From contig CBDHDD010000002.1 in NCBI GenBank assembly GCA_965261405.1, positions 499,395-563,394 on the forward strand: 64,000 nucleotides of DNA, given 5' to 3'. The notes under the pieces are model-generated. The model saw only the letters and a list, made by a program, of their open reading frames with translations. It was not told the DNA's origin and ran no database searches. This document shows, one piece after another, positions 1-64,000 of this stretch. The translations under genes were made by a program, and so were the position numbers. This DNA comes from Dehalococcoidia bacterium (lineage in GTDB: Bacteria > Chloroflexota > Dehalococcoidia > Lucifugimonadales > UBA1127). Position 1 is the first letter of the stretch. Each line of letters starts with the position of its first letter.

Positions 1-302
1 TGTTCAAGATTCAGGCGCGGCTGCCGGGCGCGCGAGTGGGGACCGTGGACAAGTTTCAAGGCCAGGAGGCTCCGGTGGTCATCTACTCGATGGCGACCTC
101 CAGCCCCGAGGAGGCCCCGCACGGCATGGAGTTCCTCTACAGCTTGAACCGGCTCAACGTGGCGACGTCGCGTGCGCGCTGCGTCTGCGTCCTCGTGGGT
201 GCCCCCGCGCTGTTTGCTCCCGAATGCCGCACGCCGCGCCAGATGCAATTGGCCAATGCCTTCTGTCGCTACAGGGAGTTGGCAACGGAAGTATCCGTAT
301 AA
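1..302 (+). CDS. Superfamily-1 helicase, C-terminal fragment (5' end lies outside the window)
   Basis: The frame is open from base 3. 'TVDKFQGQEAPVVIYSM' and 'RLNVATSRAR' look like helicase motifs V/VI of DNA2/NAM7/RecD-type SF1 helicases. Confidence 0.7.
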   Translation, partial: FKIQARLPGARVGTVDKFQGQEAPVVIYSMATSSPEEAPHGMEFLYSLNRLNVATSRARCVCVLVGAPALFAPECRTPRQMQLANAFCRYRELATEVSV

Positions 303-629
303 CAATGCTTGACTCCCAACTGGGGGACTCGGCGTTTCAGCGCCGCGACGCCCGCCAGGAGGGACACGGCGCTAGTGCGCCACGTTTCCAAAGGCCTGTG
401 TCGCCTGAGCGGTGGGTGAGCACTTGTCCTGTGTTCCACATAGGGAAGATTATGGGAGCCTGTCCTTAGGACGTGGAGCAGACGGACCAACACGTATGTT
501 TCCAGCCTCCGATCAACCGTTGAAGCAGCAGGCGGGAGGCTGAAGATTGTGGCCGGGTTACCCGCAGGAGATGTCGCGATTTCCAACTCTTCCAGGGTAG
601 CCGGTTCAGAAGAAGGGCCGTAGGACGAA

Positions 630-1474
630 ATGCCGATACCAGAGTCTACCCTTACAGGATGGAGCCACCACCGTTCAGGGACCGCCCCGATACAGGCCCA
701 TCTTGCGATTCGCGAGGCCCTGGCCGCCTATACGTGGCCTCAGGAAGTCACCTACGATGTCTTCTCCAGGGTTCCTACAAGAATGACACCAACCTCAGTG
801 GCGACAGCGATGTCGACGTCGTCATCCAGTTGTCATCCAGGCTCAGGCCGCGTGTCGCCGCCCTCCAGGGCCCTGAGCTGCTGGAGGACGCCTCGCACAA
901 GGTGGCGCTCGAACGGTGGCAAACGTTCCGTCGTCACGCATTGGCGGCGATGAGGGCGAGGTTTGGCAATTCGGTGACATCGGGACGGAAGTCGCTGAAG
1001 CTGGCCAAGGGCAAGCTCCCCTCGTCCGCCGACCTCGTCGTGACCCTGCGCTTTGAGGAAGGTCTGGCCTTCTATCTCCCCGACCGTCGGCACTGGGTCA
1101 TGAGCTACCCGCAGACGCACCATCAACGAGGTGTCCAGAAGGAGGAGGCCACAAACAACAGGTTCAAGAGAACCATCCGCATGTTCAAAGCCGCCCGCAC
1201 GCAGCTCATTCGGAAGCAGCTCATCGACGATAGATTGGCGCCCTCGTACTTCATCGAGTGCATGCTCTACAACGTGCCAGACCGATTGTTTCGCGAGCCC
1301 CTGAGCAAGACGTACGAGGATAGCGTTGCGTGGCTCAAGACCGCGGACCTCAAGGGCTTCCTGTGCCAGAACGGCAAGGTGCGGATGTTCGGCGAGCGAA
1401 GCGAGCAATGGACCATAGAGGCTGCGCGCGCCCTTGTCGACGCATGGGCTACGCTGCAGCGTGACTGGCGCTGA
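630..1474 (+). pseudogene. Pol-beta-fold nucleotidyltransferase (SMODS/CD-NTase-like) with an apparent 1-nt frameshift near 762-767
   Basis: The N-terminus (MPIPESTLTGWSHH...TYDVF) is in the frame of ORF 630-953. It continues as 'LQGSYKNDTNLSGDSDVDVVIQL' (GS...DxD NTase core) in the frame of ORF 659-1474. The two halves join cleanly at cttctcc (761-767). Confidence 0.6.
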
Positions 1475-1719
1475 TGCGAAGCGCTCCAGAGCCAGCGGCG
1501 GTACGGCCGAGAGACGCTGCCGCAGCGTCTGGTCCACACTGCTCAATTGGCCCGTTCGTTCAGAGACAATCAAAGGAGGACGGTTTGTCGGCCGTATCGT
1601 CCCGGTGCTGCGAGAACCAAGAGTGTGGGGCTTCCTTGGTGTGGCTCGCCGGAAGGTACAGGGGGCGCGATGCGGCCCTGGCCGCGGACGAGCTCTTGTC
1701 AGGAAGGAAGGGTCGAACG

Positions 1720-2649
1720 GTGCGTGAGATTATACGGATTGTGGCGATCGGCCTTGTAGCGGCGCTGGCCGGGACGGTGCTGCTGGCATGTGAGGGCGGA
1801 GCATCCCCCGCGTCCAGCACGCCAGCCTTAACCTTCGGGACCACAGCCGAACAGGTTCCCTCGGCGACGCCAGCATTTGAGCCAATCCCTACGCGCGATC
1901 CCTCCCAAGCCCCAACGCCAGGGCTGACGACAATGCCTGAGGGTGTAGTTACATCCCCCACCGTGGTGGGTTCCGATACATGGCAGGGAATAGTGGTCGC
2001 CCCGGAACACCGCTGCGCGCCCTACGACGCGGACGACTACCGCTATTCCCAGTCCGTCGAGCAGCGCATCGTCGCCGACATGGGCGGCATCATCTACGGC
2101 CCTTACACTGGAACCTGGTTCGCCAACACCTCCGAGACCGACATCGAGCACATCGTCGCCCGCTCCGAGGCCCACGACAGCGGACTGTGCGCGGCGGACG
2201 CCGCCACCAGGCGTCAGTTTGCGGGTGACCTGCTGAACCTGACGCTGGCCAGTCCCGCGGTCAACCGCTCCCACAAAAGCGCGAAGGACGCGGCGGAATG
2301 GCTCCCAGACCTCAACCACTGCTGGTTTGCGGGCCGAGTCGTCGAGGTGCGCCAGCGCTATTCCCTCACCATCGACCCGCGTGAACGCGACGTGCTGGAA
2401 GGCATCCTGACCGGGTGTGCATCGACGTCCATGGACGTCTACGACTTCCGTCCGGCTCCCATTGCGCCTTCGGTCCCGATACCTCCTGGTGACGGAAGTG
2501 CCAGTGCCCTTCATCTCTATGACGACAACGACAACGGCCGCATCACCTGCGCGGAGGCACGCGGGCATGGCATTGCCCCCGTTTACGCCGGTCATCCCGC
2601 TTACGTCTACATGGATGACCGGGACGGCGATGGCGTGGTGTGCGAGTAG
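1720..2649 (+). CDS. Secreted/lipoprotein HNH-type (DUF1524-like) nuclease with a C-terminal Excalibur Ca-binding domain
   Basis: An in-frame GTG at 1720 follows aggaagg. There is a signal peptide with lipobox 'VLLAC'. Motifs: 'DIEHIVARSEAHDSG...NLTLASPAVNRSHKSAKDAAEW' and a C-terminal 'DDNDNGRITCAEA...DRDGDGVVCE'. Confidence 0.65.
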   Translation: MREIIRIVAIGLVAALAGTVLLACEGGASPASSTPALTFGTTAEQVPSATPAFEPIPTRDPSQAPTPGLTTMPEGVVTSPTVVGSDTWQGIVVAPEHRCAPYDADDYRYSQSVEQRIVADMGGIIYGPYTGTWFANTSETDIEHIVARSEAHDSGLCAADAATRRQFAGDLLNLTLASPAVNRSHKSAKDAAEWLPDLNHCWFAGRVVEVRQRYSLTIDPRERDVLEGILTGCASTSMDVYDFRPAPIAPSVPIPPGDGSASALHLYDDNDNGRITCAEARGHGIAPVYAGHPAYVYMDDRDGDGVVCE

Positions 2650-3256
2650 TCAGGGCGGCCCAGCGAACGGAATTGTCCCTGGGCAACAACGGACCCAACA
2701 AACACCACTGTTGCTATCGGGACCAACCCGTCTTAACCGAAGATCTTGCGGCCGAGGCCGTGGCAGCCGGAGGTTGTCTCGAGTAACCGCAACGGCAACG
2801 ACCACTCTGGTGAACCCGACTAAGGGCAACAGTCGCTGTTCTCGTGGGCGGAGTTCATGGCCGAGGTACAGGGCGAAGCCGAAGGGTCGCAGGCCGCTCC
2901 CACGCTGCACTTCAAGTGGACATTCACCCTAGAGCAGAACCGGGAGCCGGTCGGGACGGGATGCTAGACCCTTCACGCACCCGACAGCCTATTTGTGCGG
3001 ACCCTTTTTGTTGTCCGACATTGTCTTAGAGTGTTAGAGTATGCCCTTGACGCCTACCGCGCTACCGTGCTGAGAGAAGGGCAGCCGTGGGAGGTTCTCG
3101 CCGATGCAGCCGACACTACTAGCTTCGTGTGTACGTGCTTGCCTGATAGTAACACCAGTAAATCGAAGTCAAAGTAGGCGGTCGTACGATGACCCATCGC
3201 ATAGCAAATGAGATACTCGAAGGCTTTTTTAGCACATACTCCTACCCCGTGCCCTA

Positions 3257-3955
3257 TTGGTGCATGGGCGAAGGCGACTGGGAGCTAGTGGCAATCGTCG
3301 GAGGCTCTCCGTGATCTTAACCGGACTGGCTATGAGTTTTGTGACTCTATTGGTAGTGGCGAATATCGTTGCCGTGAAGCCGGTGGACCTCAACGGTTGG
3401 GTGCTTCCGGCAGGAACCATCGCCTACCCATTCACATTCTTGGTAACTGACGCCATATCAGAACTATACGGCAGGAGAGTCGCCACCCGCGTTGTGTGGT
3501 TCGGATTCGGGTTGAGCGGCGCCATGGTCGTCTTGGTCTATGTAGCGCAATTGTTTCCTTCGCCCGAGTTCTGGGAAGGACAAAATGCCTATGAAACCAT
3601 CCTAGGATCAGTGCCGCGGATAGTCTTGGGTTCAATGACCGCGTACCTCGTGAGCCAGCACATCGACGTGATTCTGTTTCATCAAATGCGCCGTGTCACA
3701 AATGGACGCCACCTTTGGCTCAGGAACAATACTTCGACCATGGTGTCTCAAGCGGTCGATACCGCGCTCTTCATCTCGATAGCCTTTGCTGGAGTAGTGC
3801 CGGCGAGTGTGTTGTTGAACATGATGGCGACTCAATATGTGGTCAAGCTTGGTGTCGCCGTCGTAGACACGCCCCTCGTTTATGCGCTCGTCGGGTGGAT
3901 CAGAACTCGACCGAGCTATGCTTCTGACGCCCAGGTCCCGGAGTTGGCAAGGTGA
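3257..3955 (+). CDS. yhhQ: Queuosine-precursor (preQ0/preQ1) transporter, YhhQ/VUT family
   Basis: Multi-TM protein. 'VVANIVAVKP...AGTIAYPFTFLVTDAISELYG', 'TAYLVSQHIDV', 'LRNNTSTMVSQAVDT' and 'VKLGVAVVDTPLVY' match the family signature as I recall it. The start codon is uncertain. Confidence 0.8.
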   Translation: MVHGRRRLGASGNRRRLSVILTGLAMSFVTLLVVANIVAVKPVDLNGWVLPAGTIAYPFTFLVTDAISELYGRRVATRVVWFGFGLSGAMVVLVYVAQLFPSPEFWEGQNAYETILGSVPRIVLGSMTAYLVSQHIDVILFHQMRRVTNGRHLWLRNNTSTMVSQAVDTALFISIAFAGVVPASVLLNMMATQYVVKLGVAVVDTPLVYALVGWIRTRPSYASDAQVPELAR

Positions 3956-4087
3956 GGTACTTTGCATCTAGCATTCAACGGACGACCCTCTCTGCTCTCA
4001 ACTGGGCGTTTCGCGTTGTATTGCTAGTCGTGGATGGCGACGGTGGGCTACGGGTTGCCCAACTACCCACATTAGGGCGTAGTCCAC

Positions 4088-5806
4088 TTGGATAAGAGAT
4101 TGCTGATCCTTGGCTGTGCGGACCGCAAGCGAGAGTCGGATGGCCTGCTCCCTGCGCTGGATCGGTACGACGGCCCTGCATATCGCGTCGTCAGGAAGTT
4201 TCTGCGGGACTACCGGTGGCCTGAGGATGTGTCCATAGCGGTCCTGTCTGCGGAGTATGGACTGTTCGGTGTCCTTAAGGGAATCAAGGACTACGACAAG
4301 AGGATGGACCCGGTGACGGCGCAAGCAAAGGCTTCAGAATGCTCAATCGTCCTCGGGAAGTGGGCAACATCCCATCGCTCTGTTCATGTATCGCTAGGAA
4401 AGGACTACATGCCAGCGGTCCTACCCGGGCTAGAGATGCTCGACCTCGAACTGGAGGTGTTCGCAGGAGGCATCGGGCAGAAACTTAACCAACTCAAGTC
4501 CTTTTTAACGAATACCTCACCCCTACGCAGGGTTAAGGCCGAGGTTGAGGGCGGTTCTGGTAGCTACACCTACTTTCTACCAGACTGGGATGACCTGCTG
4601 GATCCTCTGTTCAATTTCAAAGAAGATTCCTTTTCTGGAGCATCGCGAGCGCAGAGGGAAGACAAGCACTGTTGCGTGTTGATGCAGCCCAATAGGATAT
4701 CTGATGGCATACTCGTCAGCCTTGCGCAGCAAGGAACTCAAAAGGGGCCATTGCGGCGGCTCGAAGGAACGGAGCCCGGTGCTCTATCTCCTCCGCCACT
4801 GCGAAAGCACTTCGGACTCTCGGACAACCAGTACCTCTTCGGAGATTGTGGAGCGTTCAGTTACGTAAACGAGATGCATCCAACGATTTCTGTGGACCAG
4901 GCAGTTGCCTTGTATGAATCATACGGATTCGACTTCGGAGCATCAGTGGATCACATGCCGGTTTCCGTAGTCAGCAGAAATGGCGAGAAGATAGAACTCT
5001 CCGAAAGAGAACGGCAGGAAAGGGTAGACACCACCCATGAGAATGCTCGTCTGTTCATTGAGTCGGCCAGGGAACGCAAGGTGGGATTCATTCCCGTTGG
5101 TACGATTCAAGCTCTGACCCCAGAACGGTATGCTCAGTCGGTTCGAGACTACTACGAATTTGGATATCGTCACTTGGCAATCGGAGGACTTGTTCCCCAA
5201 ACGGATGCGGACATAGCGAAGAACATTAGGGCTGTGATGAAGGTCGCAGAAGAACTGCCGGAGCGACCTTGGATTCATTTGTTTGGAATCTATCGACCAC
5301 GGCTACAAGAACTCATTAGACAATTGAAGGTGGACAGCTTCGACAGTGCTTCGTACTTTCGAAAGGCATGGTTGCGGTCAGACCAGAACTACCTCGCGTC
5401 AAATGGGCAGTGGTATGCAGCCTTGCGCGTCCCCATGACGAAGGACGCCCGCACTCAGAGTCGTCTTCTGGCGATGGATGTGGACATTGACGAGTTGAAA
5501 ATACAAGAACGTGAAGTGATGAGACTCTTATCACAGTACGATGAGGATCAAGTCCAAATAGGTGAGGTCTTAGAAGCAGTTCTCAACTATGATAGCCATT
5601 TGGCGAGATCCAGTGAAACGGCTTCGATGCGCGCCAAGTATGAACGAACTCTAAAGGACCGCCCTTGGCGAAGTTGTCATTGCAACTTTTGCGAGAACCT
5701 AGGAATACACATGCTAATCTTCCGCGGAGCCAATAGGAACAAGCGACGCGGTGCCCACAACACACTCATGCTGTATGGTGGCATTGCAAAGGACCCACAA
5801 AAGTGA
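4088..5806 (+). CDS. dpdA: DpdA-like DNA-guanine (7-deazaguanine) transglycosylase with an extra ~155-aa N-terminal domain
   Basis: The TGT-fold part starts at about residue 160 ('YFLPDWDDLLDP', 'FGDCGAFSY', 'AIGGLV', 'DSFDSASY'). The Zn motif is 'CHCNFC...H'. TTG start. The stop overlaps the next gene's start (GTGA at 5803-5806). Confidence 0.8.
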   Translation: MDKRLLILGCADRKRESDGLLPALDRYDGPAYRVVRKFLRDYRWPEDVSIAVLSAEYGLFGVLKGIKDYDKRMDPVTAQAKASECSIVLGKWATSHRSVHVSLGKDYMPAVLPGLEMLDLELEVFAGGIGQKLNQLKSFLTNTSPLRRVKAEVEGGSGSYTYFLPDWDDLLDPLFNFKEDSFSGASRAQREDKHCCVLMQPNRISDGILVSLAQQGTQKGPLRRLEGTEPGALSPPPLRKHFGLSDNQYLFGDCGAFSYVNEMHPTISVDQAVALYESYGFDFGASVDHMPVSVVSRNGEKIELSERERQERVDTTHENARLFIESARERKVGFIPVGTIQALTPERYAQSVRDYYEFGYRHLAIGGLVPQTDADIAKNIRAVMKVAEELPERPWIHLFGIYRPRLQELIRQLKVDSFDSASYFRKAWLRSDQNYLASNGQWYAALRVPMTKDARTQSRLLAMDVDIDELKIQEREVMRLLSQYDEDQVQIGEVLEAVLNYDSHLARSSETASMRAKYERTLKDRPWRSCHCNFCENLGIHMLIFRGANRNKRRGAHNTLMLYGGIAKDPQK

Positions 5807-8154
5807 TTGGCGACGATGTTTTCTTGGACCTAGTTGATGGTCACCTTGGACGAAATTTGCGTGACATTGCCAATAGGGCTCAAAGAGATGCAGTCACTCA
5901 CAGCCCGAACTCTATTCTTCAGCTTGTCGCAGGTCCGGGATCAGGCAAGACTACCGTACTTGTGCTTCGGGCTCTCCGCCATGTGCTCGTGGAAGACGTA
6001 GAGCCCGAACACATCCTAATCACTACATTCACCCGCAAAGCAGCTCGGGAACTCCGCACGCGCTGGTTGGACTGGGGTACTTCACTACTACATGCACTTT
6101 CCCAACACCAAAGTGTAGAACACATAGACATAAACCGATGCCGAATCGATACTCTGGACGGCACCGTGCACGATGTGCTTACAGAATTCCGTCCCGCAGG
6201 ACAACTCGCTCCCGCGTTGGCAGACACGTCTGCCAGTCTTCTAATTCTCAAGAGAGAAGTCTTTCAATCAATGTACTGGCCGAACCAACAGACGGTCGAC
6301 ACGCTGTTGTCACGCTACACTTTCGACGGACAGCCCCCTAGGAATCAAAGAGAAGCCCTCGGAACGGCGAGACGGGTACTGGAGAGGCTGATTCAGGATC
6401 AAGTAGATACAGTCGGGTATGCACAAAGTGGCGCCGCTGAGCAGCTTGTCGTTGATATGCTGAACGAATATCGAGGAGTATGTTCCGACACTAACGTTTT
6501 CGACTTCACAACCCTAGAAGAGGACTTCTTGGAGCGACTATTAGGCGGTCATCTCGACGAGTGGACGAGGGACTTGCGTGTATTGCTCATCGATGAGTAT
6601 CAGGACACAAACCCTCTCCAAGAAGCGATTTACTTCGCTTTGATCAACTCGGCTCAACTCTCCGCGGCTGTTGTGGGAGACGATGACCAGGCTATGTATC
6701 GATTTAGAGGTGGATCAGTGGAGCTGTTTACGGACTTTCCTGACCGCTGTCGACAAGCCACAGGACGCAATGTGACTCGTGTCGATATGGTCAGAAACTT
6801 TCGGTCCCAGCCCGAGATAGTTGACTTCTTCAATAACCATATTACAAGTGACCCAGAGTTTCAGAGCGCACGGATCAATCCTCCAAAGCCTCTGGTTACA
6901 GCGGCAAATCCCAGCGCAACTATTCCTGTCTTGGGCATGTTCCGCCCTGATGAGGCTACCCTTGCATCTGACCTCGCTATTTTCTTACGGAATCTCGCCG
7001 ATCGAAATCAAATCTCGGTTGGAGTCGGTCAGGAGATTCATCTATCCCAAAATGGTGCCATGGGAGACGCCGTATTCCTGTCTCACTCCGTGGAAGAGGC
7101 TAGCTATGACCATTTTGGCCGAACTCAGGACTCCCGATTCCCAGGAGTGCTCAGGGGGTGCCTAGAAGGCTTAGGTTTGGAGGTCTTCAATCCCAGGGGA
7201 CATTCCCTTAGGACCATACCCGATGTCCAAACGCTCCTTGGTCTCGTGTTGCTTACGGTTGACCCGAGTTCAACAATGGTCAGCGGGCTAATGCCCACCG
7301 GCGAGACAGGATACTTTCTTCGTCAATGGCGTGAAACTGCTCAGGAGTTTGTGGACAGCGACCCCCAACCAAATGATGCGCAGGGACTCTCAGGCTTCAT
7401 CAATGCGTGGCAGAAGGTCGCCTCCGGCCAAGTCGTCACAGAGATACCGGCGGATTGGCCCGTCTTGGAACTGATTTTTAAATTGATCTCCTGGATACCG
7501 GGATTTCAGAGCGAGCCTGAACATCAAGTGTGGCTGGAGGCCGTTACGCGGGCTATTGCCAGCGCCGCAATGGGCTCTCCCTACGGCATGCAACTCCTTC
7601 AGAACGTGCAAGGTAAGAATCAGGGAGCACATGTTGAACGAAGTAGAGAGAGCCTGATCCGCGATGCACTCATGTCAATCGCAGCGAATGAAGTTGGCGC
7701 AGATGAAGACATAATGCCGAGTGTGCCTCGCGACCGACTGCAATTCATGACCATCCACCAGTCCAAGGGGCTGGAGTTTCCTTTGGTAATAGTCGATGTA
7801 GGAAGTCGCTTTAGGATGAACCATCCGAAACAGAGATTCCTGAGATTTCCAGAGGCCATTTCAAATGTCGTACAGGCAGAGGACGATATGGAGCCCTACC
7901 TTGCTGCCCCTCTTCGGGGACAACGAAGCGGGCTGGACCGTACATTTGATGACTTGGTTCGACTCTACTACGTTGCATATAGTCGGCCTCAGTCCGTGCT
8001 CATGCTTGTGGGAAATGAGGCAGGGCTCCTCTATGGAGGGACAATCAGGAACGTCGCGCTGAGCTGGCAACGAGGTGGAAGTTGGCCGTGGAGACAAGGG
8101 TACACGACCAAAAGGCCGCCGGTGAAGGTTAATCCACCCTTCTGGGAGTTATAA
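5803..8154 (+). CDS. UvrD/Rep/PcrA-like SF1 helicase
   Basis: Walker A 'AGPGSGKTT', 'TFTRKAAREL', 'LLIDEYQDTNP', 'VGDDDQAMYRFRGG', 'MTIHQSKGLEFPLVIV', 'YVAYSRP'. Confidence 0.85.
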   Translation: MIGDDVFLDLVDGHLGRNLRDIANRAQRDAVTHSPNSILQLVAGPGSGKTTVLVLRALRHVLVEDVEPEHILITTFTRKAARELRTRWLDWGTSLLHALSQHQSVEHIDINRCRIDTLDGTVHDVLTEFRPAGQLAPALADTSASLLILKREVFQSMYWPNQQTVDTLLSRYTFDGQPPRNQREALGTARRVLERLIQDQVDTVGYAQSGAAEQLVVDMLNEYRGVCSDTNVFDFTTLEEDFLERLLGGHLDEWTRDLRVLLIDEYQDTNPLQEAIYFALINSAQLSAAVVGDDDQAMYRFRGGSVELFTDFPDRCRQATGRNVTRVDMVRNFRSQPEIVDFFNNHITSDPEFQSARINPPKPLVTAANPSATIPVLGMFRPDEATLASDLAIFLRNLADRNQISVGVGQEIHLSQNGAMGDAVFLSHSVEEASYDHFGRTQDSRFPGVLRGCLEGLGLEVFNPRGHSLRTIPDVQTLLGLVLLTVDPSSTMVSGLMPTGETGYFLRQWRETAQEFVDSDPQPNDAQGLSGFINAWQKVASGQVVTEIPADWPVLELIFKLISWIPGFQSEPEHQVWLEAVTRAIASAAMGSPYGMQLLQNVQGKNQGAHVERSRESLIRDALMSIAANEVGADEDIMPSVPRDRLQFMTIHQSKGLEFPLVIVDVGSRFRMNHPKQRFLRFPEAISNVVQAEDDMEPYLAAPLRGQRSGLDRTFDDLVRLYYVAYSRPQSVLMLVGNEAGLLYGGTIRNVALSWQRGGSWPWRQGYTTKRPPVKVNPPFWEL

Positions 8155-8156
8155 CA

Positions 8157-9338
8157 GTGGAGATTGAAGTCAAACGCCCTGAGAATATCGTCCCTTCCTA
8201 TTCGCTAACTGGCGACTTGCTTTCCTACTTGCGGTGCCGGCTACAGTATCGCTACCACAATGGAAGCGCGTTGCCTCCCTCACGACCCATTCAACTCTGG
8301 TTCGGTGAGTTTATTCATGGCACTCTTGAAATGTGCTTCCGCTTCTGGGATGAGACACGCCATAGAGGTGGACAGCCACCGGCCTTTCCGTGGCCATGCA
8401 CTCAGCGTCAGTGGGGAGAGAACAATCCAAACTGGGAACAGCACGACATTGGGAGTTTCGCCAACTCAGTTGAGGAGGCTCTCCGACGCCAGGGTAAGCA
8501 AGCCCGCAGCACTGACGCTCGCGATTCCGCGTACCAACGTGTCGAGGTGGCAGTGAATGAACTAGGCCCCCATCTGTTTCCGCTCATAGCGGCAGCCGAA
8601 CGCAGAGTCGTTGGAACTCGCCCCGTGCCAACGGGCAGTATTCCTCTGAGGTGTGCTAACTACGAGGTGCACGGGATTGTAGACGTACTCACCCACATGA
8701 CCTTGACGCAGGGCACAGACGACAACCTGATTCGAGAGCACGTTCATCGAGTTTGTCCAAGCCTAAGCGGCATATTTGAAGTGATTGTCGACTATAAGGG
8801 CACACGTAGACCCCTTACCAACGAACCGTATTGGGATCAGGGGGAGTGGCAGATCCAGACATATGCTTGGCTAAGGCACAAACAGCCAGATGCCCTCTCA
8901 GTCGCGGCTGGAATCCTGATCTACATCAATGAGCTAACGCCAGGCGCGGAGGAGATGACAGCATTGCGGAAGGGTTGGCAACAGGGCACCACGGACGAAG
9001 TTCCGGAGGCCAACTCACGCGATGAGCAGATTGTCAGGATGTGGCGACCCGGCATGGACACAGGCCAATTGGGACTGGCTTTTCGCTTACGTCGAGCAAT
9101 CCGGGTTATACCTGTGTCATCCAGCAGCATCAATACAGCGTTGCATGAATTTGATCAGGTTGTGCGCAGGGCTGAAGAAGACATCATGGCGGAATCGACC
9201 AATGCCAACATACTCCAAGCATGGTCCCCAGACTGTGAGGATGGAGCTACTTGCGCGGCGTGTGATTTCAGGCATTTCTGTCCGAAGCCCGCAGGTGTCT
9301 CAGCCACATATCAGGTCACGGCTCCGACTGCCCCATGA
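8157..9338 (+). CDS. PD-(D/E)XK nuclease of Cas4/AddB type with a 4-Cys Fe-S cluster motif
   Basis: 'GIVDVL' ... 'EVIVDYKG' (D...E/DxK core) and 'QIQTYAWL' (QxxxY). One N-terminal Cys ('YLRCRLQY') plus a C-terminal 'CAACDFRHFC' (CX2CX5C). Starts 2 nt after the helicase stop. Confidence 0.7.
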   Translation: MEIEVKRPENIVPSYSLTGDLLSYLRCRLQYRYHNGSALPPSRPIQLWFGEFIHGTLEMCFRFWDETRHRGGQPPAFPWPCTQRQWGENNPNWEQHDIGSFANSVEEALRRQGKQARSTDARDSAYQRVEVAVNELGPHLFPLIAAAERRVVGTRPVPTGSIPLRCANYEVHGIVDVLTHMTLTQGTDDNLIREHVHRVCPSLSGIFEVIVDYKGTRRPLTNEPYWDQGEWQIQTYAWLRHKQPDALSVAAGILIYINELTPGAEEMTALRKGWQQGTTDEVPEANSRDEQIVRMWRPGMDTGQLGLAFRLRRAIRVIPVSSSSINTALHEFDQVVRRAEEDIMAESTNANILQAWSPDCEDGATCAACDFRHFCPKPAGVSATYQVTAPTAP

Positions 9339-9395
9339 CGCCTCACACAGGTAGGTGGCGAGACTCCGAGAAACCCTGGCTCGCTCAGAGAGCGG

Positions 9396-10139
9396 TCATA
9401 CGCTGCCGAGCCTGACGAGCAGCGGGTCCGGAATACCGGCCTCAGCAAAACCCCTAGCGCGCAGGATGCAACTGTCGCACGAATCGCACGGAATCTCGTC
9501 GCCCTTGTAGCAACTCCAAGTATGCTCCAGTGGGGCCCCGAGCCTAGTCCCGAACGCGGCTATCTCGGCCTTAGATAGGTCGATAATCGGTGTCACGATA
9601 TTGATCGACACCGCGTATTCCGTCCAGAGCTTGCTCCCCAGTTCCAGCGTTCGCCTAATGCTGTCGTAGAACTCGGGGCGACAGTCGGGGTAGCCGCTGT
9701 AGTCAAGCGCGTTGGCGGCGATGTACACGGAGGCTCCAACATCAGAGGCGTCGATCCCTTCGACCTCGATTGCGTACAGCACTCGGCTCTCCAGGTAGGC
9801 CGCGGACAGAGAGAGGAAGATCGTGTTGCGCATGGGGACGTAGGTTATCGGAATGCCGTGCCCAATTTCCTCGCCGGAGCGCCCCGAAGGTACATGGAAG
9901 CGGTCGGGGTTGGTCAGGGCGGAGTACCAGCCAACGTCCGAGAGAAAGGAGATGTCGAGGAGTCTGTGCTCAATGCCCAGAATGCCGGCGATTCGCACGG
10001 CGGAGTCGACCTCCTTAGAGTGGCTCTGGCCGTAGCGGAATGTGATCGCCGACATATTGTCAACGCGGCCCTTTGCATAGGCAGCAACGGTAGTGGAGTC
10101 TAGTCCTCCGGACAAGAGAGTAACGCCGTAGCTAGGCAT
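9396..10139 (-). CDS. queC: 7-cyano-7-deazaguanine (preQ0) synthase QueC
   Basis: Starts at 'MPSYGVTLLSGGLDSTT' (PP-loop SGGxDS). 'GYPDCRPEF'. C-terminal Zn cysteines 'WSCYKG...CDSCDSCILR'. The longer ORF upstream is IS debris. Confidence 0.9.
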   Translation of the reverse strand: MPSYGVTLLSGGLDSTTVAAYAKGRVDNMSAITFRYGQSHSKEVDSAVRIAGILGIEHRLLDISFLSDVGWYSALTNPDRFHVPSGRSGEEIGHGIPITYVPMRNTIFLSLSAAYLESRVLYAIEVEGIDASDVGASVYIAANALDYSGYPDCRPEFYDSIRRTLELGSKLWTEYAVSINIVTPIIDLSKAEIAAFGTRLGAPLEHTWSCYKGDEIPCDSCDSCILRARGFAEAGIPDPLLVRLGSV

Positions 10140-10159
10140 GGAAAAATTATAACAGATTC

Positions 10160-10640
10160 TCAGATGTCCATCATGAGTGAGTAGGCGCGTGTAGCGCCCT
10201 CTACTACAACGAGGCCGGCTAGCCTCACACGAAGCGAAGCCCTGAACCGCGCAGCGGCCCAGGCGGTGGACCGTCGACTCTGAGACGGAGAAGTTCTGTT
10301 TGTCGACAGAACGTAGTCTACTTCCTGGGAGGTCAGCCGGTTCAAAGGGGGCCTGCCGCCTCCTGCAATATTCTCGATCCCATGGATGTCCTGACGTCTG
10401 AGCCACCGGTAGCAGGTGCTCTTGGGAACGTTCAACTCCCTGAGAACCCTACGCTTGGGCAGAGGAGACGAAGCTACCCTGGTCGGCACCTCCGCCTTCC
10501 CTGCACCACTCATCCGCTGTTACTGCCGACGCCCTGGATATCCTGAGGCATTGCAATGGGCGTTTTCTTGAGACGATAGACCTCAAGGGACAGATCGCAG
10601 ACTAGTTGCCTGAGTTCTCCGTTCTCCAGCTTGAATTGAT
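10160..10640 (-). mobile_element. IS debris: an IS3-type OrfA leucine-zipper fragment plus a frameshifted transposase HTH fragment
   Basis: 10514-10640 encodes 'FKLENGELRQLVCDLSLEVYRLKK'. 10160-10513 encodes 'KRRVLRELNVPKSTCYRWLRR...GGGRPPLNRLT'. This continues out of frame as 'SVSESTVHRLGR'. No DDE domain is present. Confidence 0.55.
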
Positions 10641-10656
10641 AGACCTACTAACCTAC

Positions 10657-12849
10657 TCACGAGAGCGCGACCACTAGGTCATTCAGAACTCGCAAGATAC
10701 TAGATGATCCTTTGCCTTCAGGCCAGAGTGTACGCGCTGTCTTGGGTCGGAGTTGGCTAATCCGATTCGTTGCTGCATGGGCGGATGATCGCCAGCATAT
10801 GACGAAAACGTCGGCATTGCGCGCAAGTTCGTCCAACTGCGGACTGGCCACCTTGTCGTAGCTCAGCCGGACCACAACCCCAGGATAGAGTTGCTCTACT
10901 AGTAGACGCACACGGTCGCCGACTGACTCATTGAGCGTGTGAACGGCAATAGTCTTTCCGATTAGCCATTGGCGTTGTGGAATATCTTCAGGTTGTCGTT
11001 CGGGCTCAGGAAACAGGTCAGGCATCCCGAAAAGCGCAGCAAGCTGATTGGCTAGAGCCCTCTCACCCTTCGAAAAGCGAGTCTCGATTGGTGCAAGGGC
11101 TCCGTAGGTGCGACTCCACAATCCCTGTCTGGCCTCGGGATCGGGGCAAGCGTGAGTAACAGCCAATTCGGTAAGATCCAGCAAGCTTTCGATGTCGGAG
11201 GCTCCCGCTTCCTGCGGGATTACCGAACGCAGTCCATTAAGCAGGCTCCTGTACTGATTTTGATTGGGACCGAGTTCAAGCAACCCATCCAACAAGACCA
11301 TGGCGGCGCTCACTGCCTCGCGTCGCCACCCTGAACTCAGCAGCAACGTGAGGAGTTCGTAAACCGTGATATACAGGGGCGCAGCTGGGGGGAAGGGCCA
11401 ACGCGGGTCGGATCTTACCCAAGACACAATGAAGGGCAACGTGTCGAATAGCGTATCCTCCGCAAAAGGAGGCACCCCATTAATGGCCTCCGATATGCGA
11501 ATCGCGTCTCCCTCTGCGCTGAGTTGATCCGCTACCGGCCACTCATGAACAGCATTTGCGGCCCACGCGCGCACTTCCGCCGTTGGGGCCTCTGTTAGCG
11601 TATTCAGCCATTGAATCCAAGAACGAGGGACAGTATCCACCCCCACTCTGTCGCGCAAATCGTCGTAGACAGCTCGATAAGCTCGGTTCTCAAGCAGGCT
11701 GCGTCTTTTCTCCTCCGGTAGCCGGCCCACGTAGTCAAGAGCGAGTTGAGACGATACAGAGTCCTCCAGCGGCATTGCGGTTAACATTCTCGCGATTGCG
11801 GCCTCCACAGTCGCGACCGCGCCGTCATCTTCGAGCACAGCCATCGGGTTCGCGACGTCTGCAGCCCTAGCTCGTAGCTCTCCGGCACTTATCTCTATCA
11901 AATTCTCGAGAAACTCCGCGTCCCCCGTAGCCCACTCAGCAGCTGCTTCCTTCAGCGAATCCAGCGCCGCCAAATTGATTGGACTCATAGAGAGCGCATT
12001 CAGAGCGAACGCCTTGCCAGCGGCCGGACTTGGCTGCAAAGGTCGCCTTGTAAACAGACTGCCTGAGTTACCGTAGATTTCCCTTTTGAAGAGTTCCAGG
12101 GCCCCGGCAGTATCTCCATCCAACTCCGCAGAACGAATTGTCGTTTGGTAAAGAGCCTCCGCCATCGCGTTCGTGACCGCAGACGAACGGCGCACCTGGC
12201 ATAGCGCCGAGAAGAATTCGAGACCGCGCAGTTGTTCCCACTCCTTGAATTCAGCGTGGAGCCTTACTGTTAAGAATCGTAGGTTCACTGCATCAATGCG
12301 GCGATTGGACGAGAGAAAGGTCAGACTGTCTTGGGCCGCGGCCCGGTCGAGCCCAGCAATAGCGAGTTCAAACGAACGCAACACCTCACCCGTTGTGCGT
12401 GGGGCTATCTCCCAGCCAGACGGCATTTCATCAAGGTGCCTAGTTAGCCTTGCAAGGGCTGACAGAGTGTACCTGCCGCGGTCCTGGTCTGCGCCCGACG
12501 TGAAACGGGTACCAATCAAACCATCTACTTCAAGCAGGGCCGCCTCAAACGGATCGCTCTCCCCGAATTCGACCGTCGCTCCTGTGAAGTCGGACACGGT
12601 AAGACCAACCGCTGAACGCAGTAACGGCACTAGTTGTCTCCACTGTGAACCGTTTGCAGCTACCGCATAGTAGACCATTCTGTCACCCACATATCGTGGG
12701 ATTATTGCACCCGGCAATCGGTCTGCTTTACACGTACGCAAGACTTGTTCAAGAAGCGCAAGCCGATCGGGTCTCACCTCTGAAGGCCAATCCAGCAAGG
12801 GGCGCAATTCCAAGTCAGCCGTCTTCCCGTTGATTAGCGGTAGAGCCAT
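10657..12849 (-). CDS. Large conserved protein at the distal end of the dpd operon; possible DpdD equivalent
   Basis: The ATG at 12849 lies 5 nt after the dpdK stop. About 730 aa, helical, with no catalytic motif seen. The C-terminal ~100 aa ('KTIAVHTL...ADVFVICWRSSAHAATNRI') resemble a DUF2325-like domain. The DpdD call rests on context only. Confidence 0.4.
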   Translation of the reverse strand: MALPLINGKTADLELRPLLDWPSEVRPDRLALLEQVLRTCKADRLPGAIIPRYVGDRMVYYAVAANGSQWRQLVPLLRSAVGLTVSDFTGATVEFGESDPFEAALLEVDGLIGTRFTSGADQDRGRYTLSALARLTRHLDEMPSGWEIAPRTTGEVLRSFELAIAGLDRAAAQDSLTFLSSNRRIDAVNLRFLTVRLHAEFKEWEQLRGLEFFSALCQVRRSSAVTNAMAEALYQTTIRSAELDGDTAGALELFKREIYGNSGSLFTRRPLQPSPAAGKAFALNALSMSPINLAALDSLKEAAAEWATGDAEFLENLIEISAGELRARAADVANPMAVLEDDGAVATVEAAIARMLTAMPLEDSVSSQLALDYVGRLPEEKRRSLLENRAYRAVYDDLRDRVGVDTVPRSWIQWLNTLTEAPTAEVRAWAANAVHEWPVADQLSAEGDAIRISEAINGVPPFAEDTLFDTLPFIVSWVRSDPRWPFPPAAPLYITVYELLTLLLSSGWRREAVSAAMVLLDGLLELGPNQNQYRSLLNGLRSVIPQEAGASDIESLLDLTELAVTHACPDPEARQGLWSRTYGALAPIETRFSKGERALANQLAALFGMPDLFPEPERQPEDIPQRQWLIGKTIAVHTLNESVGDRVRLLVEQLYPGVVVRLSYDKVASPQLDELARNADVFVICWRSSAHAATNRISQLRPKTARTLWPEGKGSSSILRVLNDLVVALS

Positions 12850-12854
12850 TCTGT

Positions 12855-13376
12855 CTACCTTTCCCCCCACCGCTCCTCTAGCACCAATCGGCGTTGAAAC
12901 ACCAATTCTGGGTCGCACCGGTAACCGAGGTATTCTTGGTTTATGTGGATACCACGAAAGGTGAAGTTCATGCTGCCGTCAATTGTGAAGTGATCGCTCA
13001 CGATTCCCTTCTCGTGAACGTCCTGCGTGCGGATAATGCGCAAGTCATCGGTTAGCAGTTCATCCTTCATGCGCTGAAGTCGATCCACGAATTCATTATT
13101 CTGCACATCATAGTTGACGATAGCTGTAATCTTCACTCCGCGCTCGACGAGAGCCCGGAGAACCGAAGATAGGCGAATCATGGTTGCGGGCCACGCAGGT
13201 ACTAGGCTCCCGAACTGGCGGGCGGTATTGTCGATTAGGTTGACATCATTGACCCAGGGTGATGAGAGCCACATCTGGGAACTCGGGCAAATCATCTCTG
13301 CGACGAAAAGCGACTGGAGAAACTCCATCGGCACCAGGTGCGATTTCTCCGCATAAATGTCCCTCGAAAGTGCCAT
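12855..13376 (-). CDS. dpdK: Single-HKD phospholipase-D-family nuclease (DpdK-like)
   Basis: HKD motif 'HEKGIVSD' followed by 'IDGSMNFT'. About 173 aa. The start is 1 nt after the dpdJ stop. Confidence 0.75.
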   Translation of the reverse strand: MALSRDIYAEKSHLVPMEFLQSLFVAEMICPSSQMWLSSPWVNDVNLIDNTARQFGSLVPAWPATMIRLSSVLRALVERGVKITAIVNYDVQNNEFVDRLQRMKDELLTDDLRIIRTQDVHEKGIVSDHFTIDGSMNFTFRGIHINQEYLGYRCDPELVFQRRLVLEERWGER

Positions 13377-13377
13377 C

Positions 13378-16300
13378 CTAAAACACCTCCCGTATCGCAA
13401 ATGTTACACCTGTTCCTATCTCATTCCGGTCCACATTCACCACAACTGGATATAGGAGCATATAGTTTATCTCAATAGGTTCAGCCAACAGCGGGAATAG
13501 GCTCGCCGCAAGTTGTCCTTCCTCCCCATGTGTTGCATGGAGTGACGCCGAGCCGGCCTTCGCAAGAGCACCGGCCAAATCGGCCTCCCACGACGGAGAG
13601 CCAAAATCGATCAGTTCAGGCCTGCCAACCAACACTAGATCCCGAATCAAACTCGGGTCTGTAAACCCCACACTCCTAAACGGCTCGGCAGACTGGTAAA
13701 TGCGCTCCCTAGCCTCGGCTGTTCGTTGCCACAGCAGTCCGCTTATTACGTTCGCCGACTCCGCGAAACCCAGGTTTACAGATGTGTGGACCTGGATCAA
13801 TTGCCTGACCCGTGGCCCTAGCTCCGAGTGCAGCGACACTACCAAGCTGAACAGCCGTAGGTTTAACGCAAGACCCAATTCCTCTTCCCAATAACGCCAA
13901 GACCGCAACAGATCTGCGAGAAGTGCATCGGTTGCAGCATCTACGCCAGCACGAAGCAGCCTATGGCTAAGAGCTCCCTTAAGCTCCTCTCCCATGGCAA
14001 ATCCACGTCGGGACATTGCCTTGAAGAGATCGGCCATCGCAGAAATTCGGGCTTCGTGGTCATCCCTGCCTCTTACTTTAGCAACGCGAGAGGCAAGATC
14101 TTCATCTTCTTCTAGCAATAGGACGAACCGTTCGAGATCCTGGGCAACTACTTCAATTGCGTCAGGAGCCACGGAGGCTTCGAGTGATCGCAAGAATCGA
14201 CGCGGGTCCGCAGTTACTGTCTCCGACAGAGCCTCGATAACGCCGGCGCCTCCCAAGGTCGACTCGGTAATCCAGATTTCCCCATCTGGGGAATTGTTTG
14301 GGATACCCCGTGACAAATCTAGAAGTAAGGCCCCCTCTGGGGTGTGGTAGGGCACCGAGTCGTATGTTGCCGCGAGCAGCGCCTCTCCCAATGTCTCATG
14401 GACGCAAGCATACAGCCATGATGCCCAATCCGCCTCGTTTGGTTCCCATAGGCTGGGAGCAAGCTGCGCCAACCGGGTGACAACTGTCGGATTGGCAAGG
14501 AGCCGTTGCCAGCTTTGCTGCTCGTCTTCGCTTCTGTCCTCTTGTCCCATAACCGTGTCGTTGGTATCAAGATCAGCGAATTGTGCAGCGGTGTGAAATA
14601 GCTGGTCGGCAAGGCCCCTTTCGAGAACGACGCGAAGCGCGACGCTGAGAGTGAGGTTCTCCCCTATAGCCGTTTTAACAAGTGTGGCGACCAAGAACTG
14701 GCATAACCAATCTCGTTGAAAGGAATTGGTCAGGGACTGAAGCGCCTTGTCGCTTTGAATCAAGTAATTAAAGTATGCCATCTGCCAGGAGCGGAGATTA
14801 GAAGATTGCGCCGCATGGCTGGCCAGAGTCTCAGCGGTCGGCAAAGCAAGAGGAACAAAAAGTGCGTCAGTCTCTAGCTCGAACCCTAGCGCAGCTTGCG
14901 AGCCATCCGCCTCGGTGTAGATTGTCCTTACTTGGAATTCTCCGTTCGCCGGCGCTGGCGTCTTCACCGATGCGATCGCGCTGGTCGCGAAACGCCTAAC
15001 CGTTGCTGGTGCCTGCAGAGAATGCGTATGGAAGTTGATGCTAGGGATCAGGTTACCCCATGTTGGATCGTGCGCGAAAGCGAGCGATATCGGATTACCC
15101 TGAGGGAGGATATGTGTGCTCCAGACCTGCCAGGCGTTTGAGGTGGGTCTGACCCGCCGGTCCTCGATTCTCTGCAGAGCCACCCGCCAGGGTCGATAAC
15201 ACCTCACCTCTCCAACAGTGCCATCATCCTGGCGGATAGGCACTAGGCCGACAATCTCCGCCTCTTCCGCATACTCCCCTATAGCAAGAGGATAGTCGCC
15301 ATCCGCCAGGGGGACTGGCACCCAGTGATTAAGCCTTCCCCGCTCAGGGGCGAACCGCCTAGTGACACGGCCTGGGGTCAACTGGCTGATGGCCTGACTG
15401 ATAGCCATTGACTCAAACTTCTCAACGTGTTGAGTCGTCGCCGGCGGTATCCGTATCGTTACTTCCGGGAGATTCAGATCACTGAAAAGATTGGGAGGCA
15501 AGAATTCTGGCAGAGGACGGATTCCTTCTACATGGCGGTCGAGCGCGTTACTACCGGCGAGTGTCGGGTGCATTGCCCAGTTCGTTTGGAGCCTCCTAGC
15601 CAACGTCGGCAGAACTTCTAGCATGAGCCCACGTGGGGTTCCCCATAGGAGTTCATCCACCTCGCGTTGTGAGTTGAGTTGCAGGGCCCACCGAATATGA
15701 TTGGCGAGGTCCTTTCGACGCGCGCCGTCGTTTGTTAAGACGTCTTCAATCACTTCCTTCAAGATTGACTGCTGCTCTTGACCTCGGTGCCAGCGAGCGG
15801 CCTCAGGGCCGCTCGCCGGTTGCCACCACCAGCCCCTCGCCGACCGGTTCCTTGCCGCAAGCCAGTCCAAGAAGGCGAATGCGGCCTGCATCCTGAGCAC
15901 GTAGCGATTCTGAATCGGCAGCGCCTGCGGGCGGAGTGTCGGGTCGAATAGTTGATCATAGGTTTGGAAAGTCTGGCGGTCGCGCCCATAATCGGAAAGG
16001 ACTGTGACGGTCCATGGACGCATAGACTCCGTTCGTCCTGCCCGCCCTTTCCTTTGCACGAAAGAAGCCAGAGTCTTAGGGCTCTTGTGTTGAATTACCC
16101 CGCCAACCGTAGCGTCGTTGAAGCCCACTTCCAAGGCCGAGGTTGCAACAAGTACATCACTCGTCACATCGACGCCTCTGTCCTGAGCGGATACCCGACC
16201 AACACCCAAGCGCCGGGTGAGTGGCCGCCCGATCTGCTCCACCGCACGCCAGCGCTGTCCAACTCGATCCTTCATGCCGCTGGAAAGGCCCTCCTCCGGC

Positions 16301-17904
16301 CCGCGGAGGGCGGCGAGCGGCTCGCGAGTCCAATCTGGCTGTCCGAATATGGTCTGAGCTTCAGCATCCCTCAAGAAGTCAAATAGCCGGTTGGTGGAAT
16401 CAAGGTCATCGGTGAAGACGAAGACTCGTTGGCCAAACCGCCCGTCAGACACAGAATTCACGCCAAGCGGGTCTAGCAACCGAGCCATCAGGAAGGTCGC
16501 CTGGATGGTTGCAGACAACAATTGCGTACGAGCAGCCGGGTTCCCTCTCAAGACCAATTGATACTCCATTGCCTGTGGTTCAAGTTCCTCAAGTCGAGGA
16601 GACTCTTCGGCAACCTCACTCAAACGAACACCCGTCAAATCGGAGAGGAATCTCGGCGCACCTTCCAAGGTTGCAGATAGCCCCACAAAATGTACTGGGT
16701 TGGTTCTCCCCACAGCATTACGCCACCGTCGGAGCACAAAAGCCATCTGAGCGCCGCTCGTTCCTCCGTAGGTGTGCACCTCGTCCAAGAGAACCAAACG
16801 AGCTCGCCTGGCTGGGTTGTCGGCAACTCCGATAACATGCCGCATCGAAGTGTCAGAGAGCCGCCGGTTCAGCATTTCCCCCGTTGTGAACACAAAGTCC
16901 GGGGGTTCATGACGAGCACGCTCCCGAGTTAGCACGACCTCCTCTGGGCCAACCGCGCCGCCACACTTCTTGGCGCAGAATAGTCGCTCCATCCTCCGGC
17001 CAATATCATTAAGACTCCAAATCATCTCCGCGCCACATTGGGAGCAAGAAAGAAATGGGCAAACGAATCCCTCTCCCTGCAAGACCCAATTCGCTCTCCT
17101 CACCGACTCCGGCGTTGAATCGTTGGGAGTCATGCCGAAGTAGGTGCCAATGAGAAACGGCCGCCGACCGAAGGAGGAAAGGGCAGTTCCTGTAAGGGAC
17201 AACAGTTGATAGGCCTGAGCGAACTGGTCCTTAAGTAATTCCACCCTTGGGTAAATGGCCAGAGCCTTTACCCAATGATCATTCGGAGCCAATAGGTCCG
17301 CCAATTTGATGGATGCCGGAAGGTAAAATGCCAATGTCTTCCCCGAACCAGTTCCCGAGGTCAAGACAGTTCCTGCGTCACGCTCCAGATTCCGCTGGAT
17401 TGTTTTCGTAGCCCGGAGTTGGAATCTCGATAGAGAAATGCCATCCAACATGGCGGTTGCCACAGCTTCCTTAAGGTCAGTCCAAGCCTCAGCGGTCTTC
17501 AACTCCGCTAAAGCGGCAACTCTCGATACCTCTCGGCGAGGGACCATGCGCGGCCTCGCGTCAATCCGATAGCCTGATACAAGATCCGGCGCACTGAGCC
17601 AATGGCGCCTGGGAAACAATTGCTTTAGCCGCAACATCAACCGGACGCCCTCACCAAAACGCGATCTGTAACGATAGCCCGCGCCATCGCGCCCCACCTC
17701 AAACAGCAACCTCTTCTCTATCAATTGTTCCACCAGTTCATCCGCCTTGCCCTCACCGCCGCCATCCCGCAAGATAGCGGTTGCCAGCCCGTCGATATCA
17801 CTCTCGCTTAGGCTTCCATCGACATAGCCCCATTTGAGCAGGCGCAGTTCGTTCTGCTCAACGTCTGTAAGTAATTTGTCTATCTTGGGACTCGTGTCGC
17901 TCAT
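13378..17904 (-). CDS. dpdJ: ~1500-aa DEAD/DEAH-box (Lhr-like) helicase (DpdJ-like)
   Basis: 'TSGTGSGKT', 'LLDEVHTYGG', 'VGLSATL', 'VQRKGRAGR'. Size and operon position match DpdJ as I recall it. Confidence 0.75.
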   Translation of the reverse strand: MSDTSPKIDKLLTDVEQNELRLLKWGYVDGSLSESDIDGLATAILRDGGGEGKADELVEQLIEKRLLFEVGRDGAGYRYRSRFGEGVRLMLRLKQLFPRRHWLSAPDLVSGYRIDARPRMVPRREVSRVAALAELKTAEAWTDLKEAVATAMLDGISLSRFQLRATKTIQRNLERDAGTVLTSGTGSGKTLAFYLPASIKLADLLAPNDHWVKALAIYPRVELLKDQFAQAYQLLSLTGTALSSFGRRPFLIGTYFGMTPNDSTPESVRRANWVLQGEGFVCPFLSCSQCGAEMIWSLNDIGRRMERLFCAKKCGGAVGPEEVVLTRERARHEPPDFVFTTGEMLNRRLSDTSMRHVIGVADNPARRARLVLLDEVHTYGGTSGAQMAFVLRRWRNAVGRTNPVHFVGLSATLEGAPRFLSDLTGVRLSEVAEESPRLEELEPQAMEYQLVLRGNPAARTQLLSATIQATFLMARLLDPLGVNSVSDGRFGQRVFVFTDDLDSTNRLFDFLRDAEAQTIFGQPDWTREPLAALRGPEEGLSSGMKDRVGQRWRAVEQIGRPLTRRLGVGRVSAQDRGVDVTSDVLVATSALEVGFNDATVGGVIQHKSPKTLASFVQRKGRAGRTESMRPWTVTVLSDYGRDRQTFQTYDQLFDPTLRPQALPIQNRYVLRMQAAFAFLDWLAARNRSARGWWWQPASGPEAARWHRGQEQQSILKEVIEDVLTNDGARRKDLANHIRWALQLNSQREVDELLWGTPRGLMLEVLPTLARRLQTNWAMHPTLAGSNALDRHVEGIRPLPEFLPPNLFSDLNLPEVTIRIPPATTQHVEKFESMAISQAISQLTPGRVTRRFAPERGRLNHWVPVPLADGDYPLAIGEYAEEAEIVGLVPIRQDDGTVGEVRCYRPWRVALQRIEDRRVRPTSNAWQVWSTHILPQGNPISLAFAHDPTWGNLIPSINFHTHSLQAPATVRRFATSAIASVKTPAPANGEFQVRTIYTEADGSQAALGFELETDALFVPLALPTAETLASHAAQSSNLRSWQMAYFNYLIQSDKALQSLTNSFQRDWLCQFLVATLVKTAIGENLTLSVALRVVLERGLADQLFHTAAQFADLDTNDTVMGQEDRSEDEQQSWQRLLANPTVVTRLAQLAPSLWEPNEADWASWLYACVHETLGEALLAATYDSVPYHTPEGALLLDLSRGIPNNSPDGEIWITESTLGGAGVIEALSETVTADPRRFLRSLEASVAPDAIEVVAQDLERFVLLLEEDEDLASRVAKVRGRDDHEARISAMADLFKAMSRRGFAMGEELKGALSHRLLRAGVDAATDALLADLLRSWRYWEEELGLALNLRLFSLVVSLHSELGPRVRQLIQVHTSVNLGFAESANVISGLLWQRTAEARERIYQSAEPFRSVGFTDPSLIRDLVLVGRPELIDFGSPSWEADLAGALAKAGSASLHATHGEEGQLAASLFPLLAEPIEINYMLLYPVVVNVDRNEIGTGVTFAIREVF

Positions 17905-18608
17905 CTATTCCTCTTCCACGACATTACGATAATCTCGGTTAGTTCATTTTGAGCAAGCCAAGCCCCAGCCTCTGCGGTGAGGTTCGCAAGGGTCGCTGTA
18001 CCGTCGCTGATAGCCTCAAGTAACTCTTGGACGAACAACGGCACATCGGGCACATGATCGCGCAACTTTTTCATTTCTTCAGCGAGAGCAGCTGGCCGAT
18101 CCATTGTCTGTTCCGTAATAGGGGACTCCTCAAGCCTGTCAAACTCAGCTTCACGTTCGCGAATTTCCCTCACGACATGCTCGTAGACCGGGGATCCACT
18201 GAGAAGACGCAACAGTCCCTCGCTTGATTCGGGACGGAAAGAGGCGACGTATTCAACCCACGCCTTCTTGATCGACGCGTTTAGCGAACTAGACAACCGC
18301 TGTAGCTCCCCTTTCACTTCAAAACGCCATTTGGGGTTCGGTTCAGTAATACTTGCACGTTCCCGCTCATAGTCCGCAGCAATCTCTTTGATAGTATCCC
18401 TTAGGTCTATGACTCCTCCCGGAATAGAAACCGAGATGCCTCTTTTCCTAAATTCCCCTATCCGTGCCGTGGCGAGTCTGATAGAACTGGCCGGCCCATT
18501 GAGTTCAGTCGCACGTTCTTCAAATTGTTTAGCCTTCCAGGTGTCTACGTCGCTTTCCGCAAGATCCTTGATTCGAGCAGAGAGTTGATCTAGTTCTTCA
18601 ACAAACAA
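17901..18608 (-). CDS. dpdI: ~235-aa coiled-coil protein in the DpdI position
   Basis: Charged, helical sequence with no enzymatic motif. The stop overlaps the dpdJ start by 4 nt. Assigned by size and synteny only. Confidence 0.45.
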   Translation of the reverse strand: MFVEELDQLSARIKDLAESDVDTWKAKQFEERATELNGPASSIRLATARIGEFRKRGISVSIPGGVIDLRDTIKEIAADYERERASITEPNPKWRFEVKGELQRLSSSLNASIKKAWVEYVASFRPESSEGLLRLLSGSPVYEHVVREIREREAEFDRLEESPITEQTMDRPAALAEEMKKLRDHVPDVPLFVQELLEAISDGTATLANLTAEAGAWLAQNELTEIIVMSWKRNR

Positions 18609-18620
18609 TCTAACCTCCCA

Positions 18621-21600
18621 CTATTCCCTAGCGGGCTCCGCTAGTAACTGCAAATCTTCCAATAGTGAGTCCAGTGACTCCTTAATCTCTGACTGGTGAT
18701 GTTGTACAGCGATGTTACCAACTGAGCGCTCCTGTTCTCGCTGGGTCAAGCTACGGGTCAATTCTGAGGCGAATCGGTTGCCAGCATCGATAAAATCGCG
18801 AGCACCGGCGGTAGCATTTCTACCTCTATCACGCCCTAATTCTCTCAGACGGTTTTCGGGATTTGTCTCTTGGCTAAGCGAGTGCGCTGTTCGCACTGCG
18901 TCGTCCAGTTGCAACCCTTCTAGCCTCGTGATCGCCTCCTCGAAGTTTCTTCGTAGAGTCGCCTGGTGCGGTATAGACTTTGCGACTGCAAGGTCGACAA
19001 GCGCGCGGGCACTGTCCAAGAGCGATTTTCGAGTTGTTCCTACATCGACGTGTGCTCGCCACCACGGAAGCCATTCTGTCTTTGCCTCCCACTCTCGTCG
19101 TGCGGACACAGGCAGTTGTAAGGCGACTTCACTGTGGAGTGTGGCGATTGCCTCGTATTCCTGAAACAGCCTTTTCCCTGCTGACGGAGCCGCCGACAGT
19201 TGCCATCCTTGAGGAAGGGCTCGCAGGGCCTTGATGATTGAGGCCGGTCGGAGAAAGGGGCTGGCTACTCCTCCCTTACTCGCCGTGGTCCAACCCAACA
19301 CCGTTTCCTGAATCTTCGAACGTTGACGTTCCAGTCTCTTATGAAGGTTTTGCCACTCTGCTGACTGTCCCACATCGCGAGGCCATTCCTCGAACAGCGC
19401 GTTTAGTATCTCTGCAATCGTTGGGTTAGTACGCGCCGGACGTCCGGCTAGGGCAGCGCCAACGGCGAGCAATTCAACCCCGGTAGACACTACGTCGATG
19501 CAATGCATAGGATCGGAAAGTGCACGTATCTGCCTGACAACCTCGCTCGACCATCGATCTAGAGATGTGCCAAGAGCACGCAAGCGTTGTCCGCCGCCGG
19601 GGAAGGCCCAGGTACTTTGCTCCCGGTAAAACTCCAACCCTTCCAAGGCAACCGCAGCCTGGATTAACTCATCTGGATCGTCATCCATCGGAATGCGAAG
19701 CATCACTGGCCGTTGAGCGACCTGAACTGTCTGTCTGACAAAACTGATGCTGTCTGGACGGAAGGGCATTCCTGATCCTGCCCATCGGGTCCTTAGGATT
19801 CCCTCGCTATCCCAGTCTATATGGCTCACTATGGCCTCAAATAGCATGGGACGGACGGAGTTCAGCAAATTGTCCCTGATGGAAGCGCCGTTGCCCCAAT
19901 CAGCTATCCCGGATCGACGCCAGGAAGACGGTTCGTCGTCCGGCCCTGGGGGCTCGCCTTCAGGCGGGTTTTCCGGTGGATCTAAGCCTCCGATCTCTGG
20001 CTTGCCCACACCAAATGCTTCGTAGAGGCCGGAAGGTTCGTCAACGAACCTTCCGGGGGCACTCGTCGCCCAAAATCCTAGAATCCCTACCTGTTGGCTA
20101 GCTTGACCAGGAGACTGCCTGCTCAATTCCTGAGCCAAAGCAGGCGGAACTTGGTGCCCCCCCATGCGTTCCAGGAAGCGGGCAGTCGGAAATATTCCCT
20201 CCTCAATGTCTCGCGCAAAGAGATCTAGTGTTGTTGCCAGTACATTTTGGACGAGGAATCGAGGATTGAATCTGTAGTCGAACGCCGGGTCGCTTCGTCG
20301 CAAGGCGTTGAGTAGCGCATTTCGGTTGAAAGGATACAGTCCCTGATCCTCCGATTCTCCGAATGCAGCATGACACTCTGAGCGAAAGTCACAGGATTCG
20401 CAGGCGTTCGGAGGTAGGTTAGAACCCGCATCGTTGTGAGTTGCCCACTCCGTCAAGCTCTCCCAATCAAGTCGCGCAGCATTGAGATACCGTGCAGCAA
20501 AACCGACTACGGCCTCGTCCTTCGCTGTCGCCTCTTCGCCGAAAGTCATCAAATCTGTATGAATAACCTGCAAAACTCTGGTCTTCACCGTTTCGGGGAT
20601 ATTGGCAGTGTAGTATCCGGTCGTCACAGCTCCAGCCCAGCGGAGTCGGCACAATCCCTTATCGTCATCAGGTCTGCCCTCGTCTAAGAGAGCATCGAAC
20701 AACGCACCGCTGAGTCCTTGACTCAATGCCATGTCTTCGAACAACAGAATCAATTCCTTCTTTTGCGCAGCAAGATACCGACGCACCTCTTGAATCAGGT
20801 TAACTAGACGTTCCGCGCTAAGTCCTACGACCCTTGAGATTGCAGCGTCGAGGTTACGATTGAGGATCTCAATCGCCATCAGTTGCACCTGTTGGTCAAT
20901 GTTCAGTTGAAACATGATTTGCTGTGCTGGATTCGACATCTTCGCAACGTCGGCCATTGAACTCGGAAGATCGCTTAGACGGAACTCCCAGTTCGGCTCC
21001 ACTTCGCTTCCATACATCGTGGGCGGACTCAGCACATGGTCCACAACATGTTGCAACATTGGATGATCCGCCCAAAATTCCATATAGACAAATGGGTCGG
21101 CCAACAAATCCGGTAAGCCCCTGATCAAGGCGTCCTCGAGGTCCTGACCATTCTCCTTGGTGGCGCGAGAACCTCTTATGACAGCGGCAAGGCTGAGAAC
21201 CAGCGCGTACTTCAGGTCCTCCCGTGTCACGTACTCACGGCCAGCCTTCTCGAGTTCATCTCGGTACGGGCGCGCATCCTCCTTCGGGAGCAAGGCCAGG
21301 ATAGCTTCGATGATTCCTCGAAGGCCCACCCCTGTGCGTGGAATTGCTATGACCTGACGGCTCTTGTCGTCAGGTATGTTCAATTGCATCCATTTGACGA
21401 AATGGGACTTCCCGGAACCCGACTCTCCAAGAATCATGACTTGAACGTGATTCCTTGCCGGCGAGAGAAACTCATCCAAGAACTGCCTGGGGTGCACGAT
21501 CTCCTTGGGGACAGCGGCAACGTCCCCGACAACCGGGCCTGAAATCCGAAGTGGAAATTCGCTGTGGATAGCCAAGAATACCGCACGGTCAGCAAGCTCA

Positions 21601-21665
21601 GCGTTAGTATTCATCACGCTGTGAACTCGATCAGGGTCCCAGCAGAGATATTTTCCAAAAGTCAT
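18621..21665 (-). CDS. dpdH: ~1010-aa P-loop NTPase in the DpdH position
   Basis: Walker A 'LGESGSGKSH' and Walker-B-like 'LILLFEDMA'. The preferred start is 21665 (ATGA overlap with the dpdG stop). Assigned by size and synteny. Confidence 0.5.
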   Translation of the reverse strand: MTFGKYLCWDPDRVHSVMNTNAELADRAVFLAIHSEFPLRISGPVVGDVAAVPKEIVHPRQFLDEFLSPARNHVQVMILGESGSGKSHFVKWMQLNIPDDKSRQVIAIPRTGVGLRGIIEAILALLPKEDARPYRDELEKAGREYVTREDLKYALVLSLAAVIRGSRATKENGQDLEDALIRGLPDLLADPFVYMEFWADHPMLQHVVDHVLSPPTMYGSEVEPNWEFRLSDLPSSMADVAKMSNPAQQIMFQLNIDQQVQLMAIEILNRNLDAAISRVVGLSAERLVNLIQEVRRYLAAQKKELILLFEDMALSQGLSGALFDALLDEGRPDDDKGLCRLRWAGAVTTGYYTANIPETVKTRVLQVIHTDLMTFGEEATAKDEAVVGFAARYLNAARLDWESLTEWATHNDAGSNLPPNACESCDFRSECHAAFGESEDQGLYPFNRNALLNALRRSDPAFDYRFNPRFLVQNVLATTLDLFARDIEEGIFPTARFLERMGGHQVPPALAQELSRQSPGQASQQVGILGFWATSAPGRFVDEPSGLYEAFGVGKPEIGGLDPPENPPEGEPPGPDDEPSSWRRSGIADWGNGASIRDNLLNSVRPMLFEAIVSHIDWDSEGILRTRWAGSGMPFRPDSISFVRQTVQVAQRPVMLRIPMDDDPDELIQAAVALEGLEFYREQSTWAFPGGGQRLRALGTSLDRWSSEVVRQIRALSDPMHCIDVVSTGVELLAVGAALAGRPARTNPTIAEILNALFEEWPRDVGQSAEWQNLHKRLERQRSKIQETVLGWTTASKGGVASPFLRPASIIKALRALPQGWQLSAAPSAGKRLFQEYEAIATLHSEVALQLPVSARREWEAKTEWLPWWRAHVDVGTTRKSLLDSARALVDLAVAKSIPHQATLRRNFEEAITRLEGLQLDDAVRTAHSLSQETNPENRLRELGRDRGRNATAGARDFIDAGNRFASELTRSLTQREQERSVGNIAVQHHQSEIKESLDSLLEDLQLLAEPARE

Positions 21666-22543
21666 CAGTGGCCACCAATCCAAGTTAGGTGACTTACGGG
21701 CCTTGCCGTTGTACCGTCGTCCAGTTCCATTGATGGCGCATCTGATAGATTCTCTAACCTGAGTTCGCTGGATTGCTCCAACTGCAAGAAAGCAAGGCTC
21801 AATGAACGGGATATCGTCGTTGGCCTTCGAGGATTGGCCAATCGGGCGTCAATTTCAGTGCGTGCTGTGCCCCCATCAATCAAAGGAAGACTCTCCGCCA
21901 GCAGGCGAAGCGTTTCGGCCACCGGGGTTTGCTCCACAAGGCTGGCGACCCTTCCCAAATGGCGTCTCACCGCCTCTGTCGGATCCACCACTACCACCTC
22001 ACGGGAAGAACCCCTAGCAGTCTTCAGCCGCCAAGCGAATCCCAGGTGTCTCGCCCAGTAGATGAACTGTTGACTGCGGGCTTCGTCAGTCAAATCTAGG
22101 GGCGATCCGCAGTCATCCTCCACCTCGCTTCGAAGCCCACCCTGCCAGGGAAGCGGGTCAAGAGGGTCTCGAGTCAGCAACCACGCCAATGCCTTGCACA
22201 CCCTGGCCTGCCGATTCCCATCAGCCAGTTGAGGTTGGACAATCTGGTCCTCAAGAAAGTGGAACTTCTGACTGCTAGTCATTCGCCTGACCTGGTCTGT
22301 CAACATGAAGCGGCCCTCGTCCCCTGACACAACGACATGAAGATTTCTGAGCTCTGAGAGCACCTCCGGCAGAATCGCACCTTGGCGGTCCGGATCGTCG
22401 TCTCTTCGCACTCTGGAAAGGGACGGTGGAGTAACTTGACTTGCGATTTCTGCTTGCGTCATACCTTTCGATGATCCATCAAGGAGTTCCCAAACGGCAT
22501 ACAGCCGATTTGGAGTAGCCGTTACAGATGTAACTACGCTCAT
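21665..22543 (-). CDS. dpdG: ~290-aa protein in the DpdG position
   Basis: No motif recognised. ATGA-type overlaps with both neighbours. Assigned by size and synteny only. Confidence 0.45.
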   Translation of the reverse strand: MSVVTSVTATPNRLYAVWELLDGSSKGMTQAEIASQVTPPSLSRVRRDDDPDRQGAILPEVLSELRNLHVVVSGDEGRFMLTDQVRRMTSSQKFHFLEDQIVQPQLADGNRQARVCKALAWLLTRDPLDPLPWQGGLRSEVEDDCGSPLDLTDEARSQQFIYWARHLGFAWRLKTARGSSREVVVVDPTEAVRRHLGRVASLVEQTPVAETLRLLAESLPLIDGGTARTEIDARLANPRRPTTISRSLSLAFLQLEQSSELRLENLSDAPSMELDDGTTARPVSHLTWIGGH

Positions 22544-25152
22544 TGGGACATCCTCCCCACAAAAAATGCAACATCAAGTTTCCGCCCCTCAAACCCATCC
22601 TGCAGCCTGCGGTCCGGACGATCCGGATCCATGGCATCAGCATGCAGGAACAGAAAATGTGAAGAACCCGGCGGCCTTACCCTCAGCAACAGGGTGGTAA
22701 CCAACGCTTCCCTGCCGAGAATCACGCCAGTGTGTCCCTGCGGAAGAGAATTGGGTGGTAGGTCAGCAGAATGGAAGAGGGGCCAAGCACGAGCCACCTT
22801 CTGAATGTCAGCCGCAGTGATAAGTGCATCTGGAGGGATGATCCAGTTCCAAACGCCACATGACACAAGCTTAGCTAAGGCTTCAATCCAACGTCTGGTT
22901 CGACGGACATCGCCCATGTCCTCGTCGCTGTAGAATATTACTGTGCGATTTCCACGGCCCAAAACACTACGAGCGGTATTGTCAATCTCCCTCTCAAATG
23001 GCCAAGCAAAGGCAGTATTTCGAGCGTGTTCAGTCAGTTTAGCTCTCCCGGCGGAGCGGCAATCTGGGCATCCCGCGCAGGCCGTCGCCACATGAACAGC
23101 CCTATGGCTGGTTTGATAGCTGTGAGAATTCACCTCAATCTCATAAATCGGGGCCAATAAATCCGCTATACAGTTGCCGCCTCGGAGCAATTGAACCATT
23201 CGCTGGAAATTAGTCCGATTGCTCCCGACTAGCCGCTCTCTCAGGGGAGAAACGACTTCCTGCCAATGCTCAATGCTAGGGTGCATCGGGTCGTCAAGTC
23301 GAACTCGTTGATACTGTTGGAAGAGATTGCTCCCAATCTCATCAAGTTCTTCCTCCTCACCTGAAGTCTCTTCAATTGACTTCATGGTTTCGTTATCAGG
23401 TCCGAGCAATCGAATCATCTTCGCGTTGGCCATAAGTGTTAGGGTTCTGATATGCCATTCCGTGTTCAGGTCACCGCCCATGTCCTGTCGTCCATTGCCA
23501 ACCCCTGGAGGGACATCAACAGCCAACCTAAATACATTATTCCCTTCATAGGAACTTCTCTTGTGATTGATCATCGATTGCCAACGATTGATGGCCCTTT
23601 CGATGGTAAGCAACTGCGGCCGGTTGAGCGAACGTGCGATTCCAACGTCGCGTTCAGTGGGAATGATAACTGATGCAGTTCCACCGCCATCACGACCTCC
23701 CCTTCCAACTTCTTGGTAGAAGCGATCTAGCGTCTCTGGAACACATGCATGCACGACGCATCTTACGTTTGGATTGTCAATCCCCAGCCCAAAGGCCGAC
23801 GTGCCAACAACCAGATCGAGCGTTCCTTCTCTCCAACCATGAATCACATTGTGTCGGTCGGAGGCACTGCTTTTGCCAGTCATCAATCCGATGCGCCTAA
23901 ATCCTTGGCCGTGTAGCAACTCATACCATTTGTGCGCTTTTTCTACTTCCGTTGCGTAGAGGATGGCCGGACGCGGCATGTGTAACACAGTTTCAAGAAC
24001 TCGCTCACGCTGCACCACACCGGAGATCTCTGGCGAAACCCAATACTCTATCTCCGGACGCAATTGGACAGCCGATAGGAAGTTCAATCCAAGATCCCCT
24101 CCGTCGGCAAACAACGCACGAAGGGTCTCTATCGTTGTTGTAGTCATGGTCGCCGAGAGAAGAAGCGTTTTGGGCGCCCGGTTCGAAGGCGATGCTTCAA
24201 TTAGTTCGGCGCGCACTCCACTCAGTGCTTGGAATGATGCACGGAAGTTCGCGCCCCATGCGTCGACTAGATGCGCTTCGTCAATGACAATTGCTCGTAA
24301 GAAGCCTACCCGTGCAGCGTGGAGGAGAGCTGGGTGCAGGGTAGTACAAACAGCCTCGGGGGAAGAAAAGCATAAACCTTGCGTGCCCATCCGTATCCTA
24401 TCAAGCATCTGGTGGCGTTCCTCCGCCGACACGCCACTGGTATAGGCAAGCCTATGACTCCCAAACCCCAAGTCTCTAGCGGCAATCGCATGGTCTTCCG
24501 CTAGGGCGCTGGTCGGCGTGACGACTAGCGTTACGCCCGGAACTCCGAGATCGGTTTCCAGTGCAGCCAGCAACTGGAATACAAAGCTCTTGCCGTCGCC
24601 AGTCGGAAGTGTGATGGCCAGCGAAGCGCCTGGCGGTGTCATGAAAGCAGCCCGAACGGCAGAACGTTGACCTCTGGTTTGGTAGCTATCCCGGTGGAGC
24701 AATGACAGAAAAGGATCGCCAGGCACCCTATCATAGGTGCGCCTAGTCGCCTCGCCGGCTGCGTGGCCGTCCACACCTCGATCCGGCACGTCCTGGAGCC
24801 ACGTCGGTCTCCATGGTGTTGCTTGCAGAAGCACCGAATCCTTACCTGCCTGCGTGTGTACGCCAGTAAGCCTCCAGTGGTTCAGGCTTGGCCAACCATC
24901 TTTGACGGGGACGCTGAGTTGTGCATCCGCTCCGGTAGTCTCTTGCTGGAAGCGGAGGACCTGCCGAACCAAGATCGCAAGGTCGATGGGTGATGGACGA
25001 TCGAGAGCGCCCTCCCTTAGTGCTGCTACCGCGCGCATCAATCTATTAAGGCTCGGATAGGCCGTATGAGAAAACTCCTCAGCTGCCAACACTTGATGAC
25101 TCAGAGCCTCGAAAGCCGCCAACCCTTCAAGTCCTGACCGCTGATACATCAT
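22540..25152 (-). CDS. dpdF: RecQ-like DEAD/DEAH helicase (DpdF-like)
   Basis: 'LPTGDGKSFVFQL', 'VIDEAHLVDAWG', 'LLSATMT', 'GTSAFGLGIDNPNVRCVVH...FYQEVGRGGRDG'. Confidence 0.7.
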   Translation of the reverse strand: MMYQRSGLEGLAAFEALSHQVLAAEEFSHTAYPSLNRLMRAVAALREGALDRPSPIDLAILVRQVLRFQQETTGADAQLSVPVKDGWPSLNHWRLTGVHTQAGKDSVLLQATPWRPTWLQDVPDRGVDGHAAGEATRRTYDRVPGDPFLSLLHRDSYQTRGQRSAVRAAFMTPPGASLAITLPTGDGKSFVFQLLAALETDLGVPGVTLVVTPTSALAEDHAIAARDLGFGSHRLAYTSGVSAEERHQMLDRIRMGTQGLCFSSPEAVCTTLHPALLHAARVGFLRAIVIDEAHLVDAWGANFRASFQALSGVRAELIEASPSNRAPKTLLLSATMTTTTIETLRALFADGGDLGLNFLSAVQLRPEIEYWVSPEISGVVQRERVLETVLHMPRPAILYATEVEKAHKWYELLHGQGFRRIGLMTGKSSASDRHNVIHGWREGTLDLVVGTSAFGLGIDNPNVRCVVHACVPETLDRFYQEVGRGGRDGGGTASVIIPTERDVGIARSLNRPQLLTIERAINRWQSMINHKRSSYEGNNVFRLAVDVPPGVGNGRQDMGGDLNTEWHIRTLTLMANAKMIRLLGPDNETMKSIEETSGEEEELDEIGSNLFQQYQRVRLDDPMHPSIEHWQEVVSPLRERLVGSNRTNFQRMVQLLRGGNCIADLLAPIYEIEVNSHSYQTSHRAVHVATACAGCPDCRSAGRAKLTEHARNTAFAWPFEREIDNTARSVLGRGNRTVIFYSDEDMGDVRRTRRWIEALAKLVSCGVWNWIIPPDALITAADIQKVARAWPLFHSADLPPNSLPQGHTGVILGREALVTTLLLRVRPPGSSHFLFLHADAMDPDRPDRRLQDGFEGRKLDVAFFVGRMSQ

Positions 25153-27269
25153 TCGAAGTCCTCAGATGAATGATCGTCGGTCTCGAGTTCGTACGCATTC
25201 GGTGGTGAGTTCGAGACTACGAACAGACCCATGGCATCAAGTCTTATGGTCGCCTGCCTGATTGCCTCCATCAACAACGCATTCACTTGCAAGTCGACGT
25301 CAATTGAAGAGCCAGCCGCGTCCCCAGTCTTCCTAGTTGCTAGTCGATCGTTGTCTGCAGCCAGAGCGCCCAGGGCATGTGCTACAACTCGATTCTTCCA
25401 AGATTGATGCTCTGTAGAATTCCCCACTAGCACTTGACCTGTTTCACGCGTGCGATAGACTGCCTCTTGGAACGCGCCAGGCTCGATTATTCGAAACAGC
25501 GACTCCCGCCGACTGCCGAGATTATAGTCCCGGCCCGCGTGGCCTCCGACGGTCGAATAACCGCGCTTAAGAATCCTCTGCAAGAGATCGTCGTTGATCG
25601 GCGATCCGTCCAAACCGACGTCAATCAGCATTGTCCAAGGAGGCAGAAGAGCGTCGAGACGACGCTGGATCGCGAATTCATCAATGTTGTCAGGCAGCAT
25701 AGTAGTCTCTCTCTGGATCGTAGACGCTTCGGCCTGAACGACATAGCTCAAACGGAATCCTAGCCAACGGCCCCAGCGTTCAGAATCCCACTCGGGATCC
25801 ACGCGCCAGGTCGCGAACGCGATGCCCCGGTCGTCCCACCGAAGGAATCTCTCCACAGCGTCGACGAGATGCATCCCCGGCCGCACGAGCCGTATCCCTG
25901 GGACAGTTGTTGCAATCGATCGCAGGTAAGTCAGATTGGACCCAAAGATAGAAGGATCGAACAATTCGCTCCAGGGTTCCTTTGGAAGCAGTGTTCGCTC
26001 TGACCACCCGAGACTGAATACTCCACGCCGTGACATCGAGTCGATGGGGCGGAACTTGAGGGTGCCGACCAGGAATCTCTGGAGCGGCTGGAAGCGTCGT
26101 GCCTCGTCGGCCGCGTCTAAGCACTCGAACAGCAGGTTCGCGTCATCGTCGGCCATCGCTCGGGAGTCAAGCGCATATTCCTCATCGAGGCGTTGGCGCT
26201 CACCGGCGATTTGACTACTCAAGGCCTCCATGATCTCGGTCAGCCCCTGTGCACCTCGCCGAAACAGCGCCAATTCAACCTGGCCACGCAAGTCATCAAG
26301 CAAAAACTGTAGTTCTGAAATCGACTCGTCGAACACATGGAACGTATCACGTATCGCCTCGAACCACGCCATCCACGGGTTTGGACCCTGACAATACGGC
26401 ACCACCACCCATTGGGGGATTTTGTCGCCAAACCTATGTCGGCCAAAGCGGTCAACCCTGCCAATGCGCTGCTCGATGCGCGCTGCGTCCACGGGGAGGT
26501 CGGCATGCACGATTGCCGTTGCAAATTGGAGGTTCAGTCCTTCCTCCGCACGTCGATCGCCAACCAGCACGGCATCGCGTGGAGATACACGGAATCCTTC
26601 CACCGCCCGAGCAATTTCGTCCTCAGTCGATTGCTCGGTTACCTTGAACACTGTCTCGTGCCCACACTCTTCCACAGCGTTGCTCAGTGAACTACCGAAC
26701 TGGCTGGATGAGGTCATCGCGACTACCTTTGCTGGCTCTTCGTCAGTACGTGTGCGGAGCGCCGCGCTGTGGACGACAGTGGCAACCAACTGCTCCCGAT
26801 TCCCGGCTGTCTCTTCTCGAAAGGCCTCTAGGGCCAGCCGCAATTCTCTCGATTCTCCCTCGAAGCATTCAGCATTCCTTTGCATTTCACTAAGGAGCCT
26901 CTCGCACTCTTCGGGGCTTTGGCCCAAAGTCTCTAGCATCAAGGCGTGTCTGTGAACAAGTACTCTTTCCAGCGCTTCATCAGGGTTCTCTACTAGGTAT
27001 TCGACTGCGGTCTGTCGCCAAGAATCCAATGCGTCGGCCATAAGAGGACTTCGCTCATCGTCGTCTTCTTCAGGCGTCACGTCACCTCGGCGAGGAACGA
27101 GCACCCATTCTGGCAAGTCGCGTCTCCTGGTTCTGACGAGTCGTTGATGAAGGCGATAAGTATCAGCGATATGGTGCCGTAGTCGAATGATAAGACTTGT
27201 TGCCTCGGGGATGTCCTTTTCAATTGCTTCACTCAAACTTCGCACTTCTTTAATCATCCGGGAATGCAC
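25149..27269 (-). CDS. dpdE: SNF2-family helicase, C-terminal (RecA2) half plus a long C-terminal region (DpdE-like, second polypeptide)
   Basis: 'VLVGDRRAEEGLNLQ' and 'HADLPVDAARIEQRIGRVDRFGR' (SNF2 motifs V/VI). GTG at 27269 or ATG at 27257. It overlaps the upstream ORF's stop. Confidence 0.65.
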   Translation of the reverse strand: MHSRMIKEVRSLSEAIEKDIPEATSLIIRLRHHIADTYRLHQRLVRTRRRDLPEWVLVPRRGDVTPEEDDDERSPLMADALDSWRQTAVEYLVENPDEALERVLVHRHALMLETLGQSPEECERLLSEMQRNAECFEGESRELRLALEAFREETAGNREQLVATVVHSAALRTRTDEEPAKVVAMTSSSQFGSSLSNAVEECGHETVFKVTEQSTEDEIARAVEGFRVSPRDAVLVGDRRAEEGLNLQFATAIVHADLPVDAARIEQRIGRVDRFGRHRFGDKIPQWVVVPYCQGPNPWMAWFEAIRDTFHVFDESISELQFLLDDLRGQVELALFRRGAQGLTEIMEALSSQIAGERQRLDEEYALDSRAMADDDANLLFECLDAADEARRFQPLQRFLVGTLKFRPIDSMSRRGVFSLGWSERTLLPKEPWSELFDPSIFGSNLTYLRSIATTVPGIRLVRPGMHLVDAVERFLRWDDRGIAFATWRVDPEWDSERWGRWLGFRLSYVVQAEASTIQRETTMLPDNIDEFAIQRRLDALLPPWTMLIDVGLDGSPINDDLLQRILKRGYSTVGGHAGRDYNLGSRRESLFRIIEPGAFQEAVYRTRETGQVLVGNSTEHQSWKNRVVAHALGALAADNDRLATRKTGDAAGSSIDVDLQVNALLMEAIRQATIRLDAMGLFVVSNSPPNAYELETDDHSSEDFE

Positions 27270-28353
27270 TTCTGATTTTCGCCAAAGTGTTTAGCAAGAA
27301 TGGTGCCGGTAAGCTGGGACTCAGAGCCAAGAGAAGGCGACCGTATTCTTGCCGCCTGCGAACACGATCAGCGAATTCGTCGCGCGCTTCGAAAGGATAT
27401 CCCGTTGGATCCAACAAGTGTAAGAGTGCCAAAAGAAGGTCTTCGTCGCCAAGCGTTGGAGTAGCTGATATCAGAAGCACTCGTGAGGCCAATCGTGTTA
27501 GTTCTTCAAGATGACGATATTCTTCATTTGCCCAGGCATTCTCAGGGATGAGATGATGAGCTTCATCGATAACCAAAGAGTCGACTTCTCCCGGCACGAG
27601 TTGCTTCAACTCCTCATGGGTCAGAATCGTTACGTTAGAACTCGTGAGAAAGAACCGGTCTCTCAGTTCTCTTACCCACTGCCCAAGGAGGGTGGCCGGA
27701 ACTAGGATTCCGACCCTCTCTGTCGGATTGTCGATGACTGCCTGGCGTACAATCGCACCGGCTTCAATCGTCTTGCCGAGGCCCACCTCGTCCGCTAATA
27801 AATAACGTTGGATAGGATCCTGCAAGATGCGCCGAACTACCTGAATCTGATGGGGGAGTAGTTCAACGGACGCCGACAGGAGTCCGGTCAACCCATGCCC
27901 AGCAGCCCTACTATTGGTGATGCATTCAAGCGCGCCCTGGCGGGCGTCGAAGAAATATTGAGTCTCCATGCCACCGTTAGCGAGAATAGCGGCGGGGTCG
28001 TCAACAGGCAATAGGCAACGCACGTGTAAGTGCCGTTCAGGTATCCTATGACTCAACCGATTTGGGAACTGGATATCATATGCTATCTGCCCCCCACCAT
28101 CGAGAGTCGAACCCACGAAATAATCAACGACACGTCCCACCATCCAGTGCCCCGCACCACTCTCGACATATACCCGAGTCTGCGGACTAAGATATGCTCG
28201 CCTAATCTGCTGTGCCGGGTACACTAGATCGAATGTCCGGGAAGGAGACCTGAAAAACCGGACCGTGGCCTGTTCCTCATCTGAATCTACTAACCGCCCA
28301 ATACCATTCTGATCAAGTGTCCAAACGAACTCACCATTCCTAAGCCGAACCAT
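27250..28353 (-). CDS. dpdE: SNF2-family helicase, N-terminal domain plus RecA1 lobe (DpdE-like, first polypeptide)
   Basis: 'LLPHQIQVV', 'LLADEVGLGKTIEAG', 'LVIDEAHHL', 'LLISATP'. It ends at the TAA at 27250-27252. Confidence 0.65.
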   Translation of the reverse strand: MVRLRNGEFVWTLDQNGIGRLVDSDEEQATVRFFRSPSRTFDLVYPAQQIRRAYLSPQTRVYVESGAGHWMVGRVVDYFVGSTLDGGGQIAYDIQFPNRLSHRIPERHLHVRCLLPVDDPAAILANGGMETQYFFDARQGALECITNSRAAGHGLTGLLSASVELLPHQIQVVRRILQDPIQRYLLADEVGLGKTIEAGAIVRQAVIDNPTERVGILVPATLLGQWVRELRDRFFLTSSNVTILTHEELKQLVPGEVDSLVIDEAHHLIPENAWANEEYRHLEELTRLASRVLLISATPTLGDEDLLLALLHLLDPTGYPFEARDEFADRVRRRQEYGRLLLALSPSLPAPFLLNTLAKIRSAFPDD

Positions 28354-28590
28354 CTGCTCTCGATTCCCTATCCCCGCCGCTGCCAGTAACAGAGTTTGCT
28401 GGCGCGAAAAAATCTGACCAGGGATTTTTCCCTATGGTAAGACATGGTTCAAGCGGTGACCACCCTAAGAATCGACGCTCAGTGGCATAACACTCCTTAG
28501 GGGTGTAGAGACAGCAGGCCTAGCAAAGACGAAGGGCACCGCTCCACCCTGAATTCACAAACGAAGTGGAACACCAGATCAGGGTGTTGC

Positions 28591-29060
28591 CATGGGATAC
28601 CGACAACTCTCCATTGAGGATCGGTGTGAGCTTGCCCAATTGTCCTGCGGGCGCGGGGAGGCAGACACGATGCTCTTCGGGAGGTCAGGGTAGGTGGTGC
28701 CGGCCCTGCACGAGCGCCACTCGCGCCTGCTGATCGCAGCGCGGGCGCTGCCGCCGGCGTTTCGACAGTCGGTGACCTTCGACAACGGGACGGAGTTCGC
28801 CCGTCATCACGAGTGTGCATCGAGACCTTCTTCTGCGACACCGACTTGCCGTGGCAGAAGGGCGGGGTGGAGAAAGCGATCGGGCAGCTGCGCCGTTTCC
28901 TGTCCGGTAGGACGGTCCTGGCGGATGTGTCGGAGGAGCGGTTCTCGCTGATAATGCAGACGCACAACAACACGCCGCGCAAGTGCCTCGGCTACCGGAC
29001 ACTGACCGAGGTTTTCATGGCCCAGGTGTTGCACTTCAAATTTGAATCCACCGCGCAGCC
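28591..29060 (+). mobile_element. IS30-family transposase pseudogene (internally deleted and frameshifted)
   Basis: N-terminal 'MGYRQLSIEDRCELAQL', then a stop. 'VTFDNGTEFARHHE' is in a second frame. 'FFCDTDLPWQKGGVEKAIGQLRRF...HNNTPRKCLGYRTLTEVF' is in a third. Confidence 0.7.
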
Positions 29061-29748
29061 GGGAACAGTTGAGATCGGAATGGGCATCGCAATGATCAGG
29101 GAACGGCGGATAGGCCACTATCGATTCTGCGAATCTTCAAGGTGCGGGGTAGGGAGCCACTTCCCTTCGCCCTTGGAACGACAACGGCGCAGCGAAAAGG
29201 GACTTGCCGGTTGTCCGGCCACAGCAAAACGTCAAGAAAGACATCCCCGCCCGCCGCATTGTGGATGGCGCAGGCTCTCGCCGGAGCATATCCACGCGCA
29301 ACACCGCCGCACCATGTGATGCTCCACGAACGCCTTCCCCACGCCGCGGCGTCGCTACAGGAGACGCAAGCAGAGGTCCCGCCTTTGCCACACCCGCGTT
29401 AAGATGCTATCGAACACCCCGGGAGCGCCCTGACAACAAGACATGGCGACGAACGGAGAACAAGTTGCCCCCGCGGTTGCCTCGCCGTGCCCACTACCGA
29501 CGAACCGGTCCGATACACCATGGGAAGCCCATACCGCCGTTCAAACAGCGAGAGTAACGAGACCTACCTCAACCATGGCGCCTTGTAGTAAAACGCCGTA
29601 TCATACATCGTGCATAGCAACAAGGCTATATCATCTCCCCGTTCCGTGCCTAGGAACGCGGCATCCCCTACCTCTTGGGAACAATCCATCTATGGTTCCC
29701 TACACAACCACATAAGCCTTGCCCACAAGAACACACCGAGTTACTCAA

Positions 29749-30111
29749 ATGATATTGTTTAAGGAACCTGCTGCATCCATGATCCTTCGCGGAGAGAAGA
29801 CTCAGGCACGCAAAATGTGGTCGCGACCACGGGCGAAATTAGGATCTGAGCATCTAGCATGCCGAAGGCTTCCTATGCGCGGCGAAAAACCATTTGCCAA
29901 GATCAAGATAGACCGCATTTGGCGCCAGCGGCTCGGGGATATATCGGAAGCTGATATTAAAGCTGAAGGATACACTGGACGGGAAGAATATATAAGACAG
30001 TATATATTGGGTCGAACCGTTCCCGAGCCGGTGGAAGACGTTGAAGTGTACGTGTTGGAGTTCCATATCGTGGAGCGATATGAGCCTGTGCCGCCTATTC
30101 AACCCCAATGA
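29749..30111 (+). CDS. ASCH-domain protein
   Basis: 'MILFKEPAASMILRGEKTQARK...FAKIKIDRIW...DISEADIKAEGY...VLEFHIV' fits the ASCH pattern. The ATG at 29749 is preferred over the upstream alternative start. Confidence 0.65.
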   Translation: MILFKEPAASMILRGEKTQARKMWSRPRAKLGSEHLACRRLPMRGEKPFAKIKIDRIWRQRLGDISEADIKAEGYTGREEYIRQYILGRTVPEPVEDVEVYVLEFHIVERYEPVPPIQPQ

Positions 30112-30751
30112 TCTTGTGCAGTTGAACGCCCAACCTCCATCCAGGCAAATGGTTCAGCAACTCAATCGCTGACCTTAGATTCGTGGTGGTTTGGTCTAGG
30201 TCAGCATCCCAAACAATGGGCTGCAGGTATCGAACCTGGGCTTCGATTGCATCGTAGCCCTCCGGCCGTATCTCAGGGTTTGGATGGGGCCACAACAATT
30301 TCAACGTATCAGCCCTCCCAATCACCGTCATTGCCGGAGGCAGTTTTGGCGAAAGAGTCAAGTGGTCGAGCCGCTCCAAAACCCCGTCGCGAAACGCCTT
30401 CGTTCCGTTGGTTTCGATGGCGACGCGATAATTCTCAGAGTGAAGAGCGTCTAGCAAAGGTGCGTCAATTTGAAGCGCAGGTTCGCCGCCACTCACCCAA
30501 ACCCATTCAGCACCTGGCGTTCGGAGTGTTGAAAGCCTGGCCAGAATCGAGTCGCTAGTTTCCATTGTGTGGGAGAAAAACTCTGTATCACAATAGGGGC
30601 ACTTCGAATCGGCCTTCGTTTGCGGGCGCCCGTCCCACATGTTGCAACCGGAAAAGCGCAGGAAAAGGCAAACAACACCCGCTAAGGCTCCCTCGCCCTG
30701 GATGGTGGGTCCAAAGATGCTATTCACGCCGTATCGATGCACTACAACCAT
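30095..30751 (-). CDS. queE: 7-carboxy-7-deazaguanine synthase QueE (radical SAM)
   Basis: 'IFGPTIQGEG'. Cluster motif 'C-x14-C-x2-C' (CNMWDGRPQTKADSKCPYC). 'VSGGEPAL'. Starts at 'MVVHRYG'. Confidence 0.85.
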   Translation of the reverse strand: MVVVHRYGVNSIFGPTIQGEGALAGVVCLFLRFSGCNMWDGRPQTKADSKCPYCDTEFFSHTMETSDSILARLSTLRTPGAEWVWVSGGEPALQIDAPLLDALHSENYRVAIETNGTKAFRDGVLERLDHLTLSPKLPPAMTVIGRADTLKLLWPHPNPEIRPEGYDAIEAQVRYLQPIVWDADLDQTTTNLRSAIELLNHLPGWRLGVQLHKIIGVE

Positions 30752-31127
30752 TAGACTCCCACAAAGTAATCGCTTCGACATTAAACGGAGTGTGATCCTC
30801 CAGGCTGCGCAGCAGAAACGAAGCAATGTTCTCAGCCTGTGGGCGCCAGTTAAGAGTAACCACACTCGGGGCCAGTTACACCAACGACGCCGAACATGGT
30901 TAATCACGGTGTACGACGAAGCGGTGGTCAAGGTTAGCGTCAATGAAACCGCCGGCCACCGCCTTCAGGGCGGCAAAACCACCAACCATCCCCTTGTCGT
31001 CCAACGAAGGCGCACAGACAGTTACGGGAGCAACGCAACCATAGCCGTGAAGATTGGAACACGAAGCAGGATGGTTGTATAGAGTATAACCCCTAGTAAA
31101 TTCGAATCTTCGCGTAATGCTGGTCAT
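30720..31127 (-). pseudogene. queD: QueD-like 6-carboxytetrahydropterin synthase interrupted by two in-frame TAA codons
   Basis: A single frame reads '[10 protein letters not shown]...LHGYG...LDHRFVVHRD*PCSASLV*LAPSVVTLNWRPQAENIASFLLRSLEDH...ITLWESNGCSASIRRE'. Stops are at 30900-30902 and 30876-30878. The start overlaps the upstream stop (ATGA). The 3' end overlaps the queE start. Confidence 0.65.
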
Positions 31128-31461
31128 TGCATGTACTCCGTTGGATCCATCACCCCAGCTTCCTGAAAGGCCTCCCGGCGCTCGCAGCAGATGCCACATT
31201 CCCCACATTGCGGCTCGAGTCCCTTATAGCAAAACCAAGTTGCAGCCCAGTCTTATACCAACTCTTCGCCGCTTCTGACAATGTCGCTGAAGCCAAGGAG
31301 TGTATAGGTGGAGCATAGCCCTCTGTTGCTATCGATTCCATCGCAGCAAATGACTCGATAGTCGCCGGACGACAATCAGGGTAGATGGGGTGATCACCAA
31401 GGTGCACGCCAGCAGTTACAATAGGCATTCCCGAACCGGGGGGCGTTGAGAATGCTCGCAC
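31124..31461 (-). pseudogene. QueC-like 3' fragment (N-terminal half missing, -1 frameshift near 31229)
   Basis: 'PIVTAGVHLGDHPIYPDCRP...' resembles QueC 'DYSGYPDCRPEF'. After a frame change it reads '[34 protein letters not shown]', which is the QueC Zn/C-terminal motif. No PP-loop region is present. Confidence 0.6.
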
Positions 31462-31816
31462 CCCCGTGTTCCTCGAGAGGCAGGAGATGCCGTCGGTCGT
31501 CGGTCACCAGGAAGTCGGCGGTGGCGGTCGCCACGCACTCCAGGATGCGGTTGTCGGCGTGGCCGCCGTCGATCATCTCCGGAAGCCGCGGGGGCTCGAT
31601 GACGCTGCCGGCATGCCCGATCGCCCAGAGAGCCTGTGACGAGCGTTCGTCGGTCCATCCGAACTTTCGCGCAAGCACCCCGGCAACCTCCTCCAGGATG
31701 AAGGGGGAAAGATACATCTCGAACCGTCCCCTTAGCGCCAAATCGAGAACGCGGCGCTCGTTGCCGTGACGGTTCAGACCGGAGACGATGACGTTGGAAT
31801 CGAGGACAACGCGCAT
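31394..31816 (-). CDS. PIN-domain toxin (VapC-like)
   Basis: 'MRVVLDSNVIVSG...' is the N-terminal acidic PIN motif. 'FLVTDDRRHLL'. About 140 aa. Its 3' end runs into the queC-like fragment. Confidence 0.75.
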   Translation of the reverse strand: MRVVLDSNVIVSGLNRHGNERRVLDLALRGRFEMYLSPFILEEVAGVLARKFGWTDERSSQALWAIGHAGSVIEPPRLPEMIDGGHADNRILECVATATADFLVTDDRRHLLPLEEHGGASILNAPRFGNAYCNCWRAPW

Positions 31817-32070
31817 GGACGGGAGGCGTTGACTTCGGCCCGGTACTCGTCCATCAGAGCGGCTGCGTCTTCAGGTCCGATGCCCCTCTCCCTGGCCCTC
31901 TCCTCTCCGTACTGGGGCAACTGCCGCCACTCGCACTCGTCAATTTTACGGAGCAACTCCTCCCGCAGGAACTCGCTCCTTGACCCTCCCTGTTGCTTCA
32001 TCGCCTCGTCCACCCGGTCCGCCATCTTCGGCGGCAAGGAGAAGGTGATGGTCCTGGTCGTTCGCGGCAT
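31774..32070 (-). CDS. Ribbon-helix-helix (CopG-type) antitoxin
   Basis: Starts at 'MPRTTRTITFSLPPKMADRVDEAMKQQGGSRSEFLREEL' (RHH beta-strand plus helices). It overlaps the PIN start. Confidence 0.65.
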   Translation of the reverse strand: MPRTTRTITFSLPPKMADRVDEAMKQQGGSRSEFLREELLRKIDECEWRQLPQYGEERARERGIGPEDAAALMDEYRAEVNASRPCALSSIPTSSSPV

Positions 32071-32401
32071 GCCCACCTCTTGTGACCGAGTTGTGCATGA
32101 CACTGCGCCATCGGCGTACTCTCTGTCAAAGGTCTCGAGCCCTCCACCGAAGGACTTTGAGCCGGGAGGACAGGCAGGGCCACGCTCCGCCGTCCACTTG
32201 ACGGGCGGAAGCGGGGAACGGCGGCGGGAGCCTATCAAATCGGACTATCTTCAAGAGAAGACGGGGGTGGGAAGTCACCTCTTCCCCTGGACCTTGCTCT
32301 TGAAAACCTCGTCGGCGGAAATGGAACAACTGCTCAGTGCCGATGCGTTGTTGTAGCATAGACACTGACCATCCCGGACCAATTGAACGCGGAGGTTTGC
32401 T

Positions 32402-32695
32402 TTGCCAACGTTCACCAAGATGTCCATAGCGCAAGCTCAAGCCAAGAGCGCGACCGGCAAACGGGCGGCGCTTCTCCAGGAATACATGGCGTTTGTCCAG
32501 GACGTGGCTTCCGGCGAAGCGGGTTCACTGGAGGCCACGGAGGGTGAGACCACCCAGGCGATTCGGCGCAGGCTCAATGCCGCTGCGGAAGCCCTCGGCA
32601 GGACGCTGGAGACGCGGCGGAACGGCAACACCGTCTACTTCTGGGTATCGGAGGGCCGACGCCGCGGCAGGCCCCGCAAGAACCCAGAGGGGTAG
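32402..32695 (+). CDS. Small hypothetical protein with a C-terminal AT-hook-like 'GRRRGRPRKNP'
   Basis: Third-position GC is consistent with coding. No family recognised. The start is either TTG at 32402 or ATG at 32420. Confidence 0.35.
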   Translation: MPTFTKMSIAQAQAKSATGKRAALLQEYMAFVQDVASGEAGSLEATEGETTQAIRRRLNAAAEALGRTLETRRNGNTVYFWVSEGRRRGRPRKNPEG

Positions 32696-32869
32696 TTGCC
32701 AACATCAGGCCCAGGGAGCGGGCGCGTCGGAAACCACGGGGGTCTCGCACCTCTCGGCCAAGGCCGGGACATCCTTCGTTTGCGTGACGGGCTGGGCAGA
32801 ATCAGGACGCTTGCAGAGGCGCCAGCGGCTGCGCGGAGTGATGCGGCTCGCGCCTGGATTCTGAGCCCA

Positions 32870-35434
32870 CTAGCCCAGGGTTTCATCAAAGCCCAGATCT
32901 CGGACCCGCTGGTAATCGCTCTCCGCCCCTGCCGTGTCCCCCAGGGTTTCGCGCGCCACTCCCCTGCCGTAGTAGGCGGAAGCGCTCGCAGGGTCGCAGG
33001 CGATCGCCGCGTCGAAGTCCGCTATCGCCAGGTCCACGTTTCCGCTGAAGAGATGGGCGCTGCCCCTGCCGCGATGCGCAACCTCATTGTTGGGATCCAG
33101 GTGTAGGCTGACGTCAAAGTCGGCCAGTGCTCGATCATAGTCTCCACTGGCGAGATGGGCGTCTCCGCGGAACCTGTACGCATATGGGTCTTCGGGGTCA
33201 CGGTGCAGCGCCCTATCGAAGTCGGCAATCGCCCGGTCGAATGCACCCTGCCTACGAAGGACTGCTCCCCGCCCGCGATAGGAGCGGGCGCTCTCGGCGT
33301 CGAGTTCGATAGCGGTGTCGAAGTCGGCAATCGCCGAGTCGTATTCCCCTCGGTAGAGCCGGCACTCACCCCTTGCCTGGTAGGCTTGGACAAAGCCAGG
33401 GTCCAGGCGAATGGCCTCGTCAAAGTCGGCGATGGCTAGCTCAAGGGCGTTGAGTTCTCCGTACGACAGTCCGCGGTAATGGTGGGCCATCGCTGCTCCC
33501 GGGCTGAGGCTGATGGCCTGGGACATATCGGCAATCACCTGCTCATGACTCCCCATGTACCCGTGGACGATGCCGCGCAGTACGAGGGCTCCAACGTTTC
33601 TGGCATCGAGCCGTAGGGCAGCGTCAAGGTCTGAGACTGCCTGGCTATCCTCTCCCTTGAGGAAGTGTGACCTTGCCCTGGCAACGTATGCGGCCGCGTC
33701 TTGGGGGTCGCCCTTTATGGCGACGTCCTGAGATGCGAACGCACGATCATCGCTGCCACCACCAGCGCCCGCCGTCATTACTGCCCGTATGGCTTTGGCT
33801 ATGTCCAAAGTACGGTCCAACACCGTTCCCGCGCCCAAGAAACGGGCGGCCTTGCCGTAGCGGTTGGATGTGATCTTGTCGCCGGCCATCAACGCGGCTA
33901 CTGCGGCGGCCACCGCGAAGGATGGATCGTCGGGATTCAATTGCAGGGACGACTCGAAGGCCGCCAGCGCTGCGGCATGCTCTCCGACCTGCGCTTGCGC
34001 CGACCCCAAGGCAAAATAGTACCGGGCATCCAGGGGTCCGCAGGTGGGCGCGACGCCCACTAAGTGGGCAACCGCCTCCTCCGCCCTACCCAGTTGCAGA
34101 AGCAACCACCCGATTTCAGCCCAGGGAAGAATCCAGTCGGGGTCCAAGGCATGAGCGAGCCAGCAGGATTGCATTCCCCGGGAGATAAGACCTGCGTCCC
34201 CGGTCATGCCGCCAATGCCGCCCAGGGCGGAACCCAAGGTAAAGTGGTTCACAGGGTCGAGCGGGTCCAGGTCAACCGCCTTGGCTACCTCGGCGATAGC
34301 TTCGGGGATCCTCCCCTGCACCTGCAGTTCCTCGGAACGCTGGTAGTGCTCGTAGGCTTTGGGGTTACGAACCTCCCAGCGTTCAAGGATACGACCATCC
34401 GTCCGCTCTATGAGCTCATTCACCTCCGCCCGGTGTACCTGCAAGTTGACCTCCAGTACGCGGCCGACCCAATCGAAGTTCGCAGCCAGGAGGTCAGCTT
34501 TCCACTCCTCGTCGCTCTCCAGGATGGCCAGTGCGGCGAGCAGGGGCTCCGCGCGCGGAGCGTGCACCCCCAGCATAACGAGCTCGAGGTGGTCGACGGG
34601 TCCGCCTGCGGCCACCTCCTCACCGTGGATGATGCGAAATGCCTGTAACGCATAGCGGTGGAGGTGGCCCACGATTTCGTTCACGGCATCGACGCCAAGG
34701 TGCTTCCCCAGGACCGCGGCAACATCGCTGGTCCAGTAGAGCAGCCGTAGGTCACGGACTATCCGGGCACGTTCCTGGGGGTCACCGCGGGGCGCCAGCG
34801 CCTCACCGATCTTCAGCAGGTTTTCGTCTGTAGGCCGCGCCCTGCGGTAAAGCCACGCCTCCGCCGTGTTCTTGAAGACTCCCGCAGCGGCTGGGAAGTC
34901 AATCACGGGGATTCCCGCCTTCTTACGCTGCTGGTTCAGGTACCTTCCCCGCCGGGTGACATCCGCCCACGCGAGGAAGTCCAGCGCTGTCTCCGACGCG
35001 CCGGTATAGTGGAGGAGTGCAGCTAGCCTCAGGGCCAAATCGATACTCGCCAGCCTGAGGTACGCTTTCCAAAGAGTGGCGAGACTGCTGGGATACACGC
35101 GCATCATCCTGGGGAGGAGAAACGCCCTCAACCGGTCCCAGTTGACGGTATGTTCGTTAAGTATGGACGAGAGCACGGAGTGGAACGGCATCTCGTCATT
35201 AGGCTGAGGCGTCGCCTCAAAGCCCAAAACGGCCAAAGTCTCCACGATAGCCGCAAGCGTCTCCTCGCGGCTGAGCTCCTTCACTTGCTCGTCGCGCCGT
35301 CCGCTGAAGAACCGCTTGGCAGTCCTGTCACGGAGCATCGCGTCCTGGAAGCCCATAGTATCTACCAGGACACCCAAGATCTGTCCGCTGGTCGGCAACT
35401 GTTGCGAAACTTCAAACTCCACGGCGCCATGCAC
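32870..35434 (-). CDS. 854-aa protein: unknown N-terminal region with a possible HTH segment, plus a long C-terminal TPR array
   Basis: The C-terminal ~500 aa hold many 34-aa repeats ('A..D..AI.LDP....AY..RG'). The N-terminal part contains 'GIPVIDFPAAAGVFKNTAEAWLYRRARPTDENLLKIGEAL'. Confidence 0.75.
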   Translation of the reverse strand: MHGAVEFEVSQQLPTSGQILGVLVDTMGFQDAMLRDRTAKRFFSGRRDEQVKELSREETLAAIVETLAVLGFEATPQPNDEMPFHSVLSSILNEHTVNWDRLRAFLLPRMMRVYPSSLATLWKAYLRLASIDLALRLAALLHYTGASETALDFLAWADVTRRGRYLNQQRKKAGIPVIDFPAAAGVFKNTAEAWLYRRARPTDENLLKIGEALAPRGDPQERARIVRDLRLLYWTSDVAAVLGKHLGVDAVNEIVGHLHRYALQAFRIIHGEEVAAGGPVDHLELVMLGVHAPRAEPLLAALAILESDEEWKADLLAANFDWVGRVLEVNLQVHRAEVNELIERTDGRILERWEVRNPKAYEHYQRSEELQVQGRIPEAIAEVAKAVDLDPLDPVNHFTLGSALGGIGGMTGDAGLISRGMQSCWLAHALDPDWILPWAEIGWLLLQLGRAEEAVAHLVGVAPTCGPLDARYYFALGSAQAQVGEHAAALAAFESSLQLNPDDPSFAVAAAVAALMAGDKITSNRYGKAARFLGAGTVLDRTLDIAKAIRAVMTAGAGGGSDDRAFASQDVAIKGDPQDAAAYVARARSHFLKGEDSQAVSDLDAALRLDARNVGALVLRGIVHGYMGSHEQVIADMSQAISLSPGAAMAHHYRGLSYGELNALELAIADFDEAIRLDPGFVQAYQARGECRLYRGEYDSAIADFDTAIELDAESARSYRGRGAVLRRQGAFDRAIADFDRALHRDPEDPYAYRFRGDAHLASGDYDRALADFDVSLHLDPNNEVAHRGRGSAHLFSGNVDLAIADFDAAIACDPASASAYYGRGVARETLGDTAGAESDYQRVRDLGFDETLG

Positions 35435-35481
35435 CTCCAGTTGTGGTCTCTCGGTGGGTCACGGGTTCTGCCCGATTCGGG

Positions 35482-36351
35482 CTACCAGCCGTACAGTCCA
35501 CCCCTCTCGAGGAATCGCTGAGTATCCACAGCAATGTCCTTGATTGCCTCTTCGACTCCCACCTCGATTATAGGTCGGCTGTAGGTGTGTGCCCCCGATG
35601 TATTGTCGAAGAACCGCCCGGCCGGATCCACCATGACGTAGCTCCCGGTCATCAGGTCGTTCGACTCCGGCACGACACGAACGCCGTAGTCCTCGACGCG
35701 CCGGCTCGATTGAACGTAGCGCTCAAACTCATCCGGTGCGACCACATACTGGTCCACTTCAGCGTCGTTCTGGCCTTTGACGGGGAGCACCTGCAGGAGC
35801 TTCCATCGCTCTGGCCGAGCCGCAATGATGAAGTCCGTGAGGTCCTCCTCCAGATTGCTGCGGGTCACGACGGTGTTCACCTTTATGCGGGCGCCGTACC
35901 CTCTGAGGAGGTCAATCGCTCGCGCGTAGTCATTGGCCGTCAGCGGGCCCGCCCGCAGGGTCCGCCCGATGCCACTGAGGGTCTCTGGATTCACCGAGTC
36001 GATGCTCAGTGCCGCCCAATCGAGACTCCCGTTTACCCTCTCCAGCCATGCCCGCGTGATCCGGCTGCCGTTGGTGACCACCGAAGTGGTGAGCCCCAGT
36101 TTCTTGGCATGGGTGATGAGGTCGGGCAACCAGGGGCAGAGGGTTGGCTCTCCGCCCGCGAAGTTTATCTTCTGGATGCGGGCCCCGGCGAGCGCATCCA
36201 CCAGCTTGAGGCAGTCCTCGCGATCTAGATGACCCTTGGGCAGTGTGTCGCGTCCGACATCTTGAAAGGTTGCGAAACAAAACCCGCATCGCATGTTGCA
36301 GGGTTTCCAGAGGTGGTAGTTCACCGTAGGTATGCCGATTGTGCTCTTCAT
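35482..36351 (-). CDS. Prokaryotic viperin (pVip), radical-SAM ddhNTP synthase family
   Basis: Collinear with animal viperin as I recall it: 'VNYHLWKPCNMRCGFCF' (CxxxCxxC), 'KINFAGGEPTL', 'VVTNGS', 'KVNTVV', 'RWKLLQVLPVKGQN', 'VPESNDLMTGSYVMVD', 'IEVGVEEAI', and C-terminal 'FLERGGLYGW'. AAGGAGG lies upstream of the ATG. Confidence 0.85.
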   Translation of the reverse strand: MKSTIGIPTVNYHLWKPCNMRCGFCFATFQDVGRDTLPKGHLDREDCLKLVDALAGARIQKINFAGGEPTLCPWLPDLITHAKKLGLTTSVVTNGSRITRAWLERVNGSLDWAALSIDSVNPETLSGIGRTLRAGPLTANDYARAIDLLRGYGARIKVNTVVTRSNLEEDLTDFIIAARPERWKLLQVLPVKGQNDAEVDQYVVAPDEFERYVQSSRRVEDYGVRVVPESNDLMTGSYVMVDPAGRFFDNTSGAHTYSRPIIEVGVEEAIKDIAVDTQRFLERGGLYGW

Positions 36352-37130
36352 GATCCTCCTTCTGTCCGGTGTGCTTAAACTTTGGGCACTTCAATTGTTT
36401 GGGTCAGATGCCACAGAGCGAAACCCCAGTTGCACGGACAGAATCCTTTTCGCTGGCTGAAGAAGGGTGAAACTACGGTCGGTGTGTGAGGTGTTTTGTC
36501 AGTCACACGTCGTCATCGAGTCGAGCAGGGGGCAGGGGGCAGGGGAAGAGGCTTCCGCCGTACTGTTGGGGCCGCGACAAGACCCGCACGACCGAAATCA
36601 ATCCTTCTGAGTAGCGACAAAGAACGGATTGTCACGGTGCTGGCCCGCCTATGGATGGATGGCGCACATGACAAAGTGCCGTCCATTAGTTAGTGGGACG
36701 ACCCCAATGCGGGTGACTATTCGTGGCGTTCGCTGTCCAGTCCGGCGGGCCTGAGTGAATGAAGGCAGTACCGTCTTTGAGATGTGACAGCGTCTGAGAG
36801 GTTCACCGAGGCGCGCTACTCCACAAGTATGACGACGCGTGCGAGGCAATTGGAACTACTTCCTTAGGTACTCTTGGGCAGTGGCTCTCCAAATGGTGAG
36901 GCAATCAGCTGCCTCGCATTTCGTCCTTAAGTGGCCTTCTAGGTTCAAGTCCTGAACAGCCCACCCTTCTCGCAGCATCAGTCCCTGAGAATGCTTACTT
37001 CGGGTTGCTTGACCTCGCCCTGGACAGCTTGCTACTTTGCGAAATCGCCGCACGCGTCCGGTCGTGGGGATGTCTGGCAGTGGAGGTCCCTGCCTTCCAC
37101 TACCCCAATGACAGCGCAAAGGAGGCCACT

Positions 37131-37184
37131 GAAAACAGTGCCTGACAGGTGTATCACTGTTGATGCACCTGTCAGGCAGTTTTC
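37131..37184. repeat. 54-bp near-perfect palindrome/hairpin in non-coding DNA
   Basis: gaaaacAGtgcctgacaggtg-[tatcactgttgatg]-cacctgtcaggcagttttc. The arms are 19 bp with a 2-nt bulge. The loop holds the inner repeat atca/tgat. Confidence 0.8.
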
Positions 37185-38129
37185 TTACCGCACCCCGGCC
37201 GTTCACACTTGAACCGTGGCGCCCAGCACCAAGTAGGCGACCTCGACGCAATGTACAAACCCCCGCAGCCCCATATTGACGTTCAAACGAGGGCCCAACG
37301 GTGAACGCACAAAAGCGCCTCCCTCCAGGAGGTCTAGGAGGAACCCTTAGTCGTTCACACCGTCAGGCGGGCACCGCGGTCCAGCTAACTGACAGCTACC
37401 TAGGGCCGCGCCGTCGAACGCCTGGTCCGAAGTGCAGACATAGACACCACCGGACACTCCGGGTGAGGCAGATGCAACGAGACGATATGGGAGATACGAG
37501 CACACGGGACAGGCGGAAGAGGCCCCACGGGGGCGCCTCTGAGCTCCGGGTGGTCAGGGTCTTCGACAATCCCGGCCCCGACGCCGAGGACCGGCTGCGC
37601 CGCCTCGTCTCCCTCCTGCTTAAGTACGCCACCAGAGACGGGCAGTCTGCGTCCGAGAAGGACTCGCCTCCAGACGCCAGGCACATCGGCGACTGTCCCG
37701 AGGCCGAAGGCTGATGCGGTCCGAGTCGTGTCCAATGGTCATCAGCGTTGGGTCCCTGGCCATGCCGCTCTTGGTGAGCGAAGGTCCGTGCTCCGTCGAG
37801 TGAACGTGGCGGAGTAGTCCGTGAACAAGATGGCCGCATTCGGCGAGCAGGAGGCGCCGTACGCGGCCGTCCTCGGGGGCGTGTCGAAGAGCATCGACGC
37901 GGCCAAGGCGTCGGCTGCCCGTCCGGTGACCGCCGCCATGGCCGCCGCGTACTTGCTGACCGGGGATCGCGTCGTCGAGTTCGAGCAGTCGGGAGAACCG
38001 CGGACCAAGCACGGGGCTGCGCGCATCGAGCGGCTGGCGGCTGACCCAAAGCGACGGTTCGAACGCGGCTTCCCGTGACAGGACGTACAGCACCTGCGCC
38101 TGTTCTACCCCTCCTGCCCACCCGATCTG

Positions 38130-38154
38130 ATCTGCCAGACGCTGTCTGGCAGAT
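38130..38154. repeat. Perfect 11-bp inverted repeat with a 3-nt spacer
   Basis: atctgccagac-gct-gtctggcagat. Confidence 0.8.
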
Positions 38155-38301
38155 TCGACGCCGATCTCGCCGACCTGCGAATGGCGGGCCTTCCACTGCC
38201 CTCGTCCGCCTGCGTGGAGCTGCTGTCGGTCAGGGACGACAGCGCCCGAGAGTTCTGTGAGACCGAGGCGCTGCGAAGGGTAAGCAGCCCGGGTCTGCGC
38301 T

Positions 38302-38330
38302 TTGACGCCCCCTGTCCAGCGGGGTACAAT
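38302..38330 (+). promoter_or_regulatory. Sigma-70-like promoter (TTGACG-17 nt-TACAAT)
   Basis: ttgacg at 38302-38307, a 17-nt spacer, and tacaat at 38325-38330. It points toward the recombinase gene. Confidence 0.45.
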
Positions 38331-38425
38331 GGAGGGCAGAAAGTTGACCCGGCGATGCGACAAACATCCCGGGCCGTGGCGCCACCCGCGGGTAGCAGGT
38401 GATGCAAAGGCATTGTACCACCCGC

Positions 38426-38458
38426 AGACCCGCTCCCAACAGGAGGCGGGTCTTTTTG
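38426..38458 (+). terminator. Intrinsic-terminator-like hairpin plus T-tract, 28 nt upstream of the recombinase start
   Basis: agacccgc-[tcccaacaggag]-gcgggtct followed by tttttg. Confidence 0.55.
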
Positions 38459-38485
38459 ATTGCAGAGGATGTGAAGGGGGCAGCA

Positions 38486-40084
38486 ATGGCGAGAACCATC
38501 AATAGGAAGACCGAAATGAATCGGGCGGCCATCTACGCCCGCGTCTCGGACAAGAGCCAGGACGGAGAGGACAAGACCTCCCTCTCCGAGCAGACCGCCG
38601 ACATGGAGGCCTACTGCGCCCGCAAGGGCTTGCGCATCGTTGCCCGCTACCAGGAGGTGGGCCGGGGCTGGTCCAAGAAGCGCCCGGAGTTCCAGCGCAT
38701 GCTGGACGAGGCCCGCGAGGGCCGCTTCGACACCGTCGTCTGCTGGAAGTCCGACCGCCTGAGCCGGGGCATGTACCCTGCCGCCGCCCTCATGGAGGTG
38801 GTGGAGGCCTACCAGATCGGCCTGGAGGCGGTCATGGACGCCATCGACATGAAGACCTTCGGCCTCATGGCGGCCATCGGCAAGATCGAGTTGGACAACT
38901 TCCGCGAGCGGGCAACCATGGGCAAACGGGGGACGGCCAAGCAGGGGCGCATACCCTCAGGCGGAGTCCCCTACGGCTACCGCATCGGCGCGGACGGCAA
39001 GCCTGCAGTGGTGGAGGCTGAGGCTGAGATTGTGCAGCGCATCTTCCGCCAGTACGTTCACGAGGGGCTAGGGATACCGACGATTACCCGCCAGATCGAG
39101 GACGAAGGAGTCCCTACGGGAAAGCCAAGCGGCAAGCGTTGGTACGGTTCGCACCTCAATCGCATCCTGAGGAATGAGGCCTACAGGGGCACGTGGACCT
39201 ATGGCCGAAGCAGGCACGTTTCGACTGAGGACGGGAGAGTGACCTACCAGCAGCCAGAGGAGAACTGGATAGAGATACCATTCCCCCCGCTGGTGGACGA
39301 AAGAACCTGGGATATGGCCCAGAAGCTCAGGAAGCAGCGGCTGATCCGGTCCAAGAGGAACACCAAGGTGTTCTATCTGTTGCAGCACCTCGTCAGGTGC
39401 GCGGAGTGCGGGATGCTCTTTGGAGGGCGAGCAACGAATCAGAATACCGTGAGACGCCGCGGTAAGCTCTATCAGTACCACTTTGACACCCCCCGTCGGT
39501 ATTACCAGTGCTACGGGATGCAGAAGCACCAGTCTCGCTGCCGGCAGCATCCGTTCATCCGGGCGGAACGGTTGGAGGACCTGGTCTGGGGCGAGGTCAC
39601 GAGGGTGCTGCAGAATCCCGAGGTCATCGTGACTGGCATCGATGCTCTCAATGTACGGGAAGACCGCGGGGCGGCAGAGGAGCTCGCCAAAGCGGAGCGG
39701 GATCTGCGCGAGGTGCAGATGGAAGAAGAACGGTGCATCAGACTGTATGTGTCGGGGAAGATCACCGAGGACCAGCTCGACCATCAACGTAAGTTCGTTA
39801 CCGAACGCCTGGAGAGTCTCCGAGCAAGGGTGGAAGACTACCGCGCACAAAGAGCTACGGACACCGAGAGACGAGCACTTGCAGGGAGGCTGATCGAGTG
39901 GGCCCGGAAGTTTGGGGAGGGGACAGATGGGTTGAACGCTGAGCAGCGCCGAGAGATTCTGCTGCTTCTCGTTGACAGCGTCGCAATCGACCGTGACGAC
40001 AGCGTCAGCATCTCCCTGGCCATCCCTACTGGGGAGTTTTGTGCAAATGCAACCCCGAATAGTTCATGCTCGTCGGCGCGATGA
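38486..40084 (+). CDS. Large serine recombinase (island integrase)
   Basis: 'AAIYARVSDKSQ' (catalytic Ser region) and 'WKSDRLSRG'. Recombinase domain 'PYGYR...'. Zn-ribbon 'CAECG...YYQCYG...C'. C-terminal coiled coil. The ATG at 38486 follows gaaggggg. Confidence 0.9.
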   Translation: MARTINRKTEMNRAAIYARVSDKSQDGEDKTSLSEQTADMEAYCARKGLRIVARYQEVGRGWSKKRPEFQRMLDEAREGRFDTVVCWKSDRLSRGMYPAAALMEVVEAYQIGLEAVMDAIDMKTFGLMAAIGKIELDNFRERATMGKRGTAKQGRIPSGGVPYGYRIGADGKPAVVEAEAEIVQRIFRQYVHEGLGIPTITRQIEDEGVPTGKPSGKRWYGSHLNRILRNEAYRGTWTYGRSRHVSTEDGRVTYQQPEENWIEIPFPPLVDERTWDMAQKLRKQRLIRSKRNTKVFYLLQHLVRCAECGMLFGGRATNQNTVRRRGKLYQYHFDTPRRYYQCYGMQKHQSRCRQHPFIRAERLEDLVWGEVTRVLQNPEVIVTGIDALNVREDRGAAEELAKAERDLREVQMEEERCIRLYVSGKITEDQLDHQRKFVTERLESLRARVEDYRAQRATDTERRALAGRLIEWARKFGEGTDGLNAEQRREILLLLVDSVAIDRDDSVSISLAIPTGEFCANATPNSSCSSAR

Positions 40085-40560
40085 ACCCGTGCCCCTGCGG
40101 CTATTTCGGCGATCCGTTCCGGGCGTGTACCTGCGCTCGCAGCGCTGTTGTACGGTATCGAAACCGCATCTCCGGGCCGCTCCTCGACCGCATCGACATC
40201 ATCTTGCCCGTGCCCAGGGTGGACTATGACAAGTTGACGACGGACAGCGTCTCCGAGGCCTCAACGCAGGTGCGCCGCCGCGTCGAGACTGCCCGCGATC
40301 TCCAGCGCCGCCGCTTCGGCGAGTCCGCCATCCAATGCAACGCCGACATGGGTCCCTCTGAAGTGTGGACCCACTGCCAACTTGACGACGCCACGCAGGC
40401 GATGGCCAAGGCGGCCATGGACACGTTGCACCTCTCCGCGAGGGCCTACCACCGCACCCTCAAGCTCGCTCGCACCATCGCCGACCTGAGCGGCGCCGAG
40501 GCCGTTGGCGGCGACCATTTCCTGCAGGCCATGAACTACCGCCAGCGCGCCGAAGAGTAG
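40063..40560 (+). pseudogene. comM: 3' remnant of comM/yifB (Mg-chelatase-like ATPase) truncated by the island insertion
   Basis: 'FMLVGAMNPCPCGYFGD...CTC', 'ISGPLLDRIDI', 'LSARAYHRTLKLARTIADL'. A stop codon lies immediately upstream (40060-40062). No N-terminal ATPase part is in the window. Confidence 0.85.
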
Positions 40561-40581
40561 GGGCAACCCTCGTGGTTGCCC
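40557..40581. repeat. GC-rich hairpin repeat (REP-like), copy 1
   Basis: gtaggggcaaccctcgtggttgccc. The identical 25-mer is also at 44316-44340 and 51357-51381. Confidence 0.85.
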
Positions 40582-40717
40582 ACCCGCCCCTCCGCTGCCG
40601 CGCGCACCCCGCTCACATCACTGCGCCTTGCCCAACGTCCCCCGCGCAGCTATACTTTCCCTTATCGTCGCAAGCTGCCCGGCAATCCCATCGCACAGCG
40701 AAGGAGCCCATCGCGCC

Positions 40718-41086
40718 ATGTCCCTGATGCTGGAAGTGGAGGATAACGCCAACTGCGACGGCGTCCCCCAACTCATCTTCAACACCATGGGAGAGCCACG
40801 CCAGGTGGTCGAGGTCATCGCGGGCGATTTTGGGCAGGAGTCGACCCTGCACCGCGTTACCGGCTGGTCCAGTGAGGGCGACGGGAGCCCGTGCCCGGCC
40901 TATGCGGTGCACATCGAGGAGTCCGGCGCCGGGGAAGCATTGCTGGTCTACGGCGGCGATTGGGGTCTGCGCCTAATTCCCGCCTCCATCGAGGAGGAGT
41001 GGAGCCTTGACAGCCCCAACCAGTGGGGAGAGAACTTCCTCTCCCTGGACGATGAATCCCAAGTGAGGTTCGTCGATTCCGGGTAA
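40718..41086 (+). CDS. Hypothetical protein (~122 aa)
   Basis: The ATG lies 11 nt after aaggag. Acidic protein, no family recognised. Confidence 0.5.
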   Translation: MSLMLEVEDNANCDGVPQLIFNTMGEPRQVVEVIAGDFGQESTLHRVTGWSSEGDGSPCPAYAVHIEESGAGEALLVYGGDWGLRLIPASIEEEWSLDSPNQWGENFLSLDDESQVRFVDSG

Positions 41087-41111
41087 GTCCAATCTGACCA
41101 AGGAGCAAGAC

Positions 41112-41816
41112 GTGTCCAAGCTGATCATCATCGTCCTGGCGATACTGGCCGTCCTGGTTCTGACGGCATGTAACGGCGAAGAGGAAACAACGTCCTCGTC
41201 GAATGTTGTCACAACAACCACCACGACCACCACCACCACCTCAAACGAGCCCGAGCCTACTGCGGCGCCCGAACCCACCGCACAACCAGATTCGATGGGA
41301 GAAAACATGAGCATGCAATACGACAGCCCTCCAGCCACCGTGATTGACGAGGCCAAGACCTACAAGGCGGTGATCTCCACCACCCTTGGCGCCATCAATG
41401 TGGACCTCTTCGCGACGGAAGTCCCCAACACCGTCAACAACTTCGTATTCCTGGCGCGAGAGGGATTCTATGACAACGTCATCTTCCACCGCGTCATCCC
41501 CGGCTTCATGATTCAGGGCGGCGACCCCACCGGCACGGGGAGGGGTGGTCCGGGCTATCGCTTCAACGACGAACCAGTCCAGCGTCAGTACCTGCGCGGT
41601 ACGCTCGCAATGGCCAATTCCGGCGCCAACACCAACGGCAGCCAGTTCTTCATCATGCATCAGAATTACACCCTGCCGCCTCAGTACACTATCTTCGGCT
41701 TCGCAACGTCCGGTGTAGAGGTCGTCGACTCCATTGTGGCCTTGTCAAGGGACGCCAACGACAAACCCTTTGACCCGCCGCAGATCCTCTCGATTGAGAT
41801 CATCGAGGAGGGCTAG
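41112..41816 (+). CDS. Cyclophilin-type peptidyl-prolyl cis-trans isomerase, lipoprotein
   Basis: Lipobox 'VLTAC' and a poly-Thr linker. 'FHRVIPGFMIQGGDP', 'GTLAMANSGANTNGSQFFI'. Confidence 0.9.
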   Translation: MSKLIIIVLAILAVLVLTACNGEEETTSSSNVVTTTTTTTTTTSNEPEPTAAPEPTAQPDSMGENMSMQYDSPPATVIDEAKTYKAVISTTLGAINVDLFATEVPNTVNNFVFLAREGFYDNVIFHRVIPGFMIQGGDPTGTGRGGPGYRFNDEPVQRQYLRGTLAMANSGANTNGSQFFIMHQNYTLPPQYTIFGFATSGVEVVDSIVALSRDANDKPFDPPQILSIEIIEEG

Positions 41817-41839
41817 CCTCCACCCTCGCAAATGACCAC

Positions 41840-41879
41840 GGGCCCGGCGGAGACGATCCCGCCGGGCCCGTTGCTTTTT
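41840..41879 (+). terminator. Rho-independent terminator after the PPIase gene
   Basis: gggcccggcgg-[agacgatc]-ccgccgggccc followed by gttgcttttt. Confidence 0.7.
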
Positions 41880-42220
41880 GGACGGCTCAACAGGCTTTTG
41901 TGGCGTCGTTACCGTGCCGCCAATAGGCCCTTTCATCGCTTTTCATTTGCTTGCCTATTAGCCAGAGATGGGCATTTATGTAAGTTTTCTAAATGCCCCA
42001 GAAACTCCCTATGGAGATAGTACGCACGTTCTCTTGACACCCCCTTGACCCCCTTCTAAGGTCAAGGCACAGCGAAAGAGCAACCCCAAATCGCGCCCGT
42101 CTGAGGGGTGTGGCGCCCCACACGAACGGGCCCCGGGAATCCTGCCGAGGGCTGTCACACAACTTCTCAATGGCTTGGGTATTTATATCCTATTGGCATT
42201 GAGCGCGATGGAGGCGGGAC

Positions 42221-43057
42221 ATGCGTATGAAGGACCTCGAGATCCATCTCCTCACCGATGGCGCCGTGAAGGTTGACGGCGGGACCATGTTTGGACAAGT
42301 GCCCAGGGAATCCTGGGAGACCATGGTAAAGCCGGACCGGCGGCATCGTGTGCGGTGGGGGATCAACGCGCTCCTCATCCAATCCAAGGGCGTCAACATC
42401 CTCGTGGATGACGGCGCCGGCGCCAAGCTTGACGAGGAGGAGCGGGAGGACAAGGGCCTGAACTGCAACCGCCTCAAGAAGGAACTGCGCGAACTGGACC
42501 TGACACCCAGGGACATCCACTACGTCGTCCTCACCCACCTGCACTACCTGCACGCCGGTGGGAGCACCCGCCGCACCCGCAACGGCGATGTCGTCGCGGC
42601 GTTCCCACAGGCGCGGTACCTCGTGCAGCGGCACGCTTGGGAAGATGCCCTTTCCCCCACCGAGCTTGGTCGGCATTCCTTCAACACGGAGGACTTCCTG
42701 CCCCTGGAGAAATCTGGCCACCTGGAGTTGATCGACGGCGACTACGAGATCCTGCCCGGCGTCAACGTCCGCGTCACCGACGGTCATTGCCGCGGCCACC
42801 AGGTTGTGGTGGCGGAGCATCTGGGCAACCGCTTCGCCTACCTGGGTGACCTGGTGCCCAGCGCCTTTCACCTTGGCCTGCCGACCATCTCCTCCCAGGA
42901 CCAGTTCCCGGAGGACACGCTGACGCAGAAGCGCAAGCTCCTGGCCGCTGCGGAGCGCGACGGCTCGCTGCTGCTCTTCTCGCACGGTATGGATACCCGG
43001 GGCGGCTACTTGGAGCGCCGCAACGGCAAGCTGGCCCTGACGCCGGTGGCCGTCTAG
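42221..43057 (+). CDS. MBL-fold metallo-hydrolase
   Basis: 'VVLTHLHYLHAGG' is an HxHxDH-like motif. 'DGHCRGH'. 'LLLFSHG'. Confidence 0.8.
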   Translation: MRMKDLEIHLLTDGAVKVDGGTMFGQVPRESWETMVKPDRRHRVRWGINALLIQSKGVNILVDDGAGAKLDEEEREDKGLNCNRLKKELRELDLTPRDIHYVVLTHLHYLHAGGSTRRTRNGDVVAAFPQARYLVQRHAWEDALSPTELGRHSFNTEDFLPLEKSGHLELIDGDYEILPGVNVRVTDGHCRGHQVVVAEHLGNRFAYLGDLVPSAFHLGLPTISSQDQFPEDTLTQKRKLLAAAERDGSLLLFSHGMDTRGGYLERRNGKLALTPVAV

Positions 43058-43124
43058 CCCCAATCTCTCGGCAAACGAAAGGACCGGCGCCTCGCATACG
43101 GGACGCCGGTCCTTTCGCTTCGCT

Positions 43125-43159
43125 GCCCGTGCCCGTGCCGGTGCCGGTGCCGGTGCCCT
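43125..43159. repeat. Hexanucleotide microsatellite (GCCSGT) with about 6 units
   Basis: gcccgt gcccgt gccggt gccggt gccggt gccct. It lies just after a 13-bp-stem hairpin at 43077-43116. Confidence 0.8.
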
Positions 43160-43256
43160 GATGTTGTCCGTCTACTCCGGCAAAGTCGTATACTGGACAC
43201 GCGCTGACGGTTTGACTCGACCGCACGAACGCGCAAAACCCAGATAAGGACCTGCA

Positions 43257-44270
43257 ATGCAATACAGGCAGCTTGGCAAGACCAACTTGACCGTGTCCGA
43301 GGTGGGCTTCGGCGTCTGGACCGTCGCAACCAACTGGTGGGGGAAGATTGAGCCCGCTGACGGCGTCAAGCTCCTCCAGGAGGCCGTGGGCCTCGGCGTC
43401 ACCCTCTTCGACACCGCGGACACCTACAGCGAGGGCTTCGGTGAGGAGATTCTCGCCAAGGCCATCGGCTCCAACCGGCACGACGTGGTCTATGCGACCA
43501 AGTTCGGCTACGACATCTACAACGCCGTCCCACGAGAGGGCCACCGCGAGCGCCCCCAGGACTTCTCGCCGGACTTCATCCGCTTCGCCTGCGAGCAAAG
43601 CCTCCGCCGCCTCAACACGGACTACATCGACCTCTACCAGATGCACAACCCCCGCATCACCGCCATCGAACGCGACGAGGTCTTCAACACGCTGGAGGAA
43701 CTGGTGAGTGAGGGTAAGCTGCGCTACTACGGCGCCGCCCTTGGTCCAGACATCGGCTGGTTCGAAGAGGGCGACGCCTTCATGCGTGAGCGCGACGGTG
43801 CCTCGATGCAGATCATCTACAGCATCATCGAGCAGCAGCCTGCCCGAGACTTCTTCCCCATCGCGAAGGAGCACGAGATTGGTCTCCTCTCCCGAGTCCC
43901 CCATGCCTCCGAGATCCTGACGGAGAAGTTCCGTCACACGCCGCCGGTCTTCGACGCCGGCGACCACCGCGCGCACCGCAACCAGGCGTGGCTGGACGAG
44001 GCCGTCCGTAAGTTGGAGGAGTTGCGCTTCCTGCAGGAACACCACACCTTGGCAATGGACCAGCTGGCCATCACCTTCGCGTTGGCGGAGCCCGCAATCT
44101 GCGCCGTGCTGCCCAACATCACCAGCCGCGAGACGCTGCAGACATACGTCGCGGCGTCGGAGGCGGAGCGCCCCTGCGAGGACTGCCTGAAGCAGTTGCG
44201 TGAGGTCTTTGACGAGGTCTTCACCAAGGAGTTGGCCCCGCTGGACAAGGCGGGCAAGACCCGTCCGTAA
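43257..44270 (+). CDS. Aldo/keto reductase
   Basis: 'MQYRQLGKTNLTVSEVGFGVW', 'FDTADTYSEG', 'YIDLYQMHNP'. Confidence 0.9.
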   Translation: MQYRQLGKTNLTVSEVGFGVWTVATNWWGKIEPADGVKLLQEAVGLGVTLFDTADTYSEGFGEEILAKAIGSNRHDVVYATKFGYDIYNAVPREGHRERPQDFSPDFIRFACEQSLRRLNTDYIDLYQMHNPRITAIERDEVFNTLEELVSEGKLRYYGAALGPDIGWFEEGDAFMRERDGASMQIIYSIIEQQPARDFFPIAKEHEIGLLSRVPHASEILTEKFRHTPPVFDAGDHRAHRNQAWLDEAVRKLEELRFLQEHHTLAMDQLAITFALAEPAICAVLPNITSRETLQTYVAASEAERPCEDCLKQLREVFDEVFTKELAPLDKAGKTRP

Positions 44271-44284
44271 GGCGCTTCTCGGTC

Positions 44285-44340
44285 ATTCCGGCGCAGACCG
44301 GAATCCAGGGGAGGCGTAGGGGCAACCCTCGTGGTTGCCC
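44285..44340. repeat. Composite intergenic repeat: attccgg-N6-ccggaat hairpin plus REP-like copy 2
   Basis: attccggcgcagaccggaat (44285-44304) and gtaggggcaaccctcgtggttgccc (44316-44340). Confidence 0.8.
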
Positions 44341-44394
44341 GCCCCGTTCGTCCTGAGGCTCTCGAAGGAGGCGAACAGGATGGCGAGCGCTTGG

Positions 44395-44976
44395 CTACGT
44401 GCCGGGCGCGGGCGCGACCGGCGCGCCTTGGTCGGGCGCGTTTCGCCCATTGCGCGGACCTCGAGAGAAGTTCCCGCGACGGTTGTTGCCCCCGCGCTGC
44501 TGGCGGTTCTCGAGGGGCTGGGGCGGCGCCGGCGGCCGTCCAAGGATCTTGCGCATCTCTTCCTCGATGAACTCGTAGTCCTTGCGCGGCAGCAGGTGCA
44601 GTTCGTCCATGAGGGCATAGTGCCACATCTCCGGTGGCCACCGGCGCACGTACTCCATGCGCGGCCCAATCTGGTTGACCAGCAGGTACTTCTCCGACGG
44701 CAGCACGAAGTCCTGTGAAATCCGTACGCGGTACTTGAAGGACTCGCTGGCCTGATGGGCCGTCCACAGCGGGCTGTCGTCCTCGAACACCGGGGAGGAG
44801 ATGGTGGCCGTTGCGGGAAAGACACGCGAGCCTTTGACGTAGAACAGCAGGCGGTCGCCCTTGACCATTCGGTCGGTCTTGCGGCGCTGTCGAGTCCCAA
44901 ACCCCTGCACGCTGAACCCCTGGGCGCGCGTTACTTCAAAGTTCTCTTCTGAGATGCTGAGCATCCAATAGTTCAC
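44395..44976 (-). CDS. EVE (PUA-like) domain protein with a disordered RGG-rich tail
   Basis: 'MNYWMLSISEENFE...GDRLLFYVKG...' fits the EVE pattern. The C-terminus is 'RQQRGGNNRRGNFSRGPRNGR'. Confidence 0.65.
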   Translation of the reverse strand: MNYWMLSISEENFEVTRAQGFSVQGFGTRQRRKTDRMVKGDRLLFYVKGSRVFPATATISSPVFEDDSPLWTAHQASESFKYRVRISQDFVLPSEKYLLVNQIGPRMEYVRRWPPEMWHYALMDELHLLPRKDYEFIEEEMRKILGRPPAPPQPLENRQQRGGNNRRGNFSRGPRNGRNAPDQGAPVAPAPGT

Positions 44977-45076
44977 GCCGACCTCCTGGCCGCCGCAGCC
45001 TTCCGCCCCGGCGCGCCGTCATTATTTGTTCATTCAACGGAGCATCCCACGAGCCTCGAGACGTGTGGGGCTGCCC

Positions 45077-45574
45077 CTACTCCATGTTTGGCAGGCCCGC
45101 GGGGCCGACGCGGACCTTGCGGACCATGTCCACCATCTCCAGCCCTGCCACTGTCACGTCGAATCCCCGGTTGCCGAGCATTCCGCCGCTGCGGTCGAGC
45201 GCCTGCTGCTCCGTGTACGCCGTCAGCACCCCGAACATCACCGGCACGCCGCTCTCGCGCGACACCGCCGCGATTCCCGCCGCCGCCTGCTCCGAGACGT
45301 GCTCGAAATGCGCCGTCTCGCCCTTGATGACAACGCCCAGGCACACGATGACGTCGTAGCGGCCTGTCTTGGCCAGCTCAGCCGCGAGAAGGGGCAACTC
45401 AAAGGAACCGGGTACCCACGCGATGGTGAGGTCATCGTTCTGCACGTCATGCTGCTGGCACGCCACCAGAGAGCCCTCCAGCAGGCGCAGCGTGATCTGC
45501 TCGTTGAAGCGAGAGACTGCGATGGCGACCCGTACGCCTCGCCCTGTCCTCTCGCCTTCCAGTTCCGTTGCCAA
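45077..45574 (-). CDS. ribH: 6,7-dimethyl-8-ribityllumazine synthase
   Basis: 'VRVAIAVSRFNE', 'VPGSFELP', 'YDVIVCLGVVIKGETAHFEHV'. Confidence 0.9.
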   Translation of the reverse strand: MATELEGERTGRGVRVAIAVSRFNEQITLRLLEGSLVACQQHDVQNDDLTIAWVPGSFELPLLAAELAKTGRYDVIVCLGVVIKGETAHFEHVSEQAAAGIAAVSRESGVPVMFGVLTAYTEQQALDRSGGMLGNRGFDVTVAGLEMVDMVRKVRVGPAGLPNME

Positions 45575-45607
45575 TGTTCACGTCCTTGGCCGAGTTCAGC
45601 CGTCGTG

Positions 45608-46816
45608 CTAGCCAAGCGGGTCGTCTATGAGATGGCCCAGCTTGACGCGCTTGGTCTCAAGGTAATCGCGGTTCTGCGGCGTAGACGGCGCCATGATCGG
45701 GACCCGGTCCACCAGGTCCAGCCCGTACGCGTCCAACCCGACGACCTTTTTGGGGTTGTTGGTGAGCAGTCGCAGCCGCCGAACGCCCAGGTCCGCCAGG
45801 ATCTGCGCGCCGATGCCGTACCAGCGCAGGTCCGGCGCGAAGCCCAGCTCGACGTTGGCCTCCACCGTGTCCATGCCGTTGTCCTGCAGCGCATAGGCCC
45901 GAATCTTGTTGTGCAAGCCTATGCCGCGGCCCTCTTGCCGCATGTACAGGAAGACCCCGCTGCCCTCCTCTGCGATTGCCTCCAGCGCTATGCGCATCTG
46001 TTCGCCGCAATCACAGCGCAGGCTGCCGAAGATGTCGCCCGTCGTGCATTGGCTGTGTACCCGCACCAGCGCCGGGGCATCGGGCGAGATGTCGCCCATG
46101 ACCAGCGCCAGGTGTTCGTCCGGGTCCACCATGCTCTTGTACGCCACGACGGTGAAGTCGCCGTATCGCGTGGGGAGCTTTGCGTCGGCGACGCGCTCCA
46201 CCAGCCGCTCGTGCTTGCGCCGGTACGCGATGAGGTCCTCTATGGTCACGATGTGCAGCCCGTGCTCTTCCGCGAACTGCTCCAGGTACGGCATGCGGGC
46301 CATCGTACCGTCCTGCGCCATGATCTCGCACAGCACCCCCGCGGGGTAGAAGCCCGCCAGCCGCGCCAGGTCGACGATGGCCTCCGTGTGGCCCGCGCGC
46401 ACCAGTACGCCGCCGTTGGTGTACCGAAGCGGAAAGAGGTGCCCCGGTCGGGCGAGGTCCTCCGGCTTGGTGCTCGGGTTCAGCATGGCCTTCACCGTAG
46501 CCGCCCGGTCGAAGGCCGATATGCCGGTCGTCGCGCCTTCCTTGACGTCGACGGGGACCGTGAACGGGGTGCCATGGCGCGCCGTGTTCTCCGTCACCAT
46601 CTGCGGCAGACGAAGCTCGTCAAGGCGTCCGCCCGGCAATGGCATGCACACCAGGCCGCCGGCGTGCTTCGCCATGAAGTTAATGTGCTCCGGCGTGACC
46701 GCTTCCGCCGCGACCATCAGGTCGCCCTCGTTCTCCCGGTCGGCGTCGTCCACGACGATGAGCGCCTTGCCCAACTTCAGGTCTGCAACGCCCTCTTCTA
46801 TCGTGCTGATTGCCAT
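45608..46816 (-). CDS. ribBA: Bifunctional DHBP synthase / GTP cyclohydrolase II
   Basis: 'VVDDADRENEGDL', 'GHTEA', 'VRVHSQCTTGD', 'RCDCG', 'EGRGIGL'. Confidence 0.9.
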   Translation of the reverse strand: MAISTIEEGVADLKLGKALIVVDDADRENEGDLMVAAEAVTPEHINFMAKHAGGLVCMPLPGGRLDELRLPQMVTENTARHGTPFTVPVDVKEGATTGISAFDRAATVKAMLNPSTKPEDLARPGHLFPLRYTNGGVLVRAGHTEAIVDLARLAGFYPAGVLCEIMAQDGTMARMPYLEQFAEEHGLHIVTIEDLIAYRRKHERLVERVADAKLPTRYGDFTVVAYKSMVDPDEHLALVMGDISPDAPALVRVHSQCTTGDIFGSLRCDCGEQMRIALEAIAEEGSGVFLYMRQEGRGIGLHNKIRAYALQDNGMDTVEANVELGFAPDLRWYGIGAQILADLGVRRLRLLTNNPKKVVGLDAYGLDLVDRVPIMAPSTPQNRDYLETKRVKLGHLIDDPLG

Positions 46817-46856
46817 GGCCTTCTCCCTCGGACTGCTCTTTCGGAGCAGCCCGCTG

Positions 46857-47456
46857 CTACCCGGTGGGGGTCTGGGCCGCCCCTTCCGATAGGAGCCGCT
46901 CCGTGTATTTCGCCAGGATGTCCGCCTCCAGGTTCACGCGGTCCCCCGGCTTTCGCCCCCCAAGCGTGGTGTGCTCGTCTGTATATGGTATCACTGCAAT
47001 CGTAAACTGGCTGTCCGTCAGGGCCGCGACGGTCAGACTGATGCCGTCCACCGCCACAAATCCCTTCTCGACAACGTACCGCATCGTCTCCCTTGGCGCC
47101 ACAATCGTCAGCAGCCGGCTGTTCCCTTCCGGCGTGACCTCGGCGACGACCCCCACCGCGTCGACATGCCCCTGCACGAGGTGCCCGCCCACCTTGCCGC
47201 CGTACGCCAGCGACGGCTCGAGGTTCACCGCCGACCCCGCCTGCAGGTCACCGAGGTTCGTGCGGCGCAGCGTCTCCGGTGTGACGTCAACGGCGAAGCG
47301 GCCCTCGCTCATGGTCGTGATGGTCAGGCACGCGCCGTTGACCGCGATGCTGTCGCCGATCTGCGCGCCCTCCAGCGCCAGCCATCCTTCAATGACCAGC
47401 GACTCCTGGCTGACGTCCAGCACCTTACCCTTTTCGACCACGATGCCCGTGAACAC
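46857..47456 (-). CDS. ribE: Riboflavin synthase (alpha chain)
   Basis: The GTG start gives 'VFTGIVVEKGKV'. 'GDSIAVNGACLT' and 'GDRVNLE'. The start is 2 nt after the ribD stop. Confidence 0.9.
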   Translation of the reverse strand: MFTGIVVEKGKVLDVSQESLVIEGWLALEGAQIGDSIAVNGACLTITTMSEGRFAVDVTPETLRRTNLGDLQAGSAVNLEPSLAYGGKVGGHLVQGHVDAVGVVAEVTPEGNSRLLTIVAPRETMRYVVEKGFVAVDGISLTVAALTDSQFTIAVIPYTDEHTTLGGRKPGDRVNLEADILAKYTERLLSEGAAQTPTG

Positions 47457-47458
47457 AG

Positions 47459-48568
47459 TTACTCTACTCCTCCGCGGCTGGTGGGCGTGTATCCCACAAT
47501 GTGCACGTCCTCGCCGAGTCGGCCGACGCTGACGCGGCTTAACCGCAGCGCGTCTCCGATTCGCGCGAACCCCTCGCCCTCCACCGGTGTGCGCGCGCTC
47601 TCCCCCCCGATGATCATCGGCGCAACGATAGCCTCGACCTTGCTCACCAGCCCGTCCCGGAAAAGTGAGGCCAACAGCACGCCGCCGCCTTCCACCAACA
47701 CCATGTTGACGCCGCGCTCCATCAGGCGGCACATGAGCCCATGCAGGTCCACGCGGCCGTCCGTGCCCGGCAGGCTCACGACGTCGGCCCCTACGCCGCG
47801 GTACGACGCCTCCGTCTCCCCGTCGACGCCCGCCGTCGCGACAAGCGCCTTGCCCGGCCCATGAAAGATCTGTGCGTCGACGGGCGTCCGTCCCGTGCTG
47901 TCCACCACCACCCGCAACGGCTGCCGCTCCAGCGTTGCGCCGTCGGCGTCGCGCGCCGTCAGCTGCGGGTTGTCGATGACCACCGTGCCCGCCCCGGCGA
48001 TGATGGCGTCACACGTGCGACGCAGCTCGTGGGCGCGACGCCGGCCCGTTTCGCCCGACACCCATCGCGACTCCCCCGTCGACGTGGCGATCTTGCCGTC
48101 CAGGCTCATCGCGAACTTGGCAACCGCAAAGGGCATGCCGGTGCGTGTGCGGTGCAGGTAGCCCTCCAGCCCCTCGGCCGCGTCCTCGGCGCACATCCCC
48201 GTCGTGACGCGAACACCCGCCGCCCGAAGCTCCCCTGCGCCTTTCCCGTTCACTCGTTCGTCCGGGTCCAGCACCGCCGTGCACACCTCCGCGATGCCCG
48301 CCTCCTGCAGCGCCTGTGTACACGGCGGTGTTCTGCCGAAGTGGCAGCACGGCTCCAGCGTCGTGTAGATCGTCGCCCCTCGCGCCGCCTCGCCCGCCTG
48401 CCGCAGCGCGATGATCTCAGCGTGCGGCCCGCCAACCGGCTGCGTCCAGCCCTCGCCGACAACCCGCCCGTCCTTGACGATCACCGCTCCCACGGAGGGG
48501 TTCGGGCTGGCGAGGCCCAAGGTGTTGCCCGCGAGCATAATGGCTCGTTGCATGTACTCTGTGCTCAT
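47459..48568 (-). CDS. ribD: Bifunctional riboflavin-biosynthesis deaminase/reductase
   Basis: 'HAEIIAL', 'TLEPCCHFGRTPPC', and a C-terminal reductase domain. Confidence 0.9.
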   Translation of the reverse strand: MSTEYMQRAIMLAGNTLGLASPNPSVGAVIVKDGRVVGEGWTQPVGGPHAEIIALRQAGEAARGATIYTTLEPCCHFGRTPPCTQALQEAGIAEVCTAVLDPDERVNGKGAGELRAAGVRVTTGMCAEDAAEGLEGYLHRTRTGMPFAVAKFAMSLDGKIATSTGESRWVSGETGRRRAHELRRTCDAIIAGAGTVVIDNPQLTARDADGATLERQPLRVVVDSTGRTPVDAQIFHGPGKALVATAGVDGETEASYRGVGADVVSLPGTDGRVDLHGLMCRLMERGVNMVLVEGGGVLLASLFRDGLVSKVEAIVAPMIIGGESARTPVEGEGFARIGDALRLSRVSVGRLGEDVHIVGYTPTSRGGVE

Positions 48569-49383
48569 GCCTCATCCGGCAACAGCAGACGTGCTGAATA
48601 CACTGACAGTCCCGTGACCCGGTGCAGGGCGGCCCACTGCCTCGTCGATGGCCTGGCACGGCCGTAGACCCACTCCTCAACGGTCCGCTGATTGACCCCA
48701 AGGGCCGCGGCAAACCCGGCGACGTTGCCCTCGTACTCGCTGGCGTGGAACCACGCCCGCAGCTCGGGGTTGGCGTCGTGGCCGCGTTGGCGCTGTGCGT
48801 GACCCGAAGCCCCTTCCTGCGACGTGTAGTTCTGGTAAAAGCGGCTGGGCACGGGCTCCATCTGCCCTTGGTACTTGCTGTTCAACCCTGCTGAGCCGTA
48901 CGGGCGCTCCGCGGGGCTGCTCAGCCACACGAAGGAGAGCTGTGAACTCTTCATGCCCAGGTAGAGGTTGATGGGAATGCTGGAGAGATTGCTGAGTTCC
49001 AGGGTGAGCTTCCCGCGCCAACCGGGGTCCACAAACCCCGCTGTGGAGTGCACCACCAGCCCCAGCCGGCCCAGCGAGCTCTTGCCGTCCAGCCGACCGA
49101 CGATGTCGTCCGGGATCTCTATGTTCTCCGCCGTGATGCCGAGCGCAAACTCGCCAGGCTGCAGGGGGTACGGCACGCTCTCGTCCAGCTCGACTTTCCG
49201 CCACTGCATATCCGATTGCTGCCGCGGATCGATGAGCGCGAGCTTCGCGGTTTCCTCCACCAACAGCGGCGTGCCGAGGCGCAGGTCGACGCTTGCGGGC
49301 TGCACTGCGTCGTCGTCATACGGGTCAACAACGATGCGCCCCTGCGCGATCTGTCGCCGGATGTCTCTGTCGCTCAGGACCAT
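48565..49383 (-). CDS. dcd: dCTP deaminase with a ~85-aa C-terminal HTH-like extension
   Basis: 'MVLSDRDIRRQI...VQPASVDLRLG...GFVDPGWRG.LTLE...KYQGQ' is the Dcd core. The extra tail is 'NVAGFAAALGVNQRTVEEWVYGRARPSTRQWAAL'. The stop overlaps the ribD start (ATGA). Confidence 0.8.
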   Translation of the reverse strand: MVLSDRDIRRQIAQGRIVVDPYDDDAVQPASVDLRLGTPLLVEETAKLALIDPRQQSDMQWRKVELDESVPYPLQPGEFALGITAENIEIPDDIVGRLDGKSSLGRLGLVVHSTAGFVDPGWRGKLTLELSNLSSIPINLYLGMKSSQLSFVWLSSPAERPYGSAGLNSKYQGQMEPVPSRFYQNYTSQEGASGHAQRQRGHDANPELRAWFHASEYEGNVAGFAAALGVNQRTVEEWVYGRARPSTRQWAALHRVTGLSVYSARLLLPDEA

Positions 49384-49518
49384 TGCACCAAACCTGTGCC
49401 GAATAGCGGCGGTGATGCTCCATCATACCACGCGCCGATGCGCGGGCGTGCCGCCTGGCCACCGTACCCTGACACGGGGCCGTTGCCCCTACCTGCCGCC
49501 CCCCGCTAACCTCGCTCC

Positions 49519-49938
49519 ATGAAGAAGAAGATGAAGAAGTACACTCAACAGGAATGGGCCGACATGGCAGCAGATCTTGCGAGCTCCATGGGCTTTGGGG
49601 ACTTGGTGGAACACGACGATTTTCTGACCGATCCCGAAGAGGACGCACGCAAGCCCCCCATTACCGTGAAGAAGCCGGGCGCCCCCAAAGGCAACCAGAA
49701 CGCCCGCAAGCACGGCCTCTACTCAAAGATTGCTCCGGCACGGCGGCGCGGCGACATGGATAAGGCCTTGGATATGGAATCCCTCACCCAGGAGGCCGCC
49801 ATGTTGCGTCTCCTGTTGGCCAAACTCATGGAAAACCCCGACGAGAACCTCAAGGAAATATTGCAGATCCTCAGGGTCCTCACCCCCATCGTCAAGCTCA
49901 ACCTAATGGTCGAGGATGATGACGATAGCCGGTGGTAG
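49519..49938 (+). CDS. Hypothetical protein (139 aa)
   Basis: 'GAPKGNQNARKHGLYS' is a motif I have seen in small uncharacterised or phage-associated proteins. No firm family. Confidence 0.45.
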   Translation: MKKKMKKYTQQEWADMAADLASSMGFGDLVEHDDFLTDPEEDARKPPITVKKPGAPKGNQNARKHGLYSKIAPARRRGDMDKALDMESLTQEAAMLRLLLAKLMENPDENLKEILQILRVLTPIVKLNLMVEDDDDSRW

Positions 49939-49992
49939 GCGAGGTGGGCCAAACGTGGAACAATTCAATGCGTATCTGGGCCTGCTCCCCAC

Positions 49993-50086
49993 AGCTACGC
50001 ATTGTTTCCGAAACAATCGCCCGCCAGCTACGGATTGTTTCACAAACAATTCCTATCTGCTGGCTACGGATTGTTTCGCAAACAAT
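49993..50086. repeat. Three tandem ~25-bp units, each containing ATTGTTT-N3-AAACAAT
   Basis: agctacgcATTGTTTccgAAACAAT (49993-50017), agctacggATTGTTTcacAAACAAT (50026-50050), gctacggATTGTTTcgcAAACAAT (50063-50086). Confidence 0.85.
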
Positions 50087-50239
50087 CTTCAAGCCTTAAG
50101 TACAAGGATGGAATTGTCTCCGAATCAATCCTTGCCCGTCTGTGGAGGGCTCGAAGGGCAGGGCGAAATGGAACGCGCCCCAACCCGTTCGCCCGAAGTG
50201 AGCGAGTGGGTTGGGGCGCGTGTTCTCCCTAAGTTCCCG

Positions 50240-51211
50240 CTACGACCAGTAGGCGAAGGCCATGGCGCAGCCCGTGCCCGCCGGCGACCGGTAGCACGGC
50301 GCGTAGTCGATCAGGTGGAAGTCCATGTGCTCCGTCGCCCCCGACGTCGTGATCCAGTTCCGTATCTCCGACGACCCCGAGTTGAGGTGCTCGCGCGGCA
50401 GCCCGAACAGCCCCTCGGTGTCCCGGGTCTCCAGGCCCTTGATGACGCTCTGGTCCAACTCCTCGTTGATGACGAAGTGGCTCAGCCCGCCGGACGCGAT
50501 GACCGCCACCCGGGCGTCCGAGTCCCAGTCCTCAACCGCGTTGCGGATAGCCTGCCCCAGGTTGTAGGAGCGCTTGGGCGTCGGCTGGTTCGGCGGGAAG
50601 TAGGTGTTCAGCATCACCGGCACCATGGGGATCAGCTTGTCCTGCATGATGCGCGTGTAGACGAAGCTGAAGGCGTGCCCCATGCCCTGTCCCTTGCGGA
50701 AGTACCGCGAGCGCGCCACGTCAAACTCCTGCTCGATCAGCGAGCCCAGCATGTGGCTGGCCAGGTCCTTCGCGATGGGGTACTCCTTCTCCTCCAACCC
50801 GTAGGCCCACGCGGCGCGGCGAAGGGGCGCTTGCAAGCTGTCCGGGATGTTCGAGATGGTGTCGCCCCAGTAGACGGCCATGGCCGGGAAGTTGTCTTCC
50901 TGGAAGACCTCCTCCTGGTCGTCGCCAACGACGATGACCGCGTCGACGTTGGCCTCCGCCAGCTTGCGGCTCACCGTCGCGAGCCCGTTCTGGCAGATGT
51001 CATACCGCTTCTGCCACAGCTCCGGGTCGAGCTGCTTCTCGATGGACGCGTCCGCCATGTCGAGAACTTCCTCGTACGTGTGATGGATGCCGTCCAGGCC
51101 GTAGAGGTGTGGGTTGCGCTTGTCGTTCTCGGCGTGGAGCGACCAGGTCTCCGGCGTAAGGCTCAACTGTGGGCTGTGGGACGTCCCAAGCCCGAGGACA
51201 ATCTCTGCCAT
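50240..51211 (-). CDS. Class III (LigB-type) extradiol ring-cleavage dioxygenase
   Basis: 'MAEIVLGLGTSHSPQL', 'VVGDDQEE', 'SGGLSHF'. Confidence 0.75.
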   Translation of the reverse strand: MAEIVLGLGTSHSPQLSLTPETWSLHAENDKRNPHLYGLDGIHHTYEEVLDMADASIEKQLDPELWQKRYDICQNGLATVSRKLAEANVDAVIVVGDDQEEVFQEDNFPAMAVYWGDTISNIPDSLQAPLRRAAWAYGLEEKEYPIAKDLASHMLGSLIEQEFDVARSRYFRKGQGMGHAFSFVYTRIMQDKLIPMVPVMLNTYFPPNQPTPKRSYNLGQAIRNAVEDWDSDARVAVIASGGLSHFVINEELDQSVIKGLETRDTEGLFGLPREHLNSGSSEIRNWITTSGATEHMDFHLIDYAPCYRSPAGTGCAMAFAYWS

Positions 51212-51356
51212 AACGTGTCTCCTTTGTGCGATATACCCGGCCGCAGCAATGCCAGGGCCACAGGGCGTTCCGTGCCCCGATTATACACGAATGGTCTCTC
51301 GACAGGCCTGCGCCAATACGCCATCCGCTCGCCTCGCTCCGAGCCTGTCGAAACAC

Positions 51357-51381
51357 GTAGGGGCAACCCTCGTGGTTGCCC
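51357..51381. repeat. GC-rich hairpin repeat (REP-like), copy 3
   Basis: gtaggggcaaccctcgtggttgccc, identical to copies 1 and 2. Confidence 0.85.
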
Positions 51382-51394
51382 ACCCCCGCTCCCC

Positions 51395-52642
51395 CTACTC
51401 GTGCCGCAGCGCCTCGATGGGGTGCAGCCGCGCCGCCTGCATCGCCGGGTAGATGCCGAAGAAGAGGCCGATGCCGCCCGAGACCGCCGTCGCGATGATG
51501 GCGATGTCGCTGCTGAAGACCATATTGAGCGCCGTCCCGCCCAGCTCCACGTCGTCGAAGTAGTAGGTGAAGCCGTAACCCAGCGCCACGCCGATGATGC
51601 CGCCCGTCAGGCTCAGCAGGATGGCCTCGACAAGGAACTGCGAGAGGATGTCGCGGCGCTTCGCCCCCATCGCCTTCCGTATGCCGATCTCCCGCGTTCG
51701 CTCCGTCACGGACACCAGCATGATGTTCATGATGCCGATGCCGCCCACCAGCAACGCGATGCTGGCAATCGCCCCAAGGAAGATGACAAAGGTCTGCGTG
51801 GTCTCCTCCAGCGTCTCGATCGTATCCACCAGGCTGGTTACCGAGAAGTCGTCCTCGTCGGTGATGCGGTGGCGCAGGCGCAGGATGTTGCTGATCTGCT
51901 CCGTCGCCGCGTCGTTGACTTCCTCGTTCGCAATCTGCACGTTGATGCGCTGAACAGTGATCTCTCCGCCCGCGGTGCGTTGCGCCCCCAGGCGGTAGTA
52001 CGCCGTGGTGATGGGCACGAAGACCCGGTCGTCCAGCGAGCCGATGCTGGTGCCGCCTTTGCTCTTCAGCACTCCGACAACCTCGAACGGCCGGCCGTCG
52101 ATCCGGATGGTGTGCCCAACTGGGTTCCGAAGTCCAAAGAGCTCCTCCGCCGTTTCCGAGGCCAGCAGCGCCACCTGCGCGCGTCGGCCAAGGTCCGCCT
52201 CATCGATGGCTCTCCCGTCCTCCAGCTCGTAGACGCGCACGTCCAGGTAGGAGGGAGTAACGCCCACCACCTGCGTGTTCGTGTTCTCCCGCTCGAACAC
52301 TACCTGCGTCCGGGTGGTGATCTCCGGCGCCACGTCCACCACGTGGGACGCGAGCACCGGGTCCATCAGCGCCTCCGAGTCCTCCAGCGTCAGGCTCGCC
52401 GCGCTACCAAGCGCCCCCGCAAACCCGAATTGGCTGAACGAGGCCCCCGGCTGCACGAAGAGGAGGTTTGTGCCGAGCGACTGGATCCGCGTCGTGATCG
52501 ATTCCTGCGCGCCGTTCCCGATCGCCGTCAACGAAATGACCGCCGTCACGCCGATGATGATGCCGAGCAGCGTCAGCCCTGATCGCAGCTTGTTGGAGTT
52601 CAGCGCGTCCAGCGCCGTCAGAAATGTCGTTAGTGGTGTCAT
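51395..52642 (-). CDS. ABC transporter permease (MacB/FtsX family)
   Basis: An N-terminal TM helix, a large periplasmic domain, and a C-terminal FtsX-like 'ERTREIGIRKAMGA'. Confidence 0.85.
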   Translation of the reverse strand: MTPLTTFLTALDALNSNKLRSGLTLLGIIIGVTAVISLTAIGNGAQESITTRIQSLGTNLLFVQPGASFSQFGFAGALGSAASLTLEDSEALMDPVLASHVVDVAPEITTRTQVVFERENTNTQVVGVTPSYLDVRVYELEDGRAIDEADLGRRAQVALLASETAEELFGLRNPVGHTIRIDGRPFEVVGVLKSKGGTSIGSLDDRVFVPITTAYYRLGAQRTAGGEITVQRINVQIANEEVNDAATEQISNILRLRHRITDEDDFSVTSLVDTIETLEETTQTFVIFLGAIASIALLVGGIGIMNIMLVSVTERTREIGIRKAMGAKRRDILSQFLVEAILLSLTGGIIGVALGYGFTYYFDDVELGGTALNMVFSSDIAIIATAVSGGIGLFFGIYPAMQAARLHPIEALRHE

Positions 52643-53358
52643 GCGTGTTGGCCCGCCAGCAAGGGTTGCGCCACCGGCGCGTCGTCCACGACAAGCCCGT
52701 CCCGGAATGAGACGATGCGGTTGGTGTGCTGCGCGATGTCCATCTCGTGCGTGACCAGCACGATCGTAAGCCCCTCGTTGCGGTTGAGCCCCTGGATCAC
52801 GGCCATGATTTCGTCGCTCGACCGCGTGTCCAGGTTCCCCGTCGGCTCGTCCGCCAGCAGGATGGCGGGCTCCTTCACTAGGGCCCGCGCGATGCCGACG
52901 CGCTGCTGCTCGCCGCCTGAGAGCTCCGTTGGCATGTGCCTAGCTCGGTGTGCGAGCCCCACCCGGTCGAGCGCCTCCAACGCCCGGGCGCGTCGGTTGT
53001 GTCCGTTGCCGTACATGAGAGGCATCTCCACGTTGGCCAACGCCGTCGCCCTCGGCAGCAGGTTGTACGTCTGAAAGACAAACCCTATCTTGCCCTGCCG
53101 GATCCCGGCTAGCTCATTGTCGTTCATCTCGCGGACGTCCTCTCCTTCGAGGAAGTAGCGCCCGATGCTGGGCACGTCCAGGCAGCCGATGATGTTCATC
53201 ATGGTCGACTTGCCGGAACCCGAGGGCCCCATGACGGCCAGCATTTCGCCGCGCTCGACGGTGAGGTTCACGCCCCGCAGGGCCTCCACCCGTACGCGCC
53301 CCATCTGGTACGTCTTCGTGACGTTCTGAATAGCGATGACCGGCATTGCATGCTGCAT
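52639..53358 (-). CDS. ABC transporter ATP-binding protein (MacB/LolD-like)
   Basis: 'GPSGSGKST', 'LSGGEQQRVGIARAL', 'LLADEPTGNLD'. Confidence 0.9.
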   Translation of the reverse strand: MQHAMPVIAIQNVTKTYQMGRVRVEALRGVNLTVERGEMLAVMGPSGSGKSTMMNIIGCLDVPSIGRYFLEGEDVREMNDNELAGIRQGKIGFVFQTYNLLPRATALANVEMPLMYGNGHNRRARALEALDRVGLAHRARHMPTELSGGEQQRVGIARALVKEPAILLADEPTGNLDTRSSDEIMAVIQGLNRNEGLTIVLVTHEMDIAQHTNRIVSFRDGLVVDDAPVAQPLLAGQHA

Positions 53359-53369
53359 GTCAGCGGCCC

Positions 53370-55415
53370 CTAGTTTCCCGCGCCCTGGCCGCGTTGGCCC
53401 GCGCCCTGCCCCGCAGCCTGACGCTGCCGTCGAAACGCCTCCCTCTGTGCATCGGTGGGGCGCCCGCCCTGACCTAAGGCGGCTCCTCCAAGGCCTCCCA
53501 GTCCGCCGATCCGCGCGATGTTCCCGAAGTTCGGCCCGTCGCTGCCTCCGCCTGTCGATACCAGGCTTTCGCCCTCGTCAACCCCGCCCGTCACGACGAT
53601 CCAGAAGCCGTCAGACGCGCCCAGGGTGACCGCACGCTCCATGACTTCATCATCCACGCTAACGAGCACCGTGGGCTCCGCCAGCGTTCCGGCGATGGAG
53701 GTGGTGGGGATCAGCAGGACGTCCAGTTCCTGCTGCAACACGATATTTGCCGTGGCCGTCAGGCCCTCCCGAAGCGCCAGTTGCGGCGGAGTCCTCACGG
53801 ATATCTGGATGGGGTACGTGACCACACCCTGCTGGTTTTCTCCGGTTTGGGAGATCTCCCGGACCACGCCGGGCAACCCGGCGCCGGGCAGCCCGTCCAG
53901 CGTAATGAGCGCCTGCGCGCCCACCTGCACACTCAAAACGTCGATTTCGTCCAGCCGGGCGTCCACCTCTGCCACCGTGGTGTCCACGATCTCAAAGACT
54001 GCGGAGTTCGCGTTGTTGGCATTGATGCTTTGCCCTGCTTCGGCGTAAACGGCGCTCACAACTCCTGCAAAGGGCGCCACGATGGTCACAAATTCCAGCC
54101 GCTCCGTCGCGATCGTGAGCCCGGCTTCGTTCGCCGCAATCTGAGCCTCCCGCAACGAGACGGTGGTCTCGTCCGGAGGCTCGTCGAACGCATCGAGCTT
54201 CACCATGGCATCAGCCAGCATTGCCTTGGCCACTTCAACGTCGTGGAGCTTCACCTGGACTTCCAGGTCGTCCACATTCACGAAGACCTCTTCCAACTGC
54301 TCCTTTGCCTGTTCAAGAGCCTGCTCCGCCAGGTCAACCGCCTTCTCGCCGTCGTTCTCAGCCTTGGACGCAGCTTTCACTACTGTGTCCAGCCCACCCT
54401 GTGCTGCATCAACTCCTGTCCATGAACCCTCCAAGTCCTGTAGCACACAAACGTCCTGCGGGCTGACGTTGATGTCCAAACATGACCCGTAGATCCTTCC
54501 TGGATACAGGGCGATCCAGCGGTAGACCGTGAACTCGTCCCACGGCGTTTCCGGGTCGTCCAGCTCCGACACGGGTCCCGGCGCCAGCGGCAGAAGCGAC
54601 AACACGGCGTCCTCGAGTTGCACGTCGGAGAAGAACGTTGAGAGGTCAATGCCGTACGCAGCAAAGAACTCTTCTGGAGTCAGCCTGTAGTCATCCTCCG
54701 TGAGTGTCTGTCCCAAGAAGTTGTCCACCACTTCCTGGTAGTTGCCCTTGGCCGCTTCCAACGCGTCGGTGGCCTCTTGCACCGTGTCGGCGTGCTCGTC
54801 AATGGTGAATTCCAGGTCAGCTTGCGCGTCAGCAAGGTCCCCTTCAGCCGAGGTCACGTCGGCCTGGGCATCATCGATTTCTTCCTGGGTGAAGGGGTCT
54901 TCAACGTCATGAAGTGCATCCCTGGCCACTTGGATCGCAAACTCTGCCTTGGCAATCTCAGCTCGAGCTTGGACGAGGTCGAGTTCCGCGGGAGGCTCCA
55001 TGAGCTCCTCCAACGCATCAAGGGAACTCTGAAGGTCGAATTCCGCCTGGGCCACGTCGCGCTCCAGTACGGCAACGGTCTCGCCGTCCAACCGCGCGAG
55101 CTCCTGCCCCGCAGAAACGCTGTCGCCCTCCGCGACGAGAATCTCGCCAATGGCGCCCGTCGTGCCAAAGAAGAGCTGCTCGCGGTTGGGGAAGACGATG
55201 CTGCCGCTGCTGGTGATCTGGTTGACCAAGTCGCCGCGTCGCACTTGGACCAGCTGCTGCCCCTCCTCCAGGGCAACCTCCGCTCCCGCTTCCCCATCCC
55301 CTCTGTTCTGTAGATAGACAACCGCCGCAATGACGAGAATGATCGCCACCACCACCCAGATTGCGACCGCCTGCCCCGTGCTCATTCTGTTCACTTGGGA
55401 TACCAGTCCCACCAT
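53370..55415 (-). CDS. Efflux periplasmic adaptor (HlyD/MacA-like) with a very long coiled coil and a Gly-rich tail
   Basis: An N-terminal TM helix, 'GDSVSAGQELARLD', long heptad regions, and a beta-barrel/MP domain near the C-terminus. Confidence 0.8.
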   Translation of the reverse strand: MVGLVSQVNRMSTGQAVAIWVVVAIILVIAAVVYLQNRGDGEAGAEVALEEGQQLVQVRRGDLVNQITSSGSIVFPNREQLFFGTTGAIGEILVAEGDSVSAGQELARLDGETVAVLERDVAQAEFDLQSSLDALEELMEPPAELDLVQARAEIAKAEFAIQVARDALHDVEDPFTQEEIDDAQADVTSAEGDLADAQADLEFTIDEHADTVQEATDALEAAKGNYQEVVDNFLGQTLTEDDYRLTPEEFFAAYGIDLSTFFSDVQLEDAVLSLLPLAPGPVSELDDPETPWDEFTVYRWIALYPGRIYGSCLDINVSPQDVCVLQDLEGSWTGVDAAQGGLDTVVKAASKAENDGEKAVDLAEQALEQAKEQLEEVFVNVDDLEVQVKLHDVEVAKAMLADAMVKLDAFDEPPDETTVSLREAQIAANEAGLTIATERLEFVTIVAPFAGVVSAVYAEAGQSINANNANSAVFEIVDTTVAEVDARLDEIDVLSVQVGAQALITLDGLPGAGLPGVVREISQTGENQQGVVTYPIQISVRTPPQLALREGLTATANIVLQQELDVLLIPTTSIAGTLAEPTVLVSVDDEVMERAVTLGASDGFWIVVTGGVDEGESLVSTGGGSDGPNFGNIARIGGLGGLGGAALGQGGRPTDAQREAFRRQRQAAGQGAGQRGQGAGN

Positions 55416-55557
55416 GCTCTTCCTCCGGCAGCTCTACCTGACGACACATACACAACACAAGCGCAACTGGAAGGGGAAACGGTCTGCCCAAAGAAAGGTT
55501 AGTCGCATGCTATGGGCGCAAGTGGCACACATAGTCAAAAGCCGAGAACTCGCCCGT

Positions 55558-56187
55558 CTAGCCTGCGCCAACGCCCTCGCTCAGCACGCGCTCTACAACC
55601 TGCTTGAAGAAGTCATACGGGTGCGCCCCGGTGAAGAGGTACCGCCCGATGGTGAATGCGGGAATACCGTTGATGCCGTAGCTGATTGCCTGCTGGTAGC
55701 TTTCCTGCACGGCCTCCGAGTAGGTGTGATTGTGCAGCGCCTCTTCCAGCTTGCGGGGGTACAGCCCAACTTCCTCGGCAACGGCGGCAAGCACTTCCGT
55801 CTTCTCGATGTCCTCGCCGCGCTCCCAATAGGCACGGAAGACCGCGTGGTGGAAGGGCATCTCCAGCCCCATCGCCTTCGCGAATTCCGTGGCTTCCAGC
55901 GCGGGGCCGGTGTACGGAGTGTGTGGGCTGCGGCGCATGACAAACCCGGCCTCTTCGGCATAGGTGCGCAGCGGTTCGTTCAGTTCTCCCCCGGGGCCCT
56001 CACCGGGTCGGGGCTGTCGGTCCCTGCCGCCCGGCTGCATGTCCGGACGCAGGAAGAAGGCGCGCGTCTCAATGGTGACGGGGTACTCCTCCTGGAGCTT
56101 GTTCAGCCTGTCCAGGCCGATGTAGCACCAGGGTCAGATGTAGTCGGTCCACACGGTAATCGGAATTGTCTGCGCTTCGGTAGACAT
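55558..56187 (-). CDS. DsbA/FrnE-like thiol oxidoreductase with an in-frame TGA at the first CxxC position (candidate selenoprotein, otherwise a pseudogene)
   Basis: One frame reads 'MSTEAQTIPITVWTDYI[TGA]PWCYIGLDRLNKL...GINGIPAFTIG...'. The TGA is at 56134-56136. The family normally has D..CPWCY.G here. Confidence 0.7.
56091..56116 (-). promoter_or_regulatory. SECIS-like hairpin 17 nt downstream of the in-frame TGA
   Basis: CCUGGA-cag-GCU-[GAACA]-AGC-UCCAGG. This gives 9 bp with a 3-nt bulge. The apical loop contains a G. Confidence 0.45.
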
Positions 56188-56321
56188 GGCTGCCCCCTCA
56201 CACTTTCGCGCGAGTATACCACGCGGACCCCGCGAGACCCTAAAAATTCTTGACACCTTCCAGCCTCAGTTGGTACGCTTGTGAAGCTTTTATACCCATC
56301 GATCACTAGTTGAGGTTTGCT

Positions 56322-56669
56322 TTGCCTACGTACGACTACCAGTGCAGCAGCTGCAATCACCGTTTTGAGCTCCGGCAGGGATTTGACTCAGACAGGATGA
56401 CGGACTGCCCAAATTGCGGGCAGTTGGCCGAGCGGCAAATCAGCTTGGTGCCTGTTATTTTCAAGGGCAGCGGCTGGTACGTGAACGACTACGGCAAGAA
56501 GAAGAGCACGCTGGGCAACGGCGACGCGCCTTCGTCCCCATCGTCTGACGACGGCCACGGCCATAGTCACGACGACCATTCCCACAGCCACGGCGATCAC
56601 AGCCACTCCCACGACCACGGCGCCGCCCCTGCAGTCGCCCCCTCTGAGTCCTCCGGCTCGGACAGCTAG
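56322..56669 (+). CDS. FmdB-family zinc-ribbon protein with a His-rich tail
   Basis: 'PTYDYQCSSCNHRFE...CPNCG', then 'HGHSHDDHSHSHGDHSHSHDHG'. A TTG start at 56322 is preferred. Confidence 0.75.
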   Translation: MPTYDYQCSSCNHRFELRQGFDSDRMTDCPNCGQLAERQISLVPVIFKGSGWYVNDYGKKKSTLGNGDAPSSPSSDDGHGHSHDDHSHSHGDHSHSHDHGAAPAVAPSESSGSDS

Positions 56670-56675
56670 CCTCCC

Positions 56676-57143
56676 ATGCGGGCCCTGCTCCAGCGGGTGT
56701 CCTCCGCCTCCCTCCGCGTCGACGACCTACACCTTGGCAGCATTGGAGTTGGCTTTGTCGTGCTCTTGGGTGTCACCGAGGACGACTCCGTCGACGACGC
56801 CCGCCACCTCGTCGACAAGACGGTAAACCTGCGCGTCTTCCCCGATGACGAGGGTCGCTTCAACCGCTCGTTGCTCGAAGTGAACGGTAGCCTGATGGTG
56901 GTGAGCCAGTTCACCCTCTACGCCGACACCCGCAAGGGCCGCCGCCCCAGCTTCGTGCGCGCCGCCCAGCCCGAGGTCGCAGAGCCGCTCTACGAGCAGG
57001 CCGTCGCGCTGTTCCGCGAGGCGTGTCCCACGGTGGTGACCGGCGTCTTTGGCGGCCACATGGTCGTGGAGATCCACAACGACGGCCCCGTCACCATCAT
57101 GCTGGACAGCGCAGACCGGCAGCTTCCGCGGCGGGGTGCATAA
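56676..57143 (+). CDS. dtd: D-aminoacyl-tRNA deacylase
   Basis: 'MRALLQRV', 'VSQFTLYADTRKGRRPSF', 'NDGPVT'. Confidence 0.9.
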   Translation: MRALLQRVSSASLRVDDLHLGSIGVGFVVLLGVTEDDSVDDARHLVDKTVNLRVFPDDEGRFNRSLLEVNGSLMVVSQFTLYADTRKGRRPSFVRAAQPEVAEPLYEQAVALFREACPTVVTGVFGGHMVVEIHNDGPVTIMLDSADRQLPRRGA

Positions 57144-57251
57144 GGGACACGGGGCTTCAACAGTTGTTCCGGCAATCGTGGCAGTACAGAGGGTGGAGTA
57201 ACGGGGAGTCTCTTGGCTCCAAATGGGAGGCTTGTAGGAACCTCCCCAGCC

Positions 57252-58106
57252 TTACCCCCCGTATGAAATGTCCATGCTGATGTCCAGCGCCGGTGACGAG
57301 TGCGTAAGCGCACCGACGGAGATGAGGTCCACGCCGGTCTCCGCCACGGCCCGCACCGTCTCCAGGTTGATGCCGCCCGAAGCCTCCAGCAGCGCGCGCC
57401 CTCGGTTCAAATCGACGGCGCGGCGCATCAGCTCAAGGGACATGTTGTCCAGCAGCAGCAGTTGCGCCCCGGCGTCCAACGCCTCCTCCGCCTCTTCGAG
57501 CGTGGTGACCTCCACCTCCACCTTGATGGTGTGCGATGCCCGCTCGTGCGCCATGCGCACCATGTCGCCCAGCGACACGCCGCGCAGCTTCAGCGCAGCG
57601 ATGTGGTTGTCTTTGATGAGCACGCCGTCGCCCAGGTTCTGGCGGTGGTTGTGACCGCCCCCGCACCGGACGGCGTACTTTTCCAGCGCCCGCAGGCCCG
57701 GGATTGTCTTGCGCGTGTCGATAAGCGTGGCGCCGGTGCCCTCGACGGCCTCCACATACGTTGCCGTCGCCGTCGCAACGCCGCTCAGGTGTTGCATGAA
57801 GTTGATCGCGGTGCGCTCCGCCATGAGCAGGCTTGCCGCGGAGCCGTCGACACGCAGCGCGACACTGCCCCGCTCCATGAAGACGCCGTCCCGCAGCGCC
57901 TGTTCCACCTGCAGTGTCGGGTCCACGCGGCGAAAGACCGCGGCCGCAACGTCGACGCCGCAGAGCACACCCGGCTGCTTCGCAAAGAGCGTCGCCGTCG
58001 CCTGCAGGTCCTCCGGCACCAACGCCGCCGTCGTCGCGTCGCCGATGCCCAGGTCCTCCTGCAACGCCCGGTCTATCAGATCATGGATCTCTGGCGTCAA
58101 CAGCAT
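57252..58106 (-). CDS. nadC: Nicotinate-nucleotide pyrophosphorylase (carboxylating)
   Basis: 'DTRKT.PGLR', 'GGGHNHR', 'LLDN', 'EASGGI'. Confidence 0.9.
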   Translation of the reverse strand: MLLTPEIHDLIDRALQEDLGIGDATTAALVPEDLQATATLFAKQPGVLCGVDVAAAVFRRVDPTLQVEQALRDGVFMERGSVALRVDGSAASLLMAERTAINFMQHLSGVATATATYVEAVEGTGATLIDTRKTIPGLRALEKYAVRCGGGHNHRQNLGDGVLIKDNHIAALKLRGVSLGDMVRMAHERASHTIKVEVEVTTLEEAEEALDAGAQLLLLDNMSLELMRRAVDLNRGRALLEASGGINLETVRAVAETGVDLISVGALTHSSPALDISMDISYGG

Positions 58107-58109
58107 CGG

Positions 58110-58961
58110 CTACACCGTGAACTTCATCAGGTCTTCGCCAAAGGTCAACGTGCCCCTGTAGTCGGCGGTGATGACCTCGCGGGACCACGGCTCGTCAACG
58201 TCGCCCATGTGCGACGCCACCACGTGCGGCACGCCGGACTTGGCGGCGACTTCCGCAAGCCCGTGCGGGCACGTGTGCGAGTTGGCGATGCGCCGCGCGA
58301 ATTCCGTCAGCGGCTCCCGGTCTACCTCGTGGTAGTCGCGGCCGTCGGGCGCCGGGCCCCCGCGATGCTGCTGCGTCTGCATCAGCTCATGCACCAGCAG
58401 CCCCGCGGTGGAGGATGCTTCGATGATGGCGTCGCTCACGGCCGTGTCGCCGGAGATAACCAGCTTGCTGCTACCCTCCTCGAAGACGAACCCAAGCGCC
58501 GGCTTAACGTAGCCGTGCTCGACTTCCAGCGCCGTGGCGCGCCAGCCGTTGCCCTCAAAGTGGTCGCCATCGACGACTTCGATCACACGGACATCCATCA
58601 CGTCCTCGCCCACCCGGTCGCGGAGCCGCCGGATCCGAATGTCCTCTTCGTAGGCATGGATGAGCCTGTCCACGAAGTCCCGCGTCCGTGCGGGCCCAAT
58701 GATGGTGAAGGGAGTCTTGCGATAGCGTATCCAGCCGGTTATCAGGACGTGGGCCAGATCAATGGTGTGGTCCGAGTGCATGTGGGTGATGAAGATGTAG
58801 TCCAGATTGGTGGTGTCCTCACCCATCTCCACCATACGGCGCACGCAGCCATTGCCCGTGTCCACCAACACCGACTGCCCGCCGATGCGCAGGTGGTTGC
58901 TGGGTCCGGCGCGCTCGGGGCTGGGCATGGGTGTGCCCGTGCCCAGCAACGTCAACTCCAT
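58110..58961 (-). CDS. MBL-fold metallo-hydrolase (RNase Z-like)
   Basis: 'LLGTGTPMP' and 'IFITHMHSDHTIDL'. Confidence 0.75.
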   Translation of the reverse strand: MELTLLGTGTPMPSPERAGPSNHLRIGGQSVLVDTGNGCVRRMVEMGEDTTNLDYIFITHMHSDHTIDLAHVLITGWIRYRKTPFTIIGPARTRDFVDRLIHAYEEDIRIRRLRDRVGEDVMDVRVIEVVDGDHFEGNGWRATALEVEHGYVKPALGFVFEEGSSKLVISGDTAVSDAIIEASSTAGLLVHELMQTQQHRGGPAPDGRDYHEVDREPLTEFARRIANSHTCPHGLAEVAAKSGVPHVVASHMGDVDEPWSREVITADYRGTLTFGEDLMKFTV

Positions 58962-58976
58962 TGGTAGCCTCCCTCT

Positions 58977-60518
58977 CTAGTGCGCCGGTTTCATGAACAC
59001 CGTGTGCCGCTGCCACGCTTCAGACGTCTCGGAAAAGTCCGTTCTGAAGTGTGCGCCGCGGCTTTCCTCCCGCACAAGCGCCGATTCCGCCATCAGTCTA
59101 CCCAACGAGACCATGTTGGCAAGCTCCCGATCGCTGCGGTCGCCGCCGGGCAATGTCGCTGCCTCCCATGCCGCAAAGGTCCCGGCGGCCTCAGTCAGTC
59201 CCTCTTTCGAGCGGATGATGCCGACGTTGCTCCAGTTCAGCGCCTGCAGCTCCTCCAGCGACGGCTCACCCGCCTCTAAGGGCTCCGCCTGCAGTTCGTA
59301 CGCCCCCTCGGGCCGAGGGCCGGTCCACCCGCCCTCCAGCGTGCGACGGACGACCCGCTGCCCAAAGACCACCGTCTCCAGCAACGAGTTGCTCGCCAGC
59401 CTGTTTGCCCCGTGCAGGCCCGTGCACGCGACCTCGCCGCAGGCGTAGAGGCCAGGGAGTGTCGTCTCGCCGTCCGTATTGGTCAGAACGCCGCCCATCA
59501 TGTAATGCGCGGCTGGCGACACCGGAATGGGGTCTTTCGTGATATCCAGGCCGTGGGTGAGGCAGGTCTTGTAGATGCTTGGGAACCGCGCGGCCACCAT
59601 TTCCGAGGGCAGGTGCGTTGCGTCCAGTACTACATGACCCGCGCCGGTTCGCCGCATCTCTTCCAGCAGCGACCGCGACACCACATCGCGCGGCGCGAGG
59701 TCGCCCTGTGGGTGGTATCCAGTCATGAAAACGTCGCCGTGGGCGTTCCGCAACACCGCTCCCTCGCCGCGCATGGCCTCCGTAATCAGGAACGGCGGCG
59801 CGCCGGGCAGCCGCAGCGATGTGGGGTGGAACTGGTAGAACTCCATGTCCATGACCGCCGCCCCGGCCTGGTACGCCTGCGCGACCCCGTCGCCGGTCGT
59901 GACCTCCGGGTTTGTGGTGTAGCGATAGAGCCGTCCCGCGCCGCCGGTCGCCAGCACCGTGTGCGCCGCGTAGAACTCGACTTCCGCGCCTACGCCACCC
60001 ACAAGGCCCGCCACGCCAACAACCCTGCCGCCGTCCGCGTCCAGCAGCAGTCGAGTGGTGGTGACGTACTCCTGCACGCTGATGCGCGAGTGGTGCGCCA
60101 GCGAAGACAAGGTCAGCTCGATGCGCGCGCCGGTGGCATCGCCCCCCGCGTGGAGCACGCGCGGCATCCGATGCGCCGCCTCGCGTCCAAGCGACACCTC
60201 GCCGTCGGCCGTGTCGAAGATGACGCCGAGCCGCACCAACTCCGAGATGGCCTGCGGCCCCTGCTCCGCGAGGATTCGGGCCGCGTCCTCATTGCAGAGC
60301 CCCGCGCCTGCCGCGAGCGTGTCCGCCAGGTGGTAGCTCGGCGAGTCCTCCGGCCCGACAGCGGCGGCGATGCCCCCCTGCGCGTACTGCGTATTGCAGT
60401 CCGCGATGCCCCCCTTGGTGAGGATGAGCACACTCCCATGCTCCACCGCCAACAGCGCCGAGTACAACCCGGCAATCCCGCTGCCTATAACGATGTAGTC
60501 ATAGTGCTGTGTGGCCAT
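58977..60518 (-). CDS. nadB: L-aspartate oxidase
   Basis: 'DYIVIGSGIAGL', 'YAQGGIAA', 'HPTS', 'RGEG', 'LHGANRLASNSLLE'. Confidence 0.9.
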   Translation of the reverse strand: MATQHYDYIVIGSGIAGLYSALLAVEHGSVLILTKGGIADCNTQYAQGGIAAAVGPEDSPSYHLADTLAAGAGLCNEDAARILAEQGPQAISELVRLGVIFDTADGEVSLGREAAHRMPRVLHAGGDATGARIELTLSSLAHHSRISVQEYVTTTRLLLDADGGRVVGVAGLVGGVGAEVEFYAAHTVLATGGAGRLYRYTTNPEVTTGDGVAQAYQAGAAVMDMEFYQFHPTSLRLPGAPPFLITEAMRGEGAVLRNAHGDVFMTGYHPQGDLAPRDVVSRSLLEEMRRTGAGHVVLDATHLPSEMVAARFPSIYKTCLTHGLDITKDPIPVSPAAHYMMGGVLTNTDGETTLPGLYACGEVACTGLHGANRLASNSLLETVVFGQRVVRRTLEGGWTGPRPEGAYELQAEPLEAGEPSLEELQALNWSNVGIIRSKEGLTEAAGTFAAWEAATLPGGDRSDRELANMVSLGRLMAESALVREESRGAHFRTDFSETSEAWQRHTVFMKPAH

Positions 60519-60548
60519 GGTTTCCCTTACAGCCTTTAGCCATATGCC

Positions 60549-60576
60549 GTAGGGGCGATTCGTGAATCGCCCCTAC
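60549..60576. repeat. 13-bp-arm perfect palindrome, a variant of the REP-like family
   Basis: gtaggggcgattc-gt-gaatcgcccctac. It shares the gtagggg...cccctac ends. Confidence 0.75.
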
Positions 60577-60633
60577 AATAGAAGGCCCAGTGATACCAAA
60601 CTTGTCGCGATGAAACTGCAATCGGAGAATCGC

Positions 60634-61188
60634 TCATGGCAAGCCGTTCGCCCTCTTCCACTCCTCATAGCATGTGAGACATAGCGGCAAGTCTTGAACG
60701 GCGCTATGGTTTCGCAACCTGTTGGACTTACCACAGCGAGCACAGAACGTTGTGGCAGACGAGCTATCGGTGATGAGATTCTCAACTCGTTGCCTAATCC
60801 GATTCTGGCTAAATGCATCAGTTACTCTGTACGCCACTTCGCAGTTGCCAATCGAGTAGTCCGTCAGGTTCATCGAACTCAACAGAATTGTATCTTCATT
60901 GATGTACATCTTTGCGTGCAGATTGGGCACCGTGACACAATCTACCTTGTTGCTTCTTAGCCAGTTCACGTCAGGATGTCCCGAAAGCTTGTCCGCTTCA
61001 TCCTCACGCAGGATGAATTTGACGTCTACCCTTCTTTTCCTAGCTGCACGGATCGCCTTCTTTGCTTCATCCCACAGCCTCAGGTAAGGACTTACAACGA
61101 TGACCGACTCTTTCGCTTCGTGAATGATCTGGAGAATCCCCGGAGCAACTTGGGCATCCAAGTAGACTTCTCCGCCCTCATCAACCAA
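60634..61188 (-). CDS. Single-HKD PLD-family (Nuc-like) nuclease with a C-terminal Cys4 zinc ribbon
   Basis: 'NLHAKMYINED' plus 'LLSSMNLT' (HKD/GSxN-like). 'FCARCG...CLTCY'. Visibly AT-richer than the flanks. Confidence 0.65.
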   Translation of the reverse strand: MVDEGGEVYLDAQVAPGILQIIHEAKESVIVVSPYLRLWDEAKKAIRAARKRRVDVKFILREDEADKLSGHPDVNWLRSNKVDCVTVPNLHAKMYINEDTILLSSMNLTDYSIGNCEVAYRVTDAFSQNRIRQRVENLITDSSSATTFCARCGKSNRLRNHSAVQDLPLCLTCYEEWKRANGLP

Positions 61189-61207
61189 TTCCGCCTCCTC
61201 GTCACCC

Positions 61208-61672
61208 TCAGTCCAACTCCACCGAAAACGGCACCCGTCCCCGCAGCTGCGGCTTGCCGTCCGGCCACTCGTCCTTGGGCAGCTCGTAGACGACCTCGAT
61301 CTCGTTGCCGTCCGGGTCCATGAAGTAGATGCCGAAGCCGAGGCCGTGCTCGCCGTAGCCGACGATGGGCACCTCGTGCTCCTTCAGTCGACGGTGGAAG
61401 TCCCGCAGGTCCTCCAGCGTCTCCACCTGCCACGCCATGTGGTACAGCCCGACACGGTTCTGCTGCGGGCCCGGCGCGTCCATCCCGATTTCCTGCGTTG
61501 CGAGGTCGTGCGTGGTTGGCTCGTCGTCCGTAGCGTAGAACACCATGCCGGGGTATTTGGCCGTGATGTGGAAGCCCATGACCTCCGTGTAGAAACGCTC
61601 CGAGCGCTCTACGTCTCGAACGCGGATCACCAAGTGGGTCAGGCGCTTGATCCGTGCTTTGGTGGTTGTCAC
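61208..61672 (-). CDS. VOC-family (glyoxalase/extradiol dioxygenase-fold) protein
   Basis: 'LTHLVIRVRDVERSERFYTEVMGF', 'LYHMAW', 'YFMDPDGNEIEV'. Confidence 0.8.
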   Translation of the reverse strand: MTTTKARIKRLTHLVIRVRDVERSERFYTEVMGFHITAKYPGMVFYATDDEPTTHDLATQEIGMDAPGPQQNRVGLYHMAWQVETLEDLRDFHRRLKEHEVPIVGYGEHGLGFGIYFMDPDGNEIEVVYELPKDEWPDGKPQLRGRVPFSVELD

Positions 61673-61823
61673 CGGTGTCCCTCCTTGGCTTGTCCGACAT
61701 CCGTTCGCCCTGAGCTTGTCGAAGGGTGCCTAGGCTCTCTGGCGGCTTCCATCGCACCTATGGAGCGGGGGCGTCCATCGCGCCCCCTTACTCAAATCCC
61801 TCTGCATTCCCGCCTCCGCCGGC

Positions 61824-63047
61824 CTACACCAGCGTCAGCATTCGGTCCAGCGCGACCTTGGCGTAGTGCGCTGTCTCCTCGTCGACGGTCACCCGGTTCG
61901 GGACGCGGCCAGCCAGCAGCTCGTCCGTTACCCACAGCAGGTACGCCGGGTGGATGCGGTACATCGTCGAGCACGGGCAGACAACAGGGTCGAGGCAGAA
62001 GACCGTCTTGTCCGGGTTCTCGTGGGCCAGCCGGCTGACGAGGTTGATCTCCGTCCCGACGGCCCAGACGCTTCCGGGCGCGCCCTCGCTGATGCACCTG
62101 ACGATCAGCTCCGTCGAGCCAACGTAGTCGGCCATCTGCACTGTCTCCATCGGGCACTCCGGATGGACCAGAATGTTGACGTCAGGGAAGGCCGCTCGCG
62201 CCTTGTCCACCTGCGTTGGCGTGAAGCGCGTGTGCACCGAACAGTGGCCCTTCCACAGCACCATCTTGCTCTGCTCCAGCGCATCCGCAGTGTGCCCGCC
62301 CAGCGGACGGAACGGGTTCCAGACCAGCATCTCATCCAGCGGGATCCCCAGCTTCAGGCCCGTGTTGCGGCCCAGGTGCTGGTCCGGCAGGAAGAGCACC
62401 CGCTTGCCTTGCTGGAACGCCCACTCCACCACCTTGGCGGCGTTTGAGGACGTGCACACAGCGCCGTTGTTCCGCCCGACGAGCGCCTTGATCTCCGCCG
62501 TGGAGTTCATGTAGGTCACGGGGATAATCGAACCCTCGCCCAACGTCTCCATGAGGTCGTCCCAGCAGTCCTCGACGTCCCCCGTGGGCGCCATGTCCGC
62601 CATCGAGCATCCCGCGTTGATGTTGGGCAACACGACGCTCTGGTGCTTGCCGCCCAGGACCGCGGCTGTCTCCGCCATGAAGTGTACGCCGCAGAAGATG
62701 ATGAACTGCGATTCCTGCCGCTCCGCCGCGTACTGCGATAATTTGAGGGAGTCGCCGCGGAAGTCCGCGAAGAAGATGATGTCCTCACGCTGATAGTGGT
62801 GGCCTAGGATGACGGTGCTACTGCCGAGCGCGGCCCGGTTCGATTGGATGCGCTCCGTCAGCTCTGCCGGCGTGAGGTTGACGTATTCGTCCGGCAGCCG
62901 CTGCCACCGGACTCCGGCGTTCAGCTCCTCTGCCAGCGGCTTCGTTTCGAGGGGCTCAACCTGGCAGAAAGCGGACTGCTCCAGCTCCGTCAGGGGTACG
63001 CGTGGGTTTCGAAGTCTACTGTCCGCCACCGGCAATTCAAGGGCCAT
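61824..63047 (-). CDS. nadA: Quinolinate synthase
   Basis: Starts at 'MALELPV'. 'ILGHHYQ', 'FCGVHFMAETA', 'AGCSMAD', 'HPECP', 'CPCSTMYR'. Confidence 0.9.
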   Translation of the reverse strand: MALELPVADSRLRNPRVPLTELEQSAFCQVEPLETKPLAEELNAGVRWQRLPDEYVNLTPAELTERIQSNRAALGSSTVILGHHYQREDIIFFADFRGDSLKLSQYAAERQESQFIIFCGVHFMAETAAVLGGKHQSVVLPNINAGCSMADMAPTGDVEDCWDDLMETLGEGSIIPVTYMNSTAEIKALVGRNNGAVCTSSNAAKVVEWAFQQGKRVLFLPDQHLGRNTGLKLGIPLDEMLVWNPFRPLGGHTADALEQSKMVLWKGHCSVHTRFTPTQVDKARAAFPDVNILVHPECPMETVQMADYVGSTELIVRCISEGAPGSVWAVGTEINLVSRLAHENPDKTVFCLDPVVCPCSTMYRIHPAYLLWVTDELLAGRVPNRVTVDEETAHYAKVALDRMLTLV

Positions 63048-63060
63048 GAGATTCCTCCCC

Positions 63061-64000
63061 CTACACCGCTTCCTGCACGCCTTGCAGCGACCACGGTGAC
63101 GTCTTGGTGATGTGGACGCGGACAATCTTCCCATGGAAGTCCCCTGCGTCCTCAAAGAACACCAGCTTGTCTGTGCGCGTCCGGCCACGCCACTTGCCCT
63201 TGTCCCGCCCCTCAACCAGCACCTCGACTGTCACGTCGAGAAGCCGCGAGTTGATCTCCGTCGCCACCCGCTCCTGCAGCGCTTCCACGGCCTTGAGGCG
63301 GCGGCGCTTCTCCTCCTGCGGCACGTCGTCCGTCAGCGTGCGGTGGGCGATGGTGCCCTCACGCGTCGAGTATTGCGCCACGTGCACCTTGTCGAAGCGC
63401 ACCTGCTCCAGCAGCCGGTAACTCGCATCGAACCCCTCATCCGTCTCCCCGCAGAAGCCGACGATGAGGTCCGTGCTCAGCGCGACGCCGGGGATGGTCG
63501 AACGGATGCGGTCGATGGTGGAGAGGTACTCCTCCGTCGAGTACGTGCGCCGCATGGACGACAGCACTTCGTCGTCACCTGCCTGCACGGGAAGGTTGAT
63601 GTGCTCGCAGACCTTGGGCAGGTCCGCCACCGCCCGGATGATGCGGTCGCTCATGTACATGGGGTGCGATGTCAGGAAGCGGATGCGCTCCAGCCCGGGC
63701 ACCTCTTGCAGCCCATACAGCAAGTCCGCCAGGTCGTCGTCCCCAGGCAGGTCGTGTCCGTAGGCGTCGACGGTCTGTCCCAGCAGCGTGACCTCGCGAA
63801 CGCCCCGTGCCGCCAGCAACTCTGCCTCGCGCACCACTTCGGGCAGCGGACGGCTCACCTGCCGGCCCCGGCGGTAGGGGATGATGCAGAAACTGCAGAA
63901 GAGGTCGCAGCCCTGGATGATGGGGATAAAGCTCGTGACGTCTGCGTGAACGTCCGTAAGAGGGCCAATACAGCCCTCGTAGTCGACGCCGAGCCGATCA
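63061..64000 (-). CDS. miaB: tRNA methylthiotransferase MiaB (3' part; the gene continues past the window end)
   Basis: The frame is open to base 64000 and includes radical-SAM '[13 protein letters not shown]'. The C-terminus is a TRAM domain: 'VEVLVEG...[11 protein letters not shown]...IVRVHITK'. Confidence 0.8.

Follow-up and report, generated by a model that had tools for sequence, protein, structure and literature searches.

A FrnE-type DsbA-family gene of the Dehalococcoidia with an in-frame UGA codon and a SECIS-like hairpin as a probable selenoprotein gene

The locus described here raises the question of whether a gene interrupted by a single in-frame TGA is defective or whether this codon is decoded as selenocysteine (Sec). 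We analyzed a stretch of 64 kb from a Dehalococcoidia genome, hereafter called the window. On its minus strand, a frame running from the ATG at 56187-56185 to the TAG at 55560-55558 comprises 209 sense codons and one internal stop, the TGA at 56136-56134 (codon 18; residue label Sec17), which is located in the context TDYI-[TGA]-PWC-YIG. A first-pass annotation, made from the sequence without database searches, had described this frame as a complete DsbA-family protein of about 209 amino acids with one internal TGA in the sequence DYI-[TGA]-PWC-YIG. Both statements were confirmed, the former by translation and by a match to the Pfam family DSBA (PF01323; E=1.4e-33), the latter by the position of the codon. 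On the evidence presented below, the gene very probably encodes a Sec-containing, presumably cytoplasmic oxidoreductase of the FrnE type within the DsbA family, the amino acid being specified by the UGA together with a SECIS hairpin. The coordinates of all features are compiled in Table 1.

Table 1. Features of the DsbA-like locus; positions refer to the window, and offsets (+) are counted from the U of the UGA
Feature	Position	Strand	Remarks
Full selenoprotein gene (predicted)	55558..56187	-	FrnE-type DsbA-family thiol-disulfide oxidoreductase; from translation, PF01323, PDB match and 82 loci
ATG start codon	56185..56187	-	17 codons before the TGA
Shine-Dalgarno-like GAGGGGG	56193..56199	-	5 nt 5' of the ATG; read from the sequence, putative function
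In-frame UGA, predicted Sec codon	56134..56136	-	replaces the N-terminal (nucleophilic) Cys of CPWC
TGC, Cys20, predicted resolving Cys of U-P-W-C	56125..56127	-	invariant in alignments A1 and A2
Truncated 160-aa ORF, gene-caller version	55558..56040	-	active site missing; P0001 and 35 further clusters
SECIS upper stem-loop (predicted)	56103..56120	-	7-bp stem UCGGCCU/AGGCUGA, +17..+23 with +28..+34; complies with all four bSECIS criteria
Extended SECIS hairpin (predicted)	56091..56132	-	+5..+46; outer 5-bp and middle 3-bp helices plus upper stem-loop
Hairpin of the first-pass annotation, CCUGGA..GCU-GAACA-AGC-UCCAGG	56091..56116	-	weaker alternative fold, not conserved

With U written as C, the DSBA profile was matched from position 2 to 189 of 191 by residues 10-197 of the 209, and thus the Pfam match spans the TGA. 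The active site U-P-W-C fits the CP(W/F)C motif of the FrnE subfamily (COG2761 / cd03024), the motif by which this subfamily has been defined (PMC8945050), except that Sec stands for the first Cys. Cys20 is the sole Cys of the translated protein. The N-terminus, MSTEAQTIPITVW, leads directly into strand beta-1, and inspection of the translation by eye did not disclose a hydrophobic leader. This absence of a visible signal peptide suggests that the protein resides in the cytoplasm. The C-terminal CxxxxC regeneration motif is missing from the translation, which ends with ...ERVLSEGVGAG. CxxxxC is common among FrnE members, yet not universal, as FrnE of S. roseofulvus and of D. maricopensis do without it (PMC8945050), and hence it does not define the subfamily. 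NCBIfam did not contain a model specific to the window protein; the Rcas_1661 family of thioredoxin-like (seleno)lipoproteins (NF041057) was considered and rejected, with a score of 41.8 bits against a curated cutoff of 190 bits and only the C-terminal 90 residues matched.

Among solved structures, FrnE of D. radiodurans (drFrnE; DR_0659; PDB 5CNW/5CP1) was the best relative (E=2.6e-15, residues 5-192), followed by SCO1869 (9.5e-9), DsbA (~1e-5 to 3e-5) and HCCA isomerase (~2e-5). Located in the cytoplasm, drFrnE is a disulfide reductase/isomerase whose CPWCYIG aligns with UPWCYIG of the window protein; the cis-Pro loop (G-I/V-P) is conserved, drFrnE lacks a signal peptide, and none is visible in the window protein. 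On the other hand, drFrnE contains Cys instead of Sec, the overall sequence similarity is low, and the window protein has 209 residues compared to 260 in the crystallised chains. The homology to drFrnE suggests a corresponding enzymatic role. The CxxxxC tail of drFrnE has been proposed to regenerate the active site (PMC8945050). Lacking both this tail and any other Cys, the window protein must be recycled differently, and a FrnE enzyme with Sec for Cys and without the tail hints at another recycling chemistry. With the classical periplasmic DsbA (E. coli type), the window protein has in common, at the Pfam level, the thioredoxin fold with a helical insertion, a CxxC-type site and the cis-Pro loop. 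It differs from it by UPWC instead of CPHC, by the lack of a visible signal peptide and by the lack of a DsbB partner nearby. Judged by its sequence, the protein is related to classical DsbA at the superfamily level only, the DsbA matches in the PDB being restricted to the C-terminal part. Its fold is settled by the Pfam and PDB matches taken together.

To find orthologs, genomes were scanned with [PYK]A[LH]EATE[YFH]A, a motif remote from the active site. The scan returned 80 loci of Dehalococcoidia/Chloroflexota/SAR202, which together with two contig loci make up a set of 82 with 46-94% protein identity. TGA was present at the codon of the first Cys in all 82 loci, none of which was a Cys form, and it occupied the same codon in 44 further metagenome loci. 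The 82 orthologs share the upstream beta-strand peptide V.VW[YT]DY[IV], in nearly all of them an ATG precedes the TGA in frame by 17-24 codons, and behind the TGA the ORF continues for 186-196 codons. This invariance over the whole range of identities, with peptide, start codon and ORF length conserved on both sides, supports the reading as Sec. The window gene itself is 94% identical at the protein level to orthologs in complete chromosomes and did not exhibit any signs of degradation. An alignment of Cys- and Sec-containing homologs, which had been suggested at the outset as a check, placed the TGA opposite the first Cys of CPWC: U-P-W-C aligned with C-P-W-C of P0037, P0038, P0044, P0052, P0064, P0076 and drFrnE. 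At the recoded codon, Cys homologs carry TGC or TGT (35 loci), which likewise argues for Sec. In a sister subfamily from soil and groundwater, the forms switch between TGA and TGC/TGT, with the hairpin described below tending to be lost.

PMC13188914 summarises the model of Zhang and Gladyshev, according to which bacterial SECIS (bSECIS) elements have an apical loop of 3-9 nt with at least one G in its first two positions (G being frequently succeeded by G or U), a stem of 4-16 bp, a UGA-to-loop spacing of 16-37 nt and an MFE <= -7.5. For the upper stem-loop of the window we found the 4-nt loop GGAC (56113-56110, +24..+27), 7 bp, a spacing of 20 nt and -8.9 kcal/mol for this element alone. Symmetric internal loops connect it to a middle helix GCU/AGC (56126-56124 with 56099-56097) and to an outer stem CCUGG/CCAGG, and the extended hairpin formed in this way reached an MFE of -23.9 to -24.7 kcal/mol in context. 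Compared to the synonymous null (-11.3 +/- 3.6), the value of -23.9 kcal/mol corresponds to z=-3.5, and not a single one of 500 recodings was as stable. The element resembles the SECIS of E. coli fdhF and of other bacterial genes in that a stem-loop within the coding sequence, with a 7-bp upper stem and a small loop starting with GG, lies just past the UGA at a spacing of 20 nt. In fdhF, the loop GGUC is positioned at a nearly identical distance from the UGA. A bulged U like that of the fdhF SECIS was not seen in the window hairpin.

An equivalent upper stem is formed by nearly all TGA forms. Apical loops encountered in the family are GAG, CGUGC and GGAC, the majority of the sequences having GAG or CGUGC with the register displaced by 1 nt. 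Of 102 TGA sequences that were scored, 93 have a spacing of 20 or 21 nt between UGA and loop. The three pairs of the middle helix are conserved (88/89, 69/89 and 89/89), but the outer stem is specific to the clade of the window, its pairs being formed in only 18-56 of 89 TGA sequences depending on the pair. The strict bSECIS test was passed by 91 of 113 TGA sequences but by only 2 of 31 Cys sequences; the 22 TGA sequences failing the requirement for a contiguous stem showed bulged or mismatched stems in their MFE folds. Within these phylogenetically related sequences, the dG of the segment +12..+42 was -10.5 for TGA forms and, with a similar GC content, -5.6 for Cys forms. Measured against synonymous recodings, TGA forms were more stable (-12.2 vs -7.9; mean z -1.8), whereas Cys forms were not (-8.5 vs -8.6; z 0.0). 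Third (synonymous) positions within the 5' arm were conserved to at least 90%, in contrast to the variable ones just upstream. Covariation contributed little: the stem is largely invariant, double changes occurred in three of nine pairs, and the covariation score was just above shuffles (14/500 and 21/500) but not above every slid control, four candidate structures being counted. As the stem resides within conserved coding sequence, the structural support rests on the contrast between TGA and Cys forms and on the synonymous-site tests. The data indicate that a conserved, SECIS-compliant hairpin tracks the TGA and is preserved at synonymous positions. Its co-occurrence with the TGA and its far-reaching absence from Cys forms corroborate the reading as Sec. 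Rfam did not reveal a SECIS match, neither for the whole window at the gathering threshold nor for 56040-56200 at E<=10, where only chance hits were obtained.

The hairpin initially proposed as the SECIS element was a different one, beginning 17 nt after the TGA (+21..+46) with the loop GAACA at +33..+37. It can form as drawn (-10.8 kcal/mol alone), but it shares its 3' arm with the longer hairpin +5..+46, by which it is outcompeted in context. Furthermore, its pairs were found in 52.6% of the cells of an alignment of 89 distinct TGA homologs and in 52.8% of a control slid by +1. The predicted SECIS is not the fold originally drawn but the overlapping stem-loop with the GGAC loop. On the basis of the pairing counts in the 89 TGA sequences, both this fold and the outer 5-bp stem were rejected as conserved elements.

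Attempts were also made to find components of the Sec pathway. Scanning some 47 ORFs of the 64-kb window against Pfam did not detect selA, selB or selD. ARAGORN failed to find tRNA-Sec in the window and in 60 related loci, and no Rfam tRNA-Sec family was found in the whole window at the gathering threshold or in 56040-56200 at E<=10. The relatives suggest that the organism is nevertheless competent for Sec: BSepDB, whose listing requires at least two of SelA/B/D, gives 46 selenoprotein genes for the genome harboring the orthologous locus L073. When we looked through the window for another selenoprotein gene, on the basis of an in-frame TGA, a redox motif, a bSECIS and high GC3, only the DsbA-like gene was recovered. 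The TGA at 61384-61386 was discarded as a second candidate, since the gene downstream of it is PLD-like and the stretch upstream is an out-of-frame read. An '888-aa ORF' (49916-52582) is probably spurious, as it runs antisense over MacB/FtsX and LigB genes. The other ORFs of the window end with TGA (17/40), TAG (16/40) or TAA (7/40). The use of TGA as an ordinary terminator in 17 of 40 ORFs shows that the genetic code is standard, which again supports Sec at the single internal TGA.

The initial assumption of a Sec oxidoreductase rather than a nonsense pseudogene is therefore supported by the TGA in 82 of 82 loci, the Cys homologs, the bSECIS hairpin and the standard TGA stops. That a former Cys gene has acquired a nonsense mutation or contains a base-call error, with the consequence that the full-length protein would not be made, has a negligible probability and is effectively refuted by the comparative data. 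It is true that a lone in-frame stop formally resembles a young pseudogene and that databases contain only truncated calls, but independent assemblies show the same TGA in 82 of 82 orthologous loci, with identities of 46-94%. Frame, start codon and N-terminal peptide are conserved ahead of the stop, V.VW[YT]DY[IV] contradicting neutral evolution, and the accompanying hairpin is maintained at synonymous sites. There is a small chance that the gene is a relic in an organism which has lost the Sec machinery, so that translation now stops at the UGA, yielding no more than a 17-residue peptide and/or a 160-aa fragment from the ATG at 56040. The Sec trait has often been lost during bacterial evolution (PMC1794560), and this fits the absence of sel genes and tRNA-Sec from the window. 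However, 64 kb are about 2% of a genome of ~2.9 Mb, and the four small loci are thus expected to be absent by chance. In addition, the SECIS is intact and unusually stable (z=-3.5 vs synonymous recodings), the protein is undegraded and 94% identical to orthologs on complete chromosomes, and a product of 160 aa would be missing the active site as well as the thioredoxin fold's first beta-strand.

For some bacteria, recoding of Sec to Cys has been reported. The idea that the UGA of the window gene is recoded to Cys or another non-Sec residue, either by a SECIS/SelB-dependent tRNA resembling tRNA-Sec or through genome-wide reassignment of UGA, merits little credence. It draws on the fact that the inserted residue was not chemically identified here and that sel machinery was not found in the window. 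Genome-wide reassignment is excluded by the 17 of 40 window ORFs terminated by TGA. Against a non-Sec residue speak the position of the codon, which falls on the catalytic Cys of the redox motif of a recognised selenoprotein family, and the catalogued Sec usage of relatives with dozens of selenoproteins; moreover, the switching between TGA and TGC/TGT in the sister subfamily, with its tendency to lose the hairpin, would make little sense if UGA already meant Cys. A similarly low probability is assigned to the combined view that UGA is recoded via SECIS/SelB but to a non-Sec residue such as Cys, or that Sec insertion is conditional and constitutes a selenium-responsive switch between the full-length enzyme and termination. 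Compared to this view, it is more likely that all species-level genomes recovered from the Dehalococcoidia/SAR202 clade have the FrnE-type enzyme fixed in its Sec form. The same preference applies to the assumption that in the soil/groundwater subfamily TGA and TGC/TGT have replaced each other repeatedly, with 'fossil' SECIS hairpins left behind, e.g., in locus L104. Finally, the hairpin might be a by-product of the conserved peptide I/V-G-L-x-R-L/V without any RNA function, any read-through depending on another signal. This is very improbable, even though the stem lies wholly within codons of conserved residues of helix alpha-1 and compensatory covariation is weak. Cys homologs with the nearly identical peptide CPWCYIGL[TA]R[VL]E do not form the stem; at the codons for which TGA forms have CUG/CGG or AGG, CUC/CGC is found in them, and they are just as stable as the synonymous null (z 0.0), unlike TGA forms (z -1.8). 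The clade of the window even changed four nucleotides (CGG GUC GA to AGG CUG AA) and kept a 7-bp stem with a register shift of 1 nt.

Under the Sec reading, the UGA at 56136-56134 would be read through in translation instead of acting as a stop. The mRNA just past it is predicted to fold into the 7-bp upper stem with the GGAC loop, the 3-bp helix and the clade's 5-bp outer stem, and this hairpin would bind SelB.GTP.Sec-tRNA(Sec), by which selenocysteine would be delivered to the A site. The active site would then be Sec17-Pro-Trp-Cys20 instead of Cys-Pro-Trp-Cys, and the product probably a thiol/selenol-disulfide oxidoreductase working as a reductase or isomerase. The selenolate of Sec17 would attack the disulfide of the substrate, and Cys20 may resolve the selenenylsulfide intermediate.

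That DsbA-like selenoproteins had already been reported, as stated in the first-pass annotation, is correct and limits the novelty of the finding. The 'DsbA-like protein form 1' (COG2761, PF01323, UxxC) was first reported from the Sargasso Sea metagenome by Zhang, Fomenko and Gladyshev in 2005 (PMC1088965), and the DsbA-like UxxC family reappeared in later surveys (PMC1794560, PMC5029168, PMC13188914). The window gene is an additional member of this catalogued family, and the result leaves current understanding intact. It shares with form 1 the Pfam domain, the UxxC motif with Sec for the first Cys and a downstream SECIS with G in a small apical loop. The published genome examples of form 1 consulted here belong to Deltaproteobacteria and Firmicutes (Anaeromyxobacter, Desulfovibrio, Desulfotomaculum), besides anonymous marine reads; unlike these examples, the Sec form of the window gene is fixed across a large Dehalococcoidia/SAR202 clade. 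If our interpretation is true, the family offers a natural series for the birth, register shift and decay of SECIS elements within a coding helix, and its paired Sec and Cys forms are material for asking why Sec is retained.

The practical value lies in annotation, since gene callers routinely drop the N-terminus and the active site of such genes. Truncation to 55558-56040 had been predicted for the window gene, and indeed the public entry P0001 comprises 160 aa with 99% identity. Among 5.8 billion database proteins, the closest 36 clusters all lacked the N-terminus (36/36). The enzyme is systematically mis-annotated as 'DsbA family protein, partial' of 126-184 aa across the abundant uncultured Dehalococcoidia/SAR202, a lineage which a recent database ranks among the most selenoprotein-rich bacteria. 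Correct gene models are needed to estimate its selenium demand and redox biochemistry.

A scan for sigma-70 promoters and intrinsic terminators around the gene gave no candidates. Only two sets of neighbours recurred, an FmdB zinc-ribbon/dtd pair in divergent orientation at 17 loci and, in the closest clade, HlyD/ABC efflux genes at 13 loci, so that there is no family-wide operon partner. Further support for Sec competence at the level of the lineage comes from locus L033, where two genes of DUF3179, a known selenoprotein family, lie next to each other; they carry a TGA within the frame, in the sequence W-U-PIC, and the Pfam match extends across it.

On the minus strand, a frame running from ATG 56187-56185 to TAG 55560-55558 comprises 209 sense codons, the sole interruption being a TGA at 56136-56134. 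These positions agree with the first-pass annotation (frame 56187-55558). Across the recoded codon the frame reads MSTEAQTIPITVWTDYI-[TGA]-PWCYIGLDRL..., and a Shine-Dalgarno-like GAGGGGG lies 5 nt 5' of the ATG. As had been predicted, the mechanical ORF list contained the gene solely as a truncated form (55558-56040, 160 aa). When Cys was entered for the TGA, the translation matched Pfam DSBA (PF01323, E=1.4e-33) at residues 10-197, and thus the domain continues across the TGA. Since TGA terminates 17 of 40 ORFs of the window, we concluded that the standard genetic code is used. Among solved structures, D. radiodurans FrnE (5CNW/5CP1, E=2.6e-15) was the closest match, and its CPWCYIG aligned on the UPWCYIG of the window protein. 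In FrnE, a C-terminal CxxxxC motif has been proposed to regenerate the active site (PMC8945050); the window protein, in contrast, lacks this motif, contains one Cys (C20) besides the predicted Sec17 and discloses no visible signal peptide.

The TGA was then considered as a possible nonsense mutation or sequencing error. In a protein search, all of the 36 closest clusters (48-99% identity) were N-terminally truncated calls of 126-184 aa, while full-length matches (~240 aa), which carry DYICPWCYIGL, reached at most 44% identity. When one genome of each GTDB species was scanned, with a motif distant from the active site as seed, 80 loci were obtained, every one from Dehalococcoidia/Chloroflexota/SAR202 MAGs (best: OZ244559.1, 94% identity). 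Together with two syntenic contig loci, 82 loci were compared. All of them possess TGA at the first CxxC position, preceded by the beta-strand peptide V.VW(Y/T)DY(I/V) and by a conserved in-frame ATG 17-24 codons upstream, and followed by 186-196 open codons. The Pro of the motif is near-invariant apart from two loci encoding U-A-W-C, L030 (3049-3051) and L036 (3046-3048). The invariant TGA and its conserved flanks therefore exclude a pseudogene or a sequencing error and, along with a hairpin tracking the TGA, bear out the original proposal of a Sec oxidoreductase.

The SECIS element had initially been placed in a hairpin at 56116-56091 (+21..+46, taking the U of the UGA as +1; apical loop GAACA). 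This structure can form (-10.8 kcal/mol alone), but it is neither the MFE fold nor conserved, as 52.6% of its cells were paired, the value of the slid control. The MFE fold is a longer hairpin at +5..+46 (56132-56091; -23.9 to -24.7 kcal/mol), which competes with the former for one shared 3' arm. We therefore reassign the SECIS to the GGAC stem-loop of the extended hairpin; the earlier interpretation otherwise stands. The published bSECIS model (PMC13188914) calls for a 3-9 nt loop with at least one G among its first two nucleotides, a stem of 4-16 bp, a spacing of 16-37 nt and an MFE <= -7.5, and the corresponding values in the window (GGAC, 7 bp, 20 nt, -8.9 for the upper stem alone) all lie within these limits. 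Classical covariation was weak, the stem being mostly invariant. In the majority register 78% of cells were paired; in the clade of the window the register is shifted by 1 nt with four substitutions (CGG GUC GA to AGG CUG AA), and 7 bp are kept. Third positions within the 5' arm were at least 90% conserved, neighbouring ones variable. Pairing of the 3-bp middle helix was retained in 88, 69 and 89 of 89 sequences, and that of the outer stem was not conserved.

Because the upper stem coincides with codons for the conserved I/V-G-L-x-R-L/V, a control with Cys forms was required. Homologs with Cys served as seeds for a metagenome scan, which disclosed a sister subfamily (44 TGA and 35 TGC/TGT forms) with a conserved N-terminal extension of ~40 residues (MESWVVGY.GD.DVERHAG...). 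Its loci (L083-L162) originate from soil and groundwater metagenomes. At similar GC, the mean fold energy of +12..+42 was -10.5 kcal/mol for TGA forms versus -5.6 for Cys forms. Compared with synonymous recodings of their own peptides, TGA forms were more stable (mean -12.2 vs -7.9, mean z -1.8; 54/108 individually at <=5%), whereas Cys forms were not (-8.5 vs -8.6, z 0.0). For the extended hairpin of the window, none of 500 synonymous recodings was equally stable (z=-3.5). A strict contiguous-stem bSECIS test was passed by 91/113 TGA sequences but only 2/31 Cys sequences, so that relatives with TGA generally do possess the hairpin. For four Cys forms (L104, L110, L139, L144), the closest sequence at the DNA level (80-89% nt) was a TGA form, which implies repeated Sec-to-Cys switches; L104 still contains a stem of the Sec type, which fits a recent switch.

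Within the 64-kb window, no tRNA gene of any kind, no Rfam match, no second selenoprotein gene and, among ~47 scanned ORFs, no SelA/B/D were found, nor did a tRNA-Sec adjoin 60 related loci. Sec competence is supported at the lineage level by two relatives. One TGA ortholog (L073) comes from isolate 10f4566d-ab44-49ae-b774-fc9f760c6436, listed as a Dehalococcoidia bacterium with 46 selenoprotein genes in the bacterial top ten of BSepDB, whose Sec-user rule requires at least two of SelA/B/D. In another locus (L033), two tandem DUF3179 genes (3754-4851, 4869-6023) directly follow the DsbA-like gene. Each harbors an in-frame TGA (VLVSW-U-PIC-(F/Y)), covered by the Pfam match (E=1.5e-65), with a hairpin downstream; DUF3179 (UxxC/T) is among the listed selenoprotein families.

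The recoded codon takes the place of the nucleophile in a thioredoxin-fold CxxC and is accompanied by a maintained bSECIS-type hairpin. Binding of SelB.GTP.Sec-tRNA(Sec) to the GGAC stem-loop would allow decoding of UGA as Sec, giving a putative cytoplasmic selenol/thiol-disulfide oxidoreductase whose selenenylsulfide may be resolved by Cys20. We regard it as very likely that the product contains Sec. That DsbA-like selenoproteins were already reported proved right: nine COG2761 UxxC sequences with predicted SECIS from the Sargasso Sea in 2005 (PMC1088965), several genomes subsequently (PMC1794560), 41 organisms in a 2016 survey (PMC5029168) and 'DsbA-like protein form 1, PF01323, UxxC' in a 2026 review (PMC13188914). 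Sec users were known among Chloroflexi (PMC1794560), and Dehalococcoidia now rank among the most selenoprotein-rich bacteria listed (BSepDB). Thus, this is very likely a genuine selenoprotein gene adding to a known family, and the chief practical effect is to correct a systematic truncation in public annotations.

The gene appears monocistronic; no promoter or terminator emerged from a consensus scan. No family-wide conserved neighbour was found; a divergent FmdB zinc-ribbon/dtd pair adjoins it in 17 loci, and an HlyD/ABC efflux set lies downstream in the 13 closest loci. In the window, the divergent FmdB-family protein (TIGR02605; 56310-56669, plus strand; His-rich tail HGHSHDDHSHSHGDHSHSHDH) is followed by dtd. 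FmdB is a listed selenoprotein family (UxxU); this copy contains Cys, not Sec.

Elements of the extended hairpin and other features of the window
Feature	Position	Strand	Remark
Outer stem	 	minus	CCUGG/CCAGG; MFE fold
Next inward	 	minus	U/U mismatch; MFE fold
3-bp helix	 	minus	GCU/AGC; MFE fold
Symmetric internal loop	 	minus	ACA/ACA; MFE fold
7-bp upper stem	56120-56103	minus	UCGGCCU/AGGCUGA; MFE fold
Apical loop	56113-56110	minus	GGAC; MFE fold
Vut_1 transporter	3257-3955	 	low-GC3 island
TGT-like/DUF6884 protein	4088-5806	 	low-GC3 island
UvrD helicase	5803-8154	 	low-GC3 island
PD-(D/E)XK nuclease	8157-9338	 	low-GC3 island
QueC	9396-10406	minus	low-GC3 island
Seven large genes (DEAD/Helicase_C/SNF2/AAA_16 domains)	13378-28353	minus	low-GC3 island
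PIN-domain (PIN_3) protein	31394-31816	minus	edge of low-GC3 island
Large serine recombinase (Resolvase, Recombinase, Zn_ribbon_recom domains)	38399-40084	 	 
Mg-chelatase/ComM-like gene, C-terminal fragment	40066-40560	 	abuts serine recombinase

The island of lower GC3 (3257-28353) is similar to Dpd-type islands for 7-deazaguanine DNA modification or defence, and the PIN_3 protein may represent the toxin component of a toxin-antitoxin system. The recombinase and the ComM-like fragment (38399-40560) suggest a mobile element integrated into comM. On the minus strand (42774-44900), ORFs 44283-44900 and 42774-44045 share a frame in which one TGA (44283-44285) is all that divides stretches of 215 and 502 open codons; neither had a Pfam match, the context SAPE-TGA-PRSA is not redox-like, and they are probably two adjacent genes. 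Two long ORFs are probably spurious: 49916-52582 (plus strand) lies on the strand opposite MacB/FtsX and LigB genes, as judged by synteny and reversed tblastn matches to locus L001, and 61092-61757 (minus strand) represents an incorrect frame (GC3 0.47) where the true coding sequence, likewise on the minus strand, is a PLD-like gene spanning about 60637-61300.
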